From an uncultured candidatus Porisulfidus sp. (GTDB taxonomy: Bacteria; Pseudomonadota; Gammaproteobacteria; Poriferisulfidales; Poriferisulfidaceae): a DNA stretch of 64,000 nucleotides. The notes under the pieces were generated by a model. That model did no database searches. It was given only the letters and a program-made list of their open reading frames with translations, and was not told where the DNA came from. Of the stretch, positions 1 through 64,000 are shown one piece after another. Within the stretch, counting starts at the first letter, position 1. Each line of letters opens with the position of its first letter. The stretch spans positions 1,040,586 to 1,104,585 of the forward strand of contig OZ241993.1 in the NCBI GenBank assembly GCA_965204575.1, written 5' to 3'. The position numbers and the translations under genes were made by a program.

Positions 1-1347
1 GAAGAGATGGACCGCCTGGACCGGCGCATGATTCAGCTCAAGATCGAACGCCAGGCCCTGCGCAAGGAGGACGATCCGGCCTCCCGCGAGCGGCTGAAGG
101 TGCTGGAGGAAGAACTGGCGCGCCTGGAGAAGGAGTATGCCGACCTGGAGGAGGTCTGGAAGGCCGAGAAGTCGGCGGTCAGCGATACCGCCCGGCTCAA
201 GAAGGAACTGGACCAGGCGCGGCTCGAAATGGACCGGGCGCGGCGTGAGAACGACCTGGAGCGTGCCGCGGAACTGCAGCACGGGATCATCCCGGACCTT
301 CAGCGCCAGCTGGAGCAGGCACATGACTCGGAGAAGCCGCAGGCGACCCTGTTCCAGGACATCGTCACCGAAGAGGAAATCGCCGAGGTGGTGGCGCGTG
401 CGACCGGCATCCCGGTGTCCCGGATGCTGGAGGGAGAGAAAGAGCGGCTGCTGCGCATGGAGGAGGCGCTGCACCGGCGGGTGGTCGGCCAGGACGAGGC
501 CGTGACCGCGGTCTGCCACGCAATCCGGCGCTCCCGCTCCGGGCTGACCGACCCGGGCCGCCCGATCGGGTCTTTCCTGTTCCTGGGGCCGACCGGTGTG
601 GGCAAGACCGAACTATGCAAGGCGCTGGCGGAATTCCTGTTCGACCAGGAGTCGGCGATGGTGCGCGTGGACATGTCGGAGTTCATGGAAAAGCATTCCG
701 TGGCGCGGTTGATTGGCGCGCCGCCTGGGTACGTGGGCTACGAGGAAGGCGGCCGGTTGACCGAAGCGGTGCGCCGCCGCCCGTTCACGGTGGTCTTGCT
801 CGACGAGATCGAGAAGGCGCACCCGGACGTGTTCAACGTGCTGTTGCAACTGCTCGACGACGGCCGCCTGACGGACGGCCACGGCCGGACCGTAAGTTTT
901 GCCAATGCGGTGGTGGCGATGACCTCCAACCTGGGCAGCGACACGGTGCAGAAGATGGCGCGCGAGTCGCACGAGGACCTGAAGCTTGCCCTGCAGGAGC
1001 GGTTGACGGAGCACTTCCGCCCGGAATTCATCAACCGGATTGACGAGACGCTGGTGTTCCGGGCATTGCAGCGCGAACAGATCCACGAGATCGTCCGCAT
1101 CCAGGTCGAGCGGCTCAAGGAGCGCTTAGCCGAGCGCAACCTGGCGCTGGAGTTGTCGGACGAAGCCGTCGAATTCATCGGCAATGCCGGCTACGACCCG
1201 GACTACGGCGCGCGACCCCTGCGCCGGGTGTTGCGCAACGACCTGGAGAACCCGTTGGCTCAGGCGCTTCTGGAGGGGAAATTCCTGCCCGGCCAGACGG
1301 TGCAGGTGGATTGCGGGAAAGAGGGCCTCCGCCTTATCGCGGCGTAA
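1..1347 (+). CDS. clpB: Chaperone ClpB, C-terminal part (5' end lies outside the window); second AAA+ domain and C-terminal domain
   Basis: The translation has a Walker A motif ([15 protein letters not shown]) and sensor/arginine-finger regions typical of ClpB/Hsp104 NBD2. The open frame runs from base 1 and stops at 1347. Confidence 0.9.
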
Positions 1348-1375
1348 CTTTCGCCAGCAGGAATTCCATCAGGAC
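1275..1375. repeat. Direct repeat copy 1 of the clpB-3'/proS-3' junction (about 100 bp); copy 2 is at 2596-2695
   Basis: The last ~70 nt of clpB ([23 protein letters not shown]) recur at 2596-2670 as a degenerate copy ([23 protein letters not shown]). The similarity continues about 25 nt past the stop codon. Confidence 0.8.
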
Positions 1376-1520
1376 ATCCACGAAATGGACGACCTTGTTC
1401 CGCGCAATGGTCGGTAAGACCATCACCTGCAAGGAACCTACGTCACAAATCCGGGCTGAATTTAGGGGGAAGACGCACGAAAATTTGACAGGAATCATTA
1501 GTGGTGCTAGGTTTTGACCC

Positions 1521-1739
1521 ATGCCGGAGCATAAAATTCAAAGGGCTAAATCTTTCCGTTCGGGTTTTCTCGACGGAGTGATCTTTTTGTTAAGAATTAA
1601 TGAAATGGATTCTTTGGAGGAGAGAAGCCGCCGGAGGATTCAAGATTACGATCCCAGTTATTTAAGGGAATCTGGAGATCTCGAACGGATTGGACGCGAT
1701 ATGAGGGAAGCGTTTTCAAATGTAGTAGATGTCCCGTAA
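1521..1739 (+). CDS. Hypothetical small protein in the low-GC islet
   Basis: A 72-aa ORF in the AT-richer inserted segment. No recognisable motif. Confidence 0.25.
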   Translation: MPEHKIQRAKSFRSGFLDGVIFLLRINEMDSLEERSRRRIQDYDPSYLRESGDLERIGRDMREAFSNVVDVP

Positions 1740-1790
1740 AAAGACCAGACGGGAACGAGCAAGTCGTTCGAACTTGTCTCCACAAAAAGA

Positions 1791-2177
1791 GTGCCCCGGC
1801 AAACAAATCCAGCAGAACCCGCCGAACAAGAAAATCAAGCCCTGATTCAGACAGAGAGCAGTTTTTCCGGTCCTTTGCCACATCCGGAACTTTTTGCTCA
1901 ATACGATAAGGTTTTGCCTGGCACGGCTGAACGGATATTAAAAATGACCGAGTCTGAACAGGGGCATCGGCATTCTTTAGTTAGAGCTGTTCTCAAAGGA
2001 GATCAGCGCTATCGACTTTTCGGGATGACATTTGCTTTTCTTATCTGGATGGGAGCCATTGGTGGAGCTATATATCTGATCTCCATTGACAAAGATTGGA
2101 TGGGCGGTTTCATTTTCTTTATTGCCCTGGCAGGAATCGTCCGACAATTTATTCAAGGGAAAAGCCAGAACAAGTGA
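1791..2177 (+). CDS. DUF2335-like membrane protein
   Basis: The N-terminal segment SFSGPLPHPELFAQYDKVLPGTAERILKMTESEQGHRH matches the DUF2335 signature. Two C-terminal hydrophobic helices are present. It lies in the low-GC islet. Confidence 0.6.
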   Translation: MPRQTNPAEPAEQENQALIQTESSFSGPLPHPELFAQYDKVLPGTAERILKMTESEQGHRHSLVRAVLKGDQRYRLFGMTFAFLIWMGAIGGAIYLISIDKDWMGGFIFFIALAGIVRQFIQGKSQNK

Positions 2178-2595
2178 AGAAAAGCAAGGCAGGCATTCCG
2201 ATACCTTCATTTGTCAACTACTCGCTATGATTCCCCTTGTTTTTCAGAAGGTGTGGCTTCCATGTGTGCTAGTTGCCGGGGCAGCCGGATAAGGGAATTT
2301 TTTGATAGGAAATGGAGTTTGGCTGAATAACAAGAGCCAAAGAAATGATGAGAGCCAAATCCCGTCAACCCCGCTCGGGCCCTCTACCTTGGTACCTGCA
2401 TCGGAGGTTGGCATGGTAGGATTTATTCCCGGCAATGAATCCATGGAGTAACCCATGGTTAGAAGACTTAATCCGCCGCCACCGCCACCGCCGTATCCTT
2501 CCAGGCAGAGTTAGTTGCTAATCGGGCTTGACAGCCTTCAATTCCGGAAAAATCGGATCGCTGGGCAAGAAGTGTCTTTTGCCGGACGCTGTCTA

Positions 2596-2695
2596 GGGGA
2601 AATTCCTGCCTGGCCAGACGGTCCAGGTGGATTGCGGAGAAGGGGGCCTGCGCTTCAGTTCGGCGTGATTCTCGCCTGCAGGAACTCCAGCAGTC
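2596..2695. repeat. Direct repeat copy 2 of the clpB-3'/proS-3' junction; overlaps the real proS 3' end
   Basis: See the repeat at 1275-1375; roughly 85% identity. Confidence 0.8.
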
Positions 2696-4373
2696 CGTCT
2701 GCCGTCACATCTTCCGCCTCGTCGAGGTTGCGACGATGCCGGTATTCCAGCCGGCCTTCTTCGAGCGTGCGCGGACTGATGACCACCCGGTGAGGGATGC
2801 CGACCAGGTCGGCTTCGGCAAACATGACCCCCGGGCGCAGGTTGCGGTCGTCGAGCAGGACCTCAATGCCAAGTTCCCTGCATTGCCCATATAGCGTTTC
2901 GGCGGTATCGCGAACCGTATCGTCGCGATCGGCACCGATCGGGCACAGCAGGACGGAAAAGGGTGCCATCGCATCCGGCCAGATGATGCCATGCTCATCG
3001 TGGTTTTGTTCGATGGCGGCGGCCACGATCCGGGTAATGCCGATGCCGTAGCAGCCCATCGTGACGACCTGAGCCTTGCCGTCGGGATCCAGTACGGTGC
3101 AGTCCATGGCCTGACTGTATTTGTTGCCGAGCTGGAAGATGTGGCCGACTTCAATGCCGCGCGCACTGCGTACGGGACCGCTCCCGTCCGGACTCGTTTC
3201 CCCGTCCTCAAGGTTGCGGATATCGCAGATCTGGTCCGGAGTCGCGTCGCGCTCCCAGTTGACGCCGGTGTAGTGCACGCCCTCGCGGTTGGCGCCGCAC
3301 ACGAAATCCGAAAGCACGGCTGCGCTGGCATCGACGTAGAGGGGCAGTTCAAGCCCGGCAGGCCCCAGCGAACCAACCGGGCAACCGAGCTTCTTCTGGA
3401 CTTCCTCTTCATCTGCAAAGCACAACGGGCTTCGGACGCCTTCGATCTTGGCAGCCTTCACCGCATTCAGGCGATGATCGCCGCGCAGGATCAGCGCGAC
3501 CAGCGAGCCTTCCTCCTCACCCTGGACGATCAGGGTCTTGACCGACTGTTCCGGCGGCGTGCCGAGGAACTCCGAGACCTCCTCGATGGTGTGCTGGCCG
3601 GGGGTGTCGACCTCTTTCATTTCCTGGGTCGGCTCGGGACGCGGGGACTCCGGGGCCGGGGCGGGCGCCTGCTCCACGTTGGCCGCGTAATCCGACTGCT
3701 CCGAATACACGATCTCGTCTTCGCCGGAATCCGCCAGTACGTGGAATTCGTGCGACAGGGCACCGCCGATCGCACCCGAATCGGCCCGCACGTATCGATA
3801 TTCGAGCCCCAGGCGGTCGAAGATCCGGCAGTAGGCGAGGCGCATCTCCTCGTAGGTCTCATCCAGGCTGGCCGGGTCGAGATGGAACGAATAGGCGTCC
3901 TTCATCACGAATTCCCGGGCCCGCATCACGCCGAAACGGGGGCGGATCTCGTCCCGGAACTTGGTCTGGATCTGGTAGTAGTTCACCGGCAGCTGGCGGT
4001 AGCTCTTGAGTTCGCGCCGCGCGATGTCGGTGATGACTTCCTCGTGGGTCGGGCCGAAGCAGAATTCCCGTTCGTGGCGGTCGGCGAAGCGCAGCAGTTC
4101 CGGCCCGTACTGCTCCCAGCGCCCGGATTCGTGCCACAATTCCGCCGGTTGCACGGCCGGCATCAGCAATTCCACGGCACCGCTGCGGTCCATTTCCTCG
4201 CGCACGATGGTTTCGACCTTGCGCGCAACCTTCAGGCCGAAGGGCATCCAGCTGTACAGCCCGGCGGCCAGCATCCGGATGAGGCCGGCGCGCAGCATCA
4301 ACTGGTGGCTCACGATCTCGGCATCGGCCGGGGTCTCCTTGAGCGTGGTCAGAGGCAGTCGGGACAGGCGCAT
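2655..4373 (-). CDS. proS: Prolyl-tRNA synthetase
   Basis: 572 aa. Class II aaRS motifs with an editing-domain insertion. Typical bacterial ProS N-terminus ([30 protein letters not shown]). Confidence 0.95.
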
Positions 4374-4480
4374 GGTCGACGGTCAGGCGCGCCCATCATA
4401 CAGAAACAAAGGCGCCGGGCGGGCAGCGCCACGAATGTCCTGTCGGCTTTCGCTTCGGTGCGGGCTCGCTGAAAATCCGG

Positions 4481-4793
4481 TCACGCAAATGCTTCTCGAT
4501 GCTGTGGCTCTTGCGCCGCATGTTGCCGGCGCGCCTGGGCCAGTTCATAACTCGCCTGCATGCGCATCCAGTGATCGGCAGTTCCCCAGCCGATGTTTTC
4601 CAGTGCGAGTGCCATGTTGGCGGATAATCCCGCCTTGCCGTTCAGCAGGCGCGACAAGGTCCCCCGCTCGCAATGCAGGTGGGCAGCCGTCTCGGTGACA
4701 TTCCAGCCGACTGCTTCAATGTTTTCACGAATCAGTTCGCCCAGATGCGGTGGATTCAGCATCGGGCGGGCGCGTTTGCTGTCGTTTCTGTTC
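4481..4793 (-). CDS. XRE-family HTH protein, HigA-like antitoxin/regulator (orphan)
   Basis: 104 aa with an HTH (LGELIRENIEAVGWNVTETAAHLHCERGTLSRLLNG) typical of HigA. An ATG at 4793 is preceded by a GGAG-like SD. No HigB-like partner is found upstream. Confidence 0.65.
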
Positions 4794-4984
4794 ATGGATT
4801 CTGCCCCTTCCCGTTTTGTGGCGTCGATCTGGTCATTCCCGGTCGTCACGGAGGTATTGTGGCGTGTCGTGCCATGTGCTGCAACCCGCGGGCACTTTCG
4901 AGGGTGGGACATGGCGGAGATCGGATACGCCCGCGCAACATCCGCGGTGTATACTTGCAGGAATCCCATGAGCGCGTACCCGCG

Positions 4985-5896
4985 ATGTCCGACCGCCGCC
5001 TGAAAGCCTTCTACACGGTGGCCCGGCTGCTGAGTTTTACCAAGGCGGCCAAAGTCCTGCACCTGACCCAGCCGGCGGTGACGTTCCAGATCCGGCAGTT
5101 GGAGGATTACTACAAGACGCGTCTGTTCGACCGGACGCACAATCGCATCACGCTGACCGAATCCGGCGCCAAGGTGTACGAGTACGCGCGCCAGATCTTC
5201 GAGTTGTACAACGAACTGGAAACCGAGATGAACCGCATCGCCGGCGACCTGACCGGGCCGGTCACGGTCGGCGCCAGCAACACCATCGCGGTGTACATGC
5301 TGCCGCGGATGCTGCGCGAGTTCCGCACCCACCACCCGGAAATGGTATTGCGCCTGAAGGTCTCGAACACCGAAGGGGTGGCGACGATGGTGGAGAGCGG
5401 CACGGCCGACCTCGGCATCGTGGAAGGGCCGGTGAGCGACAAGGCCTTGCTGGTGGAGATGTGCAAGATGGACGAACTGGTGGCGATCGCGCCGCCCAGG
5501 CACCCGCTCCTGCACAGCGCGCCGGTGCGCATCAGCCAGGTGCTGCAGCACCCGTTCGTCATGCGCGAGGAAGGGTCCGGGACCCGCAAGGTCATCATGA
5601 ACTACCTGGAAAACCAGCGCATCGGCGTCGACCGCATCGACATCGTGATGGAACTCGGCGGCCTGGAGGCGATCAAGGCCGCGGTGGAGTCCGGCATGGG
5701 CGTGTCAATCCTCTCGCGCGAGACCATCCACAAGGAGTTGCAGCTGCGCACCCTGAGTTGCGCGTCCCTGACCCCGGCGCTGACCCGCCAGCTGTCCCTG
5801 GTCAGCCTGCGCCAGCCGCACCGCCCCCCGACCGTGGAAGCCCTGCGGGACTTCGCCATGGATTTCTACGCCGCCGTGCCGGAGGCAGCCGCGTGA
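4985..5896 (+). CDS. LysR-family transcriptional regulator
   Basis: An N-terminal HTH (LKAFYTVARLLSFTKAAKVLHLTQPAVTFQIRQLE) followed by a LysR substrate-binding domain. ATG at 4985. Divergent from the HigA-like gene. Confidence 0.85.
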   Translation: MSDRRLKAFYTVARLLSFTKAAKVLHLTQPAVTFQIRQLEDYYKTRLFDRTHNRITLTESGAKVYEYARQIFELYNELETEMNRIAGDLTGPVTVGASNTIAVYMLPRMLREFRTHHPEMVLRLKVSNTEGVATMVESGTADLGIVEGPVSDKALLVEMCKMDELVAIAPPRHPLLHSAPVRISQVLQHPFVMREEGSGTRKVIMNYLENQRIGVDRIDIVMELGGLEAIKAAVESGMGVSILSRETIHKELQLRTLSCASLTPALTRQLSLVSLRQPHRPPTVEALRDFAMDFYAAVPEAAA

Positions 5897-6948
5897 TCAA
5901 GGTGTTCCGCGAATGGTACGGGCGGCATTTCACGGACCCGCAGCAGGTCACCCTGCTGTTGCTGATCGGCCTGGGGCTGGCCCTGGCCCTGTTCATCGGC
6001 GACATCCTGGCGCCGCTTCTGGTCAGCGTCCTTCTGGCCTACATCCTCGAAGGGCTGATCCGCACGCTGGAGGAGGCCCGGATCCCGCGGTTGTTCTCCT
6101 TCCTCCTGGTCTACGTCCTGTTCGTGGCGGTCCTGTTGCTGTTGCTGCTGCGCCTGGTGCCGGTGCTGTCGGAACAGATCGTGGATCTCGCGGCGCGGCT
6201 GCCGAGCATGGTCGCGGCGGGGCAGCGTTGGGTCGAGTCGCTCCCGGACCTTTACCCGGAACTGGTCAGCCCGACCCAGGTGGAACAGATCCTGACGGCG
6301 GTGCGGGTGGAAGTGCTGGCGTTCGCGGACGAGATCATCCGCTTTTCCCTGGACACGGTGGTGGACGTGCTGTCGATCGTGGTGTACACGGTCGTCGTGC
6401 CGATCCTGGTGTTCTTCCTGCTCAAGGACAAGCGGCGGATCCTGGACTGGGCCAAGACCTACCTGCCGGCACCGCAGTCGCTCAGTTCCCGGGTCTGGGG
6501 CGAAATGGACCTGAAGGTGTCGCAGTACCTCCGCGGCAAGCTGATCGAGATCGGGGTGGTCTGGGTCGCGACGTTCTTCGCGTTCGCGCTGTTCGGCCTG
6601 CAGTATGCGCTGCTGCTGTCGTTCCTGGTCGGACTGTCGGTCATCATCCCGTACGTGGGCGCGGTGGTGGTGACGGTCCCGGTGATGCTGGTTGCCGCCT
6701 TCCAGTGGGGCCTGAGCCCGGAGTTCGCCTACCTGATGCTGGCCTACCTCGTGATCCAGTTCCTGGACGGAAACCTTCTGGTGCCGCTGCTGTTCTCGGA
6801 GGCGGTCGACCTCCATCCGGCCGCCATCCTGACCGCGATCCTGGTGTTCGGCGGGTTCTGGGGCGTATGGGGCGTGCTGTTCGCCATCCCCTTGGCTTCG
6901 CTGATCGACGTGGTGCTGCGCAGTTGGCCGCGCGCCGCGCCGGACTAG
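5893..6948 (+). CDS. AI-2E family transporter (PerM/YdiK-like permease)
   Basis: A multi-pass membrane protein with the AI-2E pattern. The GTG start overlaps the LysR stop (GTGA). Confidence 0.75.
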   Translation: MIKVFREWYGRHFTDPQQVTLLLLIGLGLALALFIGDILAPLLVSVLLAYILEGLIRTLEEARIPRLFSFLLVYVLFVAVLLLLLLRLVPVLSEQIVDLAARLPSMVAAGQRWVESLPDLYPELVSPTQVEQILTAVRVEVLAFADEIIRFSLDTVVDVLSIVVYTVVVPILVFFLLKDKRRILDWAKTYLPAPQSLSSRVWGEMDLKVSQYLRGKLIEIGVVWVATFFAFALFGLQYALLLSFLVGLSVIIPYVGAVVVTVPVMLVAAFQWGLSPEFAYLMLAYLVIQFLDGNLLVPLLFSEAVDLHPAAILTAILVFGGFWGVWGVLFAIPLASLIDVVLRSWPRAAPD

Positions 6949-6955
6949 GGAAGAA

Positions 6956-7438
6956 TCAGGCTTTCGACAGGTCGGCGACTGCCGCCAGCACTTCCGCCGC
7001 GTGTTCGGGCACCCGGACCTTGCGCCAGACGCGGCGCACGACGCCCTCCGGGTCGATCAGGAAGGTGCTGCGCTCGATGCCGCGGACTTTCCGCCCGTAC
7101 ATGTTCTTCATCTTGATGACGTCGTAGCGCTTGCAGGCGACCTCGTCCGGGTCGGAGAGGAGCTGGAACGGGAACTTGTGCTTGGACTTGAAGTTCTCAT
7201 GCATCTTGAGCGTGTCGCGGGAGATGCCGAAGACGACGGTCCGGCGCCGGCGGAAGCGCGGGTACAGGTCGCGGAAATCCTGGCCCTCGGCGGTGCAGCC
7301 GGGCGTGTTGTCCTTGGGATAGAAGTACACCACCACGGGGCGGCCACGGAGTTCGGACAGACGCACGGGCTTGCCGCCCGTCGCCACCAGTTCGAAGTCT
7401 GGAGCCTTGTTGCCTTCCGCAACCGGTTTCCGCGCCAT
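6956..7438 (-). CDS. bcp: Thiol peroxidase Bcp (peroxiredoxin Q, AhpC/TSA family)
   Basis: The peroxidatic Cys sits in the PKDNTPGCT motif. 160 aa. Confidence 0.9.
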   Translation of the reverse strand: MARKPVAEGNKAPDFELVATGGKPVRLSELRGRPVVVYFYPKDNTPGCTAEGQDFRDLYPRFRRRRTVVFGISRDTLKMHENFKSKHKFPFQLLSDPDEVACKRYDVIKMKNMYGRKVRGIERSTFLIDPEGVVRRVWRKVRVPEHAAEVLAAVADLSKA

Positions 7439-7554
7439 TTTCTACGAATGACTTCAGAATTAAGGAGATTTCAGCATAGCATATTCGGGAGTGCGCCCCG
7501 AAGGGGGGTGAGGCAGCGATTTCGAGGGCTGCCGCCTCCAAGTCACCCTGTCGC

Positions 7555-7887
7555 CTACTCCAGGATCGCGGCAAGACGGGCGAGCACGTCGTTCATGATG
7601 GATTCAGGAACGGTGTCGACACATCTTCCTTTCCGGGCACCGAGGTCAAGTGCGCGAGGCTGGTCGCAGCGGATTACCCCGGTTGTCCGGGTATCCGCGC
7701 CCTCCAGGGAAACCGCGAAGCCGCGCCTGCGCGCAAATCCTCCACCCGTGGCGATGGGCAGAACGACGGGGATCCCGGTGAGATGGTTGAAAGGGGCGGG
7801 AGAGACGATCAGGACGGGTCGGGTTCCCTGCTGTTCATGGCCCGCGGTGGGATCAAGGCTGACGAGCCAGATGTCGCCTCGCTCCAC
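7555..7887 (-). CDS. Type II toxin, PemK/MazF family endoribonuclease
   Basis: 110 aa. GDIWLVSLDPTAGHEQQGTRPVLIVS is typical of MazF/PemK. Confidence 0.85.
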   Translation of the reverse strand: MERGDIWLVSLDPTAGHEQQGTRPVLIVSPAPFNHLTGIPVVLPIATGGGFARRRGFAVSLEGADTRTTGVIRCDQPRALDLGARKGRCVDTVPESIMNDVLARLAAILE

Positions 7888-8144
7888 TACAGCAACTCGC
7901 GGCCGACCGGCTTCGCCTCAACCCAGGCGCGGTCTTTGGCAGAAGTGGGAGCGGTCTCGTCGCATTGCCCCAGGAGGTCATCAAGCGAATAACGGGGGCG
8001 TGCCTCGGGCTCAATCACCAGACGGCCATCCTGGACGTCGATCTCCACCTTGGCTCCGGCTCCAAGTTTCAGGAGGTCGAGAATGGCGGGAGGGACTGCG
8101 AGCATGATGGAACCGCCGACCTTCCGCAGGTTTGTCGAGTGCAT
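7887..8144 (-). CDS. Type II antitoxin, PemI/MazE family (AbrB/SpoVT fold)
   Basis: MHSTNLRKVGGSIMLAVPPAILDLLKLGAGAKVEIDVQDGRLVIEP resembles PemI. Its stop overlaps the start of the toxin gene. Confidence 0.8.
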   Translation of the reverse strand: MHSTNLRKVGGSIMLAVPPAILDLLKLGAGAKVEIDVQDGRLVIEPEARPRYSLDDLLGQCDETAPTSAKDRAWVEAKPVGRELL

Positions 8145-8293
8145 GAATGCCTCCATTAGTTATATATAAATATAACAAATGCAGGATCGAAACACCAGCC
8201 GCAGACCTTGTGTCTAGAAAGCATATCGGCGGGTTCGACGGGATTATTGGCGGGGTTAAGTTAAACTGTAAAGGCGTATCCACCGGCTCTCGC

Positions 8294-9178
8294 ATGACGA
8301 CTTTTCAAGGCAGCATGGTTGCCATGGCAACCCCCATGAGTGCATCAGGGGAGGTGGACTATGCGGCACTGTCCGCGCTGGTGGACTTCCATCTGGAGCA
8401 GGGCAGCGATGCGCTGGTTCCGGTCGGCACGACGGGAGAATCGGCGACCTTGAGCGTGGAAGAGCACCACGAGGTGATCCGCCGCGTGGTGAAGCAGGTG
8501 AATGGGCGGATTCCGGTCATCGCGGGCACCGGCGCCAACGCCACCACCGAGGCCATCGAACTGACCCGCTACGCCCACGAGGCTGGAGCCGATGCCTGCC
8601 TGCTGGTGACCCCGTACTACAACAAGCCGACCCAAGAGGGTCTGTACCGGCATTACCGGGCCATTGCCGGGGCCGTGCCGATTCCGCAGATCCTGTATAA
8701 CGTCCCGGGCCGGACGGCCTGCGACATGCTGCCGGAGACGGTGGCACGACTGTCCGAGCTGGGGTCGATCATCGGCATCAAGGAGGCGACCGGCGACCTG
8801 GAGCGAATCCGGCGTTTGCGCGAGTTGTGCGACGATGCGTTCATAATCATTAGCGGAGACGACGAGACATCCATGGAAACGCTGTTCAACGGAGGCCGGG
8901 GAGTGATCACGGTGACAGGGAATGTGGCGCCCAGACTGATGCACGAGATGTGCCAGGCGGCGCTGGACGGAGACGAAGAAACGGCGCGGGCCTGCAACGG
9001 CAAGCTGGAGCGCCTCCATCGGGACCTGTTCGTCGAATCCAACCCGATCCCGGTCAAGTGGTGCCTGAACCGGATGGGGTTGATTCCGGAGGGCATCCGG
9101 TTGCCGCTGACCCCGCTTTCGGAAGCGCACCACGAGACCCTGTGTGCCGCCATGCGTGCGGCGGAGGTGCTGGAATGA
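8294..9178 (+). CDS. dapA: 4-hydroxy-tetrahydrodipicolinate synthase
   Basis: ATPMSASGEVDYAALSALVDFHLEQGSDALVPVGTTGESATLSVEEH is the DapA signature. ATG at 8294. Confidence 0.93.
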   Translation: MTTFQGSMVAMATPMSASGEVDYAALSALVDFHLEQGSDALVPVGTTGESATLSVEEHHEVIRRVVKQVNGRIPVIAGTGANATTEAIELTRYAHEAGADACLLVTPYYNKPTQEGLYRHYRAIAGAVPIPQILYNVPGRTACDMLPETVARLSELGSIIGIKEATGDLERIRRLRELCDDAFIIISGDDETSMETLFNGGRGVITVTGNVAPRLMHEMCQAALDGDEETARACNGKLERLHRDLFVESNPIPVKWCLNRMGLIPEGIRLPLTPLSEAHHETLCAAMRAAEVLE

Positions 9179-10266
9179 AGCGCTGGCTGTGGGCGGGTTG
9201 CCTGGCGGGCATGCTCGCGGGTTGCGGGGACGAGCCTTTGACCGTCGAGGAACTGGTCGGCGAGGCGGCGGACGTGTTCGAATCCGACTGGTTCGGGGGC
9301 GAGGAAGAGTATGGCGCCAGCCAGTCGACGGAAGCGCTCAGGGTGCCGCCGCAGTTGTCCCTGCCGGATACCAGCAAGCAGTTGATCATCCCGGAGTTCG
9401 GCGGGGTCAGCGCCAAGAAGACCGACCGGGGCCAGGCCGCGGTGTTGCCGAGCTTCCTGGAAATGAAGGTGCGCCGGGAGGGCAATGTGCGCTGGCTGGA
9501 AGTGGGTTCGGACCCGGTCACCTTGTGGCCGCACCTGCGCGCGTTCTGGGAAGACCAGGGGTTCGAGCTGGCCCAGGAGGCGCCGCTGGTCGGTTTGCTG
9601 GAGACGCGGTGGCGCGAGAAGGCGGATGACGTCCGGGCCTTGGAAGCGGAGGGCGGCAGCCCTTATTACGCGGCATCCCGCGAGAAGTTTCGGCTGCGGA
9701 TGGAGCGCGAGCCGAATGCCTACGCCAACGTGTTCATCACGCGTCAGAAGTTGGAAGTGGCGGGCGTGGGTGACAACAATTCGGTGGTCTGGAAGCCCGG
9801 GCGGCCGGATCCGGAACGGGAAGCCGAGATGCTGATTCGCCTGATGGAATACCTGGGCGCGTCGCGGATGGAGGGCGTCGCCACCTTGGAGGAAGAGGAG
9901 GTGGAGGAGACCGTCGGTCTTGATCTGCAGTATGTCGGCGGCATTCCGGTGCTGATGGTGGAGGACGAATACAGCAGCGTATGGCGCCAGGTCGGCGTGG
10001 CTCTGGAACGCTCGGGGCTGTACGTGGTCGACTCTGATCGCGGCCAAGGCACCTACGTGTTCCGCTACCGGAGCGGGGATTCCGCCGACGGAAAAGACGT
10101 CCTGCTGGAAGTGCACCTCTTGGCGCGCGAGGAAAACCTGACGCTGCTGACGGTGCACCGGCACAAATCGAAGCAACCCGTCCGCAAGGAACTGACCCGC
10201 AGCGTGTTGCGCTCGATCCTGGCCGCATACGCGCTGGTGCCCCGCGCCACGGCCGACGCGAAATAA
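9175..10266 (+). CDS. bamC: Outer membrane protein assembly factor BamC (NlpB) lipoprotein
   Basis: Lipoprotein signal peptide with lipobox (MKRWLWAGCLAGMLAGCG). Conserved position immediately after dapA. The start overlaps the dapA stop (ATGA). Confidence 0.8.
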   Translation: MKRWLWAGCLAGMLAGCGDEPLTVEELVGEAADVFESDWFGGEEEYGASQSTEALRVPPQLSLPDTSKQLIIPEFGGVSAKKTDRGQAAVLPSFLEMKVRREGNVRWLEVGSDPVTLWPHLRAFWEDQGFELAQEAPLVGLLETRWREKADDVRALEAEGGSPYYAASREKFRLRMEREPNAYANVFITRQKLEVAGVGDNNSVVWKPGRPDPEREAEMLIRLMEYLGASRMEGVATLEEEEVEETVGLDLQYVGGIPVLMVEDEYSSVWRQVGVALERSGLYVVDSDRGQGTYVFRYRSGDSADGKDVLLEVHLLAREENLTLLTVHRHKSKQPVRKELTRSVLRSILAAYALVPRATADAK

Positions 10267-10280
10267 TCCAGTTTTAGGAT

Positions 10281-10308
10281 CGCGGTCCGGCCGGAAGCCG
10301 GGCCGCGG
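10281..10308. terminator. GC-rich hairpin between the convergent bamC and folE2 genes (possible bidirectional terminator)
   Basis: cgcggtccggccggaagccgggccgcg forms a stem of about 10 bp. No clear U-tract follows. Confidence 0.3.
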
Positions 10309-11205
10309 TCAGTCGTCCTTGTCTTGCGGAGTGATGCCGGACTGCATCCGGGACATGGCGAGGTAGGTGATGTTGTCGCGCCGCGAGATGACGTCCCGGG
10401 ACTTGTCCTTTTCGATGCAGGCGTAAGCCGAGTGGTTGTGGATGGACTCGAAGTTCTCCGATTCCACCTTGTAGGCCCGGACCCGGTCGTCCTCGTTGAG
10501 CCGCAGGGCGAGGTCGCGGACCATGTCTTCCACGAATTTGGGGTTGTCGTAGGCACGCTCGGTGACGTACTTCTCGTCCGGGCGCTTGAGCAGCCCGTAC
10601 AGTTCGCAGGATGCCTCGCTCTCGGCCATCTCGATCAGGTCTTCGATCCAGACCGGCTTCGTCAGGGTCACGCTGAGCGTGATGCGGGAGCGTTGGTTGT
10701 GCGCGCCGTAGTCCGAGATGCTCTTGGAGCAGGGGCACAGGCTGGTGACCGGGATCGCGATGGAGGCGGTCAGGCGCGTGTCGCCGCGGTTGAAGCGCCC
10801 GCTCAGGCGGATCTGGTAGTCCAGGTAACTGCGCACGCCGGACACCGGGGCGGCCTTGTTTATGAAGAACGGGAAGGCCATTTCGATGAAGCCTTCCTCC
10901 GCGTCGAGCCGGATCGCCATGTCGCGCAGCAGCCCGTTGAAGTTTTCCAGCGAGACCGCTTTCTTGTGATCCTGCAGGACATGTACGAAGCGGGACATGT
11001 GCGTGCCCTTGACCTCCGGCGGCAGGTTGACCGTCATGGTCAGCCGTGCGACCGTGGATTGGGGCTTGCCGCTGCGGTCGACGAACTCGATCGGGTGCAG
11101 AATGTCCTTGATGCCGACCTGGTTGATCGGGATCGCCCGCGTGTCCGCCGAGCTTTGCTCGTCGTGTAGATGATCGCCGTGCTGGAGAGGATCGGAGTAA
11201 GCCAT
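10309..11205 (-). CDS. folE2: GTP cyclohydrolase FolE2 (type IB, MptA family)
   Basis: 298 aa with a conserved CPCSK metal-binding motif and a DUF198-like fold. Confidence 0.85.
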
Positions 11206-11356
11206 CCGAATCTACGCTTCCTGTTTATCCGGTTAGCCCATATTACTCTGGAATAGGCGGTGGGGCAAATGACGGGATTCCCGACCCCCAAAGCCCTGCG
11301 GGCGGGATTCGGTGGGCGATAATAGGGGTTAACTTGGAATCTGATTCGTCGGTCTC

Positions 11357-14022
<2,666 letters not shown>

Positions 14023-14026
<4 letters not shown>

Positions 14027-15294
14027 GCCAGGAAGTCCGGGTCCCCGACATGGGGGATGTCGAGGAAGCGGAGGTGATCGAGGTCTTCGTACAGGCCGGG
14101 CAGTCGATTTCCGTAGACGAGCCGCTGATTACCCTGGAATCGGACAAGGCCGCGATGGACCTGCCGTCGCCATTCGACGGTGTGGTGGAGGCCGTACACG
14201 TCAAAGTCGGGGATATGTTGGCGGTGGATGCACTGGTCGTGACCCTGACCGACCGTCCGGATGACTCCGAACCGGAGCCGGAAGCACCCGAGGCCGAATC
14301 CGCACCGTCTTCGAAGCCGGTTGCCACGAAGCCAGCTGAACCCGTTGCCAGTCCGGCCCCGCCGCCGATTGCCCCGGAGCCTCGCCGCCTTGGCACCTTG
14401 CCCCACGCCGGGCCTGCCGTACGCCGTTTCGCGCGTGAACTCGGCGTGGATCTGGAGCAGGTCTCTGGCAGCGGCCGCAAAGGCCGGGTTACGCACGAGG
14501 ATGTCCAGCTCTACGTCAAGGCGATCCTGACGCGGCAACAAGAGCCGACGGCAGCCGTCCGTCCGTCCGGGCCGCCGGTGGACGCCGAACGATTCGGCCC
14601 GACCCGGACCGAGCCGCTGACCCGTATCCAACGGCGTTCTGGTGCCAACCTTCAGCGCAATTGGCAACTGGCCCCCCACGTGGCCCAGCACCACAAGGCG
14701 GACATCACGGAACTGGATAAACGGCGGAAGGAATTGCGCGGGCAGAAAGGGTTCGAGTCCCTGACGCTGACCGCCTGCGTGCTTCAGGCTTGCGCCCAGG
14801 TGCTGAAGCAGTTTCCCCGCGTCAATGCCTCGCTGAGCGAAGACGGGCGAGACCTGATCGTCCGCGAGTACGTTCACATCGGGTTCGCGGCGAACACCGA
14901 CGAGGGTTTGGTTGTCCCGGTGATTCGCGATGCCGACCAGAAATCGATTTCCGTCCTCTCTGGAGAGGTTGCGGCCTTGGCCGAACGCGCCCGGGACCAG
15001 CAGCTGACCGCCGAGGACATGCAGGGCGGCGGCTTCACCTTGTCCAACCTCGGCGGCATCGGGGGTGGGCATTTCACCCCTGTCATCAACCTGCCCCAGG
15101 TGGCGGTGCTGGGCATCTCGCGCGCGGTGCGCGAGCCCGCCTGTATTGAAGACAAGGTCGGGTCCCGGCTGATGATGCCGCTGTCGCTGTCCTACGACCA
15201 CCGCGTCATCGACGGCGTAGAAGGAGCCCGGTTCGTGATGGCTCTGGCCGCATTGCTGGAGAATCCCGACGAGTTGGACTGGGGAGAGGGGTAA
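14023..15294 (+). CDS. aceF: Dihydrolipoamide acetyltransferase E2 (single lipoyl domain)
   Basis: A lipoyl domain (ITLESDKAAMDLPSPFDGVV), a Pro/Ala-rich linker, a subunit-binding domain, and a catalytic domain with the DHRVIDG motif. The start overlaps the aceE stop. Confidence 0.93.
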
Positions 15295-15297
15295 TCC

Positions 15298-16707
15298 GTG
15301 AAGACGATTGACCTAGTGGTGATTGGCGGTGGCCCCGGTGGCTACAGCGCCGCGTTCCGCGCGGCGGACCTGGGCATGAAGGTGATGCTGGTGGAACGTT
15401 TCCCGCGGCTCGGTGGCGTATGCCTGAACGTCGGTTGCATCCCGTCCAAGACTTTGCTGCACGCGGCCGGCCTGATCGAGGATGCGGCCGAATGGCGGGA
15501 CCGGGGGGTGGTGTTCGACCCGCCGCGGATCGACCTGGATGCGTTGCGTGCCTGGAAGGAGAAGGGCGTATCGCAACTGGCCGACGGCCTCGGTGCGCTT
15601 GCCAAGCGGCGCGAGGTCGAGGTGGTGACTGGCCGAGGGAAGTTCATTTCCGCGCATACGTTGGCGGTCGAGACTGACGAAGGAACCGAAGAAGCCCGCT
15701 TTTCGCAAGCGATCATCGCCACGGGATCACGGCCGATCAAGCTTGGGTTGTTTCCAGATGATCCCCGGGTCTTGGACTCCACGTCCGCATTGGACTTGAC
15801 GGAGATCCCGGAGCGGCTGCTGGTGGTGGGGGGCGGTGTCCTGGGTCTGGAACTTGCCACGGTGTTCCGCGCCCTGGGGTCGCAGGTGACCGTGGTGGAA
15901 GCGCTGGAACAGATAATGGGCGAGGCCGACAAGGACGTGGTGCGGGCGTATCTCAAGCGCAACAAGGAACGGTTTGCTGCGCTGCATACGGGGACCCAGG
16001 TGGAGAAAGCCGAAGCAAAGGATGATGGTATTTCGGTACAACTCAAGAATGCGGACCGCCAGTGGGAAGAGTCGTTCAATGCGGTGCTGGTCGCGGTGGG
16101 ACGAGCGGCGAACAGCGAAGACTTGGGTCTGGAGAGCGCCGGGGTCGCGGTTGGGGAATCCGGCACGATTCCGGTCAACCACCAGCAGCGGACCAACATC
16201 CCCCACATCTTCGCCATCGGCGACGTGACGGGCGCGCCGATGCTGGCGCATCGGGCCTCCTACCAGGGCCGGTTGGCGGCGGAAGTCGCGGCCGGCATGA
16301 AATCCGCCTACGAGGCGAGGGTGGTTCCCTCGGTGGCCTACACCGACCCGGAAGTCGCCTGGGTGGGACTGACCGAACGCGAGGCCAAGGCTCAGGGCAT
16401 TGCTTATGAGCGCGGCATCTTCCCGTGGGCGGCAAGCGGACGGGCAGTCGGAACTTCGCGCGTCGAGGGCATGACCAAGCTGCTATTCGATTCGGAGACG
16501 AAACGCCTCATCGGGGCGGCCGTGGTGGGCGTGCATGCCGGGGAGTTGATCGCGGAGGCGGCCCTGGCGATCGAGACCGGTTGCGAAGCGGGAGACATTG
16601 CCGGGACGATCCATCCGCATCCGACATTCTCGGAGACTCTGGCCCAGGCCAGCGAGGTGGCCGAAGGGACGGTAACGGAGTTATTTCTGGGGCGTGGCAG
16701 GAATTGA
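15298..16707 (+). CDS. lpdA: Dihydrolipoyl dehydrogenase E3
   Basis: FAD-binding GGGPGGY motif, redox-active CLNVGCIPSK, and a C-terminal dimerisation domain. GTG start. Confidence 0.95.
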   Translation: MKTIDLVVIGGGPGGYSAAFRAADLGMKVMLVERFPRLGGVCLNVGCIPSKTLLHAAGLIEDAAEWRDRGVVFDPPRIDLDALRAWKEKGVSQLADGLGALAKRREVEVVTGRGKFISAHTLAVETDEGTEEARFSQAIIATGSRPIKLGLFPDDPRVLDSTSALDLTEIPERLLVVGGGVLGLELATVFRALGSQVTVVEALEQIMGEADKDVVRAYLKRNKERFAALHTGTQVEKAEAKDDGISVQLKNADRQWEESFNAVLVAVGRAANSEDLGLESAGVAVGESGTIPVNHQQRTNIPHIFAIGDVTGAPMLAHRASYQGRLAAEVAAGMKSAYEARVVPSVAYTDPEVAWVGLTEREAKAQGIAYERGIFPWAASGRAVGTSRVEGMTKLLFDSETKRLIGAAVVGVHAGELIAEAALAIETGCEAGDIAGTIHPHPTFSETLAQASEVAEGTVTELFLGRGRN

Positions 16708-16718
16708 GTCCATCATAA

Positions 16719-16756
16719 GTTGAGGCAAGGGAGGTGCCTCAACAGCCAAAATTTTA
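16719..16756 (+). terminator. Putative rho-independent terminator after lpdA
   Basis: Hairpin gttgaggca-agggagg-tgcctcaac followed by agccaaaatttt. Confidence 0.4.
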
Positions 16757-16817
16757 AGCTTGATTGTGTTCTCGGATTCTTGTGTAAAGGACGCTAGATG
16801 TAACGCGCAAGTCGTTT

Positions 16818-19721
16818 ATGAATAATCCAAAAGTTGAATCTTGCCCTACATATAAGCGAACCGGGTTTGCTTCATTCCTGTTTGCGGTCATTTGCCCAAA
16901 AGATGCCAAAGCCGCTCTTTTGAGCCCGAACGTCTTGAGGTTGGCGTTCACGGTACGACTCAAGGAAATCCCCATCGGGAAAATCGAAGCGAGTGAAGTA
17001 AAAACCTTGTGGCGATGGGGAAGCGTTCGGATTCGACATGCTTCCGGGAAAGCGGCTGTTTCGGGATTGTCGCGACACAATGCCGAGGAACTAGCAAAAA
17101 CACTAGAAGCTTCCAGAGTCGATTGGTGGCATAAGCTTTTCGCGACGCAGATCGAATCTCTGCGCTCCGTTCACGACCATTTGGCGCACTTCAGCAACCC
17201 GCCAAGGTATATCTCTCATGGTGCCGGCTGTAACCTTGAGCGCGATGCGGAGGCAGTGGCTGGCCGATTTGCTTCCCGGTGGCCGGATGCGTTGTCCAGC
17301 AGCCCGGAAATTAAGATGCTGAAAATGGTCCGGGAGTATTTGAAGGATCCTGATGGTTGCCGCATAAAGGCAAACAAAATCTATATTGCAAATCAACTGA
17401 ATGGTTCGCGCGAATTTTTCGATCAAGTGGAGGCGCGGCCGCTAACCGATGAACAACGTAGAGCGGTTGTCATCGACGAAAACCGCAATCTGGTTGTCGC
17501 TGCGGCAGGAAGTGGAAAGACCTCGGTGATTGTGGGCAAGGCCGGCTGGCTTGTCTGGAGGGACTATCGGCGCCCGTCTGAATTGTTGCTGCTGGCTTTT
17601 GCGAGAGATGCGCGGAAAGAGATGGAAGAGCGGATCCAAAAGCGGCTTGGCGATAAAACAGCGCAAAGTCTTACAGTTCGAACCTTTCATAGTTTGGGTA
17701 TGTCGATTATTGGTCAAGCAGAAGGCCAACTCCCAACGTTGGCCAAAGTGGCTGAAGACAGCAGGGCGTTGTCCGATCTGCTGAAATCCATCATTGATAA
17801 CTTGCTCACGGAACACGCATTCACAAAAATTTTGCTGAAATGGTTCCAAACTTACTTCGCACCCTACAAAAGCGAACATGAATGCCAAAGTATGGGCGAG
17901 TATTGGGACTATGTCCGCAAGCATGACATCCGGTCACTGAAAGGTGAGAAGGTCAAGAGTTACCAAGAATGCGAGATTGCGAATTTTCTCTACCTCAATG
18001 GTGTTTCCTACGAGTACGAAGCAATTTATGAACACAAGACCGCGACACTGGACAGGCGGCAATATCAACCCGATTTTTATCTCCCGGAAGCAGGAGTCTA
18101 CATTGAGCATTTCGGGCTCAATGCATCGGGAGATCCTGCTCCGTTCGTCGATAAGACAGAATACCTCCGGTCCATGAAGTGGAAGCGGCAATGTCACGAC
18201 AGATTCGGCACTATTCTCGTTGAGACATTCAGCCACGAGCATGATGCGGGGAAATTAACCGAGAACTTGGCTGAGAAATTAGCGGCTCACGGCGTGACCT
18301 TTTCTCCAATTCCTTCTGCAGACATCTTCTCTATTTTGAATGAACAGGGTCGGGTTGATCCGTTCACACATTTTGTGGCGACTTTTCTACAACACTACAA
18401 AGGGGCTCGATTGTCATTTCAGGAGGTAGCTCGACGGGCTACGGGTGTCAGGGACAGGCTGAGGGCAGAAGCGTTTCTAGCCGTTTTCAAGCCGATTTTC
18501 CAGCGCTACCAAGATACCCTTTCCCAGCAAGGACAGATAGATTTTCATGACATGATCAATCAAGCAACGGAGCATGTAGAGACGGGACGCTACCGTAGCC
18601 CTTTCGGCTATATCCTCGTCGATGAGTTTCAAGACATCTCCCCTGGGAGAGCTAGATTGCTGAAGGCATTGCTCGATCAGTCTCCGACGACCCAGTTGTT
18701 TGCCGTTGGCGATGACTGGCAATCAATATACCGGTTCGGTGGATCAGACATTGCCGTTATGCGCGAGTTCGAAGATCATTTCGGGCACAGTGAGCGTATT
18801 GATTTGGAAACAACTTTTCGCTGTGCCGATCGAATCTCTAAAGTTGCGACTGACTTCATTCTTCGCAATCCTGCACAGATACACAAGGAGACCCATTCAG
18901 TACTCCAAGCAGCCGGGACCAGTGTGTATATCGGCCTTCCTGAGAAAGAGCGCTCTCTGCTCAGAGAAACGCTTGATGAGATTGCCGCTGACGCGGCTCG
19001 TCATGACGGAGGATCGACTGTTCTGTTGTTGGGTCGCTACCGGCATATGCAGCCGGAAAATATGTCTGAGTTAGGCGGACAATACTCTGGGTTGCAACTC
19101 TCCTACATGACCGTGCATCGTTCAAAAGGACTGGAGGCCGACTATGTCGTGGTGCTCGGTCTGTGTTCCGGAAAATACGGGTTTCCGTCCGAGATCAGTG
19201 ATGACCCACTTCTCGACTTAGTTCTTGCTGAGCCGGAAAAGCACCCGAATGCTGAGGAGCGCCGCTTATTCTATGTCGCTGTCACACGTGCCAGACGACG
19301 TGTCTATCTGCTCGCAGATGATGGTCCGCCTTCTTCCTTTGTCCAAGAGTTGATTGATGGGGAATACGATGTTGCCGTTTTCGGACGAGCACCAGAAAAT
19401 GACGTTTCTTGCCCGAGGTGCACCGAGGGGCGCTTGGAACGACGCGAAAATGCTCGGAATGGAAAAATTTTTTACGGCTGCTCGAATTGGCCTTATTGCA
19501 AGTATCGACAGCCCGTTTGTCCCAAGTGCAAAACAGGGTTGTTGGTCAAAAAAGACACTGCTTTTCGCTGCGAGGACTGTGGCCAAGATGTAGAGGGCTG
19601 TCCCAGATGTGATGGCTGGCTGATAAAAAGAGTCAGCCAGTATGGCCCTTTCTTTGGCTGTTCGAATTGGCCTTTCTGTGATTACACCCGAAACATTAAG
19701 CAACGACAGTCACGGCACTAG
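16818..19721 (+). CDS. Helicase IV (HelD)-like SF1 UvrD-family helicase with an inserted nuclease-like domain and three C-terminal topoisomerase-type C4 zinc ribbons
   Basis: 967 aa. Walker A AAAGSGKTSVIVGKAGWL and the motifs LLLAFARDARKEMEERI, ILVDEFQDISPGRARLL, LFAVGDDWQSIYRFGG, DYVVVLGLCSGKYGFP and YVAVTRARRRVYLL align with E. coli HelD. An insert around YQECEIANFLYLNG...QPDFYLPEAGVYIEHFG looks like a PD-(D/E)xK-type domain. Three CxxC...GCSNWPxC modules close the C-terminus. Low-GC context. Confidence 0.8.
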   Translation: MNNPKVESCPTYKRTGFASFLFAVICPKDAKAALLSPNVLRLAFTVRLKEIPIGKIEASEVKTLWRWGSVRIRHASGKAAVSGLSRHNAEELAKTLEASRVDWWHKLFATQIESLRSVHDHLAHFSNPPRYISHGAGCNLERDAEAVAGRFASRWPDALSSSPEIKMLKMVREYLKDPDGCRIKANKIYIANQLNGSREFFDQVEARPLTDEQRRAVVIDENRNLVVAAAGSGKTSVIVGKAGWLVWRDYRRPSELLLLAFARDARKEMEERIQKRLGDKTAQSLTVRTFHSLGMSIIGQAEGQLPTLAKVAEDSRALSDLLKSIIDNLLTEHAFTKILLKWFQTYFAPYKSEHECQSMGEYWDYVRKHDIRSLKGEKVKSYQECEIANFLYLNGVSYEYEAIYEHKTATLDRRQYQPDFYLPEAGVYIEHFGLNASGDPAPFVDKTEYLRSMKWKRQCHDRFGTILVETFSHEHDAGKLTENLAEKLAAHGVTFSPIPSADIFSILNEQGRVDPFTHFVATFLQHYKGARLSFQEVARRATGVRDRLRAEAFLAVFKPIFQRYQDTLSQQGQIDFHDMINQATEHVETGRYRSPFGYILVDEFQDISPGRARLLKALLDQSPTTQLFAVGDDWQSIYRFGGSDIAVMREFEDHFGHSERIDLETTFRCADRISKVATDFILRNPAQIHKETHSVLQAAGTSVYIGLPEKERSLLRETLDEIAADAARHDGGSTVLLLGRYRHMQPENMSELGGQYSGLQLSYMTVHRSKGLEADYVVVLGLCSGKYGFPSEISDDPLLDLVLAEPEKHPNAEERRLFYVAVTRARRRVYLLADDGPPSSFVQELIDGEYDVAVFGRAPENDVSCPRCTEGRLERRENARNGKIFYGCSNWPYCKYRQPVCPKCKTGLLVKKDTAFRCEDCGQDVEGCPRCDGWLIKRVSQYGPFFGCSNWPFCDYTRNIKQRQSRH

Positions 19722-19732
19722 GCCGCCGCAGC

Positions 19733-20170
19733 TTAAAGGTTGTTCGATAGCGAAGACCACGGATTGACGAGCGCCACATCCATCCCTCTAAAATCTTTAG
19801 TGTTGCGCGTGACGAGAGTTAATCCGTGTCGCTTTGCTACAGCGGCAATCTGCGCGTCAGCCATTGGCTTTTGGCGGCCTGTGTTGTCTCCATCTCCCAT
19901 GATTCTTCCCCAGAGGATTGCGGCATCTTGGTCGAAAGGAAGAATTCGGTCTTGAAATTGAGAGACCAAGTCATCTTCAACCCAGCGCATGAGGAGGTCT
20001 CTTTTTGCTGGCTCTTTCACACGGCTTGCGCCTCGCGCCAACTCACCAAGACTGATTGAGGAGAGGAATAGGTTTTCGGGATTCTGTTCTGCAAACCAAG
20101 CTGTCACTTTAGGCTCAGGCCGAGGCTTGAGCGTTTCGCTGAGCACATTGGTGTCGATCAGGTAGGGCAT
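19733..20170 (-). CDS. vapC: VapC-family PIN-domain toxin
   Basis: MPYLIDTNVLSE... carries the PIN acidic residues (D6, E, D). 145 aa. Confidence 0.85.
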   Translation of the reverse strand: MPYLIDTNVLSETLKPRPEPKVTAWFAEQNPENLFLSSISLGELARGASRVKEPAKRDLLMRWVEDDLVSQFQDRILPFDQDAAILWGRIMGDGDNTGRQKPMADAQIAAVAKRHGLTLVTRNTKDFRGMDVALVNPWSSLSNNL

Positions 20171-20490
20171 TATTCGAGATCAATCTGGCGGCCTGTGGAA
20201 CGGTCACGCTCAATCACGATGTCTTCGCCCACAAATGGGGATGAGCGAAAGAAATCGACCAATTCCACACCAGTTCGTGCCGATCTTACGGGTGTCATAG
20301 ACGTGATGGCCTTACGTACTTTTTTGGCGTTTTTCCCTCCCTCCCGGAGGATGCTGGCAACAGCCTTGATGGCCCATGCGTCGCGCGTAGGTACGGTGAC
20401 TTCAATGCGTCGCGCCCCTTGGGCGGTTGCTTTGGCGCGATGTCGGGCGACCCGCACCTTCGATTTTGTACTTGTCGATCGCTTGGGCAT
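20170..20490 (-). CDS. vapB: VapB-type antitoxin (partner of the upstream PIN toxin)
   Basis: A 106-aa ORF whose stop overlaps the toxin start. Basic N-terminus, C-terminal toxin-binding-like tail. Confidence 0.6.
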   Translation of the reverse strand: MPKRSTSTKSKVRVARHRAKATAQGARRIEVTVPTRDAWAIKAVASILREGGKNAKKVRKAITSMTPVRSARTGVELVDFFRSSPFVGEDIVIERDRSTGRQIDLE

Positions 20491-20596
20491 GTATATAATC
20501 CGGTAACGTTACCGGATTATATACTATAATAACCTGGATGCGAATAGAACGCTGTCATCTCGGATTTTCATAAATGATAAATGAGGTTCATTCGAT

Positions 20597-20947
20597 ATGA
20601 ATATTCAAGACTACGTTGAAGAGGGAATCTTCTCTCCGAAATTGATTTCGGATGTGCTTTTCACGACCCAGTCCGATATTGCAAACACCTTGGGTCTCAC
20701 TCGGAGTGCTTTTTCCCACGCCGAGAGGCGACGGGCAGAGAAAACACAAACCCGATTGCAGGAAATGCTGGAGATTCTCGATCGCGTCGAGCAGTTCACT
20801 GGCTCACCGCTTGCATCTTACGCATGGTTTCGTTCGGAACCAATCACCGGGTTCGGGGGGCATACCGCCAGCAGGCTGGTACGCGAAGGACACGCTGATT
20901 ACGTGCATGAGTATCTTGACCGCAAACAGGCTGGCAGAGATGCCTGA
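20597..20947 (+). CDS. Xre/MbcA/ParS-family antitoxin (DUF2384 C-terminal domain), orphan
   Basis: The C-terminal SYAWFRSEPITGFGGHTASRLVREGHADYVHEYLDR matches the DUF2384 toxin-binding domain, and an N-terminal HTH is present. No RES-domain toxin ORF lies downstream. Confidence 0.7.
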   Translation: MNIQDYVEEGIFSPKLISDVLFTTQSDIANTLGLTRSAFSHAERRRAEKTQTRLQEMLEILDRVEQFTGSPLASYAWFRSEPITGFGGHTASRLVREGHADYVHEYLDRKQAGRDA

Positions 20948-21005
20948 TCAAGTTGTTTGCCCATACGCTATACTTTTCGCGCCTTTTTAGCTACGCAATT
21001 GTTCA

Positions 21006-21077
21006 GTGCCTGCCGTCACCCTTTCTGACGGCTCGACCCGCGAGTTTGCACAGCCGGTCACGGTGATGCAGAGGTTG
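21006..21077. repeat. Degenerate duplicate of the thrS 5' coding end (direct repeat partner of 29588-29659)
   Basis: gtgcctgccgtcaccctttctgacggctcgacccgcgagtttgcacagccggtcacggtgatgcag is about 85% identical to the thrS start, where it encodes (M)[21 protein letters not shown]. Confidence 0.8.
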
Positions 21078-21137
21078 GGAAGGCAATCTCGACAAATTCC
21101 GGCAAGGCCGCCCGGCGTGATCTAATTGATTGGGGGC

Positions 21138-22361
21138 CTATGCTGGGCATTCAAACGCTGTCGCATAGGCCGCGAGATCTGCCGCACTCATGTCGAGTTG
21201 TCGTGCGATTTCTTTCCAGCCGGCAACCGCAGTGGCAACTTCGTCGATGATGGCTTCGGCTCGGTGCGCGCTCAATGCGAAGTAGGGTGCAGCGGTGCGG
21301 GCGAGATCCAGATTAGCCTCTGGGCCTTCTTCCGAGATCCAGGTCGTCAATTCTCGCGCTTTCTCGGCCAGGGGCACCGGGTTCAGGTCATAGGCCGGTG
21401 AAAGACGCCATTGGTTGTCATGGTCGTACAGGAACCCGTGATTGCGGAGGTGGTCGTCCAGGTTGCCTGCCATCACATTGAATACGACCCGTCGCCACAG
21501 TTCGTGCAGGTCTTCCGTCGGGGCGCTTGAGTGCATCCTGATGGCTTCCGCGATATCCGTGTACGCCGCTTCGTCGCCATCCTCGAGCCCCAGGAGGGTC
21601 ATCGCCGAGATGAACGGGATCCGCCGCTCGCCATCCCGGTCGAATCGTGTCATCAGGGATACCGGTCGGCCCGCCACGTCCAACAGTGTGGCTTCTGCAG
21701 TGTTGATGCCGGCGGCGGCGGCCAATGTCATGGCCAGCACCTCGCCATGGGGAATACTTCGGTCGTCATCCTGTGTCGGAAACTTGGCGATGGCGAGGCG
21801 GCCGTCATCATCTATGACGGCGGATTTTGGCCGGGCGCCGCCGAGAGGGGAACCTTCGTTCAGAAGGATCTTCAGGTCTTCGGCAGTTTCGGTGCCTGAT
21901 CCTACGGCATCGGCAGCATTGATCAGTTCCGGCAGCCGAATCAAGGGAGGCACGCGGCGGGGGCGGGTGCCGGGTTCGAGACCTTCTTCGCCTTTTCGGC
22001 GGAACTGGAGTGCGCCGATTCTCGTTCGGTCGTCAATGGAGAGAAGGTAATCCACCTCGGACAAGGTGCGCTTTTCGCCGGTTTTGCGAAAAGCCCGCCT
22101 GGCCAGTTGCCGACCCCATCGGTCCGGTGCGGCATCGCGCAATGCACCGGGCAGTGCTGACTTGCTCGACGAGGTATAAAACGGTTGCTGTCCGAGCGGC
22201 AGGTTCGCGGGGTCGAGCGCAAAGGCCTGAGGACGATTGAGCCATTCATGGGCGTATTCGAAAACCGAGCTTGGGCCACGCCGCTTGGCAAGGTAATGGA
22301 ACCGTCCGACAAGACAGGCCACTCCATTGTCGTCGATGAAGACTTCAAGGGTGTCGGTCAT
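21138..22361 (-). CDS. hipA: HipA-family type II toxin (Ser/Thr kinase)
   Basis: 407 aa. An N-terminal HipA_N-like region and a C-terminal kinase core with the aspartate-containing motif (LDDHLRNHGFL). Paired with the HTH gene at 22358-22693. Confidence 0.8.
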   Translation of the reverse strand: MTDTLEVFIDDNGVACLVGRFHYLAKRRGPSSVFEYAHEWLNRPQAFALDPANLPLGQQPFYTSSSKSALPGALRDAAPDRWGRQLARRAFRKTGEKRTLSEVDYLLSIDDRTRIGALQFRRKGEEGLEPGTRPRRVPPLIRLPELINAADAVGSGTETAEDLKILLNEGSPLGGARPKSAVIDDDGRLAIAKFPTQDDDRSIPHGEVLAMTLAAAAGINTAEATLLDVAGRPVSLMTRFDRDGERRIPFISAMTLLGLEDGDEAAYTDIAEAIRMHSSAPTEDLHELWRRVVFNVMAGNLDDHLRNHGFLYDHDNQWRLSPAYDLNPVPLAEKARELTTWISEEGPEANLDLARTAAPYFALSAHRAEAIIDEVATAVAGWKEIARQLDMSAADLAAYATAFECPA

Positions 22362-22693
22362 GATGGTGCCCGGGTTTGCTTGCGGGGCCGTATTTTCTTG
22401 GGCAGCCGGTGTTCTTCAAGGTCCAGTCCGAGGGAATCGTCGCGTCGGTCAGCCACTTGGCCGAGACCTTCGGCAAGCCCGAGGATCGCCAACACGGTCG
22501 CATAGGCCCCCATCGAGACCGAAGGGTCGCCGCGCTCCACCTTGTGGAGGGTGGCACGGCTAATGAATGCCCGTTCCGCCATCGAGACCGTGGAGATGCG
22601 GCGCTTCTTCCGCGCCACCACGATGTCCTCGCCGAGCTTGGCGAGGGCACGCTTCGCCGCACCAGGCAGTGCACGTGTCGCTAAGGTCTTCAT
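22358..22693 (-). CDS. hipB: HipB-like XRE HTH antitoxin
   Basis: HTH ISTVSMAERAFISRATLHKVERGD. Overlaps the start of hipA. Confidence 0.75.
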   Translation of the reverse strand: MKTLATRALPGAAKRALAKLGEDIVVARKKRRISTVSMAERAFISRATLHKVERGDPSVSMGAYATVLAILGLAEGLGQVADRRDDSLGLDLEEHRLPKKIRPRKQTRAPS

Positions 22694-23405
22694 ATTGTCT
22701 TATATTATAATCAAAAAACAATTGAATGTTTATTTAATTATACAATATGATACATGCCTTCCTGTTGTGAAGTGCTTCAGGTTACGCCCATTGCGGGCAG
22801 CTTTCCAGAAGGATAGAGACTCTCCGCATGAAGAACGAGCCTGTCCTGCTTCATTCGGACCGGGGCTTTGACCCAATCAGGAGCACCCTGGCCTGAGGGT
22901 CCTGAAGTCGCCGTCGGGAGGTCTCGGCCTGCCTTTTGCCGATGGGAAAGGATCCGTATTCCGTGCCTTGGCTTGTTGATTCTTCGACAGATGGAATCTC
23001 TTCATAATCATTTCAAAAATAGTGAAATGATATATTGATAAATTGAATAATCCGTTGTATATCATTCATATAATAATTTCAAATATCCTAATTATTGTTT
23101 CATGCCAATCACCGACTCGGCCGTGAGTTTCACGGACTGCATGAGGGCAACGTGATACGCTACCGGTTGAGGCTTGAGGATCTTGCCGGGCTCGGAGAGG
23201 ATTCATGATGAAACGTCTACGGACTCTTGCGAAGAAGATTTTCGGCATCGTGGACATTCGACGCTTCGGAGAGTTTGCGAGAAGCGGCCGCGCCTGCTCA
23301 GGCCGTTAGCACTCCCGGTCGTTCGGGTCCGGATCAGTAAGAGACTGCCTTTTACTCAGACAACTCGCGGGTCGAGGGGCGATCGTGCAACTAAGGGATG
23401 AGACT

Positions 23406-23436
23406 GATGTGTATAATATCTGTAATTATACACATC
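23406..23436 (+). promoter_or_regulatory. Perfect 12-bp inverted repeat operator, with an embedded TATAAT, upstream of the vapBC module
   Basis: gatgtgtataat-atctgta-attatacacatc lies 10-40 nt upstream of the VapB start at 23447. Confidence 0.55.
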
Positions 23437-23446
23437 TGGAGTTGTC

Positions 23447-23641
23447 ATGCGCACCAATATCGAGATCAATGATAGTTTGATGGCAGAGGCCATGAAGGCG
23501 GGAGGATTCGAGACCAAGAAAGCTACTGTGGAGGAAGGATTGCGCCTGCTTGTGCAAACCCGATTACAGGGACGAATCCGGAAATTGCGCGGGAAGTTGC
23601 GCTGGGAGGATTCGCTTGACGAAATGCGGCGTGACCGGTGA
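23447..23641 (+). CDS. vapB: VapB-family antitoxin
   Basis: 64 aa. MRTNIEINDSLMAEAMKAGGFETKKATVEEGLRLLV is a typical VapB N-terminus. Confidence 0.8.
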   Translation: MRTNIEINDSLMAEAMKAGGFETKKATVEEGLRLLVQTRLQGRIRKLRGKLRWEDSLDEMRRDR

Positions 23642-24027
23642 TTGTCGTCGACTCCTCCGTCTGGATTGATTACTTCAACGGCACCGAGACCCGAGAAACC
23701 GCGCTGCTTGACGGAATCCTCGGCCTGGAACCGGTTATGGTGGGCGACCTTATTCTGGCGGAGGTTCTGCAAGGTTTCCACGCTGACCGCGACGTTCGCA
23801 GGGCGCGTATGGTGCTGGATACCCTATTGTTTGAGCCTATGCTGGGCCGCGGTATTGCTTTGGCCAGTGCTGCTAATTACCGGACACTTCGTGGCAAAGG
23901 TATTACCGTACGGAAAACCATTGACGTGCTAATCGCGACCTTTTGTATAGAAAATGGCCATGTCTTGCTTCACTCTGACCGGGACTTTGTCCCGATTGAA
24001 GAACACCTCGGACTAAAAGCCCTTTAG
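23638..24027 (+). CDS. vapC: VapC-family PIN-domain toxin
   Basis: MIVVDSSVWIDYF... is a PIN domain. It overlaps the vapB stop by 4 nt. Confidence 0.85.
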   Translation: MIVVDSSVWIDYFNGTETRETALLDGILGLEPVMVGDLILAEVLQGFHADRDVRRARMVLDTLLFEPMLGRGIALASAANYRTLRGKGITVRKTIDVLIATFCIENGHVLLHSDRDFVPIEEHLGLKAL

Positions 24028-24149
24028 CCATTGAATAGCCCTACAAGTTTTTCAGGGTGAGCATTTCGTTTGGTGGACAGGCCGGGATTGTTTTGGGGTG
24101 CGGTCGAGGATGGCTAGACTGTCATGGGTGGCTCTCCAGAAGCAATAGA

Positions 24150-24190
24150 TACTCTATTCCGTATACAATATGATTATACGCAATAGCGTG
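24150..24190 (+). promoter_or_regulatory. Palindromic operator-like sites upstream of hipB (second module)
   Basis: Two palindromes, aatagatactctatt and cgtatacaatatgattatacg, sit just upstream of the ATG at 24196. Confidence 0.35.
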
Positions 24191-24195
24191 TTTTC

Positions 24196-24468
24196 ATGTC
24201 ATTGGAACCGGAGTTGACAATGAATCAAATCGCCCGAACTGCGAAACAGGTCGGCGTGGCGGTGCGTCGCCATCGTCGTGCCTTGGGGTGGAGTCAAAGC
24301 GACCTCGGATCAAAAGCGGGCCTGCGCCAGGCGACGATATCGACGCTGGAGAGCGGAGAACCCGGGACGCGCTTGCGTACGCTGGTCGACGTCATGGCCG
24401 CGCTCGATCTTGAGGTGGTGATCCGGGACCGCTCCAAGGCTCCCAAGAGCATCGAGGAACTGTTCTGA
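24196..24468 (+). CDS. hipB: HipB-like XRE HTH antitoxin
   Basis: HTH IARTAKQVGVAVRRHRRALGWSQSDLGSKAGLRQATISTLESGE. Confidence 0.8.
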   Translation: MSLEPELTMNQIARTAKQVGVAVRRHRRALGWSQSDLGSKAGLRQATISTLESGEPGTRLRTLVDVMAALDLEVVIRDRSKAPKSIEELF

Positions 24469-25769
24469 TGGCGCGTCGGCGAACCCATATTCCTCTCGAC
24501 GTCTACCTCAATGGCCGTCTTGTCGGCCGGTTGCATCGGTCGGCGGGTGGAGCAGTAGAGTTCCGGTATGACGAGAGTTGGCTGAGTTGGGAGGGCGCCT
24601 TGCCGGTTTCACTCTCGCTGCCGCTGCGCGAGGAGCGCTATTCGGGTGATGCCGTCATCACGGTTCTGGACAATCTGCTTCCGGATGATGAAGCAGTTCG
24701 CCGCCGGGTCGCGGAGCGGGTCAGGGCCGAGAGCCATAGCGTTTACGATCTCCTGTCGAAGATCGGAAGGGATTGCGTGGGGGCCTTGCAGTTCCTGCCT
24801 CAAGGGTATGCGCCCGACCCGGTGGATGCGGTGGAAGGGCGACAGATTCCTGATGGCGAGGTTGCCGAAAGAATCCGCAGCCTTGCCATGACTCCGCTGG
24901 GCATCGACGAGACGGAAGCCTTCCGGATCTCGATTGCAGGCATGCAGGAGAAAACCGCTTTCCTCCACTGGGGAGGGGAGTGGCACCTCCCGCACGGCAC
25001 GACCGCGACGACCCACATCATGAAACCGCAGATTGGCGTATTGCCGAACGGGATTGATCTCACCCAGAGCGTGGAAAACGAGCATCTGTGCCTGAAGCTA
25101 ACTTCCGCTTTCGGGTTGCCCACCGCGCGCACGGCAATCACGGACTTCGACGATATCCGCGTGCTGGTGATCGAGCGTTTTGATCGGCGCTGGGACCAGG
25201 AAGAGCGATTGTTGCGGTTGCCTCAGGAAGACTGTTGCCAGGCGCTTTCGGTGCCGTCGTCTCTGAAATACGATGCCGACGGCGGCCCCGGAATGTCCGA
25301 TCTTCTCAACTTGCTGCAAGGCAGCGACACGCCATCGGTGGACCGGCGGCTGTTCCTGAAGTCTCAGATCGTGTTCTGGCTACTCGGTGCGACTGACGGG
25401 CACGCCAAGAACTTCTCCGTTTTCTTGGGACCCGGATCCCGGTTCAGCCTAACTCCTTTTTATGACGTGATGTCGACGCAGCCCGCCGTGTATGCGGGAA
25501 AGATCAGAAAGAACCAGTACAAATTCGCACTCGCGGTCGGCGACAATCGGCACTACGTCATGGACACGATCCTGCCGCGCCATTTCGTGCAAACGGCAGA
25601 AAGCAGTGGCGTGAAAGGTACGGTCGTTGAAGAGGTCTGCGCTGAAGTAGCGGGATCAGCCGAACACGCAATCGGTGAAGCGCTGGGTTCCTTGCCAGAG
25701 GATTTTCCGGAGGCGCTGGCCGACTCGATTATCCAGGGAGTGCGGGCGCGTTTGAAGCGGCTTCAGTAG
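24468..25769 (+). CDS. hipA: HipA-family type II toxin (Ser/Thr kinase)
   Basis: 433 aa. N-terminal HipA coupling region (LDVYLNGRLVGRL) and a kinase C-domain (ATDGHAKNFSVF). The start overlaps the hipB stop. Confidence 0.85.
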   Translation: MARRRTHIPLDVYLNGRLVGRLHRSAGGAVEFRYDESWLSWEGALPVSLSLPLREERYSGDAVITVLDNLLPDDEAVRRRVAERVRAESHSVYDLLSKIGRDCVGALQFLPQGYAPDPVDAVEGRQIPDGEVAERIRSLAMTPLGIDETEAFRISIAGMQEKTAFLHWGGEWHLPHGTTATTHIMKPQIGVLPNGIDLTQSVENEHLCLKLTSAFGLPTARTAITDFDDIRVLVIERFDRRWDQEERLLRLPQEDCCQALSVPSSLKYDADGGPGMSDLLNLLQGSDTPSVDRRLFLKSQIVFWLLGATDGHAKNFSVFLGPGSRFSLTPFYDVMSTQPAVYAGKIRKNQYKFALAVGDNRHYVMDTILPRHFVQTAESSGVKGTVVEEVCAEVAGSAEHAIGEALGSLPEDFPEALADSIIQGVRARLKRLQ

Positions 25770-26004
25770 ATGGCGGGTCGAGATCCGGGGATTTTTTCAG
25801 CAACTTGAACGCGAGATTGAACAGTAGTATCAGTCATTTCCATGTGTTTTCCCTGTAGCGGATATGCCCTGATCCTAACTCGATTCCCGTCGCGTCTGTC
25901 AAGTTTATCTATATAGTCCCCTTTTTAGGCATTGAATTCTTCTTCCCCGATCTCCGAGCTAGGGCGATTTTGGGGGATTTTTTCCGTTTGGGGTTGCCCA
26001 CCAA

Positions 26005-27830
26005 GAGATTTTCGAGCCGAAGAGGGTGATGTGGTCGGGTTTTGTGTCCAACCGCTGGGGGCTGAGGATGATTTTTGACGCTTCGGCGCCCTGTCGCGCA
26101 GGGCTCCGCTCGCCGCTCAGGCGGCCCGTGCCAGGGTCGCAGCCGAACCGGTCGTCACGAAGTGTCGTAGGCCAGGAACCCGGCCATTCGGTCCAGCGCC
26201 TGCCGGACCCGCTGCACATGAGCCGTCTGGAACACCAGCCGCCGGTTGCGGGCATGCCGCACCACCTTGGCCACCAGGTGGACCCAGCACAGGCGCACCT
26301 GCTTCATCCGGGTCCACAGCCAGTCGCGTCCGAACGCGGCATGCCGCAGCAGCGCGTTGACGTTGGCCGACAGCACCGCCAGCTGCCACCAGGCGGCGTT
26401 CGCCCCGAACTTCCCCGACGGCATCATGCCGCCGGCCAGGTCCTGCTTGAGCACGGCGTGCACCTCTTCGCCATGCCCGCAGCGCTCGTGCGCGAAGCGC
26501 ACCACCTCCGAGGCGGTCATCCCCAGGCCCGCCCCCTCCCCGGAGCGCCCCGGATACGGCAGGTTGGTCAGATAGACCCGGTAGCGGTACGCCGGACGCC
26601 CGGACCTCGCCGGCGTCTCGTCCGGGTTCACCCCCAACACGCCCGGCAAGACACGCCGGGTGCCGACATGGCGCAGCAGCTGCCCCCGGGACTGCCGCGC
26701 GCCCCACGGCGAGACATAATCCAGGTCGGCGCATTCCAGTTCCGGCTCCGAGGCCCGCACCGGCTCCCACCACTGCTCCGGCGTCGCCCCCACGGCCTCG
26801 CGTAGTTCTTCTCTCTGCGGCGCGCCGACCACGAAGCCGATCACGCCGAAGCGGCGCAATGCCGCCGGGCGCGAAGCCGGCACGTTGCAGAAGCGGATCA
26901 GCCGGTTCTGGCAACCCGCCCCGTCCGAACGCAGCCACACCCGCCGCACCTCCGGCGGCAGCCCCGACAGCACCCGCTGGAGCATCTCCAGGTTGCCCAC
27001 CGAGGCCGGCACGTTGCCGTCGCGGAACTGGCTCGCCAGCACCATGCCCAACTCCGGGCAGAACATCGACAGCGGCTGGTAGCCCCGCTCGCCCGGAACC
27101 TCGCCGGTCGAACTGCGGTAGGTCGGCTGCGCCTCGCGCTTGCCCGAGGCCAGCACCGTCGCATCCAGGTCCAGGGTCAACTCGTCCAGCCCCAGGCGCC
27201 GGATCAGGCCCCGCGCCAGCCGCCGGTTGACCGCCTCGACCAGTTGCAGGGCCGCCGCCGGCTCCGGCACCACCGCCGCGCCCTTCACGCGCGCCGCACC
27301 GGCCGCCGCATCATGGAAACGCCGCAGCCAGTCATGCACCGCATTGGCGGACGGGAAGGTGCGCCCGCGCCCCCCGCGGAAGCGCGCCGCCAGCCCCGCC
27401 GGCATCACCCCCAGAAGCTCCGGTTCGTAGTCGCGCACCAGTCGGCACAGGCTGCGGTCCGCCTCCAGCGCGTCCACGTCCGAGACCCGCTCGTGACCGA
27501 TCACGTTGAGCAGCAGCACGGTCAGCATCATCTGGCCGTCGCGCCAGCCCTGCGCCCCGGCCACCTGCACCGGAAGGGTCCGAAACGCCCCGCTGCGGCG
27601 CAGCAGCTCCAGCCACAGCACGGCCCCGCCACAGGCGCTGGTTCGGCTTAACTTGGGGTCGCCCCCAATGGCGACCAAAGGGGAAAAGTTCGACATATAA
27701 TGAGACTCCCGGTTGGTTGTTCCCGGTTCACCCAATGGGTGAAACTTTTGCACCACCGATTTTAACCGTTTCACTCGGTTAAATAAGCGCCAACCGGGAC
27801 CTCGCTCTCATTTAGCTCGGATATCGGGGT
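26005..27830 (-). mobile_element. IS1380-family insertion sequence (ends approximate)
   Basis: Contains the DDE transposase at 26155-27696. Terminal inverted repeats could not be defined confidently. Confidence 0.4.
26155..27696 (-). CDS. IS1380-family DDE transposase
   Basis: The C-terminal signature HAVLKQDLAGGMMPSGKFGANAAWWQLAVLSANVNALL fits the conserved H-x-K-x-LK...SGKF-AN-W...LA-N pattern of IS1380 transposases. An ATG at 27696 has a GGGAG SD; there is an upstream in-frame GTG at 27774. Confidence 0.7.
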   Translation of the reverse strand: MSNFSPLVAIGGDPKLSRTSACGGAVLWLELLRRSGAFRTLPVQVAGAQGWRDGQMMLTVLLLNVIGHERVSDVDALEADRSLCRLVRDYEPELLGVMPAGLAARFRGGRGRTFPSANAVHDWLRRFHDAAAGAARVKGAAVVPEPAAALQLVEAVNRRLARGLIRRLGLDELTLDLDATVLASGKREAQPTYRSSTGEVPGERGYQPLSMFCPELGMVLASQFRDGNVPASVGNLEMLQRVLSGLPPEVRRVWLRSDGAGCQNRLIRFCNVPASRPAALRRFGVIGFVVGAPQREELREAVGATPEQWWEPVRASEPELECADLDYVSPWGARQSRGQLLRHVGTRRVLPGVLGVNPDETPARSGRPAYRYRVYLTNLPYPGRSGEGAGLGMTASEVVRFAHERCGHGEEVHAVLKQDLAGGMMPSGKFGANAAWWQLAVLSANVNALLRHAAFGRDWLWTRMKQVRLCWVHLVAKVVRHARNRRLVFQTAHVQRVRQALDRMAGFLAYDTS

Positions 27831-27871
27831 TCTTTATTTCCTCCTATAATAAGTAAAGGAGGATTTTATAG

Positions 27872-28126
27872 ATGCCTTTAAACATCAAAAATATTGCTAC
27901 TCATGCGTTAGCAAAGAAAATCGCAACCTTAACTGGGGAGTCTATGACTAAGGTTGTCACAGAGGCTCTCCAGGAGAAATTGGTGCAAGTGGAAAAGGCA
28001 AAAGGCCGCGTTGGACTGGCGGAGGAACTTGATCGCATTGCCTTGCACTGTGCCAGTCTACCAAGGCGCGATGACAGAAGCCCCGACGAGATCATTGGTT
28101 ACGACGACCACGGGCTACCCCAGTGA
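27872..28126 (+). CDS. vapB: VapB-family antitoxin
   Basis: 84 aa. MPLNIKNIATHALAKKIATLTGESMTKVVTEALQEKL. Confidence 0.75.
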   Translation: MPLNIKNIATHALAKKIATLTGESMTKVVTEALQEKLVQVEKAKGRVGLAEELDRIALHCASLPRRDDRSPDEIIGYDDHGLPQ

Positions 28127-28544
28127 TCGCCATTGATGCGTCTGCTCTCATCGCGATTCTGAGCGATGAACCGGAACGAAGTGGTTTCAACAAACTGATC
28201 GAGTCGGAAGAATTTGCGTACATTAGTGCTGCCAGCCTACTTGAGACCCGTATAGTTCTGTTTTCTCGCTTTGGTGACGATGGAGTCTTGGCTTTGGATT
28301 CGTTCCTTCTGAAAAGTGGCATCACTGTTGTCGAGGTCTCTCCCCGCATGGGCGCATTGCATTTGAGGCATACCAGCGTTTTGGCAAAGGGACAGGCCAT
28401 GGCGCATCTCTAAATTACGGAGACTGTTTTTCGTATGCTTTGGCAAAATATCTGGATGCTCCACTTCTCTTTAAGGGCGATGACTTTTCCAAAACAGACA
28501 TTTTCTCGACGTTGGTCGATACAGGAGAAACAGGTCAGCACTGA
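28123..28544 (+). pseudogene. vapC: VapC PIN-domain toxin interrupted by a frameshift
   Basis: The N-terminal PIN region (MIAIDASALIAIL...) reads to about 28385. The conserved C-terminal part (IAFEAYQRFGKGTGHGASLNYGDCFSYALAKYLDAPLLFKGDDFSKTDI) continues in the -1 frame, up to the stop at 28544. Confidence 0.7.
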
Positions 28545-28703
28545 GCAAGTGACTGAAGATCAAATGTCTGCATTGATCCTTGTCGCATGTGGATTGTAAA
28601 ACTGCAAAACTGATGTCCAAGACAAATCACTGGTGTTGTACCTCAGAGTTGAACCTGGGTCTTATAAAATATCCCGGTATCGGATTCATACAGGAACGGT
28701 AAC

Positions 28704-29579
28704 ATGGGAAATACCGAGGAATGCTATAAAGTTTGCCGTGAGAATATATCGGAGGCAGGACTATGGGTAGTGAAGTCAGAATATTGCGTGGTCCGTGCTT
28801 TGAGATCTCCACGGTGGTCAAAAACTTCTCAGCGTGACGAATCATCTAGGCCAGGTGTTTACATTCTTGCTGATGGAGCTAAAGAAAAGATTTACATTGG
28901 TCAAACCGATACTCTTCAGAAGAGAATACGTACTCATAAAAATAATAGATTCGATTGGTGGGAAGAAATGTTGTGGATTACCCCGGATGGAAGCTACCGG
29001 TTCGGGACAGACCGTAGACGCTACGTGGAATCCAAGCTGATAAGCCAAGCCCGGAAGCAAGAGATCGAATTGAAAAATGATCAGTTTCCAGAACCACCTC
29101 AGCTAGACCTAGATGAGCAAAAAGACCTAGATGAAAAGGTTCTAAATCCCATTCTCCAGATATTTATTCCTTTGATGATGGGCTTCAATTTTGTGTTGCC
29201 ATCGCCCCAGAGAGATACTGAACCAGGTTGTACTGAGTTTGAAATTATTCCGCAACAAGAGAGCATCAAGGCCTTTGCGAAGATAGTTGGCGGCAAATGG
29301 ATTGTGCAAAAAGGTTCTCAAGCCCGCAAAGATTGGATGGGAGGTGCGAGAACGAAAGAGCTCATTAAGGGGGCATACCACAATCTGTATCAGTCTTTAA
29401 AGAAACAGGATATTCTTCGCGAATACGAGGAATTCTGTGTTTTCACCGAAGACCATGAATTTGATAGTCCTAGTGCGGCCGCATCTGTCATCTACGGACG
29501 ACAGGCCGCGGGTCCTCGCAATTGGAATGTGAGAGGCGAAGACAAAACCTACCGGGAATGGGAAAAAGAGAACCTATAA
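28704..29579 (+). CDS. GIY-YIG nuclease-domain protein with a C-terminal DUF4357 domain
   Basis: GVYIL...KIYIGQT...R...E gives the GIY-YIG core. The C-terminal [22 protein letters not shown] resembles DUF4357. Confidence 0.6.
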
Positions 29580-29587
29580 ATCCTCCA

Positions 29588-31513
29588 GTGCCTGTCGTAA
29601 CCCTTCCTGACGGTTCCACCCGCGAGTTCAAGCAGCCGGTCACGGTGATGCAGATCGCCGAGGACATCGGTGCGGGCCTTGCCAAGGCGGCATTGGCCGG
29701 CCGGGTCAACGGGCGGTTGGTGGATGCCTGCGTCGAGGTGGACGAGGACGCCGAAGTTTCCATCATCACCAATCGCGACGAGGAAGGCATCGAGATCCTG
29801 CGCCATTCGCTGGCACACATGCTGGGGCAGGCGGTCAAGCAACTGTATCCAGACGCCCAGATGGCGGTCGGCCCGGTGATCAAGGACGGGTTCTACTACG
29901 ACATCGCCCACAAGGAATCCTTCACCGAGGAAGACCTTGAGAAGATCGAGGCCAAGGTGCAGGAGCTGATCGCACAGGACTATGACGTGCTGCGCGAAGT
30001 GGTGACCCGAGAGCGGGCCCGCGAAGAATTCGAGGGACGTGGCGAAACCTACAAGGTGCAGATCGTCGACGAGATCCCGGAAGGCGAGGAAATCGCGCTG
30101 TACCACCACCAGGAATACGTCGACATGTGTCGTGGCCCGCATGTCCCGAACACCCGCCACCTGCGGGCGTTCAAGTTGACCAAACTGGCGGGCGCCTACT
30201 GGCGGGGCGACTCCCGCAACGAGATGCTGCAGCGCATCTACGGCACCGTCTGGCCGGACGCCAAGCAGCTTCGGGCCTACCTCCACCGGCTGGAGGAAGC
30301 GCAGAAGCGCGACCACCGCAAGCTGGGGCGCGCGATGGACCTGTTCCATTTCCAGGAGGAAGCGCCGGGCATGGTGTTCTGGCACGCCAACGGCTGGATC
30401 CTGTATCGCCAGTTGGAAAGTTACATTCGCGAACGCCTGGACCAGACGGGCTACCAGGAGGTGCACACTCCGCAGATACTGGATCGCAGCCTTTGGGAGC
30501 GGTCCGGGCACTGGGACAAGTTCGGCGAGATGATCTTCACCACCGAGTCCGAGAACCGCGAGTACGCGGTCAAGCCGATGAACTGCCCGGGTCATGTCCA
30601 GTTGTTCAACCAGGGGCTCAAGAGTTACCGGGACCTGCCGTTGCGCATGGCCGAATTCGGCACCGTGCACCGCAACGAGCCGTCGGGCACCCTGCACGGG
30701 CTGATGCGGGCGCGCCGCTTCGTGCAGGACGACGCGCACATCTTCTGCACACCGGAACAGCTGCAGGACGAGATTGCCGAGTTGATCGAACTGACGCGTT
30801 CGACTTACCGGGACTTCGGATTCGAAGACATCATATTGGGCCTGTCGACCCGCCCGGAGCGGAGGATCGGCGAGGATGCCCTGTGGGACCGGGCCGAGAA
30901 GGCGTTGGACGAGGCGATGACCGCGACCGGCCTGGAATTCGCCGTGCATCCGGGCGAGGGCGCGTTCTACGGGCCGAAGATCGAGTTCACCTTGACCGAC
31001 TGCATCGGGCGCGAATGGCAGTGCGGCACGATCCAGCTGGATTTCTCCATGCCGGACCGCCTCGGTGCCCGGTACGTGGACGAGAACAGCGAGAAGGTGG
31101 TGCCGGTCATGATTCATCGTGCCATCTTCGGCTCGCTGGAACGGTTCATCGGCATCCTGATCGAACACTACGCCGGGGACCTGCCGCTGTGGCTGGCGCC
31201 CCGCCAGGCAGTGGTGCTGAACATCACCGATGCCCAGGCCGACTATGCCCGGGAGGCCATGGCACGGTTGCAGGCAGCCGGCGTGCGGGCGCAGAGCGAT
31301 CTTCGAAACGAGAAAATCTCCTTTAAAATACGCGAGCACACGCTCGCGCACGTCCCGTACCTGCTGGTAGTGGGCGATCGGGAACAGGAAAACCGGGCTG
31401 TCGCGGTGCGAGCGCGGGACGGCACGGACCTGGGGCCGGTGCCGCTGGATGAACTGGCGGAGCGGTTTGCTGTTACAATTCGCGCTCGCCGATCAAATCT
31501 GATGGAGGATTGA
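29588..31513 (+). CDS. thrS: Threonyl-tRNA synthetase
   Basis: 641 aa from a GTG. TGS domain ([26 protein letters not shown]), editing domain, class II core and anticodon-binding domain. Confidence 0.93.
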
Positions 31514-32034
31514 GTATCAGCGCAGAGAAAGAGATTCGCCTCAACGAGGACATCAGCGTACCGCGCGTGCGGCTGATTGACGAGGGCGGCATCAACCGGG
31601 GCGTCATGGGCCTTCGCGAGGCCCGGCAACTGGCCACCGATGCCGACATGGATCTGGTTGAGATTTCCCCCAACACCGAGCCCCCCGTGTGCAAGGTCAT
31701 GGATTACGGGAAATTCTGTTTCGAGCGAAAGAAGAAGGCCCAGCAGGCCCGCAAGAAGCAGAAGCAGATCCAGATCAAGGAAGTCAAGTTCCGGCCCGGC
31801 ACCGAAGAGGGTGACTACCAGGTCAAGCTTCGCAACCTGAAACGGTTCCTGGGCGACGGGGACAAGACCAAGGTGACGATTCGCTTCCGCGGCCGGGAAC
31901 TGCACCACCGCGAACTGGGGGAGCAGAAGCTGAGCCGGATCGAGGACGATCTCCAGGAATACGGCGAAATCGAGCAACACCCGAAAATGGAAGGCCGCCA
32001 AATGGTCATGGTGGTCGCCCCTCGCCGCCGCTAA
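31510..32034 (+). CDS. infC: Translation initiation factor IF-3
   Basis: [14 protein letters not shown]...[22 protein letters not shown]. Non-AUG start region (TTG/AUU-type) overlapping the thrS stop, as is usual for infC. Confidence 0.85.
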
Positions 32035-32059
32035 TCTGCCACAGACTCACCGAACGATC

Positions 32060-32257
32060 ATGCCCAAACTCAAGACCAACCGGGGTGCGGCCAAGCGGTT
32101 CCGCAAGACGGCCAGCGGCAGGTTCAAGTGCCGCCAGTCGCATCGCAACCACATCCTGACCAAGAAGAGCACCAAGCGCAAGCGCGCCCTGCGCTCTCCG
32201 GATCACCTCGAATCCTCGGATGCCGCCTTGGCACGGCGGCTGTTGCCCTACATCTGA
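32060..32257 (+). CDS. rpmI: 50S ribosomal protein L35
   Basis: [23 protein letters not shown]. Confidence 0.9.
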
Positions 32258-32263
32258 CCGGCC

Positions 32264-32629
32264 ATGCCCCGAGTCAAACGCGGCGTCACCACCCATGCTC
32301 GCCACCGCAAGGTGCGGCGGCAGGCGCGTGGCTACTATGGCGCGCGCAGCCGGACGTTCCGTTCCGCCAACCAGGCGGTGATCCGCGCAGGACAGTATGC
32401 GTACCGCGACCGCCGTACGCGCAAGCAGGACTTCCGCCGGCTGTGGATCGTGCGCATCAACGCGGCGGCCCGGATGTGCGGCCTGTCGTACAGCCGCCTG
32501 ATGCACGGCCTGGCCCAGGCGGAGATCGAGATCGACCGCAAGATGCTGGCGGACCTCGCGATGAACGAGTTCGACACGTTTGCGCAACTGGCGGATCAGG
32601 CCAAGGCCCGGTTGTCCGCGAGTTCTTGA
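32264..32629 (+). CDS. rplT: 50S ribosomal protein L20
   Basis: [17 protein letters not shown]... Confidence 0.93.
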
Positions 32630-35669
<3,040 letters not shown>

Positions 35670-35685
<16 letters not shown>

Positions 35686-35963
35686 CCAAAACCGACCTGG
35701 CAGCCCGTCTGGTCGATCAGATTGGCCTCAACCGGGCGGAGTCCCGCGAGTTGGTGGATGCCTTATTGAACGAGATCAGCGCAGCACTCTGCGCGGGCGA
35801 GGACGTCCGCTTGTGGGGCTTCGGCAATTTCATCCTGCGCGACAAGGCGGCGAGGCCCGGCCGCAACCCGCGCAACGGCGAAGAGACGGTCATCGTTCCT
35901 CGGCGGGTGGTGACTTTCCGCCCGGGGCAGAAATTGCGCAAGAAGATGGAAGGCCATGAATGA
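35670..35963 (+). CDS. ihfA: Integration host factor alpha subunit
   Basis: MGKTLTKTDLAARLVDQIGLNRAESRELVDALL...GRNPRNGEE. Confidence 0.9.
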
Positions 35964-36303
35964 GAATGGAAGAGAGGGTCAGGCCGTCCTGCCAAACAAG
36001 CGGTATTTCACGATAGGAGAAGTCAGCAATTTATGCCAGGTTAAGGATCATGTATTGCGGTACTGGGAAAAGGAGATTCCGGCACTGAGTCCGAAACGCC
36101 GGCGCGGGCGGCGGTACTATCAACGTGAAGACGTCTACCTGATTCGAGAGATTCAGGCCTTGATGCAGGAAGGATACACCCTGGAGGGGGCCCGGCAGAA
36201 ACTCCAGGGGCGGTCTCCGGTTCCGCAGGACACGGCGCAGACCCAGGCCATACGGCAGGCCGTGGCGGAGCTTGAGAAAGTCGCCGAGATGCTCAAGGAG
36301 TAG
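35956..36303 (+). CDS. MerR-family transcriptional regulator
   Basis: HTH YFTIGEVSNLCQVKDHVLRYWE. This is the conserved partner gene downstream of ihfA in many gammaproteobacteria. Confidence 0.75.
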   Translation: MNENGREGQAVLPNKRYFTIGEVSNLCQVKDHVLRYWEKEIPALSPKRRRGRRYYQREDVYLIREIQALMQEGYTLEGARQKLQGRSPVPQDTAQTQAIRQAVAELEKVAEMLKE

Positions 36304-36355
36304 GGGTGACGAAAAGGTTGGGCGGGAGAAGGGTCCCGCGGCGTTCGGATACGGG

Positions 36356-36433
<78 letters not shown>

Positions 36434-36466
36434 GTCCCGCCGTGGAAATCCGGGTTCGGCCCGACC

Positions 36467-37255
36467 ATGATCTGGGACCTGGAGTTGATCCTGGTGGTGG
36501 CGACTGCCGCCACGGGCCTGATCTACTACGGCCATTTCTTCTGGTACCGCCTGCGCCGCCAGGCCCCGCCGGTCCGCCGGCCCTGGTTCGCCGAGTGGTC
36601 GCACGCGCTGTTCCCGGTGCTGCTGCTGGTGCTGGTGTTGCGAACGTTCGCGATTGAACCGTTCCGAATTCCCTCTGGCTCCATGATCCCGACGCTGCTG
36701 GTCGGCGACCTGGTCCTGGTCAACAAGTACAGCTATGGTCTCAGGCTTCCGGTGCTGCACACCCGTATCCTGGAGGTGGGCAAACCCGAGCGGGGCGATG
36801 TGGTGGTATTCCGTTATCCGAAGAATCCGAACCAGGACTACATCAAGCGGGTGGTGGGGCTGCCGGGGGACGAAGTGGTCTATGTCGGGAAGCGCCTGAT
36901 GGTGAACGGGGAGGTCTATCCCCTGACGGACCCGCGCCCGTTCCTGGACGCGGTCACCGGCCTCCCGTACCCGTATCGCACGCAGTACACGGAAAGCATC
37001 GGCGGGCGTCGGCACGAGGTCCTGCACGACGCCCTGTCCGAGAGCGTCACCGACAACTTCACGGTGCTGCCGGGCCACTACCTGGTGATGGGCGACAACC
37101 GCGACAGCAGCCGCGACAGCCGGGACTGGGGGTACGTGCCGGAGGGCCACCTGGTGGGCCGGGCTTTCCTGATCTGGATGAATTACAGGCTCTTGCTGCC
37201 GTCGCTGACCAACCCGGAGGTTTCGCTGCTTTCCCGCCTCGGCAAGATCGAGTGA
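36467..37255 (+). CDS. lepB: Signal peptidase I
   Basis: Catalytic Ser in RIPSGSMIPTL and Lys in YIKRVVGLPGD. Single N-terminal TM segment. Confidence 0.9.
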   Translation: MIWDLELILVVATAATGLIYYGHFFWYRLRRQAPPVRRPWFAEWSHALFPVLLLVLVLRTFAIEPFRIPSGSMIPTLLVGDLVLVNKYSYGLRLPVLHTRILEVGKPERGDVVVFRYPKNPNQDYIKRVVGLPGDEVVYVGKRLMVNGEVYPLTDPRPFLDAVTGLPYPYRTQYTESIGGRRHEVLHDALSESVTDNFTVLPGHYLVMGDNRDSSRDSRDWGYVPEGHLVGRAFLIWMNYRLLLPSLTNPEVSLLSRLGKIE

Positions 37256-37263
37256 ATCGCTGA

Positions 37264-37941
37264 ATGGCGCAGATCGAGAACTGGTTGCCGAAGGCGGTTC
37301 TGGACAGCCCCGAATACCGGACCGCCCGCACACACCGCAGCGCCGGTTCGCCGCACAACGAGCGGCAGGAATTCCTGGGCGACGCGCTGCTCGGCCTGGT
37401 GATTTCGGATCTCCTGTGCGAGCGCTTCCCGGACCTGCCGGAAGGAGACCTGAGCCGCCTGCGCGCGCACCTGGTCTGTGGCACCATGCTGGCGAAACTG
37501 GCGGAATCGGCCGAAATGGACCAGCTGCTGATCGCGGAGGCGTTGAGCGCGGCCCGGCCGCGCGCCCGCCGCGCCATGGCGGGAAATGCGCTGGAAGCGG
37601 TGATCGCGGCGGTCTACCAGGTGTGCGGGTTCGAGGAAGTGCGCACCTTCATCCTCCGCCTGTACGATCAGGCCCTGAAGGAGCTGCCGCCCCTGGAGTC
37701 CCTGCGCAGCGCCAAGACCGAGCTGCAGGAATTGCTGCAGGCGAGGGGCCGGGAGCGTGCCCGCTATACGTTGCTCGAAGAACGGCCGAAGCATTCGCCG
37801 CGCTTCGAGGTGCAATGCGAAGTGAAGGATCCGAAGGTGCGGACCCGGGGCACGGGCAACCGCATCCGCGAGGCGGAGCAGAATGCGGCGGCGGCCGCGG
37901 TCGCCGACATCCGGCGCAAGCGGCCCGGATGGACATCGTGA
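37264..37941 (+). CDS. rnc: Ribonuclease III
   Basis: ERQEFLGDALLGLVISDLL RNase III signature and a C-terminal dsRBD. Confidence 0.93.
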   Translation: MAQIENWLPKAVLDSPEYRTARTHRSAGSPHNERQEFLGDALLGLVISDLLCERFPDLPEGDLSRLRAHLVCGTMLAKLAESAEMDQLLIAEALSAARPRARRAMAGNALEAVIAAVYQVCGFEEVRTFILRLYDQALKELPPLESLRSAKTELQELLQARGRERARYTLLEERPKHSPRFEVQCEVKDPKVRTRGTGNRIREAEQNAAAAAVADIRRKRPGWTS

Positions 37942-38819
37942 CCCGCTGCGGGTTCGTGGCACTTTGCGGCAAGCCGAACGTCGGCAAGTCGACGCTGTTC
38001 AACCGCCTGCTGGGGAAGCCGCTGTCTGCCGCCACCGGCAAGCCGCAGACCACCCGGCACAACATCAAGGGCATCCTGACCGAGCAGGGCAACCAGTTCG
38101 TTTTCGTGGACACGCCCGGCATCCACTCCGGGCGGGTCCGGGCGCTTTCGCAATTGCTCAACGCCAACGCCAGCGAAGCCATGGGTCAGGTGGACGTGGC
38201 GGTGATGGTGGTGGAGGTCGGGGTGTGGAACGCACGCGACGAAAAGGTGCTGGGCGAATTGCGCGACGCGAAGATCCCGGTCATGCTGTGCGCCAACAAG
38301 ATCGACCGCATGCCCGACCAGGCATTGATCCTGCCGTATTTTGCCCAGTTGGCCGAGCACGAGTTCCTTGAATACATCCCGGTCAGCGCGCGAACCGGGG
38401 AAGGTTGCACGGTTCTCAAGGAGAACCTGGCGAAGCACGTCCCGGAGCGGGAGCACCTGTTCGAGGCGGACGCGCTGACGGACCGGCATGAACGTTTCTT
38501 CGCGGAGGAGTTGATTCGGGAGCAGTTGCTGATCCAGCTGGACAAGGAGCTGCCCTACGTCATGCACGTCCAGGTGACCGGCTTCCAGAACCAGGAAGAG
38601 CGCGTGCACATCTCTGCGCAGATCCTGGTGGAACGGGAATCGCAGCGCAAGATCCTGCTTGGCAAAAACGGCACACGCATTGGTTCCATCGGGCGCGCGG
38701 CACGGCTGCGCATGGCCGGGCTCCTGGATCAGCCGGTGATCCTGAAGTTGCACGTCAAGGTGCAGCCGAACTGGCAGCGGGACCCAAACATCCTGGCCAG
38801 CTATCGCGGAGGCGTGTGA
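37929..38819 (+). CDS. era: GTPase Era
   Basis: G1 motif GKPNVGKSTL, G3 DTPG, G4 NKID, and a C-terminal KH domain. Confidence 0.9.
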   Translation: MDIVTRCGFVALCGKPNVGKSTLFNRLLGKPLSAATGKPQTTRHNIKGILTEQGNQFVFVDTPGIHSGRVRALSQLLNANASEAMGQVDVAVMVVEVGVWNARDEKVLGELRDAKIPVMLCANKIDRMPDQALILPYFAQLAEHEFLEYIPVSARTGEGCTVLKENLAKHVPEREHLFEADALTDRHERFFAEELIREQLLIQLDKELPYVMHVQVTGFQNQEERVHISAQILVERESQRKILLGKNGTRIGSIGRAARLRMAGLLDQPVILKLHVKVQPNWQRDPNILASYRGGV

Positions 38820-39514
38820 TGCGGCAGGACGAACTGGTCGCGGCGTATGTGATTCAGGCACGCCCTTGGCGCGAGACCAGCCTGCTGTACAAGGTGGTCG
38901 CACAGGACCATGGTCGGGTCAGCCTGATCCATCGCGGGGCACGCAACAACCGTCGCGACCGGCCGCTGCCGACATTGACCCCGGTACGGGTATCCTGGGG
39001 CGGGCGTGGCAGCTTGTACACCCTGCGCCACGCCGAGGTCGCCGGCCCGATGACAGTGAAAGACCCGAAGCGGCAAGTCTACGCCCTGTACGTCAACGAG
39101 ATTGTCAGCTACCTGCTGCCGGACGATCGCTATTCGGACGAGATCTATCCGCTGTACCACGAGGCACTGGCTCATCTGGACACGGTCGCGGATCCTGAAT
39201 TCGTGCTTCGCGGAATCGAGATGGACTTGCTGCACTTGGCCGGCCATCCGCTGCAACTGGATCGCACCGAGCAGGGGAAGGTCGAGCCGGGCCGGCAATA
39301 TCGTTATCACCCGGGGGCCGGTCCCACGGAACTTCCGGGGGAAAGCGGGGCGGACGGGATCAGCGGCCAGACCCTGCTGACTCTTCAGGCGCGGCAGGAA
39401 ATGGACGAGCAAACGCGGCGCGAGGCGCGCCGCCTGATGCGGCAGGTATTGGACTACTACATTGCCCCGCAGACGATTCGGTCGCGAGGCATCATGCAAG
39501 CACTGACGGGCTGA
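38816..39514 (+). CDS. recO: DNA repair protein RecO
   Basis: 232 aa. An N-terminal OB-fold region and a C-terminal helical domain, in the conserved position after era. Confidence 0.85.
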   Translation: MMRQDELVAAYVIQARPWRETSLLYKVVAQDHGRVSLIHRGARNNRRDRPLPTLTPVRVSWGGRGSLYTLRHAEVAGPMTVKDPKRQVYALYVNEIVSYLLPDDRYSDEIYPLYHEALAHLDTVADPEFVLRGIEMDLLHLAGHPLQLDRTEQGKVEPGRQYRYHPGAGPTELPGESGADGISGQTLLTLQARQEMDEQTRREARRLMRQVLDYYIAPQTIRSRGIMQALTG

Positions 39515-39526
39515 TTCCCGCGACCT
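39424..39526. repeat. Direct repeat copy 1 (recO 3' end); its partner is at 39912-40012
   Basis: About 100 bp at roughly 92% identity. It contains ...cgccgcctgatgcggcaggt(a/g)ttggactactacattgc.... Confidence 0.85.
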
Positions 39527-39662
39527 TAGGACAAACAGCACTGAAATTGAGTTTTCTAATAAATGGTAACGAGCGCAATAGGAATTGCGCTTCTAATGAG
39601 TTCGCCAATTGTGTTTTTTTGGGGACTGGCAGAACTTGTCAGTGTGCTCGAATCAATGAAGC

Positions 39663-39803
39663 AATCCCTTTCTTAGAAGGTCATGGAATTCGCTGATATT
39701 TTTTCTCACATTAGGATATTTTGTTATCTTCCACAGGAAAACACCAATAGAGAGTACCGCGACCCCAGCCACTACAACACTCATAGCGATGATGAAGTCA
39801 GGC
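39663..39803 (-). CDS. Small hydrophobic peptide (46 aa, single TM helix) inside the recO-duplication insert
   Basis: MPDFIIAMSVVVAGVAVLSIGVFLWKITKYPNVRKNISEFHDLLRKGLLH. It lies in an AT-rich segment bounded by the recO-end direct repeats and is too short for the ORF track. Confidence 0.35.
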
Positions 39804-39911
39804 ATCTTGTGCTCCCTTTAATACCAAGATTCAGTATAACAAACCAACCCTCCAAGATTGATTGCATAGGTTCATAAACATTTGAGAACAGCCGGCGGGT
39901 CGCGGTGAGAG

Positions 39912-40012
39912 TCGCGCCGCCTGATGCGGCAGGTGTTGGACTACTACATTGCTCCGCAGACGATTCGGTCGCGGGGCATCATGCAGGCGCTGACGGGTTG
40001 ATTCCTGCGATC
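39912..40012. repeat. Direct repeat copy 2 (displaced recO 3' end)
   Basis: See the repeat at 39424-39526. Confidence 0.85.
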
Positions 40013-40052
40013 CTCGATATGGCACCTGAGCCTCAGCGGCTCAAAGGAGGGG

Positions 40053-40925
40053 TCAAGGCAAGCAGTCTTCGGGTTCAGGCGGTTGCCCGCCGTCCCTACG
40101 CAAGATGCGCAACGCCGCCTCGATATCAGCCTCGGATGCACATGTAGCGAAGAACGAAGCCATTTTCATCGCGGATACCTTTTCGGCGACTGCCATGACG
40201 ACGAACTGGTTGATGCTCGTGCCTTCCTCTTTGCTGATCTCCGTGACCGCCGACTTTAGGGAAGCCGGTAGTCTCAGGGGATAGGTGCTGGCTGGCTTCT
40301 TCATGGCACGGTCGGGCTGTCGGTCGCGAGGTTCGAGTGGTTGGGGAATGCGTTGATTGTCGCGGCAGTACTGCCACAGGTAGGCATCGACTTGTTGCCG
40401 AGTGAGTCCATGCTCCCGGCTCAGAAACGTGACCATCTCTTCCACAGTTGCGGAACACGCGGCGGCGCATTGCTTCATCCAGGTGTCAGGCTTCTCCGTG
40501 TCTTCAAGGCCGATGGCCGTTGCCAAGTGTCGGTTCGTGGCAGGTCCCATATAGGGAAGTTCCGTAAGCACAACCCTGCCGTGCTTGCGCATCCGTTGCT
40601 TGAAAGCCTCCCATCCTTCCGCATGAATCAACTTGCATCCCTTGAGGAAAGCATCCGCCTTCCGCTGATGGCGGATCGGCAGCGTCTGGGCATCTATTGA
40701 CTCCATGGCCACGATCCTGCCCAGGTCGAGGTTGTGGAATTTCTTGACGATGGTGTCGAAGTGCTTCTCGACGACTGAGTTCCGAAAACCCGAGACATAG
40801 ATGACCCAGAGGTACACCTCAAGAAATCCCTTCAGGTCGAGATCGTCGAAAACCCTCGGCTCCCACGGGCTGCCAACATGTGCCTGTGCGGTTTCCAGCA
40901 TCCGTGTTGCCTTGTTCTTATCCAT
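40053..40925 (-). CDS. Fusion protein: Tag-like (3-methyladenine DNA glycosylase I-like, HhH) N-terminal domain plus HicB-like RHH C-terminal domain
   Basis: FLEVYLWVIYVSGFRNSVVEKHFDTIVKKFHNLDLGRIVAM parallels E. coli Tag (FEMICLEGQQAGLSWITVLKKRENYRACFHQFDPVKVAAM). The C-terminus YPLRLPASLKSAVTEISKEEGTSINQFVVMAVAEKV matches the HicB-like antitoxin motif. Confidence 0.55.
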   Translation of the reverse strand: MDKNKATRMLETAQAHVGSPWEPRVFDDLDLKGFLEVYLWVIYVSGFRNSVVEKHFDTIVKKFHNLDLGRIVAMESIDAQTLPIRHQRKADAFLKGCKLIHAEGWEAFKQRMRKHGRVVLTELPYMGPATNRHLATAIGLEDTEKPDTWMKQCAAACSATVEEMVTFLSREHGLTRQQVDAYLWQYCRDNQRIPQPLEPRDRQPDRAMKKPASTYPLRLPASLKSAVTEISKEEGTSINQFVVMAVAEKVSAMKMASFFATCASEADIEAALRILRRDGGQPPEPEDCLP

Positions 40926-41025
40926 TTGTCATTGCCGTTTGCGGGCGGTCCCAACGTGAATTATAAAGAAAGGTTGATGATTTTATTGGCAATCTATAAG
41001 ATGGTTTAAAATAAAAGAGATTCGC

Positions 41026-41945
41026 ATGGCACACAGGCAACCCGGGAAATCGTATCGTCAGGGCATCGCTCTGGCCCACCTGTTCGACACGTTCCCGAAC
41101 GAGAAAGCGGCGCAGGAATGGTTCGAAAGCGTGGTATGGGCGAAGGGACGCTACTGCCCACGCTGTGGCTCTACGAGCACCCACGAGGCCAAGCATGCGA
41201 AATGCCCATACCGTTGCCGCGATTGCGGAAAGTACTTCAGCGTGAAGACGGGAACCGCCATGGCATCGTCCAAAGTTTCTCTTCGCAAGTGGGCCATCGC
41301 CATATACATTGACGCGACCAGCCCGAAAGGCGTGTCTTCGCTCCAGTTGCACCGAGATATCGGTGTGTCGCAGCCCACGGCCTGGTTCATGTTGCACCGC
41401 ATCCGCGAAGGATTCACGGACAAGCGCGCATCTATGGATGGCTTGGCCGAAATTGATGAGATGCACATCGGCGGCAAGCGTAAGAATATGCCCAAGAGTA
41501 AGCGAAAGGAACGGTCAGGGCGGAGTGCAACCGGCAGGACTGCGGTCGTTGGCGTGAAGGATCGCCAGACGAGGAAAGCTCGTGCAAAAGTGGTGGCGGA
41601 CCCGGGTTTGGACACTCTCCATGAGTTTCATTCGTGATCACGTCGCTGATGACGCAAAGGTCTGTACGGACGATGCCGTTCGACTCTGAACCCGTGAAAC
41701 ATGGCATGGGAGAGTACGTGCGGGGCATGGCCTACACGAACGGGGTCGAGTCGCTCGGGCTCATGCTTGAGCGGGGCGATATCGGTATTGATCATCAAAT
41801 GATTGCAAAGCATCTTCACTGGTACGTCAGCGGATTCGCCGGTCGTCACGGGGTGCGCGAGCGGAACACGCTGGAGCAACTGCGGGATGTTGCCGCTAGA
41901 ATGGCCGGCAAGAGGTTGCCGTATTGCGAACGGGTTCGTTTCTGA
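41026..41945 (+). pseudogene. IS1595-family transposase, inactivated by at least two frameshifts
   Basis: An N-terminal Zn-ribbon (CPRCGSTSTHEAKHAKCPYRCRDCGKYF) and DDE region read to EFHS* at 41637. The segment IRDHVADDAKVCTDDA lies in another frame. A third frame carries GMGEYVRGMAYTNGVESLG...HLHWYVSGFAGRH. Confidence 0.75.
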
Positions 41946-41956
41946 CAGGGGAGTGA

Positions 41957-42898
41957 TTGGAGAGCGTCATGGGAAACCCGATTTATGGAGGTGCAACGCC
42001 TGAGCAGGTGGCACTTGAGATGCTTCGGCCATCCAAGTTCATTGAACCGCTTTATGATCTCGTGTTTGGGGACGCCTTTGATTGGCTGGAATCGGCGGAG
42101 CATGAATCGATTCACGCGGTCGTGACCGACCCGCCTTACGGGTTGATCGAATACAAACCTGAACAACTCCAGAAGCGCCGAGATGGCAATGGCGGGGTAT
42201 GGCGTCTGCCGCCTTCGTTTGATGGAAGCAAACGTCAGCCAGTTCCGCGCTTTACGGTCTTGACTGACAGGGACAAAGATGAAATGAGGGCATTTTTTGC
42301 CCGTTTGGCTGAAAGTCTCTACCCGGTCCTCGTTCCAGGGGCCCATGTCTTCATTGCTACCAACCCCCTTCTAGCCCATTTGGTCTTCGAACCGTTCCTT
42401 GCTGCAGGATATGAGAAACGAGGAACGCTGATTCGTGAAGTGCATACGCTGCGCGGCGGTGACCGTCCCAAAAATGCCCATAAGGAATTCCCTGATGTCA
42501 CGGTCATGCCAAGATCATGCTTTGAGCCATGGGAAATTTTCCGGCGTCCGCTTCAAGGACGCGTTCAAGACAATCTGCGAAAGTGGGGAACCGGCGGTCT
42601 TCGGCGTCTCTCTGCGGAGCAACCGTTCAAGGATTTAGTCAAATCGTGTCCAGCGAAGAGGAAGGAGCGGGAAATTGCCCCCCATCCTTCATTGAAACCG
42701 CAAGCGTTTCTTCGGCCGTTGGTGAGGTCCAGCCTTCCTCTTGGTAAAGGTACCATACTCGATCCATTTGCAGGGTCAGGGTCCACCCTTGCAGCGGCGA
42801 TGGCTTGCGGCATAGAGAGTGTGGGCATTGAACGTGACCCGGAATACCATCAAATGGCATTGGACGCCATTCCGGCGTTGGCGCGTTTGGAAGTCTGA
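41957..42898 (+). CDS. Beta-class DNA methyltransferase (N6-adenine or N4-cytosine)
   Basis: Motif IV TDPPYGL comes before motif I DPFAGSGSTLAAA, in the ParB-MTase/beta-class order. Confidence 0.85.
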   Translation: MESVMGNPIYGGATPEQVALEMLRPSKFIEPLYDLVFGDAFDWLESAEHESIHAVVTDPPYGLIEYKPEQLQKRRDGNGGVWRLPPSFDGSKRQPVPRFTVLTDRDKDEMRAFFARLAESLYPVLVPGAHVFIATNPLLAHLVFEPFLAAGYEKRGTLIREVHTLRGGDRPKNAHKEFPDVTVMPRSCFEPWEIFRRPLQGRVQDNLRKWGTGGLRRLSAEQPFKDLVKSCPAKRKEREIAPHPSLKPQAFLRPLVRSSLPLGKGTILDPFAGSGSTLAAAMACGIESVGIERDPEYHQMALDAIPALARLEV

Positions 42899-42900
42899 CC

Positions 42901-43500
42901 ATGTTCGACAATGATGTTCAATTGCCTCCCGGATTGGAGATTTCCGCGATCCAACGCTCTATCGAGTTTGTCGAAAAACAATTAAGTGAACGTGACTTCG
43001 TGGACCTCTATCTTGAACAGGCCAATATATTCAGCGCGTTAGTGGGCATGTTCGCAACCAAGGCGCTGGATCAAGTCAGCAACTATGAAAAGCATCGGCA
43101 TAGCCATACGGCTCAACAACGTTTTCCTGATTTGTGCCGCCGGGGAGCATCCTTCCCACTTAAACCCGAGGATTCACTGGAGAGCAAGGCCAGCAAACGG
43201 CCTTGGGCGATACAATCCCACTACGATCACGCCGGATGGTACATCATCTGGAGATATCTGGTCGACCTGACCAAGACCATCAAGGATGATGCGGCTTTGG
43301 TGATTTGGCGCGTTGATGTCGTCTATTTGACCAAAACCGATTGGAAGTACGAGGGTTCGTCGGCAGATATGAGTGGCGGAGGAAGAACGCATACTTTTGG
43401 TGTGCGAAAACCTGCCACGCGATTGCGGGGCTGTGCCGTCTACAAGCGCCCCGACATCGTCATTCGTGATGGCAAGCCTGTGCCCGTCAACCTTCCTTGA
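42901..43500 (+). CDS. Hypothetical protein, candidate restriction endonuclease partner of the methyltransferase
   Basis: 199 aa, immediately downstream (3-nt gap) of the MTase in a low-GC insertion. No family recognised. Confidence 0.4.
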   Translation: MFDNDVQLPPGLEISAIQRSIEFVEKQLSERDFVDLYLEQANIFSALVGMFATKALDQVSNYEKHRHSHTAQQRFPDLCRRGASFPLKPEDSLESKASKRPWAIQSHYDHAGWYIIWRYLVDLTKTIKDDAALVIWRVDVVYLTKTDWKYEGSSADMSGGGRTHTFGVRKPATRLRGCAVYKRPDIVIRDGKPVPVNLP

Positions 43501-43698
43501 TTCCCTATTCTTTAAGAACAGTCGTAAGCAGGCGCCAACTCCAGGCAGAGGAAAAGCAGCGAAAGCGAAGCTCTTGCTTCCGTATATCCCCTAGGAACCA
43601 AGTTCAAATATGCCTTGCAACTCTTGCGGAGTGTATGCAGGTATTCCCGGAAAGCCTTTAGTGGTAGAGTGTCCATAGCAAAAACTACTTTGTGTACC

Positions 43699-44421
43699 GT
43701 GAAGAATGTACGACTAGGCGTGAATATTGACCACATAGCGACCCTGCGCCAGCAGCGCCACACGGACTACCCGGACCTGGGCGAGGCGATCCGCCGAGTG
43801 GAAGCGGCCGGGGCGGACGGCATCACCCTGCACCTGCGCGAGGACCGGCGGCACATCCAGCTGGAGGACGTGGAACAGGCGCGCCGGGAAGTGAGTGGAA
43901 CCCTGAACCTGGAGATGGCCGCAACCGAGGAGATGCTGGACATTGCGGAACGCATCCGTCCGGATTACTGCTGCCTGGTGCCTGAGCGGCGCGAGGAACT
44001 CACCACTGAAGGCGGTCTGGACGTCGTGGCGGGCGAAGATCGGATCCGGGAGGCGTGCACCCGGCTGAAAGCGGCGGGCATTCAGGTTTCGCTGTTTGTC
44101 GAGCCGACGCACGAAGCGATGGATGCCGCGGTCGAACTGGGTGCGTCGATCGTGGAGTTGCACACCGGTCCCTACGCCAACGCGACGGAGCCGGAAGCCC
44201 ACGAGGCGGAGCTGGAACGGCTGGTTTCCACCACGCAGTATGCGCGGGAACGGCTGACGGTCAACGCCGGACACGGCTTGCATCGCGACAACGTGGGCCC
44301 GGTGGCTTCGATCCCGGGAATGAACGAACTTAATATCGGTCACGCCATCGTCTGCCGGGCGGTGATGGTGGGATTGGAAGGAGCCGTGCGCGAAGTGCGC
44401 GAAGCCATGGAGGCGTCATGA
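43699..44421 (+). CDS. pdxJ: Pyridoxine 5'-phosphate synthase
   Basis: [15 protein letters not shown]...[16 protein letters not shown]...NLEMA...VNAGHGL...ELNIGHAI is the PdxJ signature. GTG start assumed at 43699. Confidence 0.85.
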
Positions 44422-45311
44422 GGGAGTATCCGACCATTGAATCCAGCATCGGCAACACGTCGCTGGTTCGCCTGCAGCGCATGGCGCCGGAAGGGGTGAT
44501 GGTGCTGGCCAAGCTGGAAGGAGACAATCCGGCCGGTTCGGTCAAGGACCGTCCGGCCATCCACATGATCGAGGCCGCCGAGGAACGCGGAGACATCCGT
44601 CCGGGCGACACGCTGGTCGAGGCGACCAGCGGCAACACCGGGATCGCGCTGGCGCTGGCGGCGGCGATCCGCGGCTACCGGATGATCCTGATCATGCCGG
44701 AGAACATGAGCCTGGAACGGCGCCAGACCATGGCGGCGTACGGGGCCGAACTGATCCTGGTGACCGAGGCCGAGGGCATGGAGGAGGCACGCGACCGGGC
44801 GCTGGCGATGAACCGTGCGGGCGAAGCGTTCATCCTGAACCAGTTCGACAACCCGGACAACTCGGACTCGCACTACCGGGGCACCGGGCCGGAGTTGTGG
44901 CGGGACACCGGGGGCGAGCTGACGCATTTCGTGTCTTCCATGGGCACGACCGGAACCGTCAGCGGGGCCGGGCGCTACCTGAAGGAGCAGAACCCCGACA
45001 TCGAGGTGATCGGCGTGGAGCCGGCGGACGGTTCCGCCATTCCGGGCATCCGCCGCTGGGCAGAGGGGTACGTCCCGAAGATCCTGGAGCGGGACGTGGT
45101 CGACCGGACAATCGATGTCACGCGGGGGGATGCGGAGAACACCATGCGCGAACTGGCGAAGCGGGAAGGGATCTTCGCCGGGATCTCGTCGGGCGGCTGC
45201 ATGCACGTGGCCCTGCAGGTGGCGGCGGAGGCCGCGCCGGGGTCGGTGATTGCCGCCATCGTGTGCGACCGCGGAGACCGCTACCTGTCCTCGGGGGTCT
45301 ATCCGTCATGA
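44418..45311 (+). CDS. cysM: Cysteine synthase B (O-acetylserine sulfhydrylase)
   Basis: PLP lysine in SVKDRPA, plus the [10 protein letters not shown] motif. 297 aa. Confidence 0.85.
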
Positions 45312-46111
45312 TCGGGGACGTGCTGGCCTTCGACATCGAGACCATTCCGGATGCGAAGCTGGGCCGGCGTCTTTACAACCTCTCAGACGACCTCCCCGAC
45401 GAGGACGTGGTGCGCGCCATGGAGCAGTTGCGCATGCAGAAGACCGGCGGACACCTGTTCCAGCCGCTGTACCTGCAGAAAGTGGTCTGCATTTCGGTGG
45501 TGTACCACACGGAATCGGTGCTGGTCGCGAAGTCCTTGGAGGACATCGACGCGGATGAATGCACGATCATCCGCAACTTCTTCGACGGCATCGAACGGGC
45601 CGCCCCGCGGCTGGTGACCTGGAACGGCAACGGGTTCGACCTCGCGGTGCTGAACTACCGTGCCATGCATCACGGGATCTGCGCTCCGCGCTTCTGGGAG
45701 ACGGGCGACAACGAGCGGGACTTCCGCTACAACAACTACATCAGCCGCTACCACGAGCGGCACCTGGACCTGATGGACGTGCTGTCGCGCTACAACCCGC
45801 GCGCCTCGGCCGGGCTCGACGACTTCGCCACCATGCTGGGCTTCCCCGGGAAGCCGGAGGGGATGTCCGGCGGCGAGGTGTGGCCGGCCTACCGGGAGGG
45901 GCGGCTGGCCGAGATCCGCGAGTACTGCGAAACCGACGCGATCAGCACCTACCTGGTGTTCCTGCGCTTCGAATTCCTGCGCGGCAACCTGCTGCGGGAG
46001 GAGTACGTCGAACTGTGCGACCAGTTGCAGTCCTACCTGGAAGAGGAGGACAAGGAGCACTTCCGCGATTTCCTGGCGCGGTGGGACCGCGCGGGCGACC
46101 CGGTCGGCTAG
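45308..46111 (+). CDS. PolB-exonuclease-like 3'-5' exonuclease (COG3298 family)
   Basis: VLAFDIETIPD is an Exo I motif, followed by WNGNGFDLAVL. The start overlaps the cysM stop. Confidence 0.65.
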   Translation: MIGDVLAFDIETIPDAKLGRRLYNLSDDLPDEDVVRAMEQLRMQKTGGHLFQPLYLQKVVCISVVYHTESVLVAKSLEDIDADECTIIRNFFDGIERAAPRLVTWNGNGFDLAVLNYRAMHHGICAPRFWETGDNERDFRYNNYISRYHERHLDLMDVLSRYNPRASAGLDDFATMLGFPGKPEGMSGGEVWPAYREGRLAEIREYCETDAISTYLVFLRFEFLRGNLLREEYVELCDQLQSYLEEEDKEHFRDFLARWDRAGDPVG

Positions 46112-46115
46112 GCCG

Positions 46116-47243
46116 TCAGTCCAGCAGTTTCCCGATGATGGCGCGGTAGACTTCGGCCAGCCGGTCGAGGTCCTCGACGGCGACGTGCTCGTCGATCTTG
46201 TGGATGCTGCGGTTGATCGGGCCGAATTCGACCACTTCGGCGCCGGTCGGCCGGATGAACCGTCCGTCCGAGGTGCCGCCTTCGGTGCTGAGCTCCGCTT
46301 CCGACCCCAGCACTTCCGATACGGCGTCCTGGCAGGTCCGGGTCAGGGTGCCGGGCGGCGTGCGGTAAGGCAGGCTCGCCTCCGCCCATTCGATCTGGTG
46401 CTCAAACCCGGCTTGCCCGAGAATCCCGGCGATCCGCTCTTTCAGTTCTTCGGCGGTGACTTCCGTCGAGTAGCGCAGGTTGAAGTCCGCGGTCAGTTCG
46501 CCCGGGACCACGTTGGCGGCGCCGCATCCGCTGTTGAGGTTGGAAACCTGGAACCGGGTCGGCTGGAAGTCCTCGTTGCCCTCGTCCCAGATGGTTTCGG
46601 TCAGTTCCACCAGGGCCGGCGCGAACCGGTGAATCGGGTTGTCGCACAGGGCCGGGTAGGCGATGTGGCCCTGGATGCCGCGAACCGTCAACCGCCCGGA
46701 CAACGAACCGCGGCGGCCGTTCTTGATGACGTCGCCAAGCCGTTCGCGGCAACTGGGTTCGGCGACGACGCACCAGGCAGGGATCTCCCGGCGCGCCTGA
46801 AGTCGCTCGACCGCGGCCCGGGTGCCGTGCACGGCCGGGCCTTCCTCGTCGCTGGTCAGCAGCAGGCCGATGGCGCCGGGGTGATCGGGCCGTTGCGCGG
46901 CGTACCGGGCGCAGGCGACCACCATTGCGGCGACGCCGCCCTTCATGTCGGCCGCGCCGCGGCCGTACAGGAGCCCGTCGCGGATCGCCGGGCTGAAGGG
47001 GTCGCTGCTCCACTGCTCGAGCGGGCCGGTCGGCACGACATCGGTGTGCCCGGCAAACATCAGCAACGGTTCGCTTTCGCCGTGGCGCAGCCACAGGTTC
47101 TGAACCTCGGCGAACGGCATGGGCTCGGCGACGAACCCATGGGGCGCGAGGTATTCGGCGATCAGGTCTTGGCAGCCCGCGTCTTCCGGCGTGACCGACG
47201 GCCGCTCGATCAGCGCGCAGGCGAGGTCCAGGACTTCCGGCAT
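46116..47243 (-). CDS. dapE: Succinyl-diaminopimelate desuccinylase
   Basis: M20 peptidase motifs (GHTDVVP, SDEEG). 375 aa. Confidence 0.9.
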   Translation of the reverse strand: MPEVLDLACALIERPSVTPEDAGCQDLIAEYLAPHGFVAEPMPFAEVQNLWLRHGESEPLLMFAGHTDVVPTGPLEQWSSDPFSPAIRDGLLYGRGAADMKGGVAAMVVACARYAAQRPDHPGAIGLLLTSDEEGPAVHGTRAAVERLQARREIPAWCVVAEPSCRERLGDVIKNGRRGSLSGRLTVRGIQGHIAYPALCDNPIHRFAPALVELTETIWDEGNEDFQPTRFQVSNLNSGCGAANVVPGELTADFNLRYSTEVTAEELKERIAGILGQAGFEHQIEWAEASLPYRTPPGTLTRTCQDAVSEVLGSEAELSTEGGTSDGRFIRPTGAEVVEFGPINRSIHKIDEHVAVEDLDRLAEVYRAIIGKLLD

Positions 47244-47244
47244 G

Positions 47245-47592
47245 CTACCGCTCCAGCGCCTGCGCCCAGGCCGTCTCGTCGAAGCCGACGCTCAACGTGC
47301 CTTCGGCATCGAGAAGCGGACGCTTCAGCAGGGTGGGGTGGGCGAGGAGCAACTCGACGGCAGTCGCGTCGGTCAGCCCGCTGCGTTCGTCTTCCGGCAG
47401 TCGTCGCCAGGTCGTGGAGCGGCGGTTCAGCAACGTGTCCATCCCAAGCCGGGCGGCCCAGTCTTCCAGTTGGGTGCGCGTCAGCCCGTCGGCGCGGGTG
47501 TCGTGGAAGCGGTAATCAATGGCCTGGCGTTCCAGCCACCGGCGTGCAGCCCGGACCCGGTCGCAGTTGGGGATGCCATAGACGGTCACCAT
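47245..47592 (-). CDS. ArsC/Spx-family protein (YffB-like)
   Basis: MVTVYGIPNCDRVRAARRWL with a CxxR motif. 115 aa, between dapE and dapD. Confidence 0.75.
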   Translation of the reverse strand: MVTVYGIPNCDRVRAARRWLERQAIDYRFHDTRADGLTRTQLEDWAARLGMDTLLNRRSTTWRRLPEDERSGLTDATAVELLLAHPTLLKRPLLDAEGTLSVGFDETAWAQALER

Positions 47593-47594
47593 GG

Positions 47595-48422
47595 TCAACT
47601 GTCGGCCGCTTCGCGCAGGAGCGCGTTGATGCCGACCTTGCTGCGGGTCTTCTGGTCGACCTGCTTGACGATCACCGCGCAGGCCAGGCTGTACTTTCCG
47701 TCGGAAGCGGGCAGCGAGCCGGGGACGACCACGGCGCCGGCCGGGACCCGGCCGTAGGAGACCTCGTCGCGTGCGCGATCGTAAATCCGGGTGCTCTGGC
47801 CGATGAACACGCCCATGGAGATGACCGCGCCGCGTTCGACGATTACGCCTTCCACGATTTCCGAGCGTGCGCCGATGAAGCAGCCGTCCTCGATGATGGT
47901 GGGGGCGGCCTGCAGCGGTTCCAGCACGCCGCCGATGCCGACGCCGCCGGAGAGATGGACGTTCTTGCCGACCTGGGCGCAGGAACCGACCGTCGCCCAG
48001 GTGTCCACCATGGTTCCGGAGTCGACGTAGGCCCCGATGTTCACGAAACTCGGCATCAGCACCACGCCGGGCGCGATGAAGCTGCCGAAGCGCGCGGTCG
48101 CGGGCGGCACGATGCGGACTCCGCCGCTGTCCAGTTCCTTTTCGCTGCCCAGGGCGAAGCGGCCGGCCACCTTGTCGCGGTAGCGGGTGTGCCCGCCATC
48201 GATGACCTCGTTGTCGGTGATGCGGAACGAAAGCAGCACGGCCTTCTTGAGCCACTCGTTGACGACCCAGCCGCCGCCGGCGGGCTCGGCGACCCTCAGG
48301 CGGCCGTCGTTGAGGTCCTGCAGGGCTTCCCGCACGGCGTCGCGAACGGGCTCGGGGGCGGAGTCCGGGGTCAGTTGCGCGCGTTCCTCGAACGCCTGCT
48401 CGATGGTGGACTGGAGGCTCAT
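47595..48422 (-). CDS. dapD: 2,3,4,5-tetrahydropyridine-2,6-dicarboxylate N-succinyltransferase
   Basis: Hexapeptide-repeat left-handed beta-helix region. 275 aa. Confidence 0.9.
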
Positions 48423-48612
48423 GAGAGAGGCCCGGCTGAAAGCATGGCGCGTATGTTAACAGGAAGGTCGCGAGAGGCGGGGGCGGGCGGGCCGGCGACC
48501 GATGATTTTTCACCGTTGCGGCCGGCGCGTCCGCCGCGCTTGGAGTGGCGCACACCCGCGCAGGGACAGCGGCACGGCATGTTGTATACTTAGGCGAAAC
48601 CACAATGGTAGC

Positions 48613-48631
48613 CCCCCCCCCCCCCCCCCCC
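48613..48631. repeat. Poly-C homopolymer tract (19 C) in the dapD/secB-like divergent intergenic region
   Basis: gccccccccccccccccccccctag, read directly from the sequence. Confidence 0.9.
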
Positions 48632-48862
48632 TAGAAAGAGTCTTCCCCCGCGCCTCCGCGGCGGGCATCGGGAACGTCCGCGGCACCGCCCCGCGCAGGG
48701 CTGGCCGCGCGAGACGGCGGTCGGGCACGTGGCGCGGCCATCGCCAGGCAGGGCGCGTTCTTTCATGCCGGCCTCAAGCGCCTGCCCAGACCGGGGTTTG
48801 ATAAAGAAAAAACTATTTGTTAAAATCCTGCCCATCATCGGGAAGTGGTATTTGCATCTTTA

Positions 48863-49285
48863 ATGGAACCTAACATCGTTATGCATGGCCGATACATACG
48901 GGATCTATCCTTCGAGAATTTCGGTGCGCCGGCCTTGCCGGGGGACGCCGCCCCCGTCTTCGACATCGACGTCGGGGTGGAGAGCAGGCGGGCCCGGGAC
49001 ATGCACGAGGTGATGCTGTTCGTCCAGGTCACCGCCCGGCGCGAGGAGCAGATCGCGTTCCTGATCGAGTTGAACTACGCCGGCCTGTTCCAGGTCCAGG
49101 ACCTGGACGAGCGGGAGACGCGGCGTTTCCTCCACACCGAGGCGCCGCGCATGCTGTTTCCGTTCGTCGACCGGATCTGCGCGGACGCGACCCGGGACGG
49201 CGGCCTGCCGCCGCTGGCCCTGACGACCCCGGACTTCGCCCTGCTGTACCGGGAACGCGAGGAGAAACCCGCCGCCATCGACTGA
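48863..49285 (+). CDS. secB: SecB-like export chaperone
   Basis: GRYIRDLSFEN..., HEVMLFVQVTARREEQIAFLIELNYAGLF and MLFPFVDRICADATRDGGLPPLALTTPDFALLY align with E. coli SecB. Confidence 0.7.
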   Translation: MEPNIVMHGRYIRDLSFENFGAPALPGDAAPVFDIDVGVESRRARDMHEVMLFVQVTARREEQIAFLIELNYAGLFQVQDLDERETRRFLHTEAPRMLFPFVDRICADATRDGGLPPLALTTPDFALLYREREEKPAAID

Positions 49286-49314
49286 CTACTGAGCCTGTGT
49301 GGAAGCTCAGCCAC

Positions 49315-50727
49315 ATGCAAGAATCCCCCCCCCCCCCCTCAAACCATAACCGGCCTGAACTAGGGCCCGGCGCGGCCCGCGCGCCGGTCCTGCGCCGTCG
49401 CCGTCGCGACGGGTGGCTGCCGCCGGAGAAACGCCGTGCGCGTTCCAGGACGCGGGTGCGCCGGCAGGTGGCGGTCAACGTGCTGGGGGTGTGCTCCATG
49501 CTTTCGCACTCGGTGGCGCCGTACCTGGCGGCGGTCGCCGCGAAAAGCACCACCGCGGTCGGCGCGGTCGGCACGTTCGCCGCCCTGGCGCCCGACGAGG
49601 CGGCGGCGCAAAACCCGGGCCCGGCGGGAGCCAAGGGCGACAAGGGCGACAAGGGCCAGGTGGGCATTCCTGGACGACCGGGCGACAAGGGCGAGGAGAT
49701 GGGCGCACCCCCCGGTGAGAAGGGCGCAACAGGCGTAAAGGGCTCGCCCGGCGGAGAAGGTCAGAAGGGCGATCAGGGACGGCCGGGCAATCGAGGCAGC
49801 CGAGGCATACCGGGCGAAGAGGGGGCGAAGGGCGTGCTGGGATTCAAAGGCCTTCCGGGAGGCGCTGGCGATCAGGGCTCGAAGGGCCCGAGGGGCGATC
49901 CAGGTCCGCAGGGCTCGGCGGGTGTCAAGGGCGATACGGGCCAGAAGGGCGACCCGAAGGCGATCGGTGCCAAGGGCGATACAGGCGAGGCGGGCGCACC
50001 GGGTGCACCGGGCACGCCGGGCGCGCAGGGTTCGCAGGGCGCACAGGGCGCACAGGGCGCGCCGGGCGCACCGGGCGCATCGGGCACGCCGGGCGCCAAA
50101 GGGGAGGCAGGCGCGGGCGGCTTCGATTTTTCCGAGCAGGGGAAGGCGCGGGTCCGGGAGAAGGCCCGGGCCCTGCGGGAATCGGAGAACCCGGCCGACC
50201 AGCGGATCGGTCGGCTGCTGGAAGGCATCCTGGACGAGCTGGCGCCGGCCGCGGGGGGACAGCTGCAGTCGCTGCAGTCCGCCGGCGGGCGGGCGCTGCA
50301 GACCGAGGAGCCGGCGAGTGACAGCCTGACCCTGCTGCGGTATGCCTCCCGCTCCGACACGCCCCGGGCGGAGCAGGCCGGGGCGCTGATGGGCAGCATC
50401 TTCCTGAACCAGCGGGACATCGCCGAGAATCGCCAGAACATCGAGAAGAACCGGCAGGACATCGCCGGGCTGCGGGACGAGGACTACAGGCTGCGCAACC
50501 GCTCGCGCGAGGGGACCGCCCTGGCCATCGCGCTCGGCGGCATCCACTTCCCGCTGGACAAGGACCGGTCCGTCTCGCTGCGCTTCGGGCGCTTCGAGGG
50601 CGAGGAGGCGCTGGCGCTGGGCGCGTCCTTCCGCCTGCGGGAGAACTGGCAGATCGATTTTGGCATGGGCCGGGGGCTGAGCTACCGGCAGAACGGCTAT
50701 TCCGCCGGGCTGAGCTACAGCCGGTAG
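49315..50727 (+). CDS. Collagen-like trimeric autotransporter adhesin, paralog 1: Gly-X-Y repeat stalk, coiled coil, YadA-like C-terminal anchor
   Basis: About 56 Gly-X-Y triplets ([21 protein letters not shown]...), with Lys and Pro frequent in the Y position. The C-terminus [69 protein letters not shown] matches the YadA anchor pattern. The start is uncertain: ATG 49315 reads through the poly-C tract, and ATG 49498 is a conservative internal alternative. Confidence 0.65.
49325..49338. repeat. Poly-C homopolymer tract (14 C) at the 5' end of the first collagen-like adhesin gene
   Basis: aatcccccccccccccctc. It is in frame, encoding SPPPPS, if translation starts at ATG 49315. Confidence 0.9.
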
Positions 50728-50764
50728 GCGGCCCCTGAGACTGAACCACGAGGAGGTGAGGAAG

Positions 50765-52189
50765 ATGAGCAGCGAGGAGAAGAGGCGGCCGGATTCGGAA
50801 GACGGGCTTCCGCCCGAGTCGAGGGAGGCCGCGGGGCGCGCGCCGGTCCTGCGCCGTCGCCGTCGCGACGGGTGGCTGCCGCCGGAGAAGCGCCGTGCGC
50901 GCTCCGGGACGCGGGTGCGCCGGCAGGTGGCGGTCAACGTGCTGGGGGTGTGCTCCATGCTTTCGCACTCGGTGGCGCCGTACCTGACGGCGGTCGCCGC
51001 GAAAAGCACGACCGCGGTCGGCGCGGTCGGCACGTTCGCCGCCCTGGCGCCCGACAAGGCGGCGGCGCAGGACCCGGGCCCGCCGGGCCAGAAGGGCGAA
51101 AAGGGCGACGCGGGCGTACAGGGCGCGCCGGGTTCGCAGGGCGCGCCGGGTGGCGAAAAGGGCGGCCGGGGCGACATGGGCCAGAAGGGCGAGCCGGGTG
51201 ATCCGGGCGCCACGGGCGAGAAGGGTTCGCAGGGCTCACCCGGCAGGCGTGGCATCACCGGCAACAAGGGCGAGGAGGGTGATCCGGGCGCGACAGGTAG
51301 TCAGGGTCAGAAGGGCGTTTTCGGCGAGCCGGGTGATCCGGGTCCGCAGGGCGCGGCAGGTGATCCGGGTCAGAAGGGCGCGATGGGTCAGAAGGGCGAG
51401 GCCGGCGGCCCGCCGGGCCAGAAGGGCCAAAAGGGGACAGCCGGCACAGCCGGCCCGTCGGGCGCCGCCGGTGCGCCGGGCGCAGCCGGTGCGCCGGGCG
51501 CCGCCGGTGCGCCGGGCGCTGCCGGTGCATCGGGCGCCGCCGGTGCGCCGGGCGAGAAAGGCGATGCGGGCGCGGGCGGCCTTGACTTCTCCGAGGAGGG
51601 GAAGGCGCGGATCCGGACCACGGCCCAGATCCTGCAGAAATCGGAGAATCCCGCCGACCGGCAGATCGGGGAGCTGCTCGAGGAGGTCCTGGACGAACTG
51701 GCGCCGGCCGCCGAGGGACAGCTGCAGTCGCTGCAGTCGGCCGGCGGGCAGGCGCTGCAGGCCGGGGAGGAGCCGACGGGCGACAGCCTGGCCCTGCTGC
51801 GCTACGCCGCCCGCTCCGACGTCACCGGGGCGGAGCAGGCCGGGGCGCTGGTGGGCAGCGTGCTCCTGAACCAGCGGGACATCGCCGAGAATCGCCAGAA
51901 CATCGAGAAGAACCGGCAGGACATCGCCGGGCTGCGGCACCAGTACCGCGACCTGCGCGACCGCTCGCGCGAGGGGACCGCCCTGGCCATCGCGCTCGGC
52001 GGCCTGCGCGTCCCGGTGGCCCGGGACTGGGCCGTGTCGCTGCGCTTCGGGCGCTTCGAGGGCGAGGAGGCGGTCGCGCTGGGCGCGGCCTTCCGCCTGA
52101 AGGAGGGCTGGCAGGTCGATTTCGCGCTGGGCCAGGGCCTGAGTTACTCGCAGAACGGCTATGCCGGTGGCGTGAGCTACAGCTGGTAG
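50765..52189 (+). CDS. Collagen-like trimeric autotransporter adhesin, paralog 2
   Basis: A strong SD (AGGAGG) sits 8 nt upstream of ATG 50765. There is an Arg-rich N-terminal extension, a conserved hydrophobic leader, about 50 Gly-X-Y triplets, and a YadA-like anchor ending ...GVSYSW. Confidence 0.8.
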
Positions 52190-52199
52190 CCCGGTCGCG

Positions 52200-52832
52200 A
52201 TGGCGGTGCGGCGGCGGGCGGCGGAGGCGGCGATGCGGCACTTGCTGACGTACGAGGGGGCACGGGCGGACGGCTGCTGGCGGGAGGTCGCCCCGGACAT
52301 CCTGACCTTCCCGTTCTGGACCCCGGACTTCTGCGAGGAACTGGTGGCGGTGTCCGAGCTGCTCGACGAGTTCCGCCCGTACGCCCCCGACGTGGAGGGC
52401 AACGCCGCGCCGGGGCAGGAACTGCGGATCAACCGGATCAGCCCGCGCTTCGCGGAACAGTTCGAGACGCATTTCCAGGAGCGCGCGGCGCCGATCCTCC
52501 GCGTGCACTGGTGGCCGCTGAACCTGGGCAAGACGCGCATGCCCTTCGTGCTGCGCTACTCCGCCGACACGCAGGCCTCCCTCGACCCGCACCACGACGC
52601 CGCCATGGTGAGCCTGGCGATGCCGCTCAACGCCGGCTACGAGGGCGGGCACCTGACCTTCCCGCGCCAGCACTGGGACAGCCGCGAGGTCGAGGTCGGG
52701 CACGTGATCGCCTTTCCGAGCCGGGTCACCCACGTGCACTGGGTCACGCCGGTGACCTCCGGGACCCGCTACGCGATGACCTGCTGGCTGTCCGACCCGA
52801 ACGCCCAGCCCGACGATGCCATTCTCGCGTGA
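52200..52832 (+). CDS. 2OG-Fe(II) oxygenase homologous to the catalytic domain of procollagen lysyl hydroxylase (PLOD/LH)
   Basis: LDPHHDAAMVSLAMPLNAGYEGGHLTF...HVIAFPSRVTHVHWVTPVTSGTRYAMTCWLSDP parallels the human PLOD C-terminus ([29 protein letters not shown]...GTRYIMVSFVDP). HxD...H iron triad. Confidence 0.8.
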   Translation: MAVRRRAAEAAMRHLLTYEGARADGCWREVAPDILTFPFWTPDFCEELVAVSELLDEFRPYAPDVEGNAAPGQELRINRISPRFAEQFETHFQERAAPILRVHWWPLNLGKTRMPFVLRYSADTQASLDPHHDAAMVSLAMPLNAGYEGGHLTFPRQHWDSREVEVGHVIAFPSRVTHVHWVTPVTSGTRYAMTCWLSDPNAQPDDAILA

Positions 52833-54267
52833 GGAGCCGGCGGACGTCCCCGCCGTCCTTGTCGTCCACCTCGCGCGCCACCGGGAACGCCGCCGCCGCC
52901 TGTCCGCCCTGCTGAAGCGGCACGGGTTCGCGCACGTGAACTGGCTCGACGCGGTGGACGGCCGGGAGCTGGACCCCGCGCCGCCGTGGCGGGGCGCCGG
53001 CCTGCCGCCGGCCAACGCCTGGCCGAACTGGGCGGATCCGTACGCCCGCCGCGCCCTGACCCTGGGCGAGGTTGCCTGTACCCTGTCGCACGTGGCCGCC
53101 TGGCGGCGCATCGCGGACGAGGGCTACCCCGCCATCGTGCTGGAGGACGATGCGCTCCCGGTGGAGCCGCTGATCCGGGACCTGCCGGACCTGCTGGCGG
53201 ACCTCGATCACTTCGACTTCGACCTGTGCTACCTCGCCCAGCGCAACGCGCCGGGGCCGAAGGCGCTGATGGGCCGGCACGTGCACCTGGTCGACTACCA
53301 CCCGGTGTGGACGCTGGCCTACCTGCTGGCGCCGTCCGGCGCGGAGAAGCTGCTCGCCAGCCCCTGGCAGAGCCGGCTGGTCCCGGCCGACGAACTCCTG
53401 CCCGCCGCGTTCGGCCGGAACCGGGACCCGGAGATCAACCGGGCCTACGTCGGCGACGGCGGCATGGTGCTGTCCAGCAACCAGCGCTTCTTCACCCCGG
53501 CCGAGGGTTCGGAGAGCAGCGAGACCGAGAAGAGCCGGCCGGTGCGGGAGCCGGAATGCGGCCTGACGGGCCTGACCGTGGCGACCGAACGCCGCCCGGA
53601 ACTGCAGCGCCTGCAGGAGTCCGGCCTGCGCTACGGCCTGGAGATCGAGGCCCTGGGGCTGGGCCAGCCCTGGCGCGGCGGCGAGATGTCCGAGGGCACC
53701 GGCGGGGGACAGAAGATCAACCTGCTGCGCCCCGCCCTGCAGCGGCTGCCGCCGGAGCGGCCGGTGCTGTTCGTGGACGGCTACGACACCCTGATCTCCG
53801 GGCATGTCTCGGACATCCTGGGCGCCTGGCGGCAGACCTGCGACGGCCCGCTGTTCGCCGCCGAGGTCTACTGCTGGCCGGATCGCGACCGGGCCGACGA
53901 CTACCCTTCCGCGGCGACCCCCTACCGCTTCCTGAACTCCGGCGCCTTCATCGGCAAGGCCGGGGACCTGCTGCGCATCCTGGACGGGAAGATCGACGAC
54001 CGCGCGGACGACCAGCGCTACTACACCGAGCGCTTCCTGTCCGGCCGGCACGGCATGACGCTGGACACCGAGTGCCGGGTCTTCCAGTGCCTCAACGGCG
54101 CCCTGGACGACGTGCGGGCGGACGAGGGGCGGGGCATGCTGTTCAACCGGCGCACCGAGAACTGGCCGGCGGTGATCCACGCGAACGGCCCAAGCAAGGA
54201 GTGGCTGGAGAAGGACGGCCGGCCCGTGGGCGGCCGCTGGCGCCGCTACTACGGGGAGATGATTTGA
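52816..54267 (+). CDS. Bifunctional glycosyltransferase: N-terminal GT25 (collagen galactosyltransferase/LgtB-like) domain fused to a PLOD/LH3-type glycosyltransferase domain
   Basis: GT25 motifs VLVVHLARHRERR, LTLGEVACTLSHVAAWRRI and IVLEDD. The C-terminal half (LTVATE..LGLGQPWRGG..GGGQK..LFVDGYDTLISG..CWPD..YRFLNSGAFIG..YYTERFL..VFQCLNGALDDV..IHANGPSK) is colinear with the N-terminal GT domain of human lysyl hydroxylases. Confidence 0.8.
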   Translation: MPFSREEPADVPAVLVVHLARHRERRRRLSALLKRHGFAHVNWLDAVDGRELDPAPPWRGAGLPPANAWPNWADPYARRALTLGEVACTLSHVAAWRRIADEGYPAIVLEDDALPVEPLIRDLPDLLADLDHFDFDLCYLAQRNAPGPKALMGRHVHLVDYHPVWTLAYLLAPSGAEKLLASPWQSRLVPADELLPAAFGRNRDPEINRAYVGDGGMVLSSNQRFFTPAEGSESSETEKSRPVREPECGLTGLTVATERRPELQRLQESGLRYGLEIEALGLGQPWRGGEMSEGTGGGQKINLLRPALQRLPPERPVLFVDGYDTLISGHVSDILGAWRQTCDGPLFAAEVYCWPDRDRADDYPSAATPYRFLNSGAFIGKAGDLLRILDGKIDDRADDQRYYTERFLSGRHGMTLDTECRVFQCLNGALDDVRADEGRGMLFNRRTENWPAVIHANGPSKEWLEKDGRPVGGRWRRYYGEMI

Positions 54268-54286
54268 ATCTCTGGTTGAGGTAACG

Positions 54287-54709
54287 ATGAGCAAAAGAAT
54301 TTCAGCACTGGTCATCCTTGTCGCGCTGTCCCTGCCGCTGACCGCGCAGGCGCACGACAACCTCTTCAATCCGGGGCACCAGCACGGGCTTGAGGTCGAT
54401 GCCATTTCCGAGCGCAACAGAGGGTCTTTCTGCATCGTGTTCAAGGAATCTTCGGTCGAGTGTCCAGAGAAGTACAACAGCCTCAGAGGGTGCGCGTACA
54501 AGTGCCTGTACCGGGTATGGGCGGACTGGTCGGACGACCGGGGGAGTGGCCGCGAGGTCGATCATAACTGGAGCCGCTGCCATATTGCAGGCAGTCACAA
54601 CCCGGCGCTTGCGGCGGCGGAAGTCCGCATCACCAAGCCGCACTGGGCGACCGGGGCCTGGGGCGCGTATGTCCGCGCCGGGGATGACGGAGAAAAGATC
54701 GTGAGGTGA
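54287..54709 (+). CDS. Small secreted Cys-containing protein (signal peptide)
   Basis: MSKRISALVILVALSLPLTAQA signal peptide; 7 Cys residues; low-GC segment. Confidence 0.5.
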   Translation: MSKRISALVILVALSLPLTAQAHDNLFNPGHQHGLEVDAISERNRGSFCIVFKESSVECPEKYNSLRGCAYKCLYRVWADWSDDRGSGREVDHNWSRCHIAGSHNPALAAAEVRITKPHWATGAWGAYVRAGDDGEKIVR

Positions 54710-54737
54710 GACTGATGAACCCAAACAGGAGAAAATC

Positions 54738-55031
54738 ATGAAGAAAACCATACCCGCGCTGATCCTGATGCTGGCCTTGTCCCCGGCATACGGATTGGCA
54801 CCTAAACCCCGACCCCTTGTGGACATCTGCAAGGATCACTTCGAAAGAAGTTCCGCCTACCAGAGTTGCACCGATATTCAATATGCGGATGTCGGCGGCG
54901 GCTACTGCAAGGTCATGGCGTGGTGCCGCTCGGTAAATGAAACGCTATCTTCCACGTCCAAGAGGACAAAGCCGTCGGAGGCCGACGAACTGTACAACTG
55001 TCAGGGCCAGTTGACGATCAAGGTTTGCTGA
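54738..55031 (+). CDS. Small secreted Cys-rich protein (signal peptide)
   Basis: MKKTIPALILMLALSPAYGLA signal peptide, an SD (AGGAGA) upstream, and 8 Cys residues. Confidence 0.5.
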   Translation: MKKTIPALILMLALSPAYGLAPKPRPLVDICKDHFERSSAYQSCTDIQYADVGGGYCKVMAWCRSVNETLSSTSKRTKPSEADELYNCQGQLTIKVC

Positions 55032-55083
55032 TGGCCGGAGCAACGAGGCTAATCGTGAGCGGCGTGTTCGCCTGACCTGGGCC

Positions 55084-56055
55084 ATGCCTTCCGGGGAACC
55101 CGTGCTGGTCACCGGCGGGGCTGGCTACGTGGGCAGCCATGTGGCGCTGGCGCTTCGCGAGGCGGGCTACCCTGCCGTGGTCCTCGACGACCTCTCCACG
55201 GGGCGGCGCGAGGCGGTGCCCGACGGGGTTGGATTCATCGAGGGCGATGTCGGCGACCGGGTCGCCGTCGGCCGCATCCTCGGGGAATCCCGCATCGCCG
55301 CCGTCGTGCATTGCGCCGCCAGCGTCAGCGTCCCCGAATCCGTGCGCGACCCGCTACGCTACTACCGCAACAACAACAGTGCGGGCACGGGCTTGGTCCG
55401 CGCCTGCGTCGAGGCCGGGGTGGGACGCTTCGTCTTCTCGTCGACCGCCTCGGTGTACGGCGTGCCGCGCACGGTGCCGATCCCCGAGGATGCCCTGACC
55501 CTCCCCATCAATCCCTACGGATGCTCCAAGCTGGCCTCCGAATGGATGCTGCGCGATGTCGCGGCGGCCCACGACTTCCGCTGCATCACGCTGCGCTGCT
55601 TCAATGCGGCCGGGGCCGACCCCCGGGGCCGGGCCGGGTCGGATGGCCCGGATTCCGGACACCTGATCGAGGTCGCCTGTGCGGCCCTCGCCGGCCGCCG
55701 CGACCGCGTCACCGTGTACGGCACGGACTACGGGACGGCGGACGGCACCTGCGTGCGGGATTACGTCCACGTGTCGGATCTCGCCGCAGCCCATGTCGCC
55801 GCGCTGCGCGAGCTCGAGGACGGGGGGGAAGGCGGCGTGTTCAACTGCGGCTACGGACGCGGCTTCTCGGTCCGCGAGGTGTTGGAGACGGTGCAGGCCG
55901 AGGCGCGCGTGCGCCTCGACATCCGCGACGGGCCGCGTCGCGCCGGCGACCCCCCGGTGCTGATCGCCGAGGCGTCGAGAATTCGACGGACGCTGCGCTG
56001 GTCGCCGCGCTTCGACGACCTCGCCGTGATCGTCCGCACCGCACTCGCCCGCTGA
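55084..56055 (+). CDS. galE: UDP-glucose 4-epimerase
   Basis: Rossmann motif VLVTGGAGYVGSH, catalytic YGCSK, and an SDR extended-family C-terminus. Confidence 0.85.
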   Translation: MPSGEPVLVTGGAGYVGSHVALALREAGYPAVVLDDLSTGRREAVPDGVGFIEGDVGDRVAVGRILGESRIAAVVHCAASVSVPESVRDPLRYYRNNNSAGTGLVRACVEAGVGRFVFSSTASVYGVPRTVPIPEDALTLPINPYGCSKLASEWMLRDVAAAHDFRCITLRCFNAAGADPRGRAGSDGPDSGHLIEVACAALAGRRDRVTVYGTDYGTADGTCVRDYVHVSDLAAAHVAALRELEDGGEGGVFNCGYGRGFSVREVLETVQAEARVRLDIRDGPRRAGDPPVLIAEASRIRRTLRWSPRFDDLAVIVRTALAR

Positions 56056-56207
56056 AACCGGCTTCCCGTCGCCGGGACCAGGCGAAGGCCGCGCCCGTGT
56101 GACCGGGGTCCGTATCCGGGCAGGGCCACGTCTTCGGGCGTGTAATGGCGCAGGAACGGCTTGCCGGGCGTGCCGCGGCGGTTGTCGAGCCTGCCGCTCT
56201 CGCGGCA

Positions 56208-56450
56208 TCATGCGAGCAGCCGGGTCAACTGCGCCCGCGACAGCCCGGTGGCCTTGCCCAGGTATGCCTTGAACGCCCCCTTGTCGGCCTTGCCCAGGTG
56301 CGGGCAGTCAAACTGCCGGCAGGTGGCTTCGGTGAAGCGGCAGGCGTCGCAGCGGGAGACCGGCTCCAGGTCGAACGAGTCGTTGCCGGCGGTGAAGTCG
56401 CGCAGGTCCTGCAGGGTCCGGATGCGTCGGGTGTTTAGCTTCAAGATCAT
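56208..56450 (-). CDS. Hypothetical small Cys-containing protein (weak call)
   Basis: An 80-aa stretch from an internal Met of a longer minus-strand ORF, with a CDACRFTEATCRQFDC cluster. Uncertain. Confidence 0.2.
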   Translation of the reverse strand: MILKLNTRRIRTLQDLRDFTAGNDSFDLEPVSRCDACRFTEATCRQFDCPHLGKADKGAFKAYLGKATGLSRAQLTRLLA

Positions 56451-56722
56451 CCTTCGGATGATCCCGCAGCCCTTCAGGCTCCTGTCTCGTTGGAAATGGT
56501 ATGAAGGCCGCCTTGGTTTTGGCGGGCGGATCATCAGGAGAGAGAGGCGAACCCTCCAGCCTGGTTGCTGGAAACCGATATTGTCCACCTGGGGCACTTT
56601 AGATGCCGTACCGGACTGCTGGAGGGTTCGCCTCCTCATCCGATCAGATCCAGGCCGGGCGGCCTTTATAATGGCAATCCACAAATGACGGGCTTCGGAA
56701 GCATCGGAGCATCGGCCAAACA

Positions 56723-57349
56723 ATGGAAGGACCCGACATCGTCTGCGTTCACCAGACCAACTTCCTGGAAAAGGAGGAAGCGCTCCGCCTGCGCGACCAG
56801 ATGGCCCAGGCCATCTCCCTGCACGGAAGCCAGGGGACCGTGGGCAGCAGAGACGGGAATTTCAGCGTCGACAAAACCTACCGGAACTCCAAGATCTACT
56901 TCCTCGACCCGTGGAACCCGCCCGACTGCATGGACGGCGACCTGGTGCGGGCGGTGTTCTACAAGATCGCCGGGTTTGCGGAAATCGCCTGCCGCACCAC
57001 CCTCAAGCACCTTGACATCCGCCTGAACGATCTCGCCGGCACCCCGCTTCAACTCGGCCGCTACCGGGTGGGCGAGCGGTACGAGGAGCATTCCGACAAC
57101 AGCGAGAGTTCGCATAAGGGGCGGCTGCTCTCGATCTCCGTGACCGTCTCGAGCGCCCGCGAGGGCGGCCACCTCTTGCTCAGGCGGCTTCCTCCGAGCA
57201 GTCCGGCGGTCGAGGAAATCCGGCAGGACCGGGCCATCGTCGCCTTTCCGAGCTGGGAACGGCACAGCGTGAGCGCCGTCGAGCAAGGGGAACGCTATTC
57301 GATCGTGACGTGGTTCGAAGGCACGCGCGGAAGCCCGGGGCAGCGGTGA
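56723..57349 (+). CDS. Prolyl 4-hydroxylase-like 2OG-Fe(II) oxygenase (P4Hc/PKHD type)
   Basis: RVGERYEEHSDNSE (HxD) ... KGRLLSISVTVSSAREGGHLLL ... AFPSWERHSVSAVEQGERYSIVTWF fit the P4Hc fold and match the layout of YbiX/PiuC-type hydroxylases. Confidence 0.7.
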   Translation: MEGPDIVCVHQTNFLEKEEALRLRDQMAQAISLHGSQGTVGSRDGNFSVDKTYRNSKIYFLDPWNPPDCMDGDLVRAVFYKIAGFAEIACRTTLKHLDIRLNDLAGTPLQLGRYRVGERYEEHSDNSESSHKGRLLSISVTVSSAREGGHLLLRRLPPSSPAVEEIRQDRAIVAFPSWERHSVSAVEQGERYSIVTWFEGTRGSPGQR

Positions 57350-57728
57350 CCGAGGCCCTGGGCCCGGACGCGGAAGGCGGGGCCGCCAGGCAGGCGGAAA
57401 CGGAAGAGGGCGTCGGCAGCGCCCTGCCCGAGGCGAGCAACTCACAAGTGCGGTGAATCAAGCGGCAGGCCTGCGGCTACCGCAGCCGCGAACGCGCCCG
57501 CCAAGCCATCTGCTTCCACCTCGGCGGGCCCGGCCTTTGTCCGGGACCTCCGTTCCAATTCCGTGAAGCCCCCCGCACATAGTCGGTCTCCATAGCGTAT
57601 ATAAGGATAAATGCACACAGGCAATGAGGGCAATGAGGGTGCGCGTGGGTTAGGCAATAATGGTAAGATAATCCTGCACCTGAAATGGATACGGTGCCTT
57701 GTATGGATGATTTGTACGGGAGAAGAAA

Positions 57729-57887
57729 ATGGAAGCATTTGATTGGGTTCTCGGCTCCGTACAGATTGTAATTTTAGGATTTTTGTGGACACTGCATAAG
57801 GACATGTCTCGTCTTGGTGAACGAGTAGCTAAGCTTGAAGGATTGTTTGAAGGATTTATTCGTACAGATAGAGAAAGCACCGCATAA
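57729..57887 (+). CDS. Small hydrophobic protein (52 aa, one TM helix), weak call
   Basis: MEAFDWVLGSVQIVILGFLWTLHKDMSRLGERVAKLEGLFEGFIRTDRESTA, in an AT-rich segment. Confidence 0.25.
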   Translation: MEAFDWVLGSVQIVILGFLWTLHKDMSRLGERVAKLEGLFEGFIRTDRESTA

Positions 57888-57960
57888 TCACGAAGTCAAT
57901 TCCTTGCAGGTGATGGTCTTGCCGGCCATCGCCCGGAACAGATCGTCCAGTCGGTCCTGA
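57888..57960. repeat. Degenerate repeat related to 1381-1450, in inverted orientation, with a 21-bp identical core aagaccatcacctgcaaggaa
   Basis: The reverse complement of 57888-57945 aligns with 1385-1445 at about 85% identity. Both encode SLQVMVLP(A/T)IARN-like fragments. Confidence 0.7.
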
Positions 57961-58219
57961 GTGTGCCGCTCGCAGTTGCCTGCGTTCAGGCGAAAGGTGG
58001 GCTCGTGACAGAGGGCAGATGGATGAACGAAGACAGCCGTGACGCCTGCGTGGGCCTTCAGTGGGCCTTCAGTCACGGTGTCGCGCTTGGCCCACAGGGT
58101 CCAGAGAGACACCGGAACGCTTTGGTGTAAATAGGATAAATGAAAATCTAAATTTCAAGTATCCTAAAACTACAGATCATTTTTCTGCTTTTCCCCGGAA
58201 CCGGCCATGAGGGGATACC

Positions 58220-60862
58220 CTATTCGCGCAGGGAGTCCCCGAGTTCCTTGATGTGCTGGCGCAGGGTATCGGAGATCTGCGTCTGCATCTTGGGGTCCCG
58301 GATCGGGCGGGACTTGGCGTCGGTCACGGTGAACACGTCCTGCACCTGCGCGCCCAGGGTCGTGATCCGCGCCTGGGTGATCCGGACCTGGCACGAGTCG
58401 AGGGCCCGGCTGACGGTCCACAGCAGGCCCGGGTGGTCGGAAGTCGAGAGGTTGATCCGGGTCTCGGGCGGGGTCTCGCGCTGCACGAATTCGATTTCGG
58501 TCGGGAGGTCGAAGTGCCGGGTCCGCCGTTTCGGTCGACGCAGCACCGGGCGGTCGAAGTCCCCCGGCGCCTGCGCCACGTTCTGCAGGGTGGTGCGCAT
58601 TTCCTCCAGCGCATAGCGTTCGCTGATCGGATGACCGTCGACGTCGGTCACCAGGAAGGTCTGCAGGATGTGGTGGTCGCGGGTCTTGGTGATGCGCGCG
58701 TACAGCACGTTCGCGCCGAGCCGGGCGAGCGCCGCCGTGAGCGGGACGAACAGGCGGGCATGGCTTTCATCGTAGACCAGCACTTCCGTGCAGTGATGCA
58801 CGCCCTGGTGGCGCACGAACACCTGGGTCGGGATTCCGGGGTTGCGGCCGACAATGCACTCGGTCTGCCAGGCCAGTTCGTCGTCGGTGTAGTGCAGGAG
58901 GTCGCCGTCGGACAGGGAGTCCCAGAACCGGTGGCAGGCGGCCGGTTCGCCTTGGGAGACTTTCGCGAGTGCCGAAGTCTTGAGGTCGTCGATCTGCCGT
59001 GCCGCGTCGAACGGCCGGTCCAGGCCGCGCTGCAACTGCTGGTCGGTCGCGACGTACAGCTGGTACAACAGTGCTTCGCGCCAGGGCGTCCACAGCGCCG
59101 GGTTGGTGCCGCGCAGGTCGGCGACCGTCAGCAGGAAGAGGCCGCGCAGGCGAACCCCGTTTCCGACCAGCCCCGCGAACTGGCTCACCACGTCCGGGTC
59201 GCTGATATCGCGCTTCTGCGACGTCATCGACATCTGCAGGTGATGCTCGACCAGCCAGTGAACCATGCCGGCGTCGTAGGCGCTCAGATGGTGATTCAGG
59301 CAAAACTCCCGGGCGAGCCTGCTGCCGATGCTGGAATGGTCGCCGTCGCGCCCCTTGCCGATGTCGTGGAACAGGGCCGCGAGGTACAGCAGTTCGGGCT
59401 TGGGGAATTGCAGGAACAGCTCGCGGTAGAGGGGGTTTTCGCCTTTCCGGACCGTCTTGGTGATATGCCGCAACTCGGTCAGCACCCGCAGGGTGTGCTC
59501 GTCCACCGGGTGGATGTGGAACAGGTCGTACTGCATCATGCCGACCACCTTCGCGAAGTCCGGCCAGTACCGGCGCAGGACGCCGTAACGGTTCATGCGG
59601 CGCAGTTCGCGGGCGACGTGCTGGGGCTGGCGCAGGATCTCCATGAACAGGCTCTTGGAGGCCAGCCGGGCGCGGAAGGCGTCGTCGATCCGATGCAGGC
59701 TGGCGCGGACCGACCGGATGGTGCGCGCCCGCACGCCCTCGATTTCGGGGTTTTGCTGCAGCAGCAGGAACAGTTCCAGAAGCCCTTGGGGGTGGCGCTC
59801 GAAGACCTGCTCGTTGCGGGTCTCCAGGTAGCCGTCCAGGGCCTGGAAATAGGCGTTCAGGGGCCTCGGGGCATTGCGGCTGGGCGGTTGCAGGCTCTCG
59901 CGGTACTGCTGGCCGAGCACTTCGGCGAGACGATCGATCTCGCTGGTCGTGCGGTAAAAGTCCTGCATGAACGACTCGACGGTATGGTTGACGGTGTCGC
60001 CCTGGTAGCCGAGCCGCTCGGCGATCGGGCGCTGGTAGTTGAACAGCAGGCGCTCTTCGGCCTGGCCGCTGGCCTCGTGCAGGGCGAAACGCACCCGCCA
60101 CAGGAACCGCTCTCCCTCGTGCAGCAGTTCCAGTTCCTCCGGCTCGCAGAAGTCCGACGGGCTCTCGATGTCTTCGTGCCGCTTCAGGATCCAGTGCAGG
60201 GTCTGGATGTCGCGCAGTCCGCCGGGCCCCTCCTTGATGTTGGGCTCCAGCCGGTAGTTGCTGCCGCCGAACTGCCGGTGGCGGAATTCCTGCTCCGTGA
60301 CCTTGCCTTGAAAGAATTGCCCGTGGGTCCACAGGGGCGCCCGGAACAGCCCGATCCGGGGCACCAGGTTGCCTTCCAGGTCGCGGGCCAGCTTGGAACT
60401 CCCGCACAGGTGCCTCATCTCGAGCCAACTGGTCATCAGGGTGATATCGTCGCGGGCGTCCTGGCGGCACTGGTGAACGGTGCGCACGCTCTGCGACAAC
60501 TTCAGCCCGCCGTCCCACAGGGCCTGGAAGAACGGGCCCAGTTCCTCCGGGGCGCGCCGCCCCCGGTACAGGGCCAGGATGTCGATATCGGAATAGGGGT
60601 GAAGTTCGCCCCGGCCGTAGCCGCCAACCGCGAGCAAAGCGAGATCCTCGACCTCATTCAACCGGTACTCGCGCCACAACACCTGCAGCATCCGGTCGAT
60701 GAGTTCGGCCCGTGCGTGGATCAGTTCGGCAATGTCATGGTCCGGGAAGCGTTCCGACAGGAACTGCTGGATCGCCTCGGTCCACCGCTTCCAGCTTGCG
60801 GGGCCGGCATCCTGCGGCGAGGGATGCGCGTTGAGGCAGGCCTGGGCCAGGTCGGTTCTCAC
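58220..60862 (-). CDS. glnD: Bifunctional uridylyltransferase/uridylyl-removing enzyme GlnD
   Basis: Nucleotidyltransferase motif LALLAVGGYGRGELHPYSDIDIL, an HD domain, and two C-terminal ACT domains. GTG start at 60862 overlaps the map stop. Confidence 0.88.
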   Translation of the reverse strand: MRTDLAQACLNAHPSPQDAGPASWKRWTEAIQQFLSERFPDHDIAELIHARAELIDRMLQVLWREYRLNEVEDLALLAVGGYGRGELHPYSDIDILALYRGRRAPEELGPFFQALWDGGLKLSQSVRTVHQCRQDARDDITLMTSWLEMRHLCGSSKLARDLEGNLVPRIGLFRAPLWTHGQFFQGKVTEQEFRHRQFGGSNYRLEPNIKEGPGGLRDIQTLHWILKRHEDIESPSDFCEPEELELLHEGERFLWRVRFALHEASGQAEERLLFNYQRPIAERLGYQGDTVNHTVESFMQDFYRTTSEIDRLAEVLGQQYRESLQPPSRNAPRPLNAYFQALDGYLETRNEQVFERHPQGLLELFLLLQQNPEIEGVRARTIRSVRASLHRIDDAFRARLASKSLFMEILRQPQHVARELRRMNRYGVLRRYWPDFAKVVGMMQYDLFHIHPVDEHTLRVLTELRHITKTVRKGENPLYRELFLQFPKPELLYLAALFHDIGKGRDGDHSSIGSRLAREFCLNHHLSAYDAGMVHWLVEHHLQMSMTSQKRDISDPDVVSQFAGLVGNGVRLRGLFLLTVADLRGTNPALWTPWREALLYQLYVATDQQLQRGLDRPFDAARQIDDLKTSALAKVSQGEPAACHRFWDSLSDGDLLHYTDDELAWQTECIVGRNPGIPTQVFVRHQGVHHCTEVLVYDESHARLFVPLTAALARLGANVLYARITKTRDHHILQTFLVTDVDGHPISERYALEEMRTTLQNVAQAPGDFDRPVLRRPKRRTRHFDLPTEIEFVQRETPPETRINLSTSDHPGLLWTVSRALDSCQVRITQARITTLGAQVQDVFTVTDAKSRPIRDPKMQTQISDTLRQHIKELGDSLRE

Positions 60863-61629
60863 GGGAACCGTTCGTCGGGCCGGGCGGTCAGCACCTCGAA
60901 GCCGTCCCCGGTGACCAGGATGGTGTGCTCCCACTGGGCCGACAGGCTGTGGTCGCACGTGACCACGGTCCACTGGTCCGGCAACAGCCGCACCTGCGGC
61001 ATCCCGGCGTTGATCATCGGTTCGACCGTGAAGGTCATCCCGGGCTTCAGCGCCATCCCGGTGCCGGCCTTGCCGTAGTGCAGGACTTGCGGGTCCTCGT
61101 GGAATTCGCGCCCGATGCCATGGCCGCAGTATTCGCGCACCACGGACAGGTTGCGGGCCTCCGCGAAGCTCTGGATGGCATGGCCGAGGTCGCCGAGCTG
61201 GAGGCCCGGGCGCACCAGGCAGATGGCCCGGTGCATCGCCTCGTAGGTCAGGTCGACCAGCCGGCGGGCCTGCACCGACGGCTTGCCGAGCAAAAACATG
61301 CGGCTGGTGTCGCCGTGGTAGCCGTCCTTGATGACGGTGACGTCGATGTTGAGGATATCGCCGCGCTTGAGCTTGCGGTCGGAGGGGATGCCGTGGCAGA
61401 CCTGGTGGTTGAGCGTGGTGCAGACGGATTTCGGGAAGCCGAGGTAGTTCAGCGGGGCCGGGACGGCGTCCTGCTTCTCCGTGATGTGACGGTGGCACAG
61501 GTCGTTGAGGTAATCCGTGGTGACCCCGACCTTGACGTGCTCGGCGATCATTTCCAGCACTTCCGCGGCGAGGCGCCCGGCGGTACGCATCTTCTCCACT
61601 TCGTCGGAGGTTTTGATGGTGACGGGCAT
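60859..61629 (-). CDS. map: Methionine aminopeptidase type I
   Basis: 256 aa. The metal ligands D, D, H, E, E are in their conserved positions. Confidence 0.93.
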   Translation of the reverse strand: MPVTIKTSDEVEKMRTAGRLAAEVLEMIAEHVKVGVTTDYLNDLCHRHITEKQDAVPAPLNYLGFPKSVCTTLNHQVCHGIPSDRKLKRGDILNIDVTVIKDGYHGDTSRMFLLGKPSVQARRLVDLTYEAMHRAICLVRPGLQLGDLGHAIQSFAEARNLSVVREYCGHGIGREFHEDPQVLHYGKAGTGMALKPGMTFTVEPMINAGMPQVRLLPDQWTVVTCDHSLSAQWEHTILVTGDGFEVLTARPDERFP

Positions 61630-61783
61630 GGCGGCGTGTGCGTCGGGAATCGTTTGGCGGCGGGGTTCCTATTATGGGCTATCGGGTCGTCAGGCGTGCG
61701 GCTGAGAGCTGCCTGTGTGGGAGGACAAGCGTGCAATTATGTTAGAATTATAGATATATTTCTGACATTTTTCCAGGAAAGCC

Positions 61784-62380
61784 ATGAAGAGCCTTCCGAA
61801 ACGCATCATGGAGCATGCGCAATCCCTGCCGGAAGCGGCGCCGCTGTGCGCGGGCGCCCTGCTGCACCTGGGCAACCGGGCCGCGGTCGACCAGTCGCTG
61901 TCGCGCCTGGCGAAGTCCGGGAAACTCTTGCGGGTCTGTCAGGGAGTCTATGTGCGACCCATTGAAACGCGCTTCGGCCTGCGCAACCCCTCTACCAGGC
62001 AGGCTGTCCGGGCGCTTTCGGAATTGTGGGGAGAAACTGTGGTCCCATGTGGCGGGGGAGCCGCCAGTGCCCTCGGCTTGACGACCCAGAATCCCGTCCA
62101 GTCGGTTTACCTGACTTCGGGGGCTGACCGCGAGCTACGGTTCGGGGCCCTGTCCGTGCTGTGGCGCCACGCTCCGCGCTGGCAACTGGTCGCGCCGAAC
62201 CGGCTGGCCGGCGCCGTCGTTCGGGCGCTGTCCTGGCTGCATCGCGAAGAGGCGGAAGAGGCGCTCAGGCAAGTCCTGCCCAATCTTTCCGAAGAGGACA
62301 AGGCCGAATTGCTCGAGGTTCGGGCGGTTATTCCGACTTGGATGGCGCAGGCCGTCAGCGAGGTGGTGGCCGGTGGCTGA
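61784..62380 (+). CDS. AbiEi-like (DUF6088-type) putative type IV antitoxin/transcriptional regulator, orphan
   Basis: The N-terminus PLCAGALLHLGNRAAVDQSLSRLAKSGKLLRVCQGVYVRP fits the AbiEi N-terminal winged-helix pattern. No AbiEii nucleotidyltransferase gene is adjacent. Confidence 0.55.
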   Translation: MKSLPKRIMEHAQSLPEAAPLCAGALLHLGNRAAVDQSLSRLAKSGKLLRVCQGVYVRPIETRFGLRNPSTRQAVRALSELWGETVVPCGGGAASALGLTTQNPVQSVYLTSGADRELRFGALSVLWRHAPRWQLVAPNRLAGAVVRALSWLHREEAEEALRQVLPNLSEEDKAELLEVRAVIPTWMAQAVSEVVAGG

Positions 62381-62498
62381 AACTTTTCTCCGTCTCTTGT
62401 CGGACGATGATCGGCGAGACCTTCTGGACCTTGTTGCAGGAATGCACGCGCGGTCTGACCATGTAGCACCTTTTTAGACATCACTTGATGTATAATTT

Positions 62499-62729
62499 AT
62501 GCATCATTCCCGGATGGAGGCCGGCATGCGAACGACCCTGAACATCGACGAGACCCTGCTGGCGCAGGCGCGGCTGCTCACCGACATCGAGTCGAAATCG
62601 AAGTTGGTGCGCGAGGCGCTGAGGGCGCTGGTGGAGCGGGAGAGTGCCCGCCGGCTCGCGAAACTGGGTGGCAGCCAGCCTGAACTTCTGGACGTTCCGC
62701 GCCGCCGTCTCGCCGATGATCCTGGTTGA
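62499..62729 (+). CDS. vapB: VapB-family antitoxin
   Basis: MRTTLNIDETLLAQARLLTDIESKSKLVREALRALVERESARRLAKLGG. Confidence 0.8.
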   Translation: MHHSRMEAGMRTTLNIDETLLAQARLLTDIESKSKLVREALRALVERESARRLAKLGGSQPELLDVPRRRLADDPG

Positions 62730-63087
62730 CACCTCGGTCTGGGTCGAGCATTTCCGCGTCGGCAACGAGGCGCTGGTCCGCCTGCTCGATGAACATCAGG
62801 TGTGGGTCCATCCGTTCGTAATCGGCGAGGTCGCCTGCGGCAACCTCGAGGATCGCAAGGAAATTCTGTCGGGGCTCACGCATCTTCCCGCGGTGCCGGT
62901 GGCGACGCATTCCGAGGTGCTGTTCTTCTTGGAGCGGAACCGGTTGGCAGGGCTCGGCATCGGCTACATCGACCTGCACTTGCTGGCGTCGGCATCGCTG
63001 GCGCCGCCGATGCGGCTGTGGACGCGGGACCGGCGTCTCGGGACGGTGGCGGACGGCATGGATTGCGCTTATGGACGCCACCACTAG
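62716..63087 (+). CDS. vapC: VapC-family PIN-domain toxin
   Basis: MILVDTSVWVEHF... The start overlaps the vapB stop. Confidence 0.85.
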   Translation: MILVDTSVWVEHFRVGNEALVRLLDEHQVWVHPFVIGEVACGNLEDRKEILSGLTHLPAVPVATHSEVLFFLERNRLAGLGIGYIDLHLLASASLAPPMRLWTRDRRLGTVADGMDCAYGRHH

Positions 63088-63167
63088 GGCAAAGGATTTG
63101 ACATGCATGTTCTACAATATGCTCCGTACAGTTACATAGACCCGTCAACCGTGCTGGAATAGGGCAG

Positions 63168-64000
63168 ATGACCGCTGAAGTCAGGCTTCAAACAGAAAAT
63201 ACGGCTCCATTATCAGCGGTGGATCAAACCCGTCTAGAAATATCAAAGCGCACCGACACGGAAAAGAAATCATGCCTTGGGCAGTTTCTAACACCTGCGA
63301 GCACGGCCACATTTATGGCAGGACTTTTCCCTCGATCTCAAGGGGAATGCCGCTTGCTTGACGCTGGAGCCGGAATTGGTTCTCTCTCAAGTGCGTTTTT
63401 GGAAAGGTGCGCAAATGGAGGAATGAAATTTGATGCAATCCGGATTACAGCATTTGAAATTGACCCTGCAATCCGGGATGAACTGCGGCGTTCTTTGTCC
63501 TACTACACCGGGAAGTGTCCTCTATCCTATGAAATCCTCAGCGAGGATTTCGTAGAAGAAGCAGTCAATTCGATCCAGTTTCAAAAATGCAATTTCACGC
63601 ACTCTATTCTGAATCCTCCCTACAAGAAAGTCCGCAGTAATTCCAGGTGCCGGGAACTTACGCGCCAAGTTGGGATTGAGACCGTCAACCTTTATTCCAC
63701 ATTCGTGGCCTTGGCCATCGCACTGACCCAACTGAATGGACAGGTTGTGGCAATTATCCCTCGCAGTTTCTGCAATGGGCCTTACTATCGCCCTTTCCGT
63801 GAATTCATTTTTGCCCACACTGCCATCCGGCATATACACCTATTCGCATCCCGAGACAGGGCTTTCAGGGATGATGATGTGCTTCAGGAGACGATCATTA
63901 TTCGGCTCGAACGAGGGGCCAAACAAGGGCCCGTAACGATTTCTACTTCAACCGACAACACTTTTGCTGACCTGACCGAACACACTTATCCGTTTGAGCA
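63168..64000 (+). CDS. Gamma-class N6-adenine DNA methyltransferase (Eco57I/N6_Mtase-like), 3' end outside the window
   Basis: Motif I LLDAGAGIGSL precedes motif IV ILNPPY. The frame is open from ATG 63168 to the window end. It is absent from the ORF track because it has no stop. Confidence 0.75.
   Translation, partial: MTAEVRLQTENTAPLSAVDQTRLEISKRTDTEKKSCLGQFLTPASTATFMAGLFPRSQGECRLLDAGAGIGSLSSAFLERCANGGMKFDAIRITAFEIDPAIRDELRRSLSYYTGKCPLSYEILSEDFVEEAVNSIQFQKCNFTHSILNPPYKKVRSNSRCRELTRQVGIETVNLYSTFVALAIALTQLNGQVVAIIPRSFCNGPYYRPFREFIFAHTAIRHIHLFASRDRAFRDDDVLQETIIIRLERGAKQGPVTISTSTDNTFADLTEHTYPFE

Follow-up and report, generated by a model that had tools for sequence, protein, structure and literature searches.

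The window analyzed here, a 64-kb stretch of DNA, contained an island of ~9.8 kb of + strand genes between dapD (47595–48422, − strand; Pfam THDPS_N_2 and Hexapep) and glnD (58220–61498, − strand; Pfam GlnD_UR_UTase, HD, and ACT). These two flanking genes are direct neighbors in Escherichia coli K-12, where their order and shared strand are unchanged, which bears out the original prediction of an inserted segment. Both island ends were searched for direct or inverted repeats marking a mobile element, and none was found. Farther to the left of dapD, an ArsC-family gene and dapE were observed. The island genes formed a tightly packed operon headed by a SecB-like gene (48863–49285) and continuing with two collagen-like trimeric autotransporter genes in tandem duplication (49315–50727 and 50765–52189), a collagen lysyl-hydroxylase homolog of the 2OG/Fe oxygenase type (52200–52832), a two-domain glycosyltransferase (52816–54267), two small Cys-rich ORFs (54287–54709 and 54738–55031), the UDP-glucose 4-epimerase GalE (55084–56055), and a prolyl-hydroxylase-like 2OG/Fe oxygenase of the Oxy2 type (56723–57349), all on the + strand. 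The translations of the two small Cys-rich ORFs carried signal peptides and had no Pfam match; these ORFs showed a lower GC content and were conserved in the related locus L174. A sigma-70-like promoter, TTGATA-17-TAAAAT with an extended −10 TG, was identified at 48798–48826 (+ strand), 37 nt before the ATG of the SecB-like gene; it agreed with the consensus at 10 of 12 positions and was the sole strong site in the 10-kb island. Likewise, in a rearranged strain (L172), the SecB-like gene was immediately preceded by an AT-rich element ending in TAAAAT.

The SecB-like gene was an intact ORF with an ATG start and a GC3 of 0.84, encoding 140 amino acids with a pI of 4.8. Residues 2–134 of the product aligned with positions 5–139 of the 141-position Pfam SecB profile PF02556 (E = 1.3e-34; 119.5 bits, with a cut-off of 26), and full-length PDB matches were obtained to the SecB proteins of E. 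coli and H. influenzae (E ~2e-12). In the single-chain AlphaFold model (pLDDT 88.6), strands at residues 4–19, 32–44, 47–60, and 63–79 and helices at 83–112 and 125–134 made up the four-stranded antiparallel sheet, long helix, and short C-terminal helix of the SecB fold, and Foldseek gave TM scores of 0.85–0.88 to 1QYN, 1FX3, and 1OZB, which are SecB structures of E. coli or H. influenzae. The full-length similarity to SecB that had been predicted was thus confirmed by the profile, the PDB matches, and the model. In the alignment, D14, E18, L67, and E69 corresponded to D20, E24, L75, and E77 of E. coli SecB, which we take to be its acidic SecA-docking patch. Across the SecB sub-branch to which the protein belongs, D14 and E18 were invariant, L67 was at least 90% conserved, and position 69 was E or D in all members; the location of the SecA-docking surface follows earlier work (PMC6377645). 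In addition, the ORF was kept intact in all 16 loci of the sub-branch, down to ~45–50% identity and with invariant core residues, and its dN/dS of 0.2–0.56 indicated constraint, though of a moderate degree. The product of 48863–49285 is a real SecB-type chaperone by family, fold, and SecA-contact residues.

The sub-branch was, however, distinct from curated SecB families. In an exhaustive profile search covering 3690 SecB clusters at 50% identity, the collagen-linked sub-branch occupied the top four places, and the gap to canonical alphaproteobacterial SecBs in that search was small (160 vs. 151 bits). The window protein fell below every NCBIfam SecB equivalog cut-off, with 130.4 bits on the alpha-type model NF004392 (cut-off 143) and 91 bits on TIGR00809 (cut-off 102.8), whereas control SecBs cleared the cut-offs. 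All 11 sub-branch members tested scored 116–130 bits on NF004392, the ten members other than the window protein reaching 116–129 bits; P0009 alone barely reached TIGR00809 (103.8), and all scores fell far short of the gamma-type models. Because E. coli SecB itself scored 136 bits on the alpha-type model, the subthreshold scores reflect divergence and not a new function. For the same reason, an assignment as alpha-type SecB from NCBIfam scores was weakened, and the alphaproteobacterial affinity rests on the exhaustive search and on the nearest named canonical SecBs, which were alphaproteobacterial (Maricaulaceae). BamC and a homodimeric AceE are encoded by the host, and we regard both as typical of Beta/Gammaproteobacteria. 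The combination of alphaproteobacterial nearest relatives with such a host points to a sub-branch SecB that was acquired externally and not inherited from the secB native to the lineage. Compared with housekeeping SecBs of E. coli, H. influenzae, and Alphaproteobacteria, the SecB-like protein has the same Pfam family, fold, length, acidity, and SecA-docking residues, and by analogy the holdase and hand-over mechanism is presumably the same; in contrast, the sub-branch evolved faster, and its C-terminal tail was variable and nonconserved.

The two genes directly downstream of the SecB-like gene, placed there by the original prediction, both encoded proteins with Pfam Collagen and YadA_anchor domains (anchor E-values 5.9e-8 and 3.2e-7). 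Their leader ended in a hydrophobic stretch followed by AAAQ, and with an anchor and a signal sequence they belong to the type Vc, or trimeric, autotransporters, a refinement of the predicted class; the first copy ended in SYSR and not in W, and thus a terminal aromatic residue was absent. The passengers are not the very long ones that had been supposed, since they comprise only 48 (copy 1) and 54 (copy 2) Gly-X-Y triplets. Lysine was confined to the Y position of these triplets (copy 1, 12 at Y and none at X; copy 2, 11 at Y and none at X), and across the loci it was essentially Y-only in the collagen-like proteins (0 at X vs. 8–34 at Y), being scarce in those of the two loci without a glycosyltransferase. 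A preference of lysine for the Y position also has a purely structural explanation. Ahead of the signal sequence, an Arg/Trp-rich leader of the form LRRRRxDxWWxP...R(K/R)[15 protein letters not shown] was conserved across genomes; the leaders of copies 1 and 2 were ~97% identical, whereas their collagen parts were ~45% identical. The chaperone of the toxin–antitoxin–chaperone (TAC) systems recognizes Trp/Arg motifs in its client (PMC6377645), and by analogy the conserved leader is possibly a recognition tag for the SecB-like protein.

The remaining enzymes of the island were specific homologs of collagen-modifying enzymes. The lysyl-hydroxylase homolog gave matches to human LH3, in its hydroxylase domain (E = 6e-14), and to mimivirus L230 (1e-12), with the HxD...H...R residues aligned. 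The glycosyltransferase (Pfam Glyco_transf_25 and GT_PLOD) fused a COLGALT1-like GT25 domain to an LH3/R699-like glucosyltransferase domain; its PDB matches were COLGALT1 (1e-22), the LH3 GT domain (2e-40), and R699 (8e-34), and its orthologs were 63–82% identical with an invariant VDGYD. Thus, for each step of the collagen lysine pathway (LH, COLGALT, and glucosyltransferase), a specifically homologous enzyme with its catalytic motifs was present. GalE (PDB GalE matches, 4e-88; Pfam Epimerase) would supply UDP-galactose. For the Oxy2-type oxygenase (Pfam 2OG-FeII_Oxy_3), all PDB matches of the family profile were prolyl hydroxylases (PBCV-1 P4H, 2e-8; P3H1, 3.5e-8; Chlamydomonas P4H, 6e-8). 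Neither the lysyl-hydroxylase homolog nor the glycosyltransferase fusion carried a signal peptide. We proposed that the cluster probably hydroxylates and glycosylates its collagen-like proteins; the Y-confined lysines, and their scarcity in loci without the transferase, lend this indirect support. The predicted adhesin island does encode adhesins, but it also encodes collagen hydroxylation and glycosylation enzymes and GalE, which had been missed; read from these homologies as a modification cluster, it would explain the need for an anti-folding chaperone more specifically than the length of the passengers does.

Specific homologs of the animal and mimivirus collagen maturation enzymes (LH/PLOD, COLGALT1, LH3 or R699, and prolyl hydroxylases) are thus gathered in the cluster, and Y-confined lysines in the substrates and modification before triple-helix formation would be common to both systems. 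The differences are that the bacterial pathway would operate in the cytoplasm, with Sec and type Vc export afterwards, that both transferase domains reside in a single fused polypeptide that lacks a hydroxylase domain, and that the anti-folding role, performed by Hsp47, PDI, and FKBP65 in animals, is proposed here for a SecB homolog. In the AIDA-I/Aah, TibA/TibC, and HMW1/HMW1C systems, the enzyme of an adjacent gene glycosylates a surface adhesin while it is still in the cytoplasm, before Sec export, as proposed for this cluster; unlike the cluster, these systems use heptosyl or N-glycosyl transferases and beta-helical passengers, and we know of no dedicated SecB paralog encoded alongside them.

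We addressed the genomic context of the sub-branch in 16 loci and in a genome-collection scan that yielded 3 sub-branch members and 77 alphaproteobacterial secB loci, the latter serving as the canonical comparison set. In 16 of 16 sub-branch loci, the SecB-like gene lay zero to two genes from collagen/YadA, 2OG-oxygenase, or GT25-PLOD genes, whereas none of the 77 canonical loci carried any of these. The housekeeping neighborhoods (grxC-secB-gpsA in Gammaproteobacteria; Tim44-fxsA-secB-dnaQ-coaE in Alphaproteobacteria, as in the comparison locus L169) were replaced by collagen-cluster neighbors in all 16 loci, in agreement with the non-housekeeping context originally predicted. The linkage was kept in at least five gene orders, the SecB-like gene being first, last, in the middle, or divergent, and amid varying flanks (dapD/glnD, petABC, sdh, miaB-ybeY, argJ, rpoA-rplQ, and others). 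Its start and stop codons overlapped or nearly abutted those of neighbors in L001, L003, L005, and L087, and the gene appears to be co-transcribed with the cluster. The most conserved neighbor was the prolyl-hydroxylase-like gene, which adjoined it in most relatives (directly in L001, L003, L007, L008, L086, L090, L092, L095, L096, L170, and L172). The short contigs L091, L093, L094, L097, and L098 end before the expected position of the chaperone; thus, its constant presence applies to loci seen in full. Canonical secB genes of Sphingomonas and Nitrospirillum lie near dapE and glnD, but only two lineages are concerned and spacing and strand differ, so this proximity was judged a coincidence. 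All of the close loci have a YadA anchor, and 70 distant GT25-PLOD/hydroxylase/collagen loci without this anchor, which are probably of phage origin, contained no SecB; this distribution suggests that the SecB-like gene is linked to export and not to the enzymes alone. The contrast between 16 of 16 and 0 of 77 loci supports the part of the original prediction that ties the SecB-like protein functionally to collagen-like autotransporters, and so lends partial support to an export chaperone for the Gly-X-Y passengers.

Since the sub-branch was found exclusively inside these clusters, we proposed that the SecB-like protein most probably serves its own cluster as an anti-folding and export chaperone, a dedication that rests on comparative context. 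With moderate confidence, we favor a divergent SecB that is integral to a collagen maturation and export cluster in sponge-associated Gammaproteobacteria and acts there as a cluster-dedicated holdase. The same protein could instead be the cell's only, general-purpose SecB, located beside the collagen cluster or captured by it and serving all SecB-dependent preproteins; its SecA-docking residues and overall fold are fully canonical, NCBI names one member "protein-export chaperone SecB," and the 64-kb window was found to contain no second SecB. However, one would not expect a housekeeping gene to accompany an accessory cluster through so many gene orders and flanks, nor to lie behind poly-C tracts, nor to show strain-level inversion and pseudogene copies within the cluster. 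Moreover, its nearest canonical relatives are alphaproteobacterial in a host with Beta/Gammaproteobacteria-type features, and no sub-branch member was found outside a collagen cluster in the 16 loci; we therefore regarded this explanation as unlikely. We considered it distinctly improbable that the protein acts purely in the cytoplasm, as an analog of the ER collagen chaperones that keeps chains unfolded for the hydroxylases and glycosyltransferases and plays no part in SecA targeting. The adjacency of the prolyl-hydroxylase-like gene in the 11 loci named above fits such a role, as does the need of these enzymes for unfolded chains (PMC8968730), but the SecA-contact residues are conserved across the sub-branch, and a pure modification helper would also be expected in the 70 anchor-less clusters, where a Sec-exported YadA protein and SecB are both lacking.

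A neutral hitch-hiker, or a gene in decay that contributes nothing to the cluster, might account for the moderately high dN/dS and for the degraded extra copies within the clusters of L001 and L172; nevertheless, retention of an intact ORF in every locus and of its place beside the same neighbors after repeated rearrangement makes this very unlikely. The analogy with TAC chaperones, raised by the original prediction, proved to be a loose one. About 7% of SecB homologs outside housekeeping contexts pair with toxin–antitoxin genes (PMC6377645), and TAC chaperones such as Rv1957 and that of CmdTAC resemble the proposed system in being SecB homologs specialized for a client of the same operon, the Trp/Arg-rich segment of the collagen proteins being a candidate tag like the ChAD sequence of TAC antitoxins. 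In contrast to TAC systems, the client here would be a secreted outer-membrane protein rather than a cytosolic antitoxin, and the putative tag is N-terminal, ahead of the signal peptide. No toxin or antitoxin domain was found in the neighboring genes, in the window or in any related locus, and the two hipA genes of the window are 23–28 kb away from the SecB-like gene. The protein retains the SecA patch and is nearer to export SecBs than to Mycobacterium tuberculosis Rv1957 in both sequence and structure: phmmer found no Rv1957 match at E up to 1, and the TM score of the model to Rv1957 was 0.70–0.73, as against 0.85–0.88 to export SecBs. An antitoxin-stabilizing TAC-type SecB was thus ruled out by gene content and similarity, and we give it practically no credence.

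For the preferred reading of a cluster-dedicated holdase, we propose the following course of events. The strong operon promoter would drive expression of the chaperone and of between one and three collagen-repeat trimeric autotransporters, and the acidic SecB-like protein, presumably a tetramer, would bind the nascent precursor in the cytoplasm, perhaps through the conserved and very basic Arg/Trp-rich leader ahead of the signal sequence. It would hold the collagen chain monomeric and nonhelical while the lysyl hydroxylase, the GalE-fed Gal/Glc-transferase fusion, and the prolyl-hydroxylase-like enzymes modify Y-position lysines and prolines; the modification would be cytoplasmic, as none of the enzymes has a signal peptide, and collagen modification enzymes are inactive on the formed triple helix (PMC8968730). 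The chaperone would then pass the chain to SecA via the conserved acidic docking patch, with trimerization and triple-helix formation only after export, at the YadA-type anchor. What the data establish are the family, the fold, the conserved SecA-contact residues, the operon structure, the strict co-occurrence, and the enzyme homologies; we infer that the chaperone physically binds its clients, is specific for them, and passes them to SecA, and that the collagen-like proteins are modified. A more comprehensive proposal, which we advance tentatively as possible rather than probable, is that sponge-symbiont Gammaproteobacteria possess a self-contained bacterial counterpart of animal ER collagen maturation, with prolyl and lysyl hydroxylases, Gal/Glc transferases, and GalE yielding an animal-like surface collagen with Glc-Gal-hydroxylysine. 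Under this proposal, a SecB paralog would have been recruited as a dedicated anti-folding and targeting chaperone recognizing the Arg/Trp-rich leader tag, in a second independent SecB specialization besides TAC, and the operon would perhaps be switched by poly-C tracts and inversion.

In the literature searched, we found no description of a SecB linked to collagen-like autotransporters or of this cluster. TAC papers, including PMC6377645, describe two uses of SecB, as a general chaperone of export and, within TAC systems, as the chaperone of an antitoxin; if our reading is true, a SecB lineage dedicated to one secreted client family would be a third use of the fold and a natural system to study how SecB client specificity is encoded. 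According to a recent review, prokaryotic collagens are mostly without hydroxylation and glycosylation (PMC8968730), a generalization that would be contradicted for this group by a compact operon encoding every enzyme of the series from Lys through Hyl and Gal-Hyl to Glc-Gal-Hyl, along with a chaperone that holds the chains unfolded. Symbionts that display glycosylated, host-like collagen within the collagen-rich matrix of a sponge would suggest mimicry or anchoring, and the cluster could serve as a ready-made toolkit for the production of modified recombinant collagen in bacteria.

[quoted passage not shown] A C20 tract (48612–48631) in the dapD/SecB-like intergenic region, a candidate hypermutable site, is one of only two homopolymers of at least 9 bases in the 64 kb; poly-C tracts also lay upstream of the SecB-like gene in L003 (C28), L005 (C20), and L006 (C14), and the short-read contig L174 breaks exactly at the position of the C20 tract. 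A C14 tract (49325–49338) lies in codons 4–8 of the first autotransporter gene and corresponds to C13 in L174 and C16 in L172. The length of this tract differs between samples, but C13 and C14 are both in frame through a compensating change, so phase variation by ON/OFF switching here is no more than a candidate. Rearrangement was evident at the strain level, since strains of a single species carried the SecB-like gene in opposite orientations. Both poly-C tracts and inversion may act as switches of the entire operon, and a perfect 17-bp inverted repeat (56544–56634) lies just before the strain-level rearrangement breakpoint at ~56665.

An unbroken reading frame of 140 codons, high in GC3, makes up the SecB-like gene (window 48863-49285, + strand). 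Its acidic product (pI 4.8) matched the Pfam SecB profile almost end to end (E 1.3e-34), and matched the SecB structures of E. coli and H. influenzae in the PDB across the full length (E about 2e-12), which upheld the original prediction of an alignment with SecB across its length. The AlphaFold model (pLDDT 88.6) gave TM scores of 0.85-0.88 against SecB crystal structures, but just 0.70-0.73 against Rv1957, the toxin-antitoxin-chaperone (TAC) chaperone of M. tuberculosis. By alignment, D14, E18, L67 and E69 correspond to D20, E24, L75 and E77 of E. coli SecB, which we take to form the SecA-docking patch, and all four are invariant or conservatively substituted in every relative. The location of this docking surface has been described (PMC6377645). 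Thus, by profile and PDB matches, fold and retained docking residues, the protein is a true SecB homologue; the dN/dS of its gene was 0.2-0.56.

A word-based search recovered 15 close protein clusters, and an exhaustive profile search covering 1.84 billion representatives recovered 3690 SecB clusters, in which the branch holding the window protein took the first four places and canonical SecBs came after it as a continuum. The nearest named canonical SecBs were those of Maricaulaceae (Alphaproteobacteria). All 11 branch members tested (the window protein and ten others) fell short of the 143-bit cut-off of NF004392, the alpha-type NCBIfam model, with 116-130 bits, and one member, P0009, barely attained TIGR00809 (103.8 vs a cut-off of 102.8). 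Control SecBs were above the NCBIfam cut-offs; because E. coli SecB itself scored 136 on NF004392, the low scores on this alpha-type model indicate divergence only. The SecB-like protein is outside the curated housekeeping equivalogs.

The gene is at the head of a compact + strand operon, in which it is followed by two collagen/YadA-anchor genes (49315-50727 and 50765-52189), a first 2OG oxygenase gene (52200-52832), a GT25 + PLOD-GT gene (52816-54267) that overlaps the oxygenase gene by 17 nt, two small ORFs for Cys-rich secreted proteins (54287-54709 and 54738-55031) and an NAD epimerase gene (55084-56055), with intergenic gaps of 10-52 nt; a second 2OG oxygenase gene (56723-57349) lies downstream on the same strand. 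The sole strong promoter-like site of the island, TTGATA-17-TAAAAT with a TG, was located 37 nt 5' of the SecB-like ATG. On either side of the island lie the - strand genes dapD and glnD, which are immediate neighbours in the same order in E. coli K-12; since they are split here, the predicted position of the gene inside an inserted segment stands. No flanking repeats were found at the island ends. The two small ORFs encode clear signal peptides, have GC under that of their neighbours and are both kept in L174, a short-read contig of the same species; neither matched any family.

The enzymes were assigned from their sequence similarity to proteins of solved structure. The first oxygenase is homologous to human LH3 in its lysyl-hydroxylase domain (6e-14) and to mimivirus L230 (1e-12), and the HxD...H...R motif is aligned. 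The transferase is a fusion, with an N-terminal domain like the human procollagen galactosyltransferase COLGALT1 (1e-22) and a C-terminal domain like the glucosyltransferase domain of LH3 (2e-40) and mimivirus R699 (8e-34); the epimerase is GalE (4e-88), and the profile of the second oxygenase type matched only prolyl hydroxylases. No signal peptide was found in either oxygenase, the transferase or the epimerase. In the collagen domains, lysine occurred at Y only (window, 11-12 at Y vs 0 at X; related loci, 8-34 at Y), and this X-Lys-Gly arrangement is the site used by collagen lysyl hydroxylases. Thus, from homology, the cluster looks like a full line from Lys through Hyl and Gal-Hyl to Glc-Gal-Hyl, with proline hydroxylation, in the cytoplasm. 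In two related loci without the transferase, the collagens are Lys-poor and Pro-rich, and prolyl-hydroxylase-like genes are the only enzyme genes. In the literature, bacterial relatives of the collagen-modifying enzymes receive no more than passing mention (PMC12279948; PMC12003778). The first autotransporter ends in GLSYSR (50710-50727), whereas Trp is the last residue of copy 2 and of each of the 14 orthologues; lacking the aromatic C-terminal residue usual in outer-membrane beta-barrels, the first copy may be impaired. In one related locus, a giant collagen-like protein (L008 873-8549; >2,550 aa, about 790 Gly-X-Y triplets, Pro-rich at X and Y) is encoded ahead of the genes for a prolyl-hydroxylase-like enzyme and the SecB-like protein, and no glycosyltransferase gene lies within 10 kb.

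Across 16 distinct loci (the window, L001, L003-L008, L086, L087, L090, L092, L095, L096, L170 and L172), the SecB-like gene was 0-2 genes from collagen/YadA, oxygenase or GT25-PLOD genes in every case. Gene order differed, with the chaperone first, last, between collagen genes or divergent, and the cluster flanks were different in every locus; several gene junctions overlap by a few bases, and frame-broken additional SecB-like copies occur within the cluster in L001 and in the rearranged strain L172. By comparison, none of 77 canonical alphaproteobacterial secB loci had collagen-cluster neighbours, the canonical context in L169 being Tim44-fxsA-secB-dnaQ-coaE. A metagenome scan with the transferase yielded 10 loci at 66-81% identity (close) and 70 at 27-42% (distant). 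All close loci carried a YadA-type anchor, and the SecB-like gene was present wherever the locus extended far enough on the relevant side; neither SecB nor the anchor was found in any of the 70 distant loci, 41 of which have collagen-like ORFs with Lys at Y only. The chaperone therefore follows the substrate in its Sec-exported, outer-membrane form, and not the modification enzymes as such.

The distant loci (L099-L168) are low-GC marine metagenome contigs, with lysyl-hydroxylase and GT25-PLOD genes beside long collagen-like ORFs (e.g., L109 5393-9838, L115 11945-16162 and L126 1718-3967). The C-termini of several of these ORFs appear to resemble phage tail-fibre intramolecular chaperone domains, and the loci may represent phages or viruses with hydroxylated, glycosylated collagen-like fibres. 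Canonical secB lies 3-6 kb from dapE in Sphingomonadales (Sphingomonas and relatives, among L012-L085; 8 kb in L081) and about 3 kb from glnD in Nitrospirillum (L025, L053 and L064), and dapE and glnD also flank the island in the window; we took this proximity as coincidence, because only two lineages are involved and both spacing and strand differ.

Sec requires unfolded substrates. In addition, collagen chains are not modifiable after trimer formation (reviewed in PMC8968730). A SecB-type holdase at the operon head would meet both needs, keeping chains unfolded for the enzymes and for Sec. The collagen proteins share a very basic, Trp-containing leader before the signal sequence (LRRRRxDxWWxP, then R(K/R)[15 protein letters not shown], a hydrophobic stretch and AAAQ), which is kept across genomes and is ~97% identical between the two window copies vs ~45% in the collagen parts. 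TAC chaperones recognise Trp/Arg motifs of their clients (PMC6377645); since the leader is conserved, basic and Trp-bearing and the chaperone acidic, we infer that the leader could act as its recognition tag.

We therefore consider it probable that the SecB-like gene encodes the dedicated holdase and export chaperone of the collagen cluster. That the protein is instead the sole, general SecB of the cell appears unlikely: it has the family fold and docking residues, but it stays within the cluster in all 16 loci. The predicted analogy to TAC SecB paralogs held in part: a probable dedication to an operon-encoded client is shared with TAC chaperones, but the protein is not one of them, its fold being nearer to export SecB, the type that it would work most like. 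A literature search found no paper tying SecB to collagen-like autotransporters and none describing the cluster.

The window has genes for BamC and a homodimeric AceE, a pair that fits a Beta/Gammaproteobacterium, and the MAGs holding related loci are labelled Gammaproteobacteria and Candidatus Poriferihabitaceae (Arenicellales). Poriferihabitaceae MAGs have been obtained from a sponge metagenome (PMC12859430). The chaperone is nearest to alphaproteobacterial SecBs yet the host is gammaproteobacterial, which argues for outside acquisition over inheritance of the secB native to the host. The only two homopolymers of at least 9 bases in the 64 kb are both poly-C and bracket the SecB-like gene: a C20 tract upstream (48612-48631) and a C14 tract within the first collagen gene, at codons 4-8 (49325-49338). 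Relatives carry C14-C28 immediately upstream of their SecB-like gene, and poly-C tracts occur at L003 9899-9926, L005 9914-9933, L006 243-256, L007 6051-6062, L172 10472-10487 and L174 680-692. The coding tract was C13, C14 or C16 between same-species samples, with C13 and C14 both in frame; these tracts are candidate slipped-strand switches. In another same-species sample (L172/L173, 95% identity), the stretch running from the SecB-like gene to GalE has the opposite orientation with respect to the prolyl-hydroxylase-like gene and glnD, the breakpoints being at 48838 and 56665 of the window; this sample also has insertions of an IS605-type tnpB and of a second, frameshifted SecB-like copy. One of the breakpoints is closely preceded by a perfect 17-bp inverted repeat (56544-56560 and 56618-56634). 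A second variable region, unrelated to the island, has lower GC (0.53-0.59, with a dip at 40-43.5 kb) and holds two HipA-family kinase genes, a DDE transposase and an IS1595-type transposase fragment (features at 21138-22415, 24414-25769, 26155-27807 and 40981-41637), among the housekeeping genes proS, aceE, lpdA, thrS-infC-pheT, lepB and era.

Follow-up and report, generated by a model that had tools for sequence, protein, structure and literature searches.

A C14 Homopolymer in the First Codons of a Collagen-Like Adhesin Gene as a Candidate Slipped-Strand Phase Switch in an Uncultured, Probably Sponge-Associated Bacterium

Results and Discussion

TAA1 Carries a Candidate Translational Switch in Its First Codons

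In a 64,000-nt stretch of DNA (hereafter the window, to which all coordinates refer unless another locus is named), an uninterrupted run of 14 C (49325-49338, plus strand) was found in codons 4-8 (S-P-P-P-P) of TAA1, the first of two tandem genes predicted to encode collagen-like adhesins with a YadA-type anchor. We propose that this tract acts as a slipped-strand translational phase switch in the 5′ coding region of TAA1, a reading of the sequence to which we give a probability of about 0.62. With 14 C, or with 11 or 17, the start codon ATG 49315 would be in frame and the full precursor, including a basic leader, would be made. Slipped-strand mispairing at replication would add or remove a C, and reading from ATG 49315 would then stop 3-8 codons past the tract, so that the most that could still be made is a product without the leader, initiated at GTG 49456 or ATG 49498. 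TAA1 would be co-transcribed with the gene of a dedicated SecB-like chaperone. The second adhesin gene, TAA2, should be unaffected by slippage because it has no tract and a strong Shine-Dalgarno (SD) sequence. If TAA1 switches and TAA2 stays constant, the population would therefore be mixed for the display of adhesin 1. We infer that tract length changes at a high rate and reversibly in vivo, that the OFF phase would abolish functional adhesin, and that the switch would be adaptive, e.g., in host interaction.

Organization of the Adhesin Locus

Gene assignments in the window were made from Pfam profile matches. An M20-family peptidase gene (46116-47243) and a tetrahydrodipicolinate N-succinyltransferase gene (47595-48422), which we take to be dapE-like and dapD-like, respectively, lie on the minus strand. 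They are followed on the plus strand by a divergent SecB-like chaperone gene (48863-49285; Pfam SecB, 119.6 bits), TAA1 (49315-50727), TAA2 (50765-52189), a 2OG-Fe(II) oxygenase gene (52200-52832), a fused GT25 and PLOD-GT glycosyltransferase gene (52816-54267), an ORF of 140 aa without a Pfam match (54287-54709), and a sugar epimerase (4-epimerase) gene (55084-56055).

The 470-aa TAA1 product comprises a leader, a hydrophobic signal-like segment in its N-terminus, a collagen Gly-X-Y region, a stalk, and a YadA-type anchor. Its Collagen (78.9 bits) and YadA_anchor (PF03895; 33.1 bits against a cut-off of 22.7, residues 422-475) matches both exceeded the Pfam cut-offs. TAA1 thus appears to combine the YadA-like anchor, coiled stalk, and export signal by which trimeric autotransporters (type Vc) are recognized. 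TAA2 encodes a second collagen-repeat adhesin with a YadA anchor; the two proteins are 69% identical overall and near-identical across the leader and signal region.

The SecB-like protein scored under every NCBIfam SecB equivalog cut-off (best 130.4 bits vs. 143), and its gene was always found directly 5′ of the adhesin gene in this adhesin family, with synteny in loci L001, L082-L086, and L091. Its profile scores class it as a divergent SecB-fold paralog, not a canonical housekeeping chaperone. The adhesin family is rare: a full scan of 1.84 billion proteins returned 18 representatives at E ≤ 1e-10. Exact-sequence look-ups retrieved no record for the SecB-like protein (146-aa and 140-aa versions), the glycosyltransferase, or protein P0002. 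In a word-indexed database, the 99-aa N-terminus gave zero matches as a homolog query and the C-terminal domain gave one. One relative came from a scan of a genome collection and two close ones from a metagenome scan.

The genes for the 2OG-Fe(II) oxygenase, the GT25 and PLOD-GT glycosyltransferase, the 140-aa ORF, and the 4-epimerase (52200-56055) are syntenic in L001, L082, L083/L084, L085, and L091, and this set looks like an animal-type kit for collagen hydroxylation and Gal/Glc-glycosylation. As predicted from these assignments, the operon would be unusual in associating a dedicated SecB-like chaperone, collagen-like adhesins, and animal-type collagen-modifying enzymes in a symbiont.

Effect of Tract Length on the Reading Frame of TAA1

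The start codon ATG 49315 (49315-49317, plus strand) lies 29 nt past the SecB-like stop codon and is shared with L082, L089, and L086. It is preceded, with a 9-nt spacer, by a weak SD-like sequence, GGAAG (49301-49305), and this weakness is a point against the switch. In the public annotation of this genome, gene call P0113 gives the same 470-aa protein with the same start. When tract length was varied in simulation, ATG 49315 was in frame at C11, C14, and C17. At C13 and C16 its frame ended at TAG 49361-49363, 22 nt 3′ of the tract, and at C12 and C15 it ended at TAA 49347-49349, 8 nt 3′ of the tract. Stops were likewise found 9-23 nt 3′ of the tracts of L082 and L086. The first canonical in-frame starts 3′ of the tract are GTG 49456, then ATG 49498. 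The former is part of AGGA-N5-GTG (49447-49458), a possible internal start whose use in the OFF phase would yield the leader-less product. Another candidate for the ON start, GTG 49299, which is in frame at C13 and C16, was not retained, because it has no SD and is missing from L086.

Most of what the initial annotation had said of this site was borne out. The in-frame run reported at the 5′ end of TAA1 is exactly 14 C, read through from ATG 49315, and the predicted truncation by one C gained or lost agrees with the simulated stops (TAA 49347-49349 at C15; TAG 49361-49363 at C13). Paralog 2 is indeed tract-free, with a strong SD (GAGGAGG 50750-50756, N8, ATG 50765) and an N-terminus that differs over about 25 residues. 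Two statements had to be amended: ATG 49498 is not the sole fallback start, since GTG 49456 is also available with AGGA at a 5-nt spacing, and GC content, given as 67%, is 62.3% in the window and about 69% around the tract. Homopolymers of this length had been called rare, and the counts agree: the window contains nine C6 runs, no C7-C13, one C14, and one C20 (48612-48631, about 700 nt upstream), these last two being the only homopolymers longer than 7. A first-order Markov model predicted 6e-4 C runs of at least 14 in the window.

The properties by which contingency loci are recognized were compared with the site. Its 14 C exceed the G/C run of about 8 considered long enough for hypermutability, it is sited in codons 4-8 of an ORF, where a length change would alter expression, and the product, with its Collagen and YadA_anchor domains, is predicted to be surface-exposed or to take part in host interaction. 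Its length is also polymorphic among strains, with the reservation that assembly counts may err by one.

Two further effects may modify the outcome, as judged from general knowledge. The Pro4 encoded by the tract may add a dependence on EF-P, and slippage of RNA polymerase on the 14-nt run may make the OFF phase leaky and blur the on/off outcome.

Tract Length Varies across Strains

Tract lengths were compared in public assemblies, in which homopolymer counts can be off by one. A module of the form GGAAG-N9-ATG-CA(A/G)-GAA-T(G)-Cn was shared by the window, L082, and L089 (alignment A4) despite their diverged flanks. Against the C14 of the window, in which ATG is in frame, the homologous tract is C13 in L082 (ENA sample ERZ23495174, record labelled SAMN17524325; 96% identical DNA) and C16 in L089/L090 (ENA record labelled SAMN17524321, Logan run SRR13587050; 90% identical DNA). 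The more distant L086, from a TARA metagenome, whose SecB-like protein is 83% identical, reads ATG-CCGAT-C14. The site is therefore not invariant across isolates (C14, C13, C16, and C14), as the initial annotation had required of a switch.

L082 is in frame with C13. The tract is followed there by GAAAG and in the window by TCAA, and since the missing C is offset by one extra base in the adjoining 4-5 nt (13 + 5 = 14 + 4), the frame is kept. In L086 the ATG is out of frame and would need C13 or C16, so that this assembly is in an apparent OFF phase. This could be a sequencing error, because homopolymer lengths in assemblies may be wrong by one base. Moreover, L086 carries a downstream in-frame ATG (696) just 5′ of the conserved leader motif, so being out of frame need not mean OFF.

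Contigs also break at the tracts. Those of L089 and L090 end 23 and 3 nt 3′ of the C16 tract, and the L082 scaffold begins exactly at the base 3′ of the C20 site. These breaks are suggestive of length heterogeneity or of reads that are hard to resolve.

A Second Tract and Its Recurrence in the Family

The C20 run, absent from the initial annotation, forms TAG-C20-TAG (48612-48631, plus strand) in non-coding DNA flanked by dapD and the SecB-like gene. It starts 22 nt past the TATACT of a weaker promoter-like site, GGGACA-16-TATACT (48563-48590). A strong promoter-like sequence, TTGATA-17-TAAAAT (48798-48826), lies 170 nt past it, 5′ of the SecB-like gene. C20 is a probable second variable site, acting at the level of the operon.

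A positional homolog, TAG-C14-TAG, was found 5′ of the SecB-like gene in L001, a MAG labelled Gammaproteobacteria APA_bin_21. L002, from the Aplysina aerophoba sponge metagenome MKWU (PMC5649159), is the same strain as L001, with one mismatch in 6.8 kb, and reads C16, 13 nt, and C9 at the tract. In L091, G10 is located upstream of the SecB-like gene, and no tract was found in L083 and L084. L085 has a C11 located 46 nt 5′ of the adhesin start, which cannot be fused to the adhesin ORF at any length. Given C20, C14, and G10 5′ of the SecB-like gene, and the C11 of L085, the family therefore also uses or tolerates non-coding tract positions, which counts against the coding-region switch. The C11 of L085 lies inside an upstream ORF of 24 codons (1764-1840 in L085), and only lengths of C8, C11, or C14 make the stop of this ORF overlap the start of the adhesin gene (UGAUG). 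Here the tract could act by coupling translation of the two ORFs in a length-dependent way instead of by shifting the adhesin frame.

In the family loci (150 kb in total), runs of at least 8 G or C were restricted to operon 5′ positions, with the exception of one C8. No such run was present in 78 unrelated, ordinary SecB loci (600 kb) from the metagenome scan that served as the background set. The exceptional C8 falls in the epimerase gene of L001 and L002 (L001 4867-4874, corresponding to L002 5009-5016), where it makes up codons 2-4 (MPPPK); in the window and L082 the epimerase begins with MPSGE and has no run.

Other kinds of change were seen at these loci. L083 (6461-8129) and L084 (6461-7963) are contigs about 98.5% identical, distinguished in the collagen repeats by an indel of about 166 nt; L084 encodes the adhesin in one ORF of 500 aa, L083 in two separate ORFs. 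Change in collagen repeat number may be a second source of variation. L089 (5265-7816) lacks both dapD and C20, and 5′ of its SecB-like gene lie an IS605 OrfB/TnpB-type gene, a further SecB-like copy that is degraded, and a 2OG oxygenase gene in inverted orientation. Its gene content marks the L089 locus as rearrangement-prone.

Some of these observations bear on the possibility that the C14 tract is a neutral mutational hot spot, in a TAA1 gene that is redundant, drifts toward inactivation, or has its frameshifts masked by transcriptional slippage. TAA1 could be dispensable next to an intact, tract-free TAA2; its SD is weak, and the locus is prone to rearrangement, as illustrated by the IS605-type gene and degraded SecB-like copy of L089 and the split adhesin gene of L083. 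We nevertheless regard this explanation as unlikely. A neutral homopolymer of 13-16 nt would be expected to decay over such a distance, whereas four lineages, down to 83% identity of the SecB-like protein, have kept both the tract and its ATG module. The compensating change that restores the frame in L082, the full-length TAA1 ORF with its intact anchor, and the recurrence of tracts only at 5′ control points of the operon also argue against it.

The C14 Tract Is Predicted to Lie within Coding Sequence

A translational switch requires that the tract be read by ribosomes, and the conserved leader of the adhesins is informative in this respect. A basic motif with the family consensus LRxRxR..(E)WW(S)P is encoded at 49390-49437 in TAA1 and at 50843-50890 in TAA2, both on the plus strand. 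It precedes the hydrophobic signal segment in every family member examined. It was present in the seven adhesins aligned (alignment A3) and in the distant representatives P0115, P0116, P0119, P0121, P0122, and P0125, and it is kept even in L091, a locus of only 52% GC. The only canonical in-frame starts of TAA1 located 5′ of the motif are GTG 49297 and ATG 49315, both 5′ of the tract, and none was found between the tract and the motif. The TAA1 leader can thus be translated only from a start located 5′ of the tract.

The position of ATG 49315 matches the SD and ATG starts of tract-less relatives, which range from overlapping the 3′ end of the SecB-like gene (L083/L084 and L091) to 26-43 nt past its stop (26 nt in L001). 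The 5′ end of TAA1 is also colinear, without an indel, with the N-terminal coding region of TAA2, with 27 codons to the shared GTC CTG CGC CGT. Comparison of the window with L086 revealed 25 synonymous-only codon differences among 82 aligned codons. Synonymous changes include the codons immediately 3′ of the tract, which read QPELRKAAGRAP in L086 and are homologous to the window residues that follow C14. From the conservation of the leader, the placement of ATG 49315, and the colinearity with TAA2, we conclude that the leader is coding and that C14 is within coding sequence, as far as sequence comparison can tell.

A competitor to this placement is that the tract varies but acts before translation, in a promoter or 5′ UTR, through transcription, mRNA stability, or coupling, the true start of TAA1 being GTG 49456 or ATG 49498. 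The SD of GTG 49456 is the better one (AGGA, 5 nt), and the exactly equal total length of the window and L082 across the tract would also suit a constraint on spacing. Elsewhere in the family, the C11 of L085 lies 5′ of the adhesin start, about 37 nt past a promoter-like −10 and in the upstream ORF with the UGAUG overlap described above, and C20 follows a promoter-like TATACT. For C14 itself, however, a simple scan, which covers neither activator-dependent nor alternative-sigma promoters, found no pair of sigma-70-like hexamers flanking the tract, and the promoter-spacer type of homopolymer switch was accordingly set aside for this site. Initiation at GTG 49456 would also leave untranslated a leader motif that every family member keeps, the SD-like element, ATG, and tract are conserved as one unit, and the codons directly 3′ of the tract include synonymous changes relative to L086. 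We consider a pre-translational action of C14 to be quite unlikely, and translation from ATG 49315 through the tract to be the better account.

An artefact of sequencing or assembly, for example a poly-G/C error in the reads or a collapsed junction, is highly improbable. Long G/C homopolymers are error-prone, contigs break at them, and the L001/L002 difference, confined to the tract and one other base, could be technical. Contigs of four independent samples, and of at least three assembly sources, nevertheless carry the tract at this position between flanks that are colinear to its left and right. The flanking sequence is also homologous to the 5′ coding end of TAA2 with no indel at C14, and a single BLAST segment (window 48632-49432 = L082 1-787, 96%) spans it in an independent assembly, which disposes of the junction that the initial annotation had named as a possible refutation.

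At the RNA level, no Rfam family was detected at the tract (the only match had E = 0.92), and its predicted fold was not significant (z-score −0.77). A CTGAGC..GCTCAG hairpin 3′ of the SecB-like stop was dropped; by eye, it looked weakened in L082 and absent in L089.

Nature of the Leader and Possible Exchange between Paralogs

The leader itself had no Pfam match. It was considered as an ESPR (PF13018), an assignment that we rejected: the isolated N-termini gave no match to that profile up to E 10, and LRxRxR..WWSP is a different basic motif. The RRQVAV segment was dropped as a twin-arginine signal, most relatives having RK at this position. The leader may be a docking sequence for the dedicated SecB-like chaperone.

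The paralogs are nearly identical in DNA over the leader and signal region (49371-49619 vs. 50830-51078), and the rest shows about 69% protein identity. This pattern suggests gene conversion between the paralogs, ending just 3′ of the tract-bearing segment. The N-gap in the L082 scaffold (788-887) probably has the same cause.

Comparison with Known Phase-Variable Adhesins

The closest analogue of TAA1 is Hag/MID of Moraxella catarrhalis, a trimeric autotransporter adhesin whose phase variation is translational and depends on a poly-G tract close to the 5′ end of the ORF (PMC1931440). TAA1 is likewise a predicted trimeric (Oca/YadA-type) autotransporter with a G/C homopolymer in the first codons, where a change of one base shifts the frame. 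The two proteins are unrelated outside the anchor, TAA1 having a collagen Gly-X-Y passenger and the conserved basic leader, and the TAA1 tract, on the C strand, is read as Pro4. TAA1 further differs in its tandem tract-free paralog and dedicated SecB-like gene, and in its host bacterium, which is uncultured and probably sponge-associated, the switch being proposed here from sequence.

Promoter C-stretches are found at the fim2 and fim3 genes of Bordetella, similar to Opc. The Opc protein of Neisseria meningitidis is governed by a poly-C tract in the promoter (PMC3960869). In these systems a poly-C of variable length, about 10-15, controls a surface adhesin, as is proposed for C14. Their tracts lie between promoter elements and act on transcription, whereas C14 lies within the ORF, at codons 4-8, and the scan showed no promoter hexamers flanking it. 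By analogy, an Opc-type switch may be a better model for C20 and for the C11 of L085.

Two other trimeric autotransporter adhesins show repeat-mediated phase variation: UspA1 of Moraxella, with a poly-G upstream of the ORF, and NadA of Neisseria, with TAAA repeats upstream of the promoter. Unlike TAA1, they vary at the transcriptional level, and the position and type of the repeat differ. The bacterial collagen-like adhesins Scl1/Scl2 and Lcl of Legionella share the Gly-X-Y triple-helix region with TAA1, but the NCBIfam matches cover the collagen part only and TAA1 scores far under the cut-offs of these families. They are anchored by LPXTG or other means, in contrast to the YadA beta-barrel of TAA1, and they vary by repeat number, not by a 5′ homopolymer.

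Significance and Minor Observations

By analogy with these systems, the proposed C14 switch fits a known class, the slippage switches of the pathogen type, and its setting rather than its mechanism would be unusual. Simple-repeat phase variation is a hallmark of host-adapted pathogens. A literature search turned up no account of it from sponge symbionts; the single paper that combined the two terms concerned Pseudomonas isolates from a freshwater sponge. If our reading is true, an uncultured symbiont would stochastically diversify its surface at a collagen-like adhesin encoded in an operon with animal-type collagen-modifying enzymes. Tract length in metagenomic reads would then be a scorable site for the study of host-symbiont recognition. 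Automated gene calls at this locus would also hinge on a hypermutable base count, of which annotators should be aware.

A wider interpretation, which we put forward only tentatively, is that C14 belongs to a multi-level contingency system which a small clade of sponge-associated proteobacteria has evolved several times. G/C tracts would have been placed independently 5′ of the SecB-like gene (C20, C14, and G10), in codons 4-8 of one member of the tandem adhesin pair (C13-C16), and within an upstream ORF coupled to the start of the adhesin gene (C11). The population would then vary in whether, and which, collagen-like fibre is displayed, this fibre being probably hydroxylated and glycosylated like animal collagen, and the system would amount to phase-variable mimicry of the host matrix in a mutualist, as opposed to a pathogen.

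The window as a whole contains no rRNA, and its sole Rfam match at the gathering score is a tRNA (36357-36430). Blocks of 50-57% GC at 16000-30000 and 40000-44000 stand amid sequence of 62-69% GC and may be acquired islands.

Follow-up and report, generated by a model that had tools for sequence, protein, structure and literature searches.

Two collagen-like trimeric autotransporters encoded in a conserved cluster with SecB and predicted collagen-lysine modification enzymes in a candidatus Porisulfidus genome

Introduction

Two tandem genes on contig OZ241993.1 of an uncultured candidatus Porisulfidus sp. raise the question of what kind of surface protein they encode and how a bacterium might modify and export a chain predicted to form a collagen-like triple helix. 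The window, by which we mean the whole 64,000-nucleotide stretch of DNA analyzed here, had previously been read from its sequence alone. That reading overlooked the linked collagen-lysine modification enzymes and the export chaperone SecB, which are described below together with the autotransporters.

The two collagen-like trimeric autotransporters

The two trimeric autotransporter (TAA) genes and their parts are as follows:

49297-50727, + strand: maximal open reading frame of TAA1 (GTG start at 49297, 476 aa)
49315-50727, + strand: TAA1, collagen-like trimeric autotransporter, likely ATG start at 49315
49315-49608, + strand: TAA1 leader
49618-50127, + strand: TAA1 collagen rod
50128-50505, + strand: TAA1 linker and coiled-coil stalk (heptads at 50416-50472)
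50506-50724, + strand: TAA1 helix and four-strand anchor
50756-52189, + strand: maximal open reading frame of TAA2 (GTG start at 50756, 477 aa)
50765-52189, + strand: TAA2, collagen-like trimeric autotransporter with a C-terminal Trp
50765-51067, + strand: TAA2 leader
51077-51586, + strand: TAA2 collagen rod
51878-51934, + strand: TAA2 stalk heptads
51968-52186, + strand: TAA2 anchor

The likely start of TAA1, at ATG 49315, is the one chosen in the sequence-only reading, and TAA2 most likely starts at ATG 50765, downstream of a GAGGAGG Shine-Dalgarno sequence. The two proteins are 64% identical and share a "headless" architecture, in which a conserved leader of ≈100 aa precedes the collagen rod, and a heptad coiled coil then leads to the four-strand anchor. 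Pfam Collagen matched both above its gathering cut-off (E 2.5e-22 for TAA1 and 1.1e-23 for TAA2). There are 54 Gly-X-Y triplets in TAA1 and 56 in TAA2, at residues 108–277 of each reading frame, arranged in both proteins as three blocks with two short breaks. The interruptions previously reported for TAA1 are indeed present (MGAPP and KAI), but interruptions are not confined to that paralog; in TAA2, the triplet register slips by one residue at positions 135 and 220. Similarly, the 5' region described as nearly identical over ≈130 nt is 94% identical, but over ≈280 nt (49371-49650 versus 50830-51109), compared with 84% identity in the 3' half.

The earlier proposal that these are collagen-like passengers on YadA-type anchors held up. 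Pfam YadA_anchor (PF03895) scored 33.1 bits on TAA1 and 30.8 bits on TAA2, against a cut-off of 22.7, and a profile of the TAA family covered the solved YadA anchor 2LME over its full 91 residues (E 1e-3) and also matched the NadA stalk 6TIK (E 2e-5). The anchors also aligned with those of conventional, Hep_Hag-containing TAAs. Adjoining the anchor is a heptad coiled coil with Ile at position a and Asn at position d. The four-strand anchor pattern is conserved among the TAAs; TAA2 ends in Trp, while TAA1 ends in Arg (...SYSR), with no aromatic terminal residue. When the C-terminal 115 aa were modeled as a monomer with AlphaFold2 (AF2) from an 11-sequence alignment, confidence was low (pLDDT 56). 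The domain content suggests that both proteins are headless trimeric autotransporter adhesins with an exposed collagen-like triple helix, whose ≈170 residues would span roughly 50 nm at ≈0.29 nm per residue.

The reading frame running through leader, collagen, stalk and anchor is kept in 12 further proteins from eight other genomes, which rules out a chance origin for these open reading frames. A word-indexed homologue search with the TAA C-terminus returned one and later nine relatives, and an exhaustive search 156 matches, 19 of them at E ≤ 1e-10. The family is small, and most of its members were recovered via the neighboring glycosyltransferase gene.

An atypical leader

The TAA leader of ≈100 aa carries a P.LRR..R..WW.P motif (P.LR...R...WW.P), followed by R(K/R)Q, one or more hydrophobic segments and a predicted cleavage site, A-x-A|Q, that falls just before the collagen rod, so that the predicted mature protein begins two to three residues ahead of the rod. 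It is atypical for a Sec signal. The Arg-rich extension had been interpreted as a possible extended signal peptide region, which our results support only in part. The extension is conserved at the protein level across orthologues, and is therefore translated as part of the ≈100-aa leader, but a match to the extended signal peptide profile, ESPR (PF13018), was not found for six TAA leaders even at E ≤ 10. We therefore rejected membership of the ESPR family; the resemblance is one of position only.

Two other explanations of this region were discarded. A later ATG start (49498 in TAA1, 50957 in TAA2; 'MLSHS...'), which would give a signal peptide of normal length, was rejected because the orthologues of locus L003 have Val or Leu in place of that Met and because the upstream motif is conserved as protein. 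A regulatory RNA was rejected since the 94%-identical 5' region had no matches in Rfam and is conserved as protein across orthologues.

A predicted lysyl hydroxylase and a predicted bifunctional glycosyltransferase

Two enzyme genes follow TAA2:

52200-52832, + strand: stand-alone PLOD-type lysyl hydroxylase (LH), a 2OG-Fe(II) oxygenase by its PDB matches and Pfam 2OG-FeII_Oxy_3
52816-54267, + strand: bifunctional glycosyltransferase (GT), with a GT25 domain at 52855-53394 and a GT_PLOD domain at 53563-54240

In the PDB, the LH protein was closest to human LH3, in its LH domain (E 6e-14), followed by mimivirus L230 (E 1e-12); PKHD, the family ranked after these, reached no better than E 0.01. 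The iron ligands of the HxD...H motif (H131, D133 and H180) and the 2OG-binding R190 are conserved in 10 orthologues and align with the LH3 motif. Judged by sequence, the closest relatives are LH domains and not other dioxygenases, pointing to a PLOD-type enzyme.

The GT gene, whose first 17 nt also belong to the LH gene, encodes a fusion of two domains, GT_PLOD (PF25342, 195 bits) and Glyco_transf_25 (PF01755, 64 bits against a cut-off of 24). Its PDB sequence matches were LH3 (E 2e-40), mimivirus R699 (E 8e-34) and COLGALT1 (E 2e-23), the last aligning residues ≈313–504, the catalytic GT2 domain, to the GT25 domain. In the GT_PLOD domain, the VDGYD, WRGG, CWP and HANGP segments align with LH3. 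Residues E110 and D112 of the GT25 DxD motif are (nearly) invariant, and D321 and D324 of the GT_PLOD DxxD motif are invariant. An AF2 model of the fusion had a pLDDT of 88.9, and the top 23 Foldseek matches to it were all the LH3 GT domain, R699 or COLGALT1, at an rmsd of 2.0–2.8 Å. The GT25 domain matched COLGALT1 with E 6e-16 and an rmsd of 2.3 Å, and the GT_PLOD domain matched the isolated human domain 6WFV with a TM-score of 0.87. By alignment and predicted fold, the GT25 domain is COLGALT1-like and the GT_PLOD domain is like the glucosyltransferases of LH3 and R699. Both are conserved in every cluster with invariant metal-binding motifs, which fits two successive sugar transfers. Hydropathy analysis revealed no signal peptide or hydrophobic N-terminus in either LH or the GT fusion, and both are therefore predicted to be cytoplasmic.

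Lysine position in the collagen-like proteins

Across the 979 Gly-X-Y triplets of 14 TAAs, position Y holds 242 lysines and position X none. A lysine at Y forms the X-Lys-Gly hydroxylase motif. The exclusive placement also has a structural explanation, as KGD/KGE pairing stabilizes triple helices, and 52% of the Y-position lysines precede G-D/E. A further collagen-like open reading frame of more than 2128 aa near the cluster in locus L007 has lysine in both positions (8 in X, 27 in Y).

The same bias appeared in collagen-like proteins that lie beside distant homologues of the enzymes: the fibers of phage contigs L031 (28 lysines in Y, 0 in X) and L034 (37 in Y, 0 in X), the tail fiber of cyanophage S-CAM9 (22 in Y, 0 in X) and a Marinimicrobia protein combining collagen with Peptidase_S74 (34 in Y, 0 in X). 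Contig L031 also has a shorter epimerase-family gene at the position of GalE. These cases look like an independent replication of the pairing of enzyme and substrate among distant homologues.

Organization and conservation of the cluster

SecB, TAA1, TAA2, LH, the GT25 + GT_PLOD fusion and GalE lie on the same strand, in genes that overlap or are at most 52 nt apart. Besides those listed above, the window contains:

48845-49285, + strand: SecB export chaperone (Pfam SecB, E 1e-34), probable start at ATG 48863
54287-54709, + strand: small secreted protein of 140 aa with a signal peptide
54738-55031, + strand: small secreted protein of 97 aa with a signal peptide
55084-56055, + strand: UDP-glucose 4-epimerase GalE, UDP-galactose supplier (NCBIfam TIGR01179, 392 bits against a cut-off of 262)
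56723-57349, + strand: second 2OG-Fe(II) oxygenase, PKHD/PiuC-like and accessory, from Pfam and weak PDB matches only

A core of SecB, one or more collagen-TAAs, LH and GT recurs in eight other genomes, mostly Arenicellales and related metagenome-assembled genomes (MAGs) with sponge-associated names (loci L002, L003, L004, L005, L006, L007, L008, L010 and L011, the SecB side of L011 being lost at the contig end). Several of the assemblies with the same operon are of chromosome scale, 2.1–4.7 Mb. LH and GT adjoin the TAAs in every locus examined. In seven of the eight other genomes (all those readable on that side of the locus), and on the partial contig L013, SecB either borders the collagen-TAA cluster or lies within it. 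The flanking genes differ from locus to locus and the position of secB inside the cluster varies; in L002, L006 and L007 the maximal secB and TAA reading frames overlap. In the window, the flanks are housekeeping genes, dapE and dapD upstream and glnD downstream, and no phage genes were seen in the cluster.

The cluster SecB falls below all NCBIfam SecB equivalog cut-offs (131 versus 143 bits and 91 versus 103 bits). It is the one secB copy within the 64-kb window, and may be the sole housekeeping SecB of the genome. GalE is also found in the cluster of L001, from the window's own species, and was detected in three of the eight other genomes (L002, L005 and, as a more distant match, L006). The two small secreted proteins were found in this species only and are thus outside the conserved core. 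Relatives of the second oxygenase occur near the cluster in L002, L004, L005, L008, L013 and L016; considered as a collagen prolyl 4-hydroxylase, it gave weak PKHD/PiuC-like matches only.

A model for modification and export

We consider it rather probable, from the domains encoded and their linkage, that the operon makes collagen-like TAAs together with the machinery for modifying their lysines and exporting them. In this model, secB, TAA1, TAA2, LH, GT, the two small genes and galE would be transcribed as one unit. The pre-protein would be made with its conserved ≈100-aa leader, and SecB would hold the chains unfolded and untrimerized in the cytoplasm. There, LH would turn the Y-position lysines (G-X-K-G) into hydroxylysine (Hyl), the GT25 domain would attach galactose from UDP-Gal supplied by GalE, and the GT_PLOD domain would attach glucose, probably yielding Glc-Gal-Hyl as on animal collagen. 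SecB would then pass the modified chain to Sec. That SecYEG would let such a heavily glycosylated chain through is an assumption drawn from other glycosylated autotransporters and HMW1. After cleavage of the leader, three C-terminal four-strand segments would form a 12-strand barrel, through which the passenger would exit C-terminus first; the coiled coil with Asn at d would set the register, and the collagen helix would zip up from C to N. Collagen-modifying enzymes act on non-triple-helical chains only (PMC8968730), which gives an anti-folding chaperone a logical role.

The nature of the modification could differ from that of animal collagen. The TAAs would then be real collagen-like adhesins whose lysines are only hydroxylated, or carry glucose directly on Hyl or other hexoses, and SecB would be a general chaperone that is co-transcribed by chance. 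Mimivirus L230 does place glucose directly on Hyl (PMC8968730, PMC9546862). Sugar specificities cannot be read from sequence: at 28–36% identity, homology does not give the donor and acceptor specificity of GT-A enzymes, and GalE accompanies the cluster in only three of the eight other genomes and L001. However, COLGALT1-like and LH3-GT-like domains with invariant metal motifs are present in every cluster, and in the window GalE is inside the operon. As for SecB, it keeps the general SecB fold signature, but it stays with the cluster despite flanks that differ everywhere. On balance, we regard this variant as unlikely, though it is the most plausible of the alternatives. Less likely still, LH and GT might act on another substrate, either LPS or collagen-like proteins such as the giant open reading frame close to the cluster in L007, leaving the TAAs unmodified; the lysine bias would then reflect only the electrostatic stabilization of a hydroxyproline-free helix by KGD/KGE, as the frequency of G-D/E after Y-lysines would allow. 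Homologues of the GT are indeed annotated as 'glycosyltransferase family 25 protein' or 'GR25 family glycosyltransferase involved in LPS biosynthesis', but the closest matches, in sequence as in structure, are collagen-lysine enzymes in particular and not LPS transferases. The enzymes adjoin TAAs throughout, the same pairing occurs with unrelated fiber architectures in phages, and the giant protein of L007 carries lysine in X as well.

That the TAA genes are phage-structural, encoding something like a tail fiber, or are an artefact of host contamination or misassembly, seems highly improbable. Phages do carry distant relatives of the enzyme module, next to tail fibers, and high-GC DNA can yield spurious collagen-like reading frames. 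However, both proteins have a YadA-type anchor and a TAA stalk, the neighbors are housekeeping genes, the operon recurs in several chromosome-scale MAGs, and a single leader-to-anchor frame is conserved in 14 proteins. Beyond the preferred model of lysine-modified, SecB-assisted autotransporters, a wider scenario can be put forward tentatively, and we think it somewhat doubtful. Sponge-associated gammaproteobacteria, Arenicellales and relatives, might carry a complete and self-contained prokaryotic counterpart of the animal collagen lysine pathway, from Lys to Hyl, Gal-Hyl and Glc-Gal-Hyl, that works in the cytoplasm and has its own dedicated SecB and leader. It could provide a coat of ≈50-nm glycosylated collagen fibers of host type that mimic or bind the collagen-rich matrix of the host, probably a sponge, and the enzyme module might have been exchanged with marine phages, which use it on collagen-like tail fibers.

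Relation to known systems

Several bacterial adhesins, namely AIDA-I, TibA and HMW1, are modified before Sec export by a cytoplasmic glycosyltransferase encoded beside them (Aah, TibC and HMW1C, respectively), with heptose on Ser/Thr or hexose on Asn. The logic is the same as that proposed here, but these systems are not known to involve hydroxylation, collagen or a linked SecB. The VtaA proteins of Haemophilus (Glaesserella) parasuis are TAAs that, like those described here, carry a YadA-type anchor and a passenger with collagen triple-helix repeats, which in VtaA2 help the protein to bind collagen (PMC6755704). Unlike the headless proteins of the window, VtaAs position their collagen repeats centrally and also possess head and neck repeats resembling those of YadA, and the VtaA2 paper does not mention linked LH, GT, GalE or SecB genes (PMC6755704). 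Collagen repeats in TAAs are therefore already known, whereas the linked operon for modification and chaperoning appears to be undescribed.

The animal enzymes LH3/PLOD3 and COLGALT1/GLT25D1 (PDB 6FXK, 8ZGC and 9EVJ) have homologous LH, GT25 and GT_PLOD domains with conserved metal and 2OG ligands, and the X-Lys-Gly motif of the animal system is present in the collagen-like proteins of the cluster. The bacterial enzymes differ in that LH is separate, GT25 is fused N-terminal to GT_PLOD, and the accessory domain and the non-catalytic GT1 domain are absent; moreover, the animal enzymes reside in the ER lumen, while those of the cluster are predicted to be cytoplasmic. Mimivirus L230, a lysyl hydroxylase and glucosyltransferase, and R699, a galactosylhydroxylysyl glucosyltransferase, modify co-encoded collagen-like proteins (PMC9546862, PMC12279948). 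Like the enzymes of the cluster, they are non-animal homologues, with R699 ranking near the top in both the sequence and the fold search, but they are viral, function in a eukaryotic host, have other fusions, and lack an autotransporter substrate and a chaperone. In the phage triple-fusion enzymes (PHROG phrog_61; for example, Synechococcus phage S-CAM9 gp218), GT25, GT_PLOD and LH likewise lie beside collagen-like fibers with Lys at Y. There, all three domains are in one polypeptide, at 28–33% identity, whereas the operon has a separate LH; the substrate would be a virion fiber, and the annotations of the phage genes go no further than 2OG-Fe(II) oxygenase or hypothetical.

Bacterial 2OG dioxygenases had been predicted computationally to hydroxylate co-encoded collagen-like proteins (Iyer et al. 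2010, PMC2938197), but in those operons the partners are a beta-hydroxylase or phytanoyl-CoA hydroxylase and a sulfotransferase, not a PLOD-type LH, GT25/GT_PLOD, TAA or SecB. Hennet 2019 is cited for 'collagen-modifying enzymes in certain bacteria'. In the literature searched, no description of a bacterial operon with PLOD-type LH and GT25/GT_PLOD was found, and non-animal lysine hydroxylation and glycosylation was characterized for mimivirus collagen only (PMC8968730, PMC9546862).

Under the wider scenario outlined above, the pathway would be the first in bacteria to glycosylate Hyl, and a ready toolkit for making glycosylated collagen in bacteria. Production of glycosylated recombinant collagen in bacterial hosts is not yet possible (PMC9546862), and bacterial LH and GT enzymes may express well there. 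The operon opens the questions of how a triple-helix former stays export-competent, whether SecYEG passes Hyl-glycosylated chains, and where the animal PLOD and COLGALT enzymes originated. It also suggests a new 'eukaryote-like' surface feature of sponge-associated bacteria and an unrecognized modification of collagen-like tail fibers in phages.

Promoter candidate and homopolymeric tracts

Three DNA elements were noted in and upstream of the operon:

48612-48631, no strand assigned: homopolymeric C20 tract upstream of the operon
48798-48826, + strand: sigma-70-like promoter candidate immediately 5' of secB, within an AT-rich patch (TTGATA-17-TAAAAT, extended -10)
49325-49338, + strand: C14 tract in the 5' end of TAA1, encoding PPPP

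The promoter candidate matches the consensus at 10 of 12 positions, with 0.4 sites expected in the region. The C20 and C14 tracts are the only runs of 10 or more C in the 64-kb window, where 0.6 would be expected. The C20 tract is a candidate phase-variation tract and a putative part of the system. In the L001 orthologue of TAA1, the C14 tract is replaced by C13 and a compensating substitution.

Two collagen-like adhesins within a conserved operon

The sequence-only reading had described two tandem genes for collagen-like proteins with YadA-like anchors. This was confirmed with small corrections, as both products of these trimeric autotransporter adhesin (TAA) genes matched Pfam Collagen (E 2.5e-22 for TAA1, 1.1e-23 for TAA2) and YadA_anchor (33.1 and 30.8 bits, respectively, above the 22.7-bit cut-off). 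The proteins are 64% identical and contain 54 (TAA1) and 56 (TAA2) Gly-X-Y triplets at residues 108–277. At the DNA level, a 280-nt 5′ stretch (49371–49650 versus 50830–51109) is 94% identical and the 3′ half 84%. The two Gly-X-Y interruptions listed for TAA1 are present, but TAA2 also has two short ones that had gone unlisted. The proposal of a collagen-like passenger on a YadA-type anchor was right, but understated the case: the notable feature of the locus is a conserved operon, probably for modification and export.

Genes of the cluster
48845–49285, +, SecB (Pfam E 1e-34)
49297–50727, +, TAA1, maximal ORF; likely start ATG 49315 (Pfam Collagen and YadA_anchor)
50756–52189, +, TAA2, maximal ORF; likely start ATG 50765 (Pfam Collagen and YadA_anchor)
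52200–52832, +, 2OG-Fe(II) oxygenase, PLOD-type lysyl hydroxylase (LH; PDB sequence matches)
52816–54267, +, GT25 + GT_PLOD fusion (Pfam and PDB sequence matches)
54287–54709, +, small secreted protein, species-specific
54738–55031, +, small secreted protein, species-specific
55084–56055, +, GalE (TIGR01179, 392 vs 262 bits)
56723–57349, +, second 2OG oxygenase, near the cluster

All genes from secB through galE, as well as the second oxygenase, lie on the same (+) strand, and those from secB to galE overlap or are separated by no more than 52 nt. A GAGGAGG Shine–Dalgarno sequence precedes the TAA2 ATG at 50765. By consensus match only, a sigma-70-like site lies immediately upstream of secB, and the first terminator-like site past it on the + strand is at 56416, after galE.

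The cluster SecB (48845–49285) reached none of the NCBIfam SecB equivalog cut-offs (131 vs 143 bits) despite its strong Pfam SecB match, and may be a divergent, dedicated paralogue. The two small proteins between the GT and galE genes (140 and 97 aa) have clear signal peptides, gave no match in Pfam, NCBIfam or PHROG, and were found only in the window's species and on the near-identical contig L001. The second oxygenase is PKHD/PiuC-like, and related genes are found near the cluster in several other genomes; that it hydroxylates the frequent Y-position prolines is a guess only.

Anatomy of the TAA family

An alignment of 14 family members from nine genomes showed that four parts are retained throughout: a leader, a collagen rod, a linker with a coiled coil, and an anchor. 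In the leader of ≈100 residues, a P.LR...R...WW.P motif precedes R(K/R)Q and two hydrophobic segments, the first (L/M)G.CSMLS and the other rich in Ala and Gly, with A-x-A|Q last. The earlier suggestion that the Arg-rich extension acts as an extended signal peptide stood in part. The extension is translated, since orthologues keep the leader motif at the protein level whereas their DNA differs. The internal Met (49498) in the TAA1 leader is not conserved among orthologues. However, Pfam ESPR did not match the leader even at E ≤ 10, so its resemblance to an extended signal peptide is one of analogy only.

The proteins lack a head domain: the collagen rod starts 2–3 residues past the predicted cleavage site and is followed by the linker and by coiled-coil heptads that carry Ile in position a and Asn in position d. 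These heptads are seen in the DNA as a 21-nt tandem repeat and are expanded to five copies in locus L006. The anchor consists of REGTAIAIALGG..P, then four β-strands. A profile of the stalk/anchor region matched the whole of the solved YadA anchor (2LME, E 1e-3) as well as the NadA stalk (6TIK, E 2e-5), and the family anchors could be aligned with those of conventional Hep_Hag-bearing TAAs. An AF2 monomer model of the anchor had low confidence (pLDDT 56). The C-terminal residue is Trp in 12 of the 14 proteins, including TAA2, and Arg in TAA1 (...SYSR) and the second L004 protein (...ITFR). Arg at this end (50722–50727 in TAA1), which the L001 orthologue of TAA1 shares, takes the place of the aromatic residue typical of outer-membrane β-barrel proteins.

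The family is rare: when 1.84 billion representative proteins were searched exhaustively with HMMER, only 19 relatives scored at E ≤ 1e-10. Collagen repeats in a TAA passenger are already known from the VtaA proteins, which TAA1 and TAA2 resemble in this respect (PMC6755704).

Putative collagen-modifying enzymes

Among PDB entries, LH matched strongly only to mimivirus L230 (E 1e-12) and to human LH3/PLOD3, in its LH domain (E 6e-14); H131-x-D133, H180 and R190 are conserved. In the GT fusion, the N-terminal GT25 domain aligned with the catalytic domain of human COLGALT1 (E 2e-23), while the C-terminal GT_PLOD domain (Pfam, 195 bits) matched the LH3 GT domain (E 2e-40) and mimivirus R699 (E 8e-34). 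Across 13 homologues, the DxD and DxxD motifs of the fusion do not vary. The confident AF2 model of the fusion (pLDDT 88.9) had as its best 23 PDB neighbours only the LH3 GT domain, R699 or COLGALT1 (rmsd 2.0–2.8 Å), with a TM-score of 0.87 to 6WFV. Publicly, the enzyme is annotated as "glycosyltransferase family 25 protein". A hydrophobic N-terminus is absent from both LH and the GT fusion.

Conservation of the cluster

The GT fusion (≈480 aa) forms about 60 clusters among 5.8 billion proteins, and its surroundings were compared in named genomes and metagenomes. The near-identical contig L001 has the same cluster as the window. The core of SecB, collagen-like TAA(s), LH and GT was found in L002, L003 (=L009), L004 (=L012, Ca. 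Poriferihabitaceae), L005–L008, L010 and L011, the last read only as far as its contig end, which falls before the SecB side. The flanking genes differ in every locus; secB mostly lies upstream, but in L003 it separates two TAA genes and in L010 it follows GT; and the maximal secB and TAA ORFs overlap in L002, L006 and L007. Taken together, these observations indicate that the cluster, including secB, behaves as a unit. The sources are named as Arenicellales or Gammaproteobacteria MAGs, except L011, named as an Alphaproteobacteria MAG. A partial Rhodospirillales contig (L013) has the GT fusion and a SecB homologue, with no TAA or LH seen on it.

Ca. Poriferihabitaceae falls within the Arenicellales, and the names of its genera refer to life in sponges; from such names of related taxa, we infer that the window's organism is sponge-associated. 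In L007 (Gammaproteobacteria MAG OZ241844.1), a collagen-like ORF of >2128 aa with ≈700 Gly-X-Y triplets (15035–21421) lies a few kb downstream of the cluster and runs off the locus end, and the opposite strand carries another copy of GT together with a truncated LH (371–2226).

Lysine signature and fibre-linked enzymes

Across the 979 triplets of the 14 TAAs, Lys is the commonest residue in Y (242 occurrences) and never occurs in X, which places it in the X-Lys-Gly context used by lysyl hydroxylases. KGD/KGE pairing stabilizes triple helices, and 52% of the Y-lysines stand before G-D/E, giving the bias a second possible cause.

The strongest argument for collagen-like proteins as substrates is that the enzyme module lies beside Lys-at-Y collagen-like fibres in three unrelated architectures. 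Homologues at ≈30% identity include GT25 + GT_PLOD + LH triple fusions of 604–617 aa. In L016, a Neomarinimicrobiota MAG, one such fusion follows an 883-aa collagen + Peptidase_S74 protein (Lys 34 Y, 0 X). On phage contigs with tape-measure and tail genes, P0061 (a GT25 + GT_PLOD fusion with a separate 2OG oxygenase ahead of it; L031) and P0093 (a triple fusion; L034) adjoin very large collagen-like ORFs with Lys Y:X ratios of 28:0 and 37:0, respectively. Further homologues occur in the T4-like cyanophages S-CAM9, S-PRM1 and S-8S53/55/56 and in Roseobacter phage CRP-6, so that cultured T4-like cyanophages are among the marine phages with such enzymes. In Synechococcus phage S-CAM9 (L035, NC_031922.1 27398–36254), the enzyme lies just downstream of a protein annotated as a tail fibre, 1830 aa long and with 59 triplets (Lys 22 Y, 0 X). 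In the marine phages, this arrangement suggests a so far unrecognized hydroxylysine glycosylation of phage tail fibres. PHROG phrog_61 spans the GT25, GT_PLOD and LH domains, and the annotations of the marine phage triple fusions in it read hypothetical or 2OG-Fe(II) oxygenase.

Proposed mechanism

Autotransporter and two-partner adhesins are glycosylated in the cytoplasm before Sec export in the Aah/AIDA-I, TibC/TibA and HMW1C/HMW1 systems. For the present operon, we moderately favor a model, built on gene content and homology, in which lysines of the collagen-like TAAs are modified in the cytoplasm and the chains are exported with the aid of SecB. LH and the GT fusion would work on chains that are still unfolded in the cytoplasm; a completed triple helix is no longer a substrate for collagen-modifying enzymes (PMC8968730). 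LH would produce hydroxylysine, to which the GT25 domain would add Gal, from UDP-Gal supplied by GalE, and GT_PLOD would add Glc. SecB plausibly blocks early trimerization and brings the chain to Sec, and the conserved leader is a possible docking element for SecB or the enzymes. Once exported, the anchor would trimerize. The C-terminal end of a TAA passenger emerges first, so the coiled coil could then fix the register and nucleate zippering of the collagen rod from C to N, as in the folding of animal collagens (PMC5120351).

Animals and mimivirus are known to hydroxylate and glycosylate collagen lysines. Iyer et al. (2010) predicted that bacterial dioxygenases other than the present LH, paired with sulfotransferases, modify collagen-like proteins (PMC2938197), and two papers mention in passing collagen-modifying enzymes in "certain bacteria", citing a review. 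In the literature searched, we found no description of a bacterial operon of PLOD-type LH, GT25/GT_PLOD, GalE and SecB attached to TAAs.

Homopolymer tracts and base composition

Only two runs of C ≥ 10 occur in the 64 kb window, against 0.6 expected: a C20 tract upstream of secB (48612–48631) and a C14 tract in the 5′ coding end of TAA1 (49325–49338). Both are candidates for slipped-strand phase variation of the adhesin operon, or else places prone to assembly errors. In the L001 orthologue the run is C13, and a substitution compensates for the difference; the TAA start in L005 lacks such a tract. G+C is markedly lower at 16001–30000 and 40001–44000 (0.50–0.57) than elsewhere (≈0.65, reaching 0.73–0.74 at 50–54 kb), and these stretches are possibly acquired islands. 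A DUF6088/AbiEi antitoxin-like gene is located at 61784–62380.

Follow-up and report, generated by a model that had tools for sequence, protein, structure and literature searches.

The locus described here raises the question of whether a small 2-oxoglutarate (2OG)/Fe(II) oxygenase, encoded beside two collagen-like adhesins, makes hydroxyproline (Hyp) in a bacterial collagen. Prokaryotic collagen-like proteins usually carry Pro at the X and Thr at the Y position of their G-X-Y triplets, and are without Hyp, hydroxylysine (Hyl) or collagen glycosylation (PMC8968730). This review agrees with the initial annotation of the DNA, which had stated that bacterial collagen-like proteins are generally thought to lack Hyp. 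The triple helices of such proteins are presumably stabilised in other ways. If the enzyme does make Hyp, bacterial and apparently phage collagens can mature as those of animals do, the working rule that Hyp is absent from prokaryotic collagens would be overturned, and the evolutionary origin of collagen-modifying enzymes would become testable in simple systems. At a practical level, a soluble, PDI-independent enzyme of 208 aa would be a candidate tool with which to hydroxylate recombinant collagen made in E. coli, a production step known to be a bottleneck.

The oxygenase gene and its enzyme class

The oxygenase gene (hereafter the target) is located at positions 56723-57349, on the + strand, of the window, i.e., the whole 64-kb stretch of DNA analysed. 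It starts with an ATG at 56723, ends with a stop codon at 57347-57349 and encodes a single-domain protein of 208 aa. The product matches Pfam family PF13640 (2OG-FeII_Oxy_3, P4Hc-like) with an E-value of 7.3e-12 and 46.5 bits against a cut-off of 27, and the Pfam scan did not find any other domain. The iron triad is formed by H123-S-D125 and H181, and the 2OG-binding R191-Y-S193 is found within GERYSIVTWF. H123, D125, H181, R191 and S193 are invariant in 5/5 orthologs, and the motifs, S193 included, are also invariant in a 20-sequence family alignment that extends down to 23-33% identity. In an alignment of 126 sequences, H123, D125, H181, R191 and W197 are invariant and R54 is also kept, but S193 is not. 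The reading frame, the Pfam match and the invariant residues all agree with the initial description of the protein as a 2OG-Fe(II) oxygenase with an HxD...H motif and the RxS-type Arg in ERYSIVTWF.

The orthologs share the position of the start codon and its methionine with the target, all the lineages compared have an uninterrupted reading frame of equal length, and the GC3 (0.86) is in line with the genome. The dN/dS ratio is 0.12-0.28 between divergent orthologs and 0.52 relative to the closest relative. The values between divergent orthologs, together with the shared start and the conserved motifs, indicate that the target is a real gene under purifying selection. A hydrophobic signal was not found at the N-terminus of the protein (MEGPDIVCVHQTNFLEKEE), and the traits of animal collagen prolyl 4-hydroxylases (C-P4H), i.e., the peptide-substrate-binding domain, the PDI beta subunit and ER targeting, are absent. 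Being a single-domain protein that lacks a signal peptide, the enzyme should act in the cytoplasm.

To which branch of the superfamily does the protein belong? Searched alone against the PDB, it yielded a sole match, the PKHD-type protein Sbal_3634 (E 0.041). A family profile matched the whole barrel of Sbal_3634 (E 7.9e-13) and of PPHD (E 2e-12), and also detected PBCV-1 collagen P4H (2.4e-7), Chlamydomonas P4H (9.4e-7), P3H1 (1.2e-6), PiuC (2.3e-6), Bacillus anthracis P4H (BaP4H; 2.5e-4) and P4HA2 (7.8e-3); no lysyl hydroxylase (LH) was found among the PDB matches of this profile. The AlphaFold (AF2) model computed from the 126-sequence alignment has a pLDDT of 93.9 and a pTM of 0.90, with the jelly-roll strands modelled. 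When this model was compared with the PDB using Foldseek, the best 50 matches were protein prolyl 4-hydroxylases without exception (50/50), with PPHD, Dictyostelium PhyA, Chlamydomonas P4H, PHD2 and PBCV-1 collagen P4H among them. The fold scores were 14.5-15.2 for OGFOD1/Tpa1, 14.2 for PiuC, 13.8 for C-P4H-II, 13.7 for BaP4H, 12.0 for P3H1 and 11.9 for the mimivirus LH. An hhalign comparison with PHD2 returned a probability of 94% and paired R54/R252, H123/H313, D125/D315, H181/H374, R191/R383 and W197/W389, the PHD2 residue numbers serving as a lead only. In this alignment, R54 and R252 of PHD2 face each other as a conserved Arg of the beta2-beta3 hairpin. The PPHD alignment runs through the RxS...W segment, with RERLSLTGWF opposite geRlSivlWl.

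On the basis of the Foldseek matches to the model, the hhalign comparison with PHD2 and the PPHD alignment, we assign the target to the prolyl-hydroxylase branch as a predicted PHD/PPHD-like member; fold similarity does not fix its substrate. The initial annotation had called the protein prolyl-4-hydroxylase-like, which holds for the fold, closest to that of protein prolyl 4-hydroxylases, but not for the classic collagen P4H subfamily. The collagen P4H branch binds the C5-carboxylate of 2OG with a Lys. Membership of the target in this classic group was rejected, as a close relationship across the whole catalytic domain was not found and residue 191 is an Arg, not a Lys. A lysyl hydroxylase identity was likewise discarded, given the profile matches and the low score of the mimivirus LH fold.

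The collagen-modification cassette and its linkage to the target

The genes upstream of the target, all on the + strand, form a cassette. It begins with a SecB-family export chaperone gene (48845-49285; Pfam SecB, E 1.2e-34), followed by the genes of two collagen-like trimeric autotransporter adhesins, which are paralogs: adhesin 1 (49297-50727; Pfam Collagen, E 2.5e-22; YadA_anchor, E 5.9e-8) and adhesin 2 (50756-52189; Pfam Collagen, E 1.1e-23; YadA_anchor, E 3.2e-7). In adhesin 1, the N-terminus is extended and basic/hydrophobic, the collagen domain comprises 54 G-X-Y triplets, and a coiled stalk and a membrane anchor of the YadA type are also present. The next gene (52200-52832) encodes a 210-aa 2OG oxygenase that a PDB sequence search identified as a homolog of the PLOD LH domain (human LH3, E 5.8e-14; mimivirus L230 LH domain, E 1.1e-12; ~180 residues aligned). 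The target was accordingly right to be listed at the outset as the second 2OG oxygenase of the locus, this PLOD-type homolog being the first. It is followed by a 483-aa fused glycosyltransferase (52816-54267; Pfam GT_PLOD, E 1.7e-57; Glyco_transf_25, E 2e-17), the N-terminal GT25 half of which resembles procollagen galactosyltransferase (COLGALT1, E 8.3e-23 in the PDB) and the C-terminal GT_PLOD half collagen glucosyltransferases (LH3, E 1.8e-40; mimivirus R699, E 8.1e-34 in the PDB). Beyond two small ORFs lies the gene of the UDP-glucose 4-epimerase GalE (55084-56055; TIGR01179 galE, E 1.2e-117, 392 bits against a cut-off of 262), the presumed UDP-Gal supplier of the cassette. From the LH, GT25, GT_PLOD and GalE matches, the cassette contains homologs of all three animal hydroxylysine-Gal-Glc enzymes in addition to a supplier of UDP-Gal, and as a whole it is at least as interesting as the target gene.

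The distribution of Pro and Lys within the G-X-Y triplets was then counted. Adhesin 1 has 3 Pro at X versus 14 at Y, and adhesin 2 has 3 versus 15, in agreement with the early remark that these collagen-like domains are rich in Y-position Pro. Lys is found 0 times at X versus 14 times at Y in adhesin 1, and 0 versus 11 times in adhesin 2. Judged from these counts, the two adhesins look animal-like in exactly those positions that are modified by the animal enzymes. The collagen of locus L005 has 8 Pro at X versus 25 at Y, and that of locus L006 is nearly Pro-free (2 at X, 2 at Y). To gauge the background, all frames were scanned, and no run of at least 6 G-X-Y triplets was found elsewhere in the 64-kb window, in L018 or in L003. 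As a side observation, the Y-only Lys residues of the adhesins stand as X-Lys-Gly, the context of lysyl hydroxylases.

The start of the target is 668 bp past the end of the GalE gene. Within this gap, on the - strand, is an integrase/transposase-like N-terminal fragment of ~95 codons (56208-56495), a boundary feature outside the system; it was recognised by a weak tblastn match (38% identity, E 1e-5) to a Polaromonas plasmid gene annotated as an integrase, and has no Pfam or NCBIfam match. Relative to L001, the closest related locus (90% protein identity), the collagen-to-GalE block is inverted in the window and SecB is relocated and inverted, while collinearity is kept by the target block (56679-57506) and by glnD/map in the flank. 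The integrase-like fragment sits at the breakpoint of this rearrangement, where collinearity with L001 stops. The promoter scan did not find a sigma-70-like site near the target, and terminator-like sites near it were no more numerous than expected from shuffled sequences. Owing to the 668-bp gap, the integrase fragment and its position outside the inverted block, the target lies outside the operon proper: its conserved position is next to the collagen operon, and it is not demonstrably co-transcribed with it. The initial annotation had placed it in the same island as the collagen genes, which is correct in that it is a conserved neighbour of the cassette but too generous in that it lies just outside the operon, past the gap and the integrase fragment. 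Between the window and L001, dS is 0.09 for the target, 0.26-0.33 for flanking core genes and 0.39-0.61 for the cassette genes. These values suggest a recent exchange of the target or constraint on its synonymous sites, and fast evolution or replacement of the cassette.

Close homologs of the target fall into 4 clusters at 90% identity among 5.8 billion proteins, and its ortholog group constitutes 1 cluster at 50% identity among 1.84 billion representatives, a rarity that favours a specialised rather than a housekeeping enzyme. By these database counts the clade is rare, and it is apparently undescribed. In every locus recovered (L001/L002, L003, L004, L005 and L014-L017; 73-90% identity), the ortholog adjoins the same cassette, defined in these loci as a collagen-like adhesin, the lysyl hydroxylase, GT25/GT_PLOD and GalE. 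The target is divergent from the collagen gene in L001/L002 and convergent with GalE in L003, L004, L005 and L014-L017. GalE is its direct neighbour in most of the related loci; SecB adjoins it in L001 and L004, and several lineages have SecB, the cassette and the target together. Four outer flanks were encountered, including glnD/map, enolase/ftsB/lnt, and an ABC transporter with 2OG-FeII_Oxy_5 (PF13759) and SecB; the target and the cassette thus stay together while their surroundings change. In the more distant cassettes of L006 (Arenicellales) and L007, GalE and the target are absent within 10 kb. The closest outgroup homolog, P0005 (E 1.4e-30), is encoded on the 2,093,083-bp chromosome of L007, ~540 kb from the cassette, and its gene is divergently paired with that of a 1106-aa GT2+GT1 glycosyltransferase. 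As the lineages are related to one another, these bacterial contexts are not fully independent. A scan of genome contigs with a single GT protein retrieved 3 loci, which are close relatives only.

Homologs on phage-like contigs

The next relatives of the target (27-33% identity over the full length) are encoded on phage-like contigs that carry portal, Peptidase_S74 and polyvalent-protein genes. On contig L019, the gene of the homolog P0006 (E 1.9e-25) begins 1 nt past the stop codon of a collagen-like ORF of 1151 aa (6544-9999), which gene calling had broken up into pieces in the wrong frames. This ORF contains 345 G-X-Y triplets, with 124 Pro at X, 140 at Y and almost no Lys. On L013, the gene directly upstream of the homolog encodes a 74-aa Gly/Pro-rich protein with 8 Lys-free G-X-Y triplets, and on L008 and L010 fibre-like genes located 1-7 kb upstream contain Pro-rich, Lys-free G-X-Y runs. 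L009, L011 and L012 (3/7 phage contigs) have no G-X-Y runs in the stretch available; in L011 and L012, a second PF13640 oxygenase is encoded directly upstream of the homolog. That the phage partners lack Lys points to proline as the modified residue, provided that these collagen-like proteins are substrates. The sample is small (7 contigs), and as 4/7 come from one metagenome the phage contexts are not fully independent. Collagen-like repeats are, moreover, fairly common in phage fibres. Scans of viral contigs with the single proteins P0005, P0154, P0018, P0155 and P0020 gave no matches, a collection of cultured phages gave only distant (24-35%) cyanophage/pelagiphage 2OG oxygenases of unknown role, and the BFVD and PHROG matches (phrog_61) were equally generic. 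The initial annotation had allowed for PiuC-type best homologs with conserved synteny elsewhere that is unrelated to collagen genes; what was found instead is that close bacterial relatives adjoin collagen-like genes and that 4/7 phage relatives lie next to or near them.

Proposed activity, alternative explanations and comparison with known systems

The prolyl-hydroxylase fold and the collagen-gene neighbourhood in both bacteria and phages suggest that the target probably makes Hyp in bacterial collagen. The explanation that we favour, with moderate confidence, is that it is a cytoplasmic PHD/PPHD-like peptidyl-prolyl hydroxylase that would act on X-Pro-Gly of the collagen-like adhesins, both this substrate and the chemistry being inferred. 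H123, D125 and H181 would hold the iron, and R191/S193 the distal carboxylate of 2-oxoglutarate; oxidative decarboxylation would generate a ferryl species, and this would hydroxylate proline, with C4 as the most likely position. The substrates would be the X-Pro-Gly triplets of the two neighbouring adhesins, presumably modified while the chains are unfolded in the cytoplasm. In parallel, the PLOD-type lysyl hydroxylase would modify Y-position Lys, and the GT25/GT_PLOD fusion would then add Gal and Glc to yield Glc-Gal-Hyl, with UDP-Gal provided by GalE. SecB is a plausible holdase that would keep the modified chains export-competent until they cross the inner membrane through Sec. The YadA-type barrel would anchor the chains, which would then form a triple helix stabilised, we suppose, by hydroxyproline. 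Modification in the cytoplasm prior to Sec export has precedents among glycosylated autotransporters. The broader picture, in which a gammaproteobacterial cytoplasm carries out a complete animal-style collagen maturation of trimeric autotransporters (Y-position 4-Hyp and Glc-Gal-hydroxylysine), with a PHD-like clade that also serves phage fibres, is more tentative and may well prove too broad. An origin of the DNA from a sponge symbiont is possible, and molecular mimicry of host collagen would then be plausible.

Several observations bear on the collagen reading in one direction or the other. It is supported by the L006 cassette, which has no target within 10 kb and a collagen with only 2 Pro at Y, and by the Y-biased Pro of the adhesins as opposed to the X-Pro typical of bacteria. 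It is weakened by the fact that the best structural match, PPHD, acts on EF-Tu and not on a collagen, and by gene arrangement, since in no locus does the target clearly belong to the operon (it is divergent in L001 and convergent in L003/L004/L005, and lies behind a 668-bp gap in the window) and since the cassettes of both L006 and L007 are without a copy within 10 kb. The relatedness of the lineages, the single metagenome behind 4/7 phage contigs and the frequency of such repeats in phage fibres also count against it, as do the 3/7 phage contigs without G-X-Y runs in the available stretch and the divergence of the target from L001, which is like that of the flanking core genome or less, unlike that of the cassette.

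One alternative is that the target is a PPHD/PHD-type hydroxylase whose substrate is not a collagen but a globular protein (EF-Tu, a ribosomal protein or a regulator, for example), its adjacency to the cassette being inherited synteny with no bearing on function. We regard this as unlikely: identity with PPHD is only 18-19%, the extreme rarity of the clade sets it apart from housekeeping modifiers, the target has remained beside the cassette across several inversions and in four outer neighbourhoods, and remote homologs occur in phage fibre modules directly after collagen-like genes. The gene context, in tying the target to collagens, also fits another chemistry on the adhesins, namely prolyl 3-hydroxylation, a second lysyl hydroxylase that recognises a different sequence context, modification of another residue, or Hyp serving mainly as a sugar-attachment site and less to stabilise the helix. 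P3H1 is a detectable relative, P0005 is paired with a glycosyltransferase, and BaP4H accepts prolines at X as well as at Y in vitro (PMC8968730); even so, we give this version a low probability, similar to that of a globular substrate. A small-molecule oxygenase, tailoring free proline, a sugar nucleotide or a secondary metabolite and possibly serving the GalE glycosylation branch, appears less probable still.

The initial annotation had put forward a PKHD/PiuC-type hydroxylase as its alternative. For such an enzyme of iron/siderophore uptake speak Sbal_3634, the sole direct PDB match of the single protein and the top match of the family profile, and weak matches to NCBIfam PRK05467 (PiuC/YbiX). 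These matches fall far below the thresholds (37.4 bits against a cut-off of 143, and 17 against 180), the PiuC fold score is below those of OGFOD1/Tpa1, and neither an iron-regulated phenotype nor a Fur box was seen. TonB-dependent receptor and iron-uptake genes are absent from 43.6-63 kb of the window and from loci L001-L005 and L018, which extends to the related loci the early observation that no TonB-dependent receptor neighbours the target. This alternative is already largely refuted, and we hold it to be the least probable of all. Scarcely more probable is that the target is a hitch-hiker or in decay and at present serves no function in this genome. The integrase fragment between it and the operon, the absence of a promoter-like site in its vicinity and the dN/dS of 0.52 against the closest relative would fit a passenger; against this stand the frame, intact and of equal length in all lineages, the invariant catalytic residues, the dN/dS of 0.12-0.28 over longer divergence and a GC3 that matches the genome.

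How does the favoured enzyme, a cytoplasmic hydroxylase of X-Pro-Gly in collagen-like adhesins, compare with those already described? Collagen P4Hs of viruses and the LH/GT enzymes of mimivirus have been described. Collagen-modifying enzymes have been remarked to occur in some bacteria (PMC12279948). The literature searched contains no description of the target clade, of its collagen-autotransporter LH + GT25/GT_PLOD cassette, of any lysyl hydroxylase paired with a collagen-like autotransporter, or of the phage pairing. Among bacterial enzymes, hydroxylation of collagen-like (PPG)n peptides has been demonstrated in vitro only for BaP4H (PDB 3itq/5hv0/5iax), which modifies prolines at both X and Y (PMC8968730); BaP4H and the catalytic domain of human collagen P4H (7zsc) have the superfamily and the DSBH fold in common with the target. 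With PBCV-1 vCPH (5c5t) and Chlamydomonas CrP4H-1 (2jig/3gze), the sequence match covers the HxD half of the barrel only, and this branch has a 2OG-binding Lys where the target has the RxS Arg. The PKHD-type proteins (Sbal_3634, 3dkq; PiuC/YbiX) share the RxS Arg and are the best raw PDB matches, in the C-terminal half of the barrel.

The mimivirus system (L230, R699) is similar to the cassette in that a non-animal genome encodes a collagen together with its own modification enzymes. It is the neighbours of the target that the mimivirus and animal LH3/COLGALT1 enzymes resemble, the target itself not being LH-like. The cassette differs from the mimivirus and animal systems by its separate LH, its GT25+GT_PLOD fusion and its substrate, an outer-membrane autotransporter. 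PPHD of Pseudomonas putida (4iw3/4j25) and the PHDs (PHD2/EGLN1, Trichoplax PHD, Dictyostelium PhyA) share only 16-20% identity with the target (18-19% for PPHD), and they are known to modify loops of regulators that are globular or disordered (EF-Tu, HIF-alpha, Skp1), whereas the genomic partners of the target are collagen-like repeat proteins. The target clade is also very rare and shared with phages, unlike PPHD and the PHDs. What is new here, as judged from gene content and homology, is a prolyl-hydroxylase-like clade with a collagen-like genomic partner.

The collagen cassette and its candidate export chaperone

Upstream of the flagged 2OG/Fe(II) oxygenase gene (window 56723-57349, + strand), the + strand at window 49297-56055 carries a cassette of two adhesin genes followed by genes for a lysyl hydroxylase, a fused glycosyltransferase and GalE. 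Both adhesins are collagen-like autotransporters with a YadA-type anchor, and the lysines of their collagen-like repeats occupy Y positions only. The lysyl hydroxylase is of the PLOD type, and the glycosyltransferase fuses a COLGALT1-like to an LH3/R699-like part. As read from the encoded proteins, the cassette is a complete animal-like kit for hydroxylysine glycosylation that is tied to outer-membrane adhesins, and it probably deserves more attention than the oxygenase gene that was flagged.

A SecB-family chaperone gene lies close to the cassette and the oxygenase gene in three lineages: at 48845-49285 (+) in the window, at 10856-11278 in the closest relative, L001, and at 3839-4294 in a further related bacterial locus, L004. 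Its position and orientation vary, and with a dS of 0.61 it is more diverged than the core genes. The SecB-family protein may be a dedicated export chaperone of the collagen-like adhesins.

Divergence and breakpoints around the oxygenase gene

Synonymous divergence of the flagged gene was measured against its ortholog in L001 (10001-10624). The dS of this gene was 0.09, compared to 0.26–0.33 for the flanking core genes (about threefold higher) and 0.39–0.61 for the cassette genes (four to six times higher). These values suggest either that the oxygenase gene was recently exchanged or that the cassette was replaced.

The breakpoint that separates the inverted cassette from the oxygenase gene holds, on the − strand (window 56208-56495), what seems to be the N-terminal part of an integrase/transposase-like gene. 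This fragment weakly matches an annotated integrase of a Polaromonas plasmid (38% identity, E 1e-5), and a profile search with it returned no match. Two small + strand ORFs of 140 and 97 aa (window 54287-54709 and 54738-55031) separate the glycosyltransferase and GalE genes; their products have hydrophobic N-termini and several cysteines, and their GC contents are 0.62 and 0.55, respectively, versus 0.72 in neighbouring genes. Neither matched a Pfam or NCBIfam family, and L001 has no such ORFs between its glycosyltransferase and GalE genes. Downstream of the oxygenase gene, window 57500-58200 has a lowered GC content and holds only small ORFs, one of which (57729-57887) encodes 52 aa with a hydrophobic segment; a family search with these ORFs gave no match, and in L001 the same place holds the SecB gene.

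Elsewhere in the window, toxin-antitoxin-like genes lie beyond the map gene (61784-63087): a DUF6088/AbiEi-like ORF (61784-62380) precedes a small ORF and an ORF at 62644-63087, the latter two being the counterparts of the VapB/PIN pair of L001. Several stretches within 16000-30000 and 39000-44000 have a GC content of 0.50–0.57 against a background of 0.63–0.69 and may be further islands.

Oxygenase homologs in other bacterial and phage-like loci

P0005, the closest outgroup homolog of the flagged oxygenase (L018 10001-10606, +), is divergently paired with the gene of a 1106-aa GT2 and GT1 domain protein (5982-9302, −). P0005 belongs to the genome that carries the distant L007 collagen cassette. 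This arrangement makes glycosylation downstream of hydroxylation a possibility.

The phage-like contig L019 encodes a 1151-aa collagen-like protein (6544-9999, +) with 345 G-X-Y triplets and 41% proline at Y, in an ORF that the gene caller had cut into wrong-frame genes. Its C-terminal domain (YPW..GLLYDNRNE) is also present in a fibre gene of L010, another phage-like contig. Near the target-family gene, both L019 (15548-16177, +) and the bacterial L004 (3034-3717, −) also encode an oxygenase of a third kind, PF13759 (2OG-FeII_Oxy_5). These two proteins share 35% identity (E 1e-36), and among the loci recovered, the window included, no other contains one. In the phage-like contigs L011 (132-1262, +) and L012 (2002-3132, +), a 376-aa PF13640 oxygenase is encoded immediately upstream of the target-family gene. 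Two oxygenase genes in a row recall the bacterial locus with its own two oxygenases, but of those two it is the flagged oxygenase (37% over 115 aa), not the lysyl hydroxylase, to which the additional phage protein is closer.
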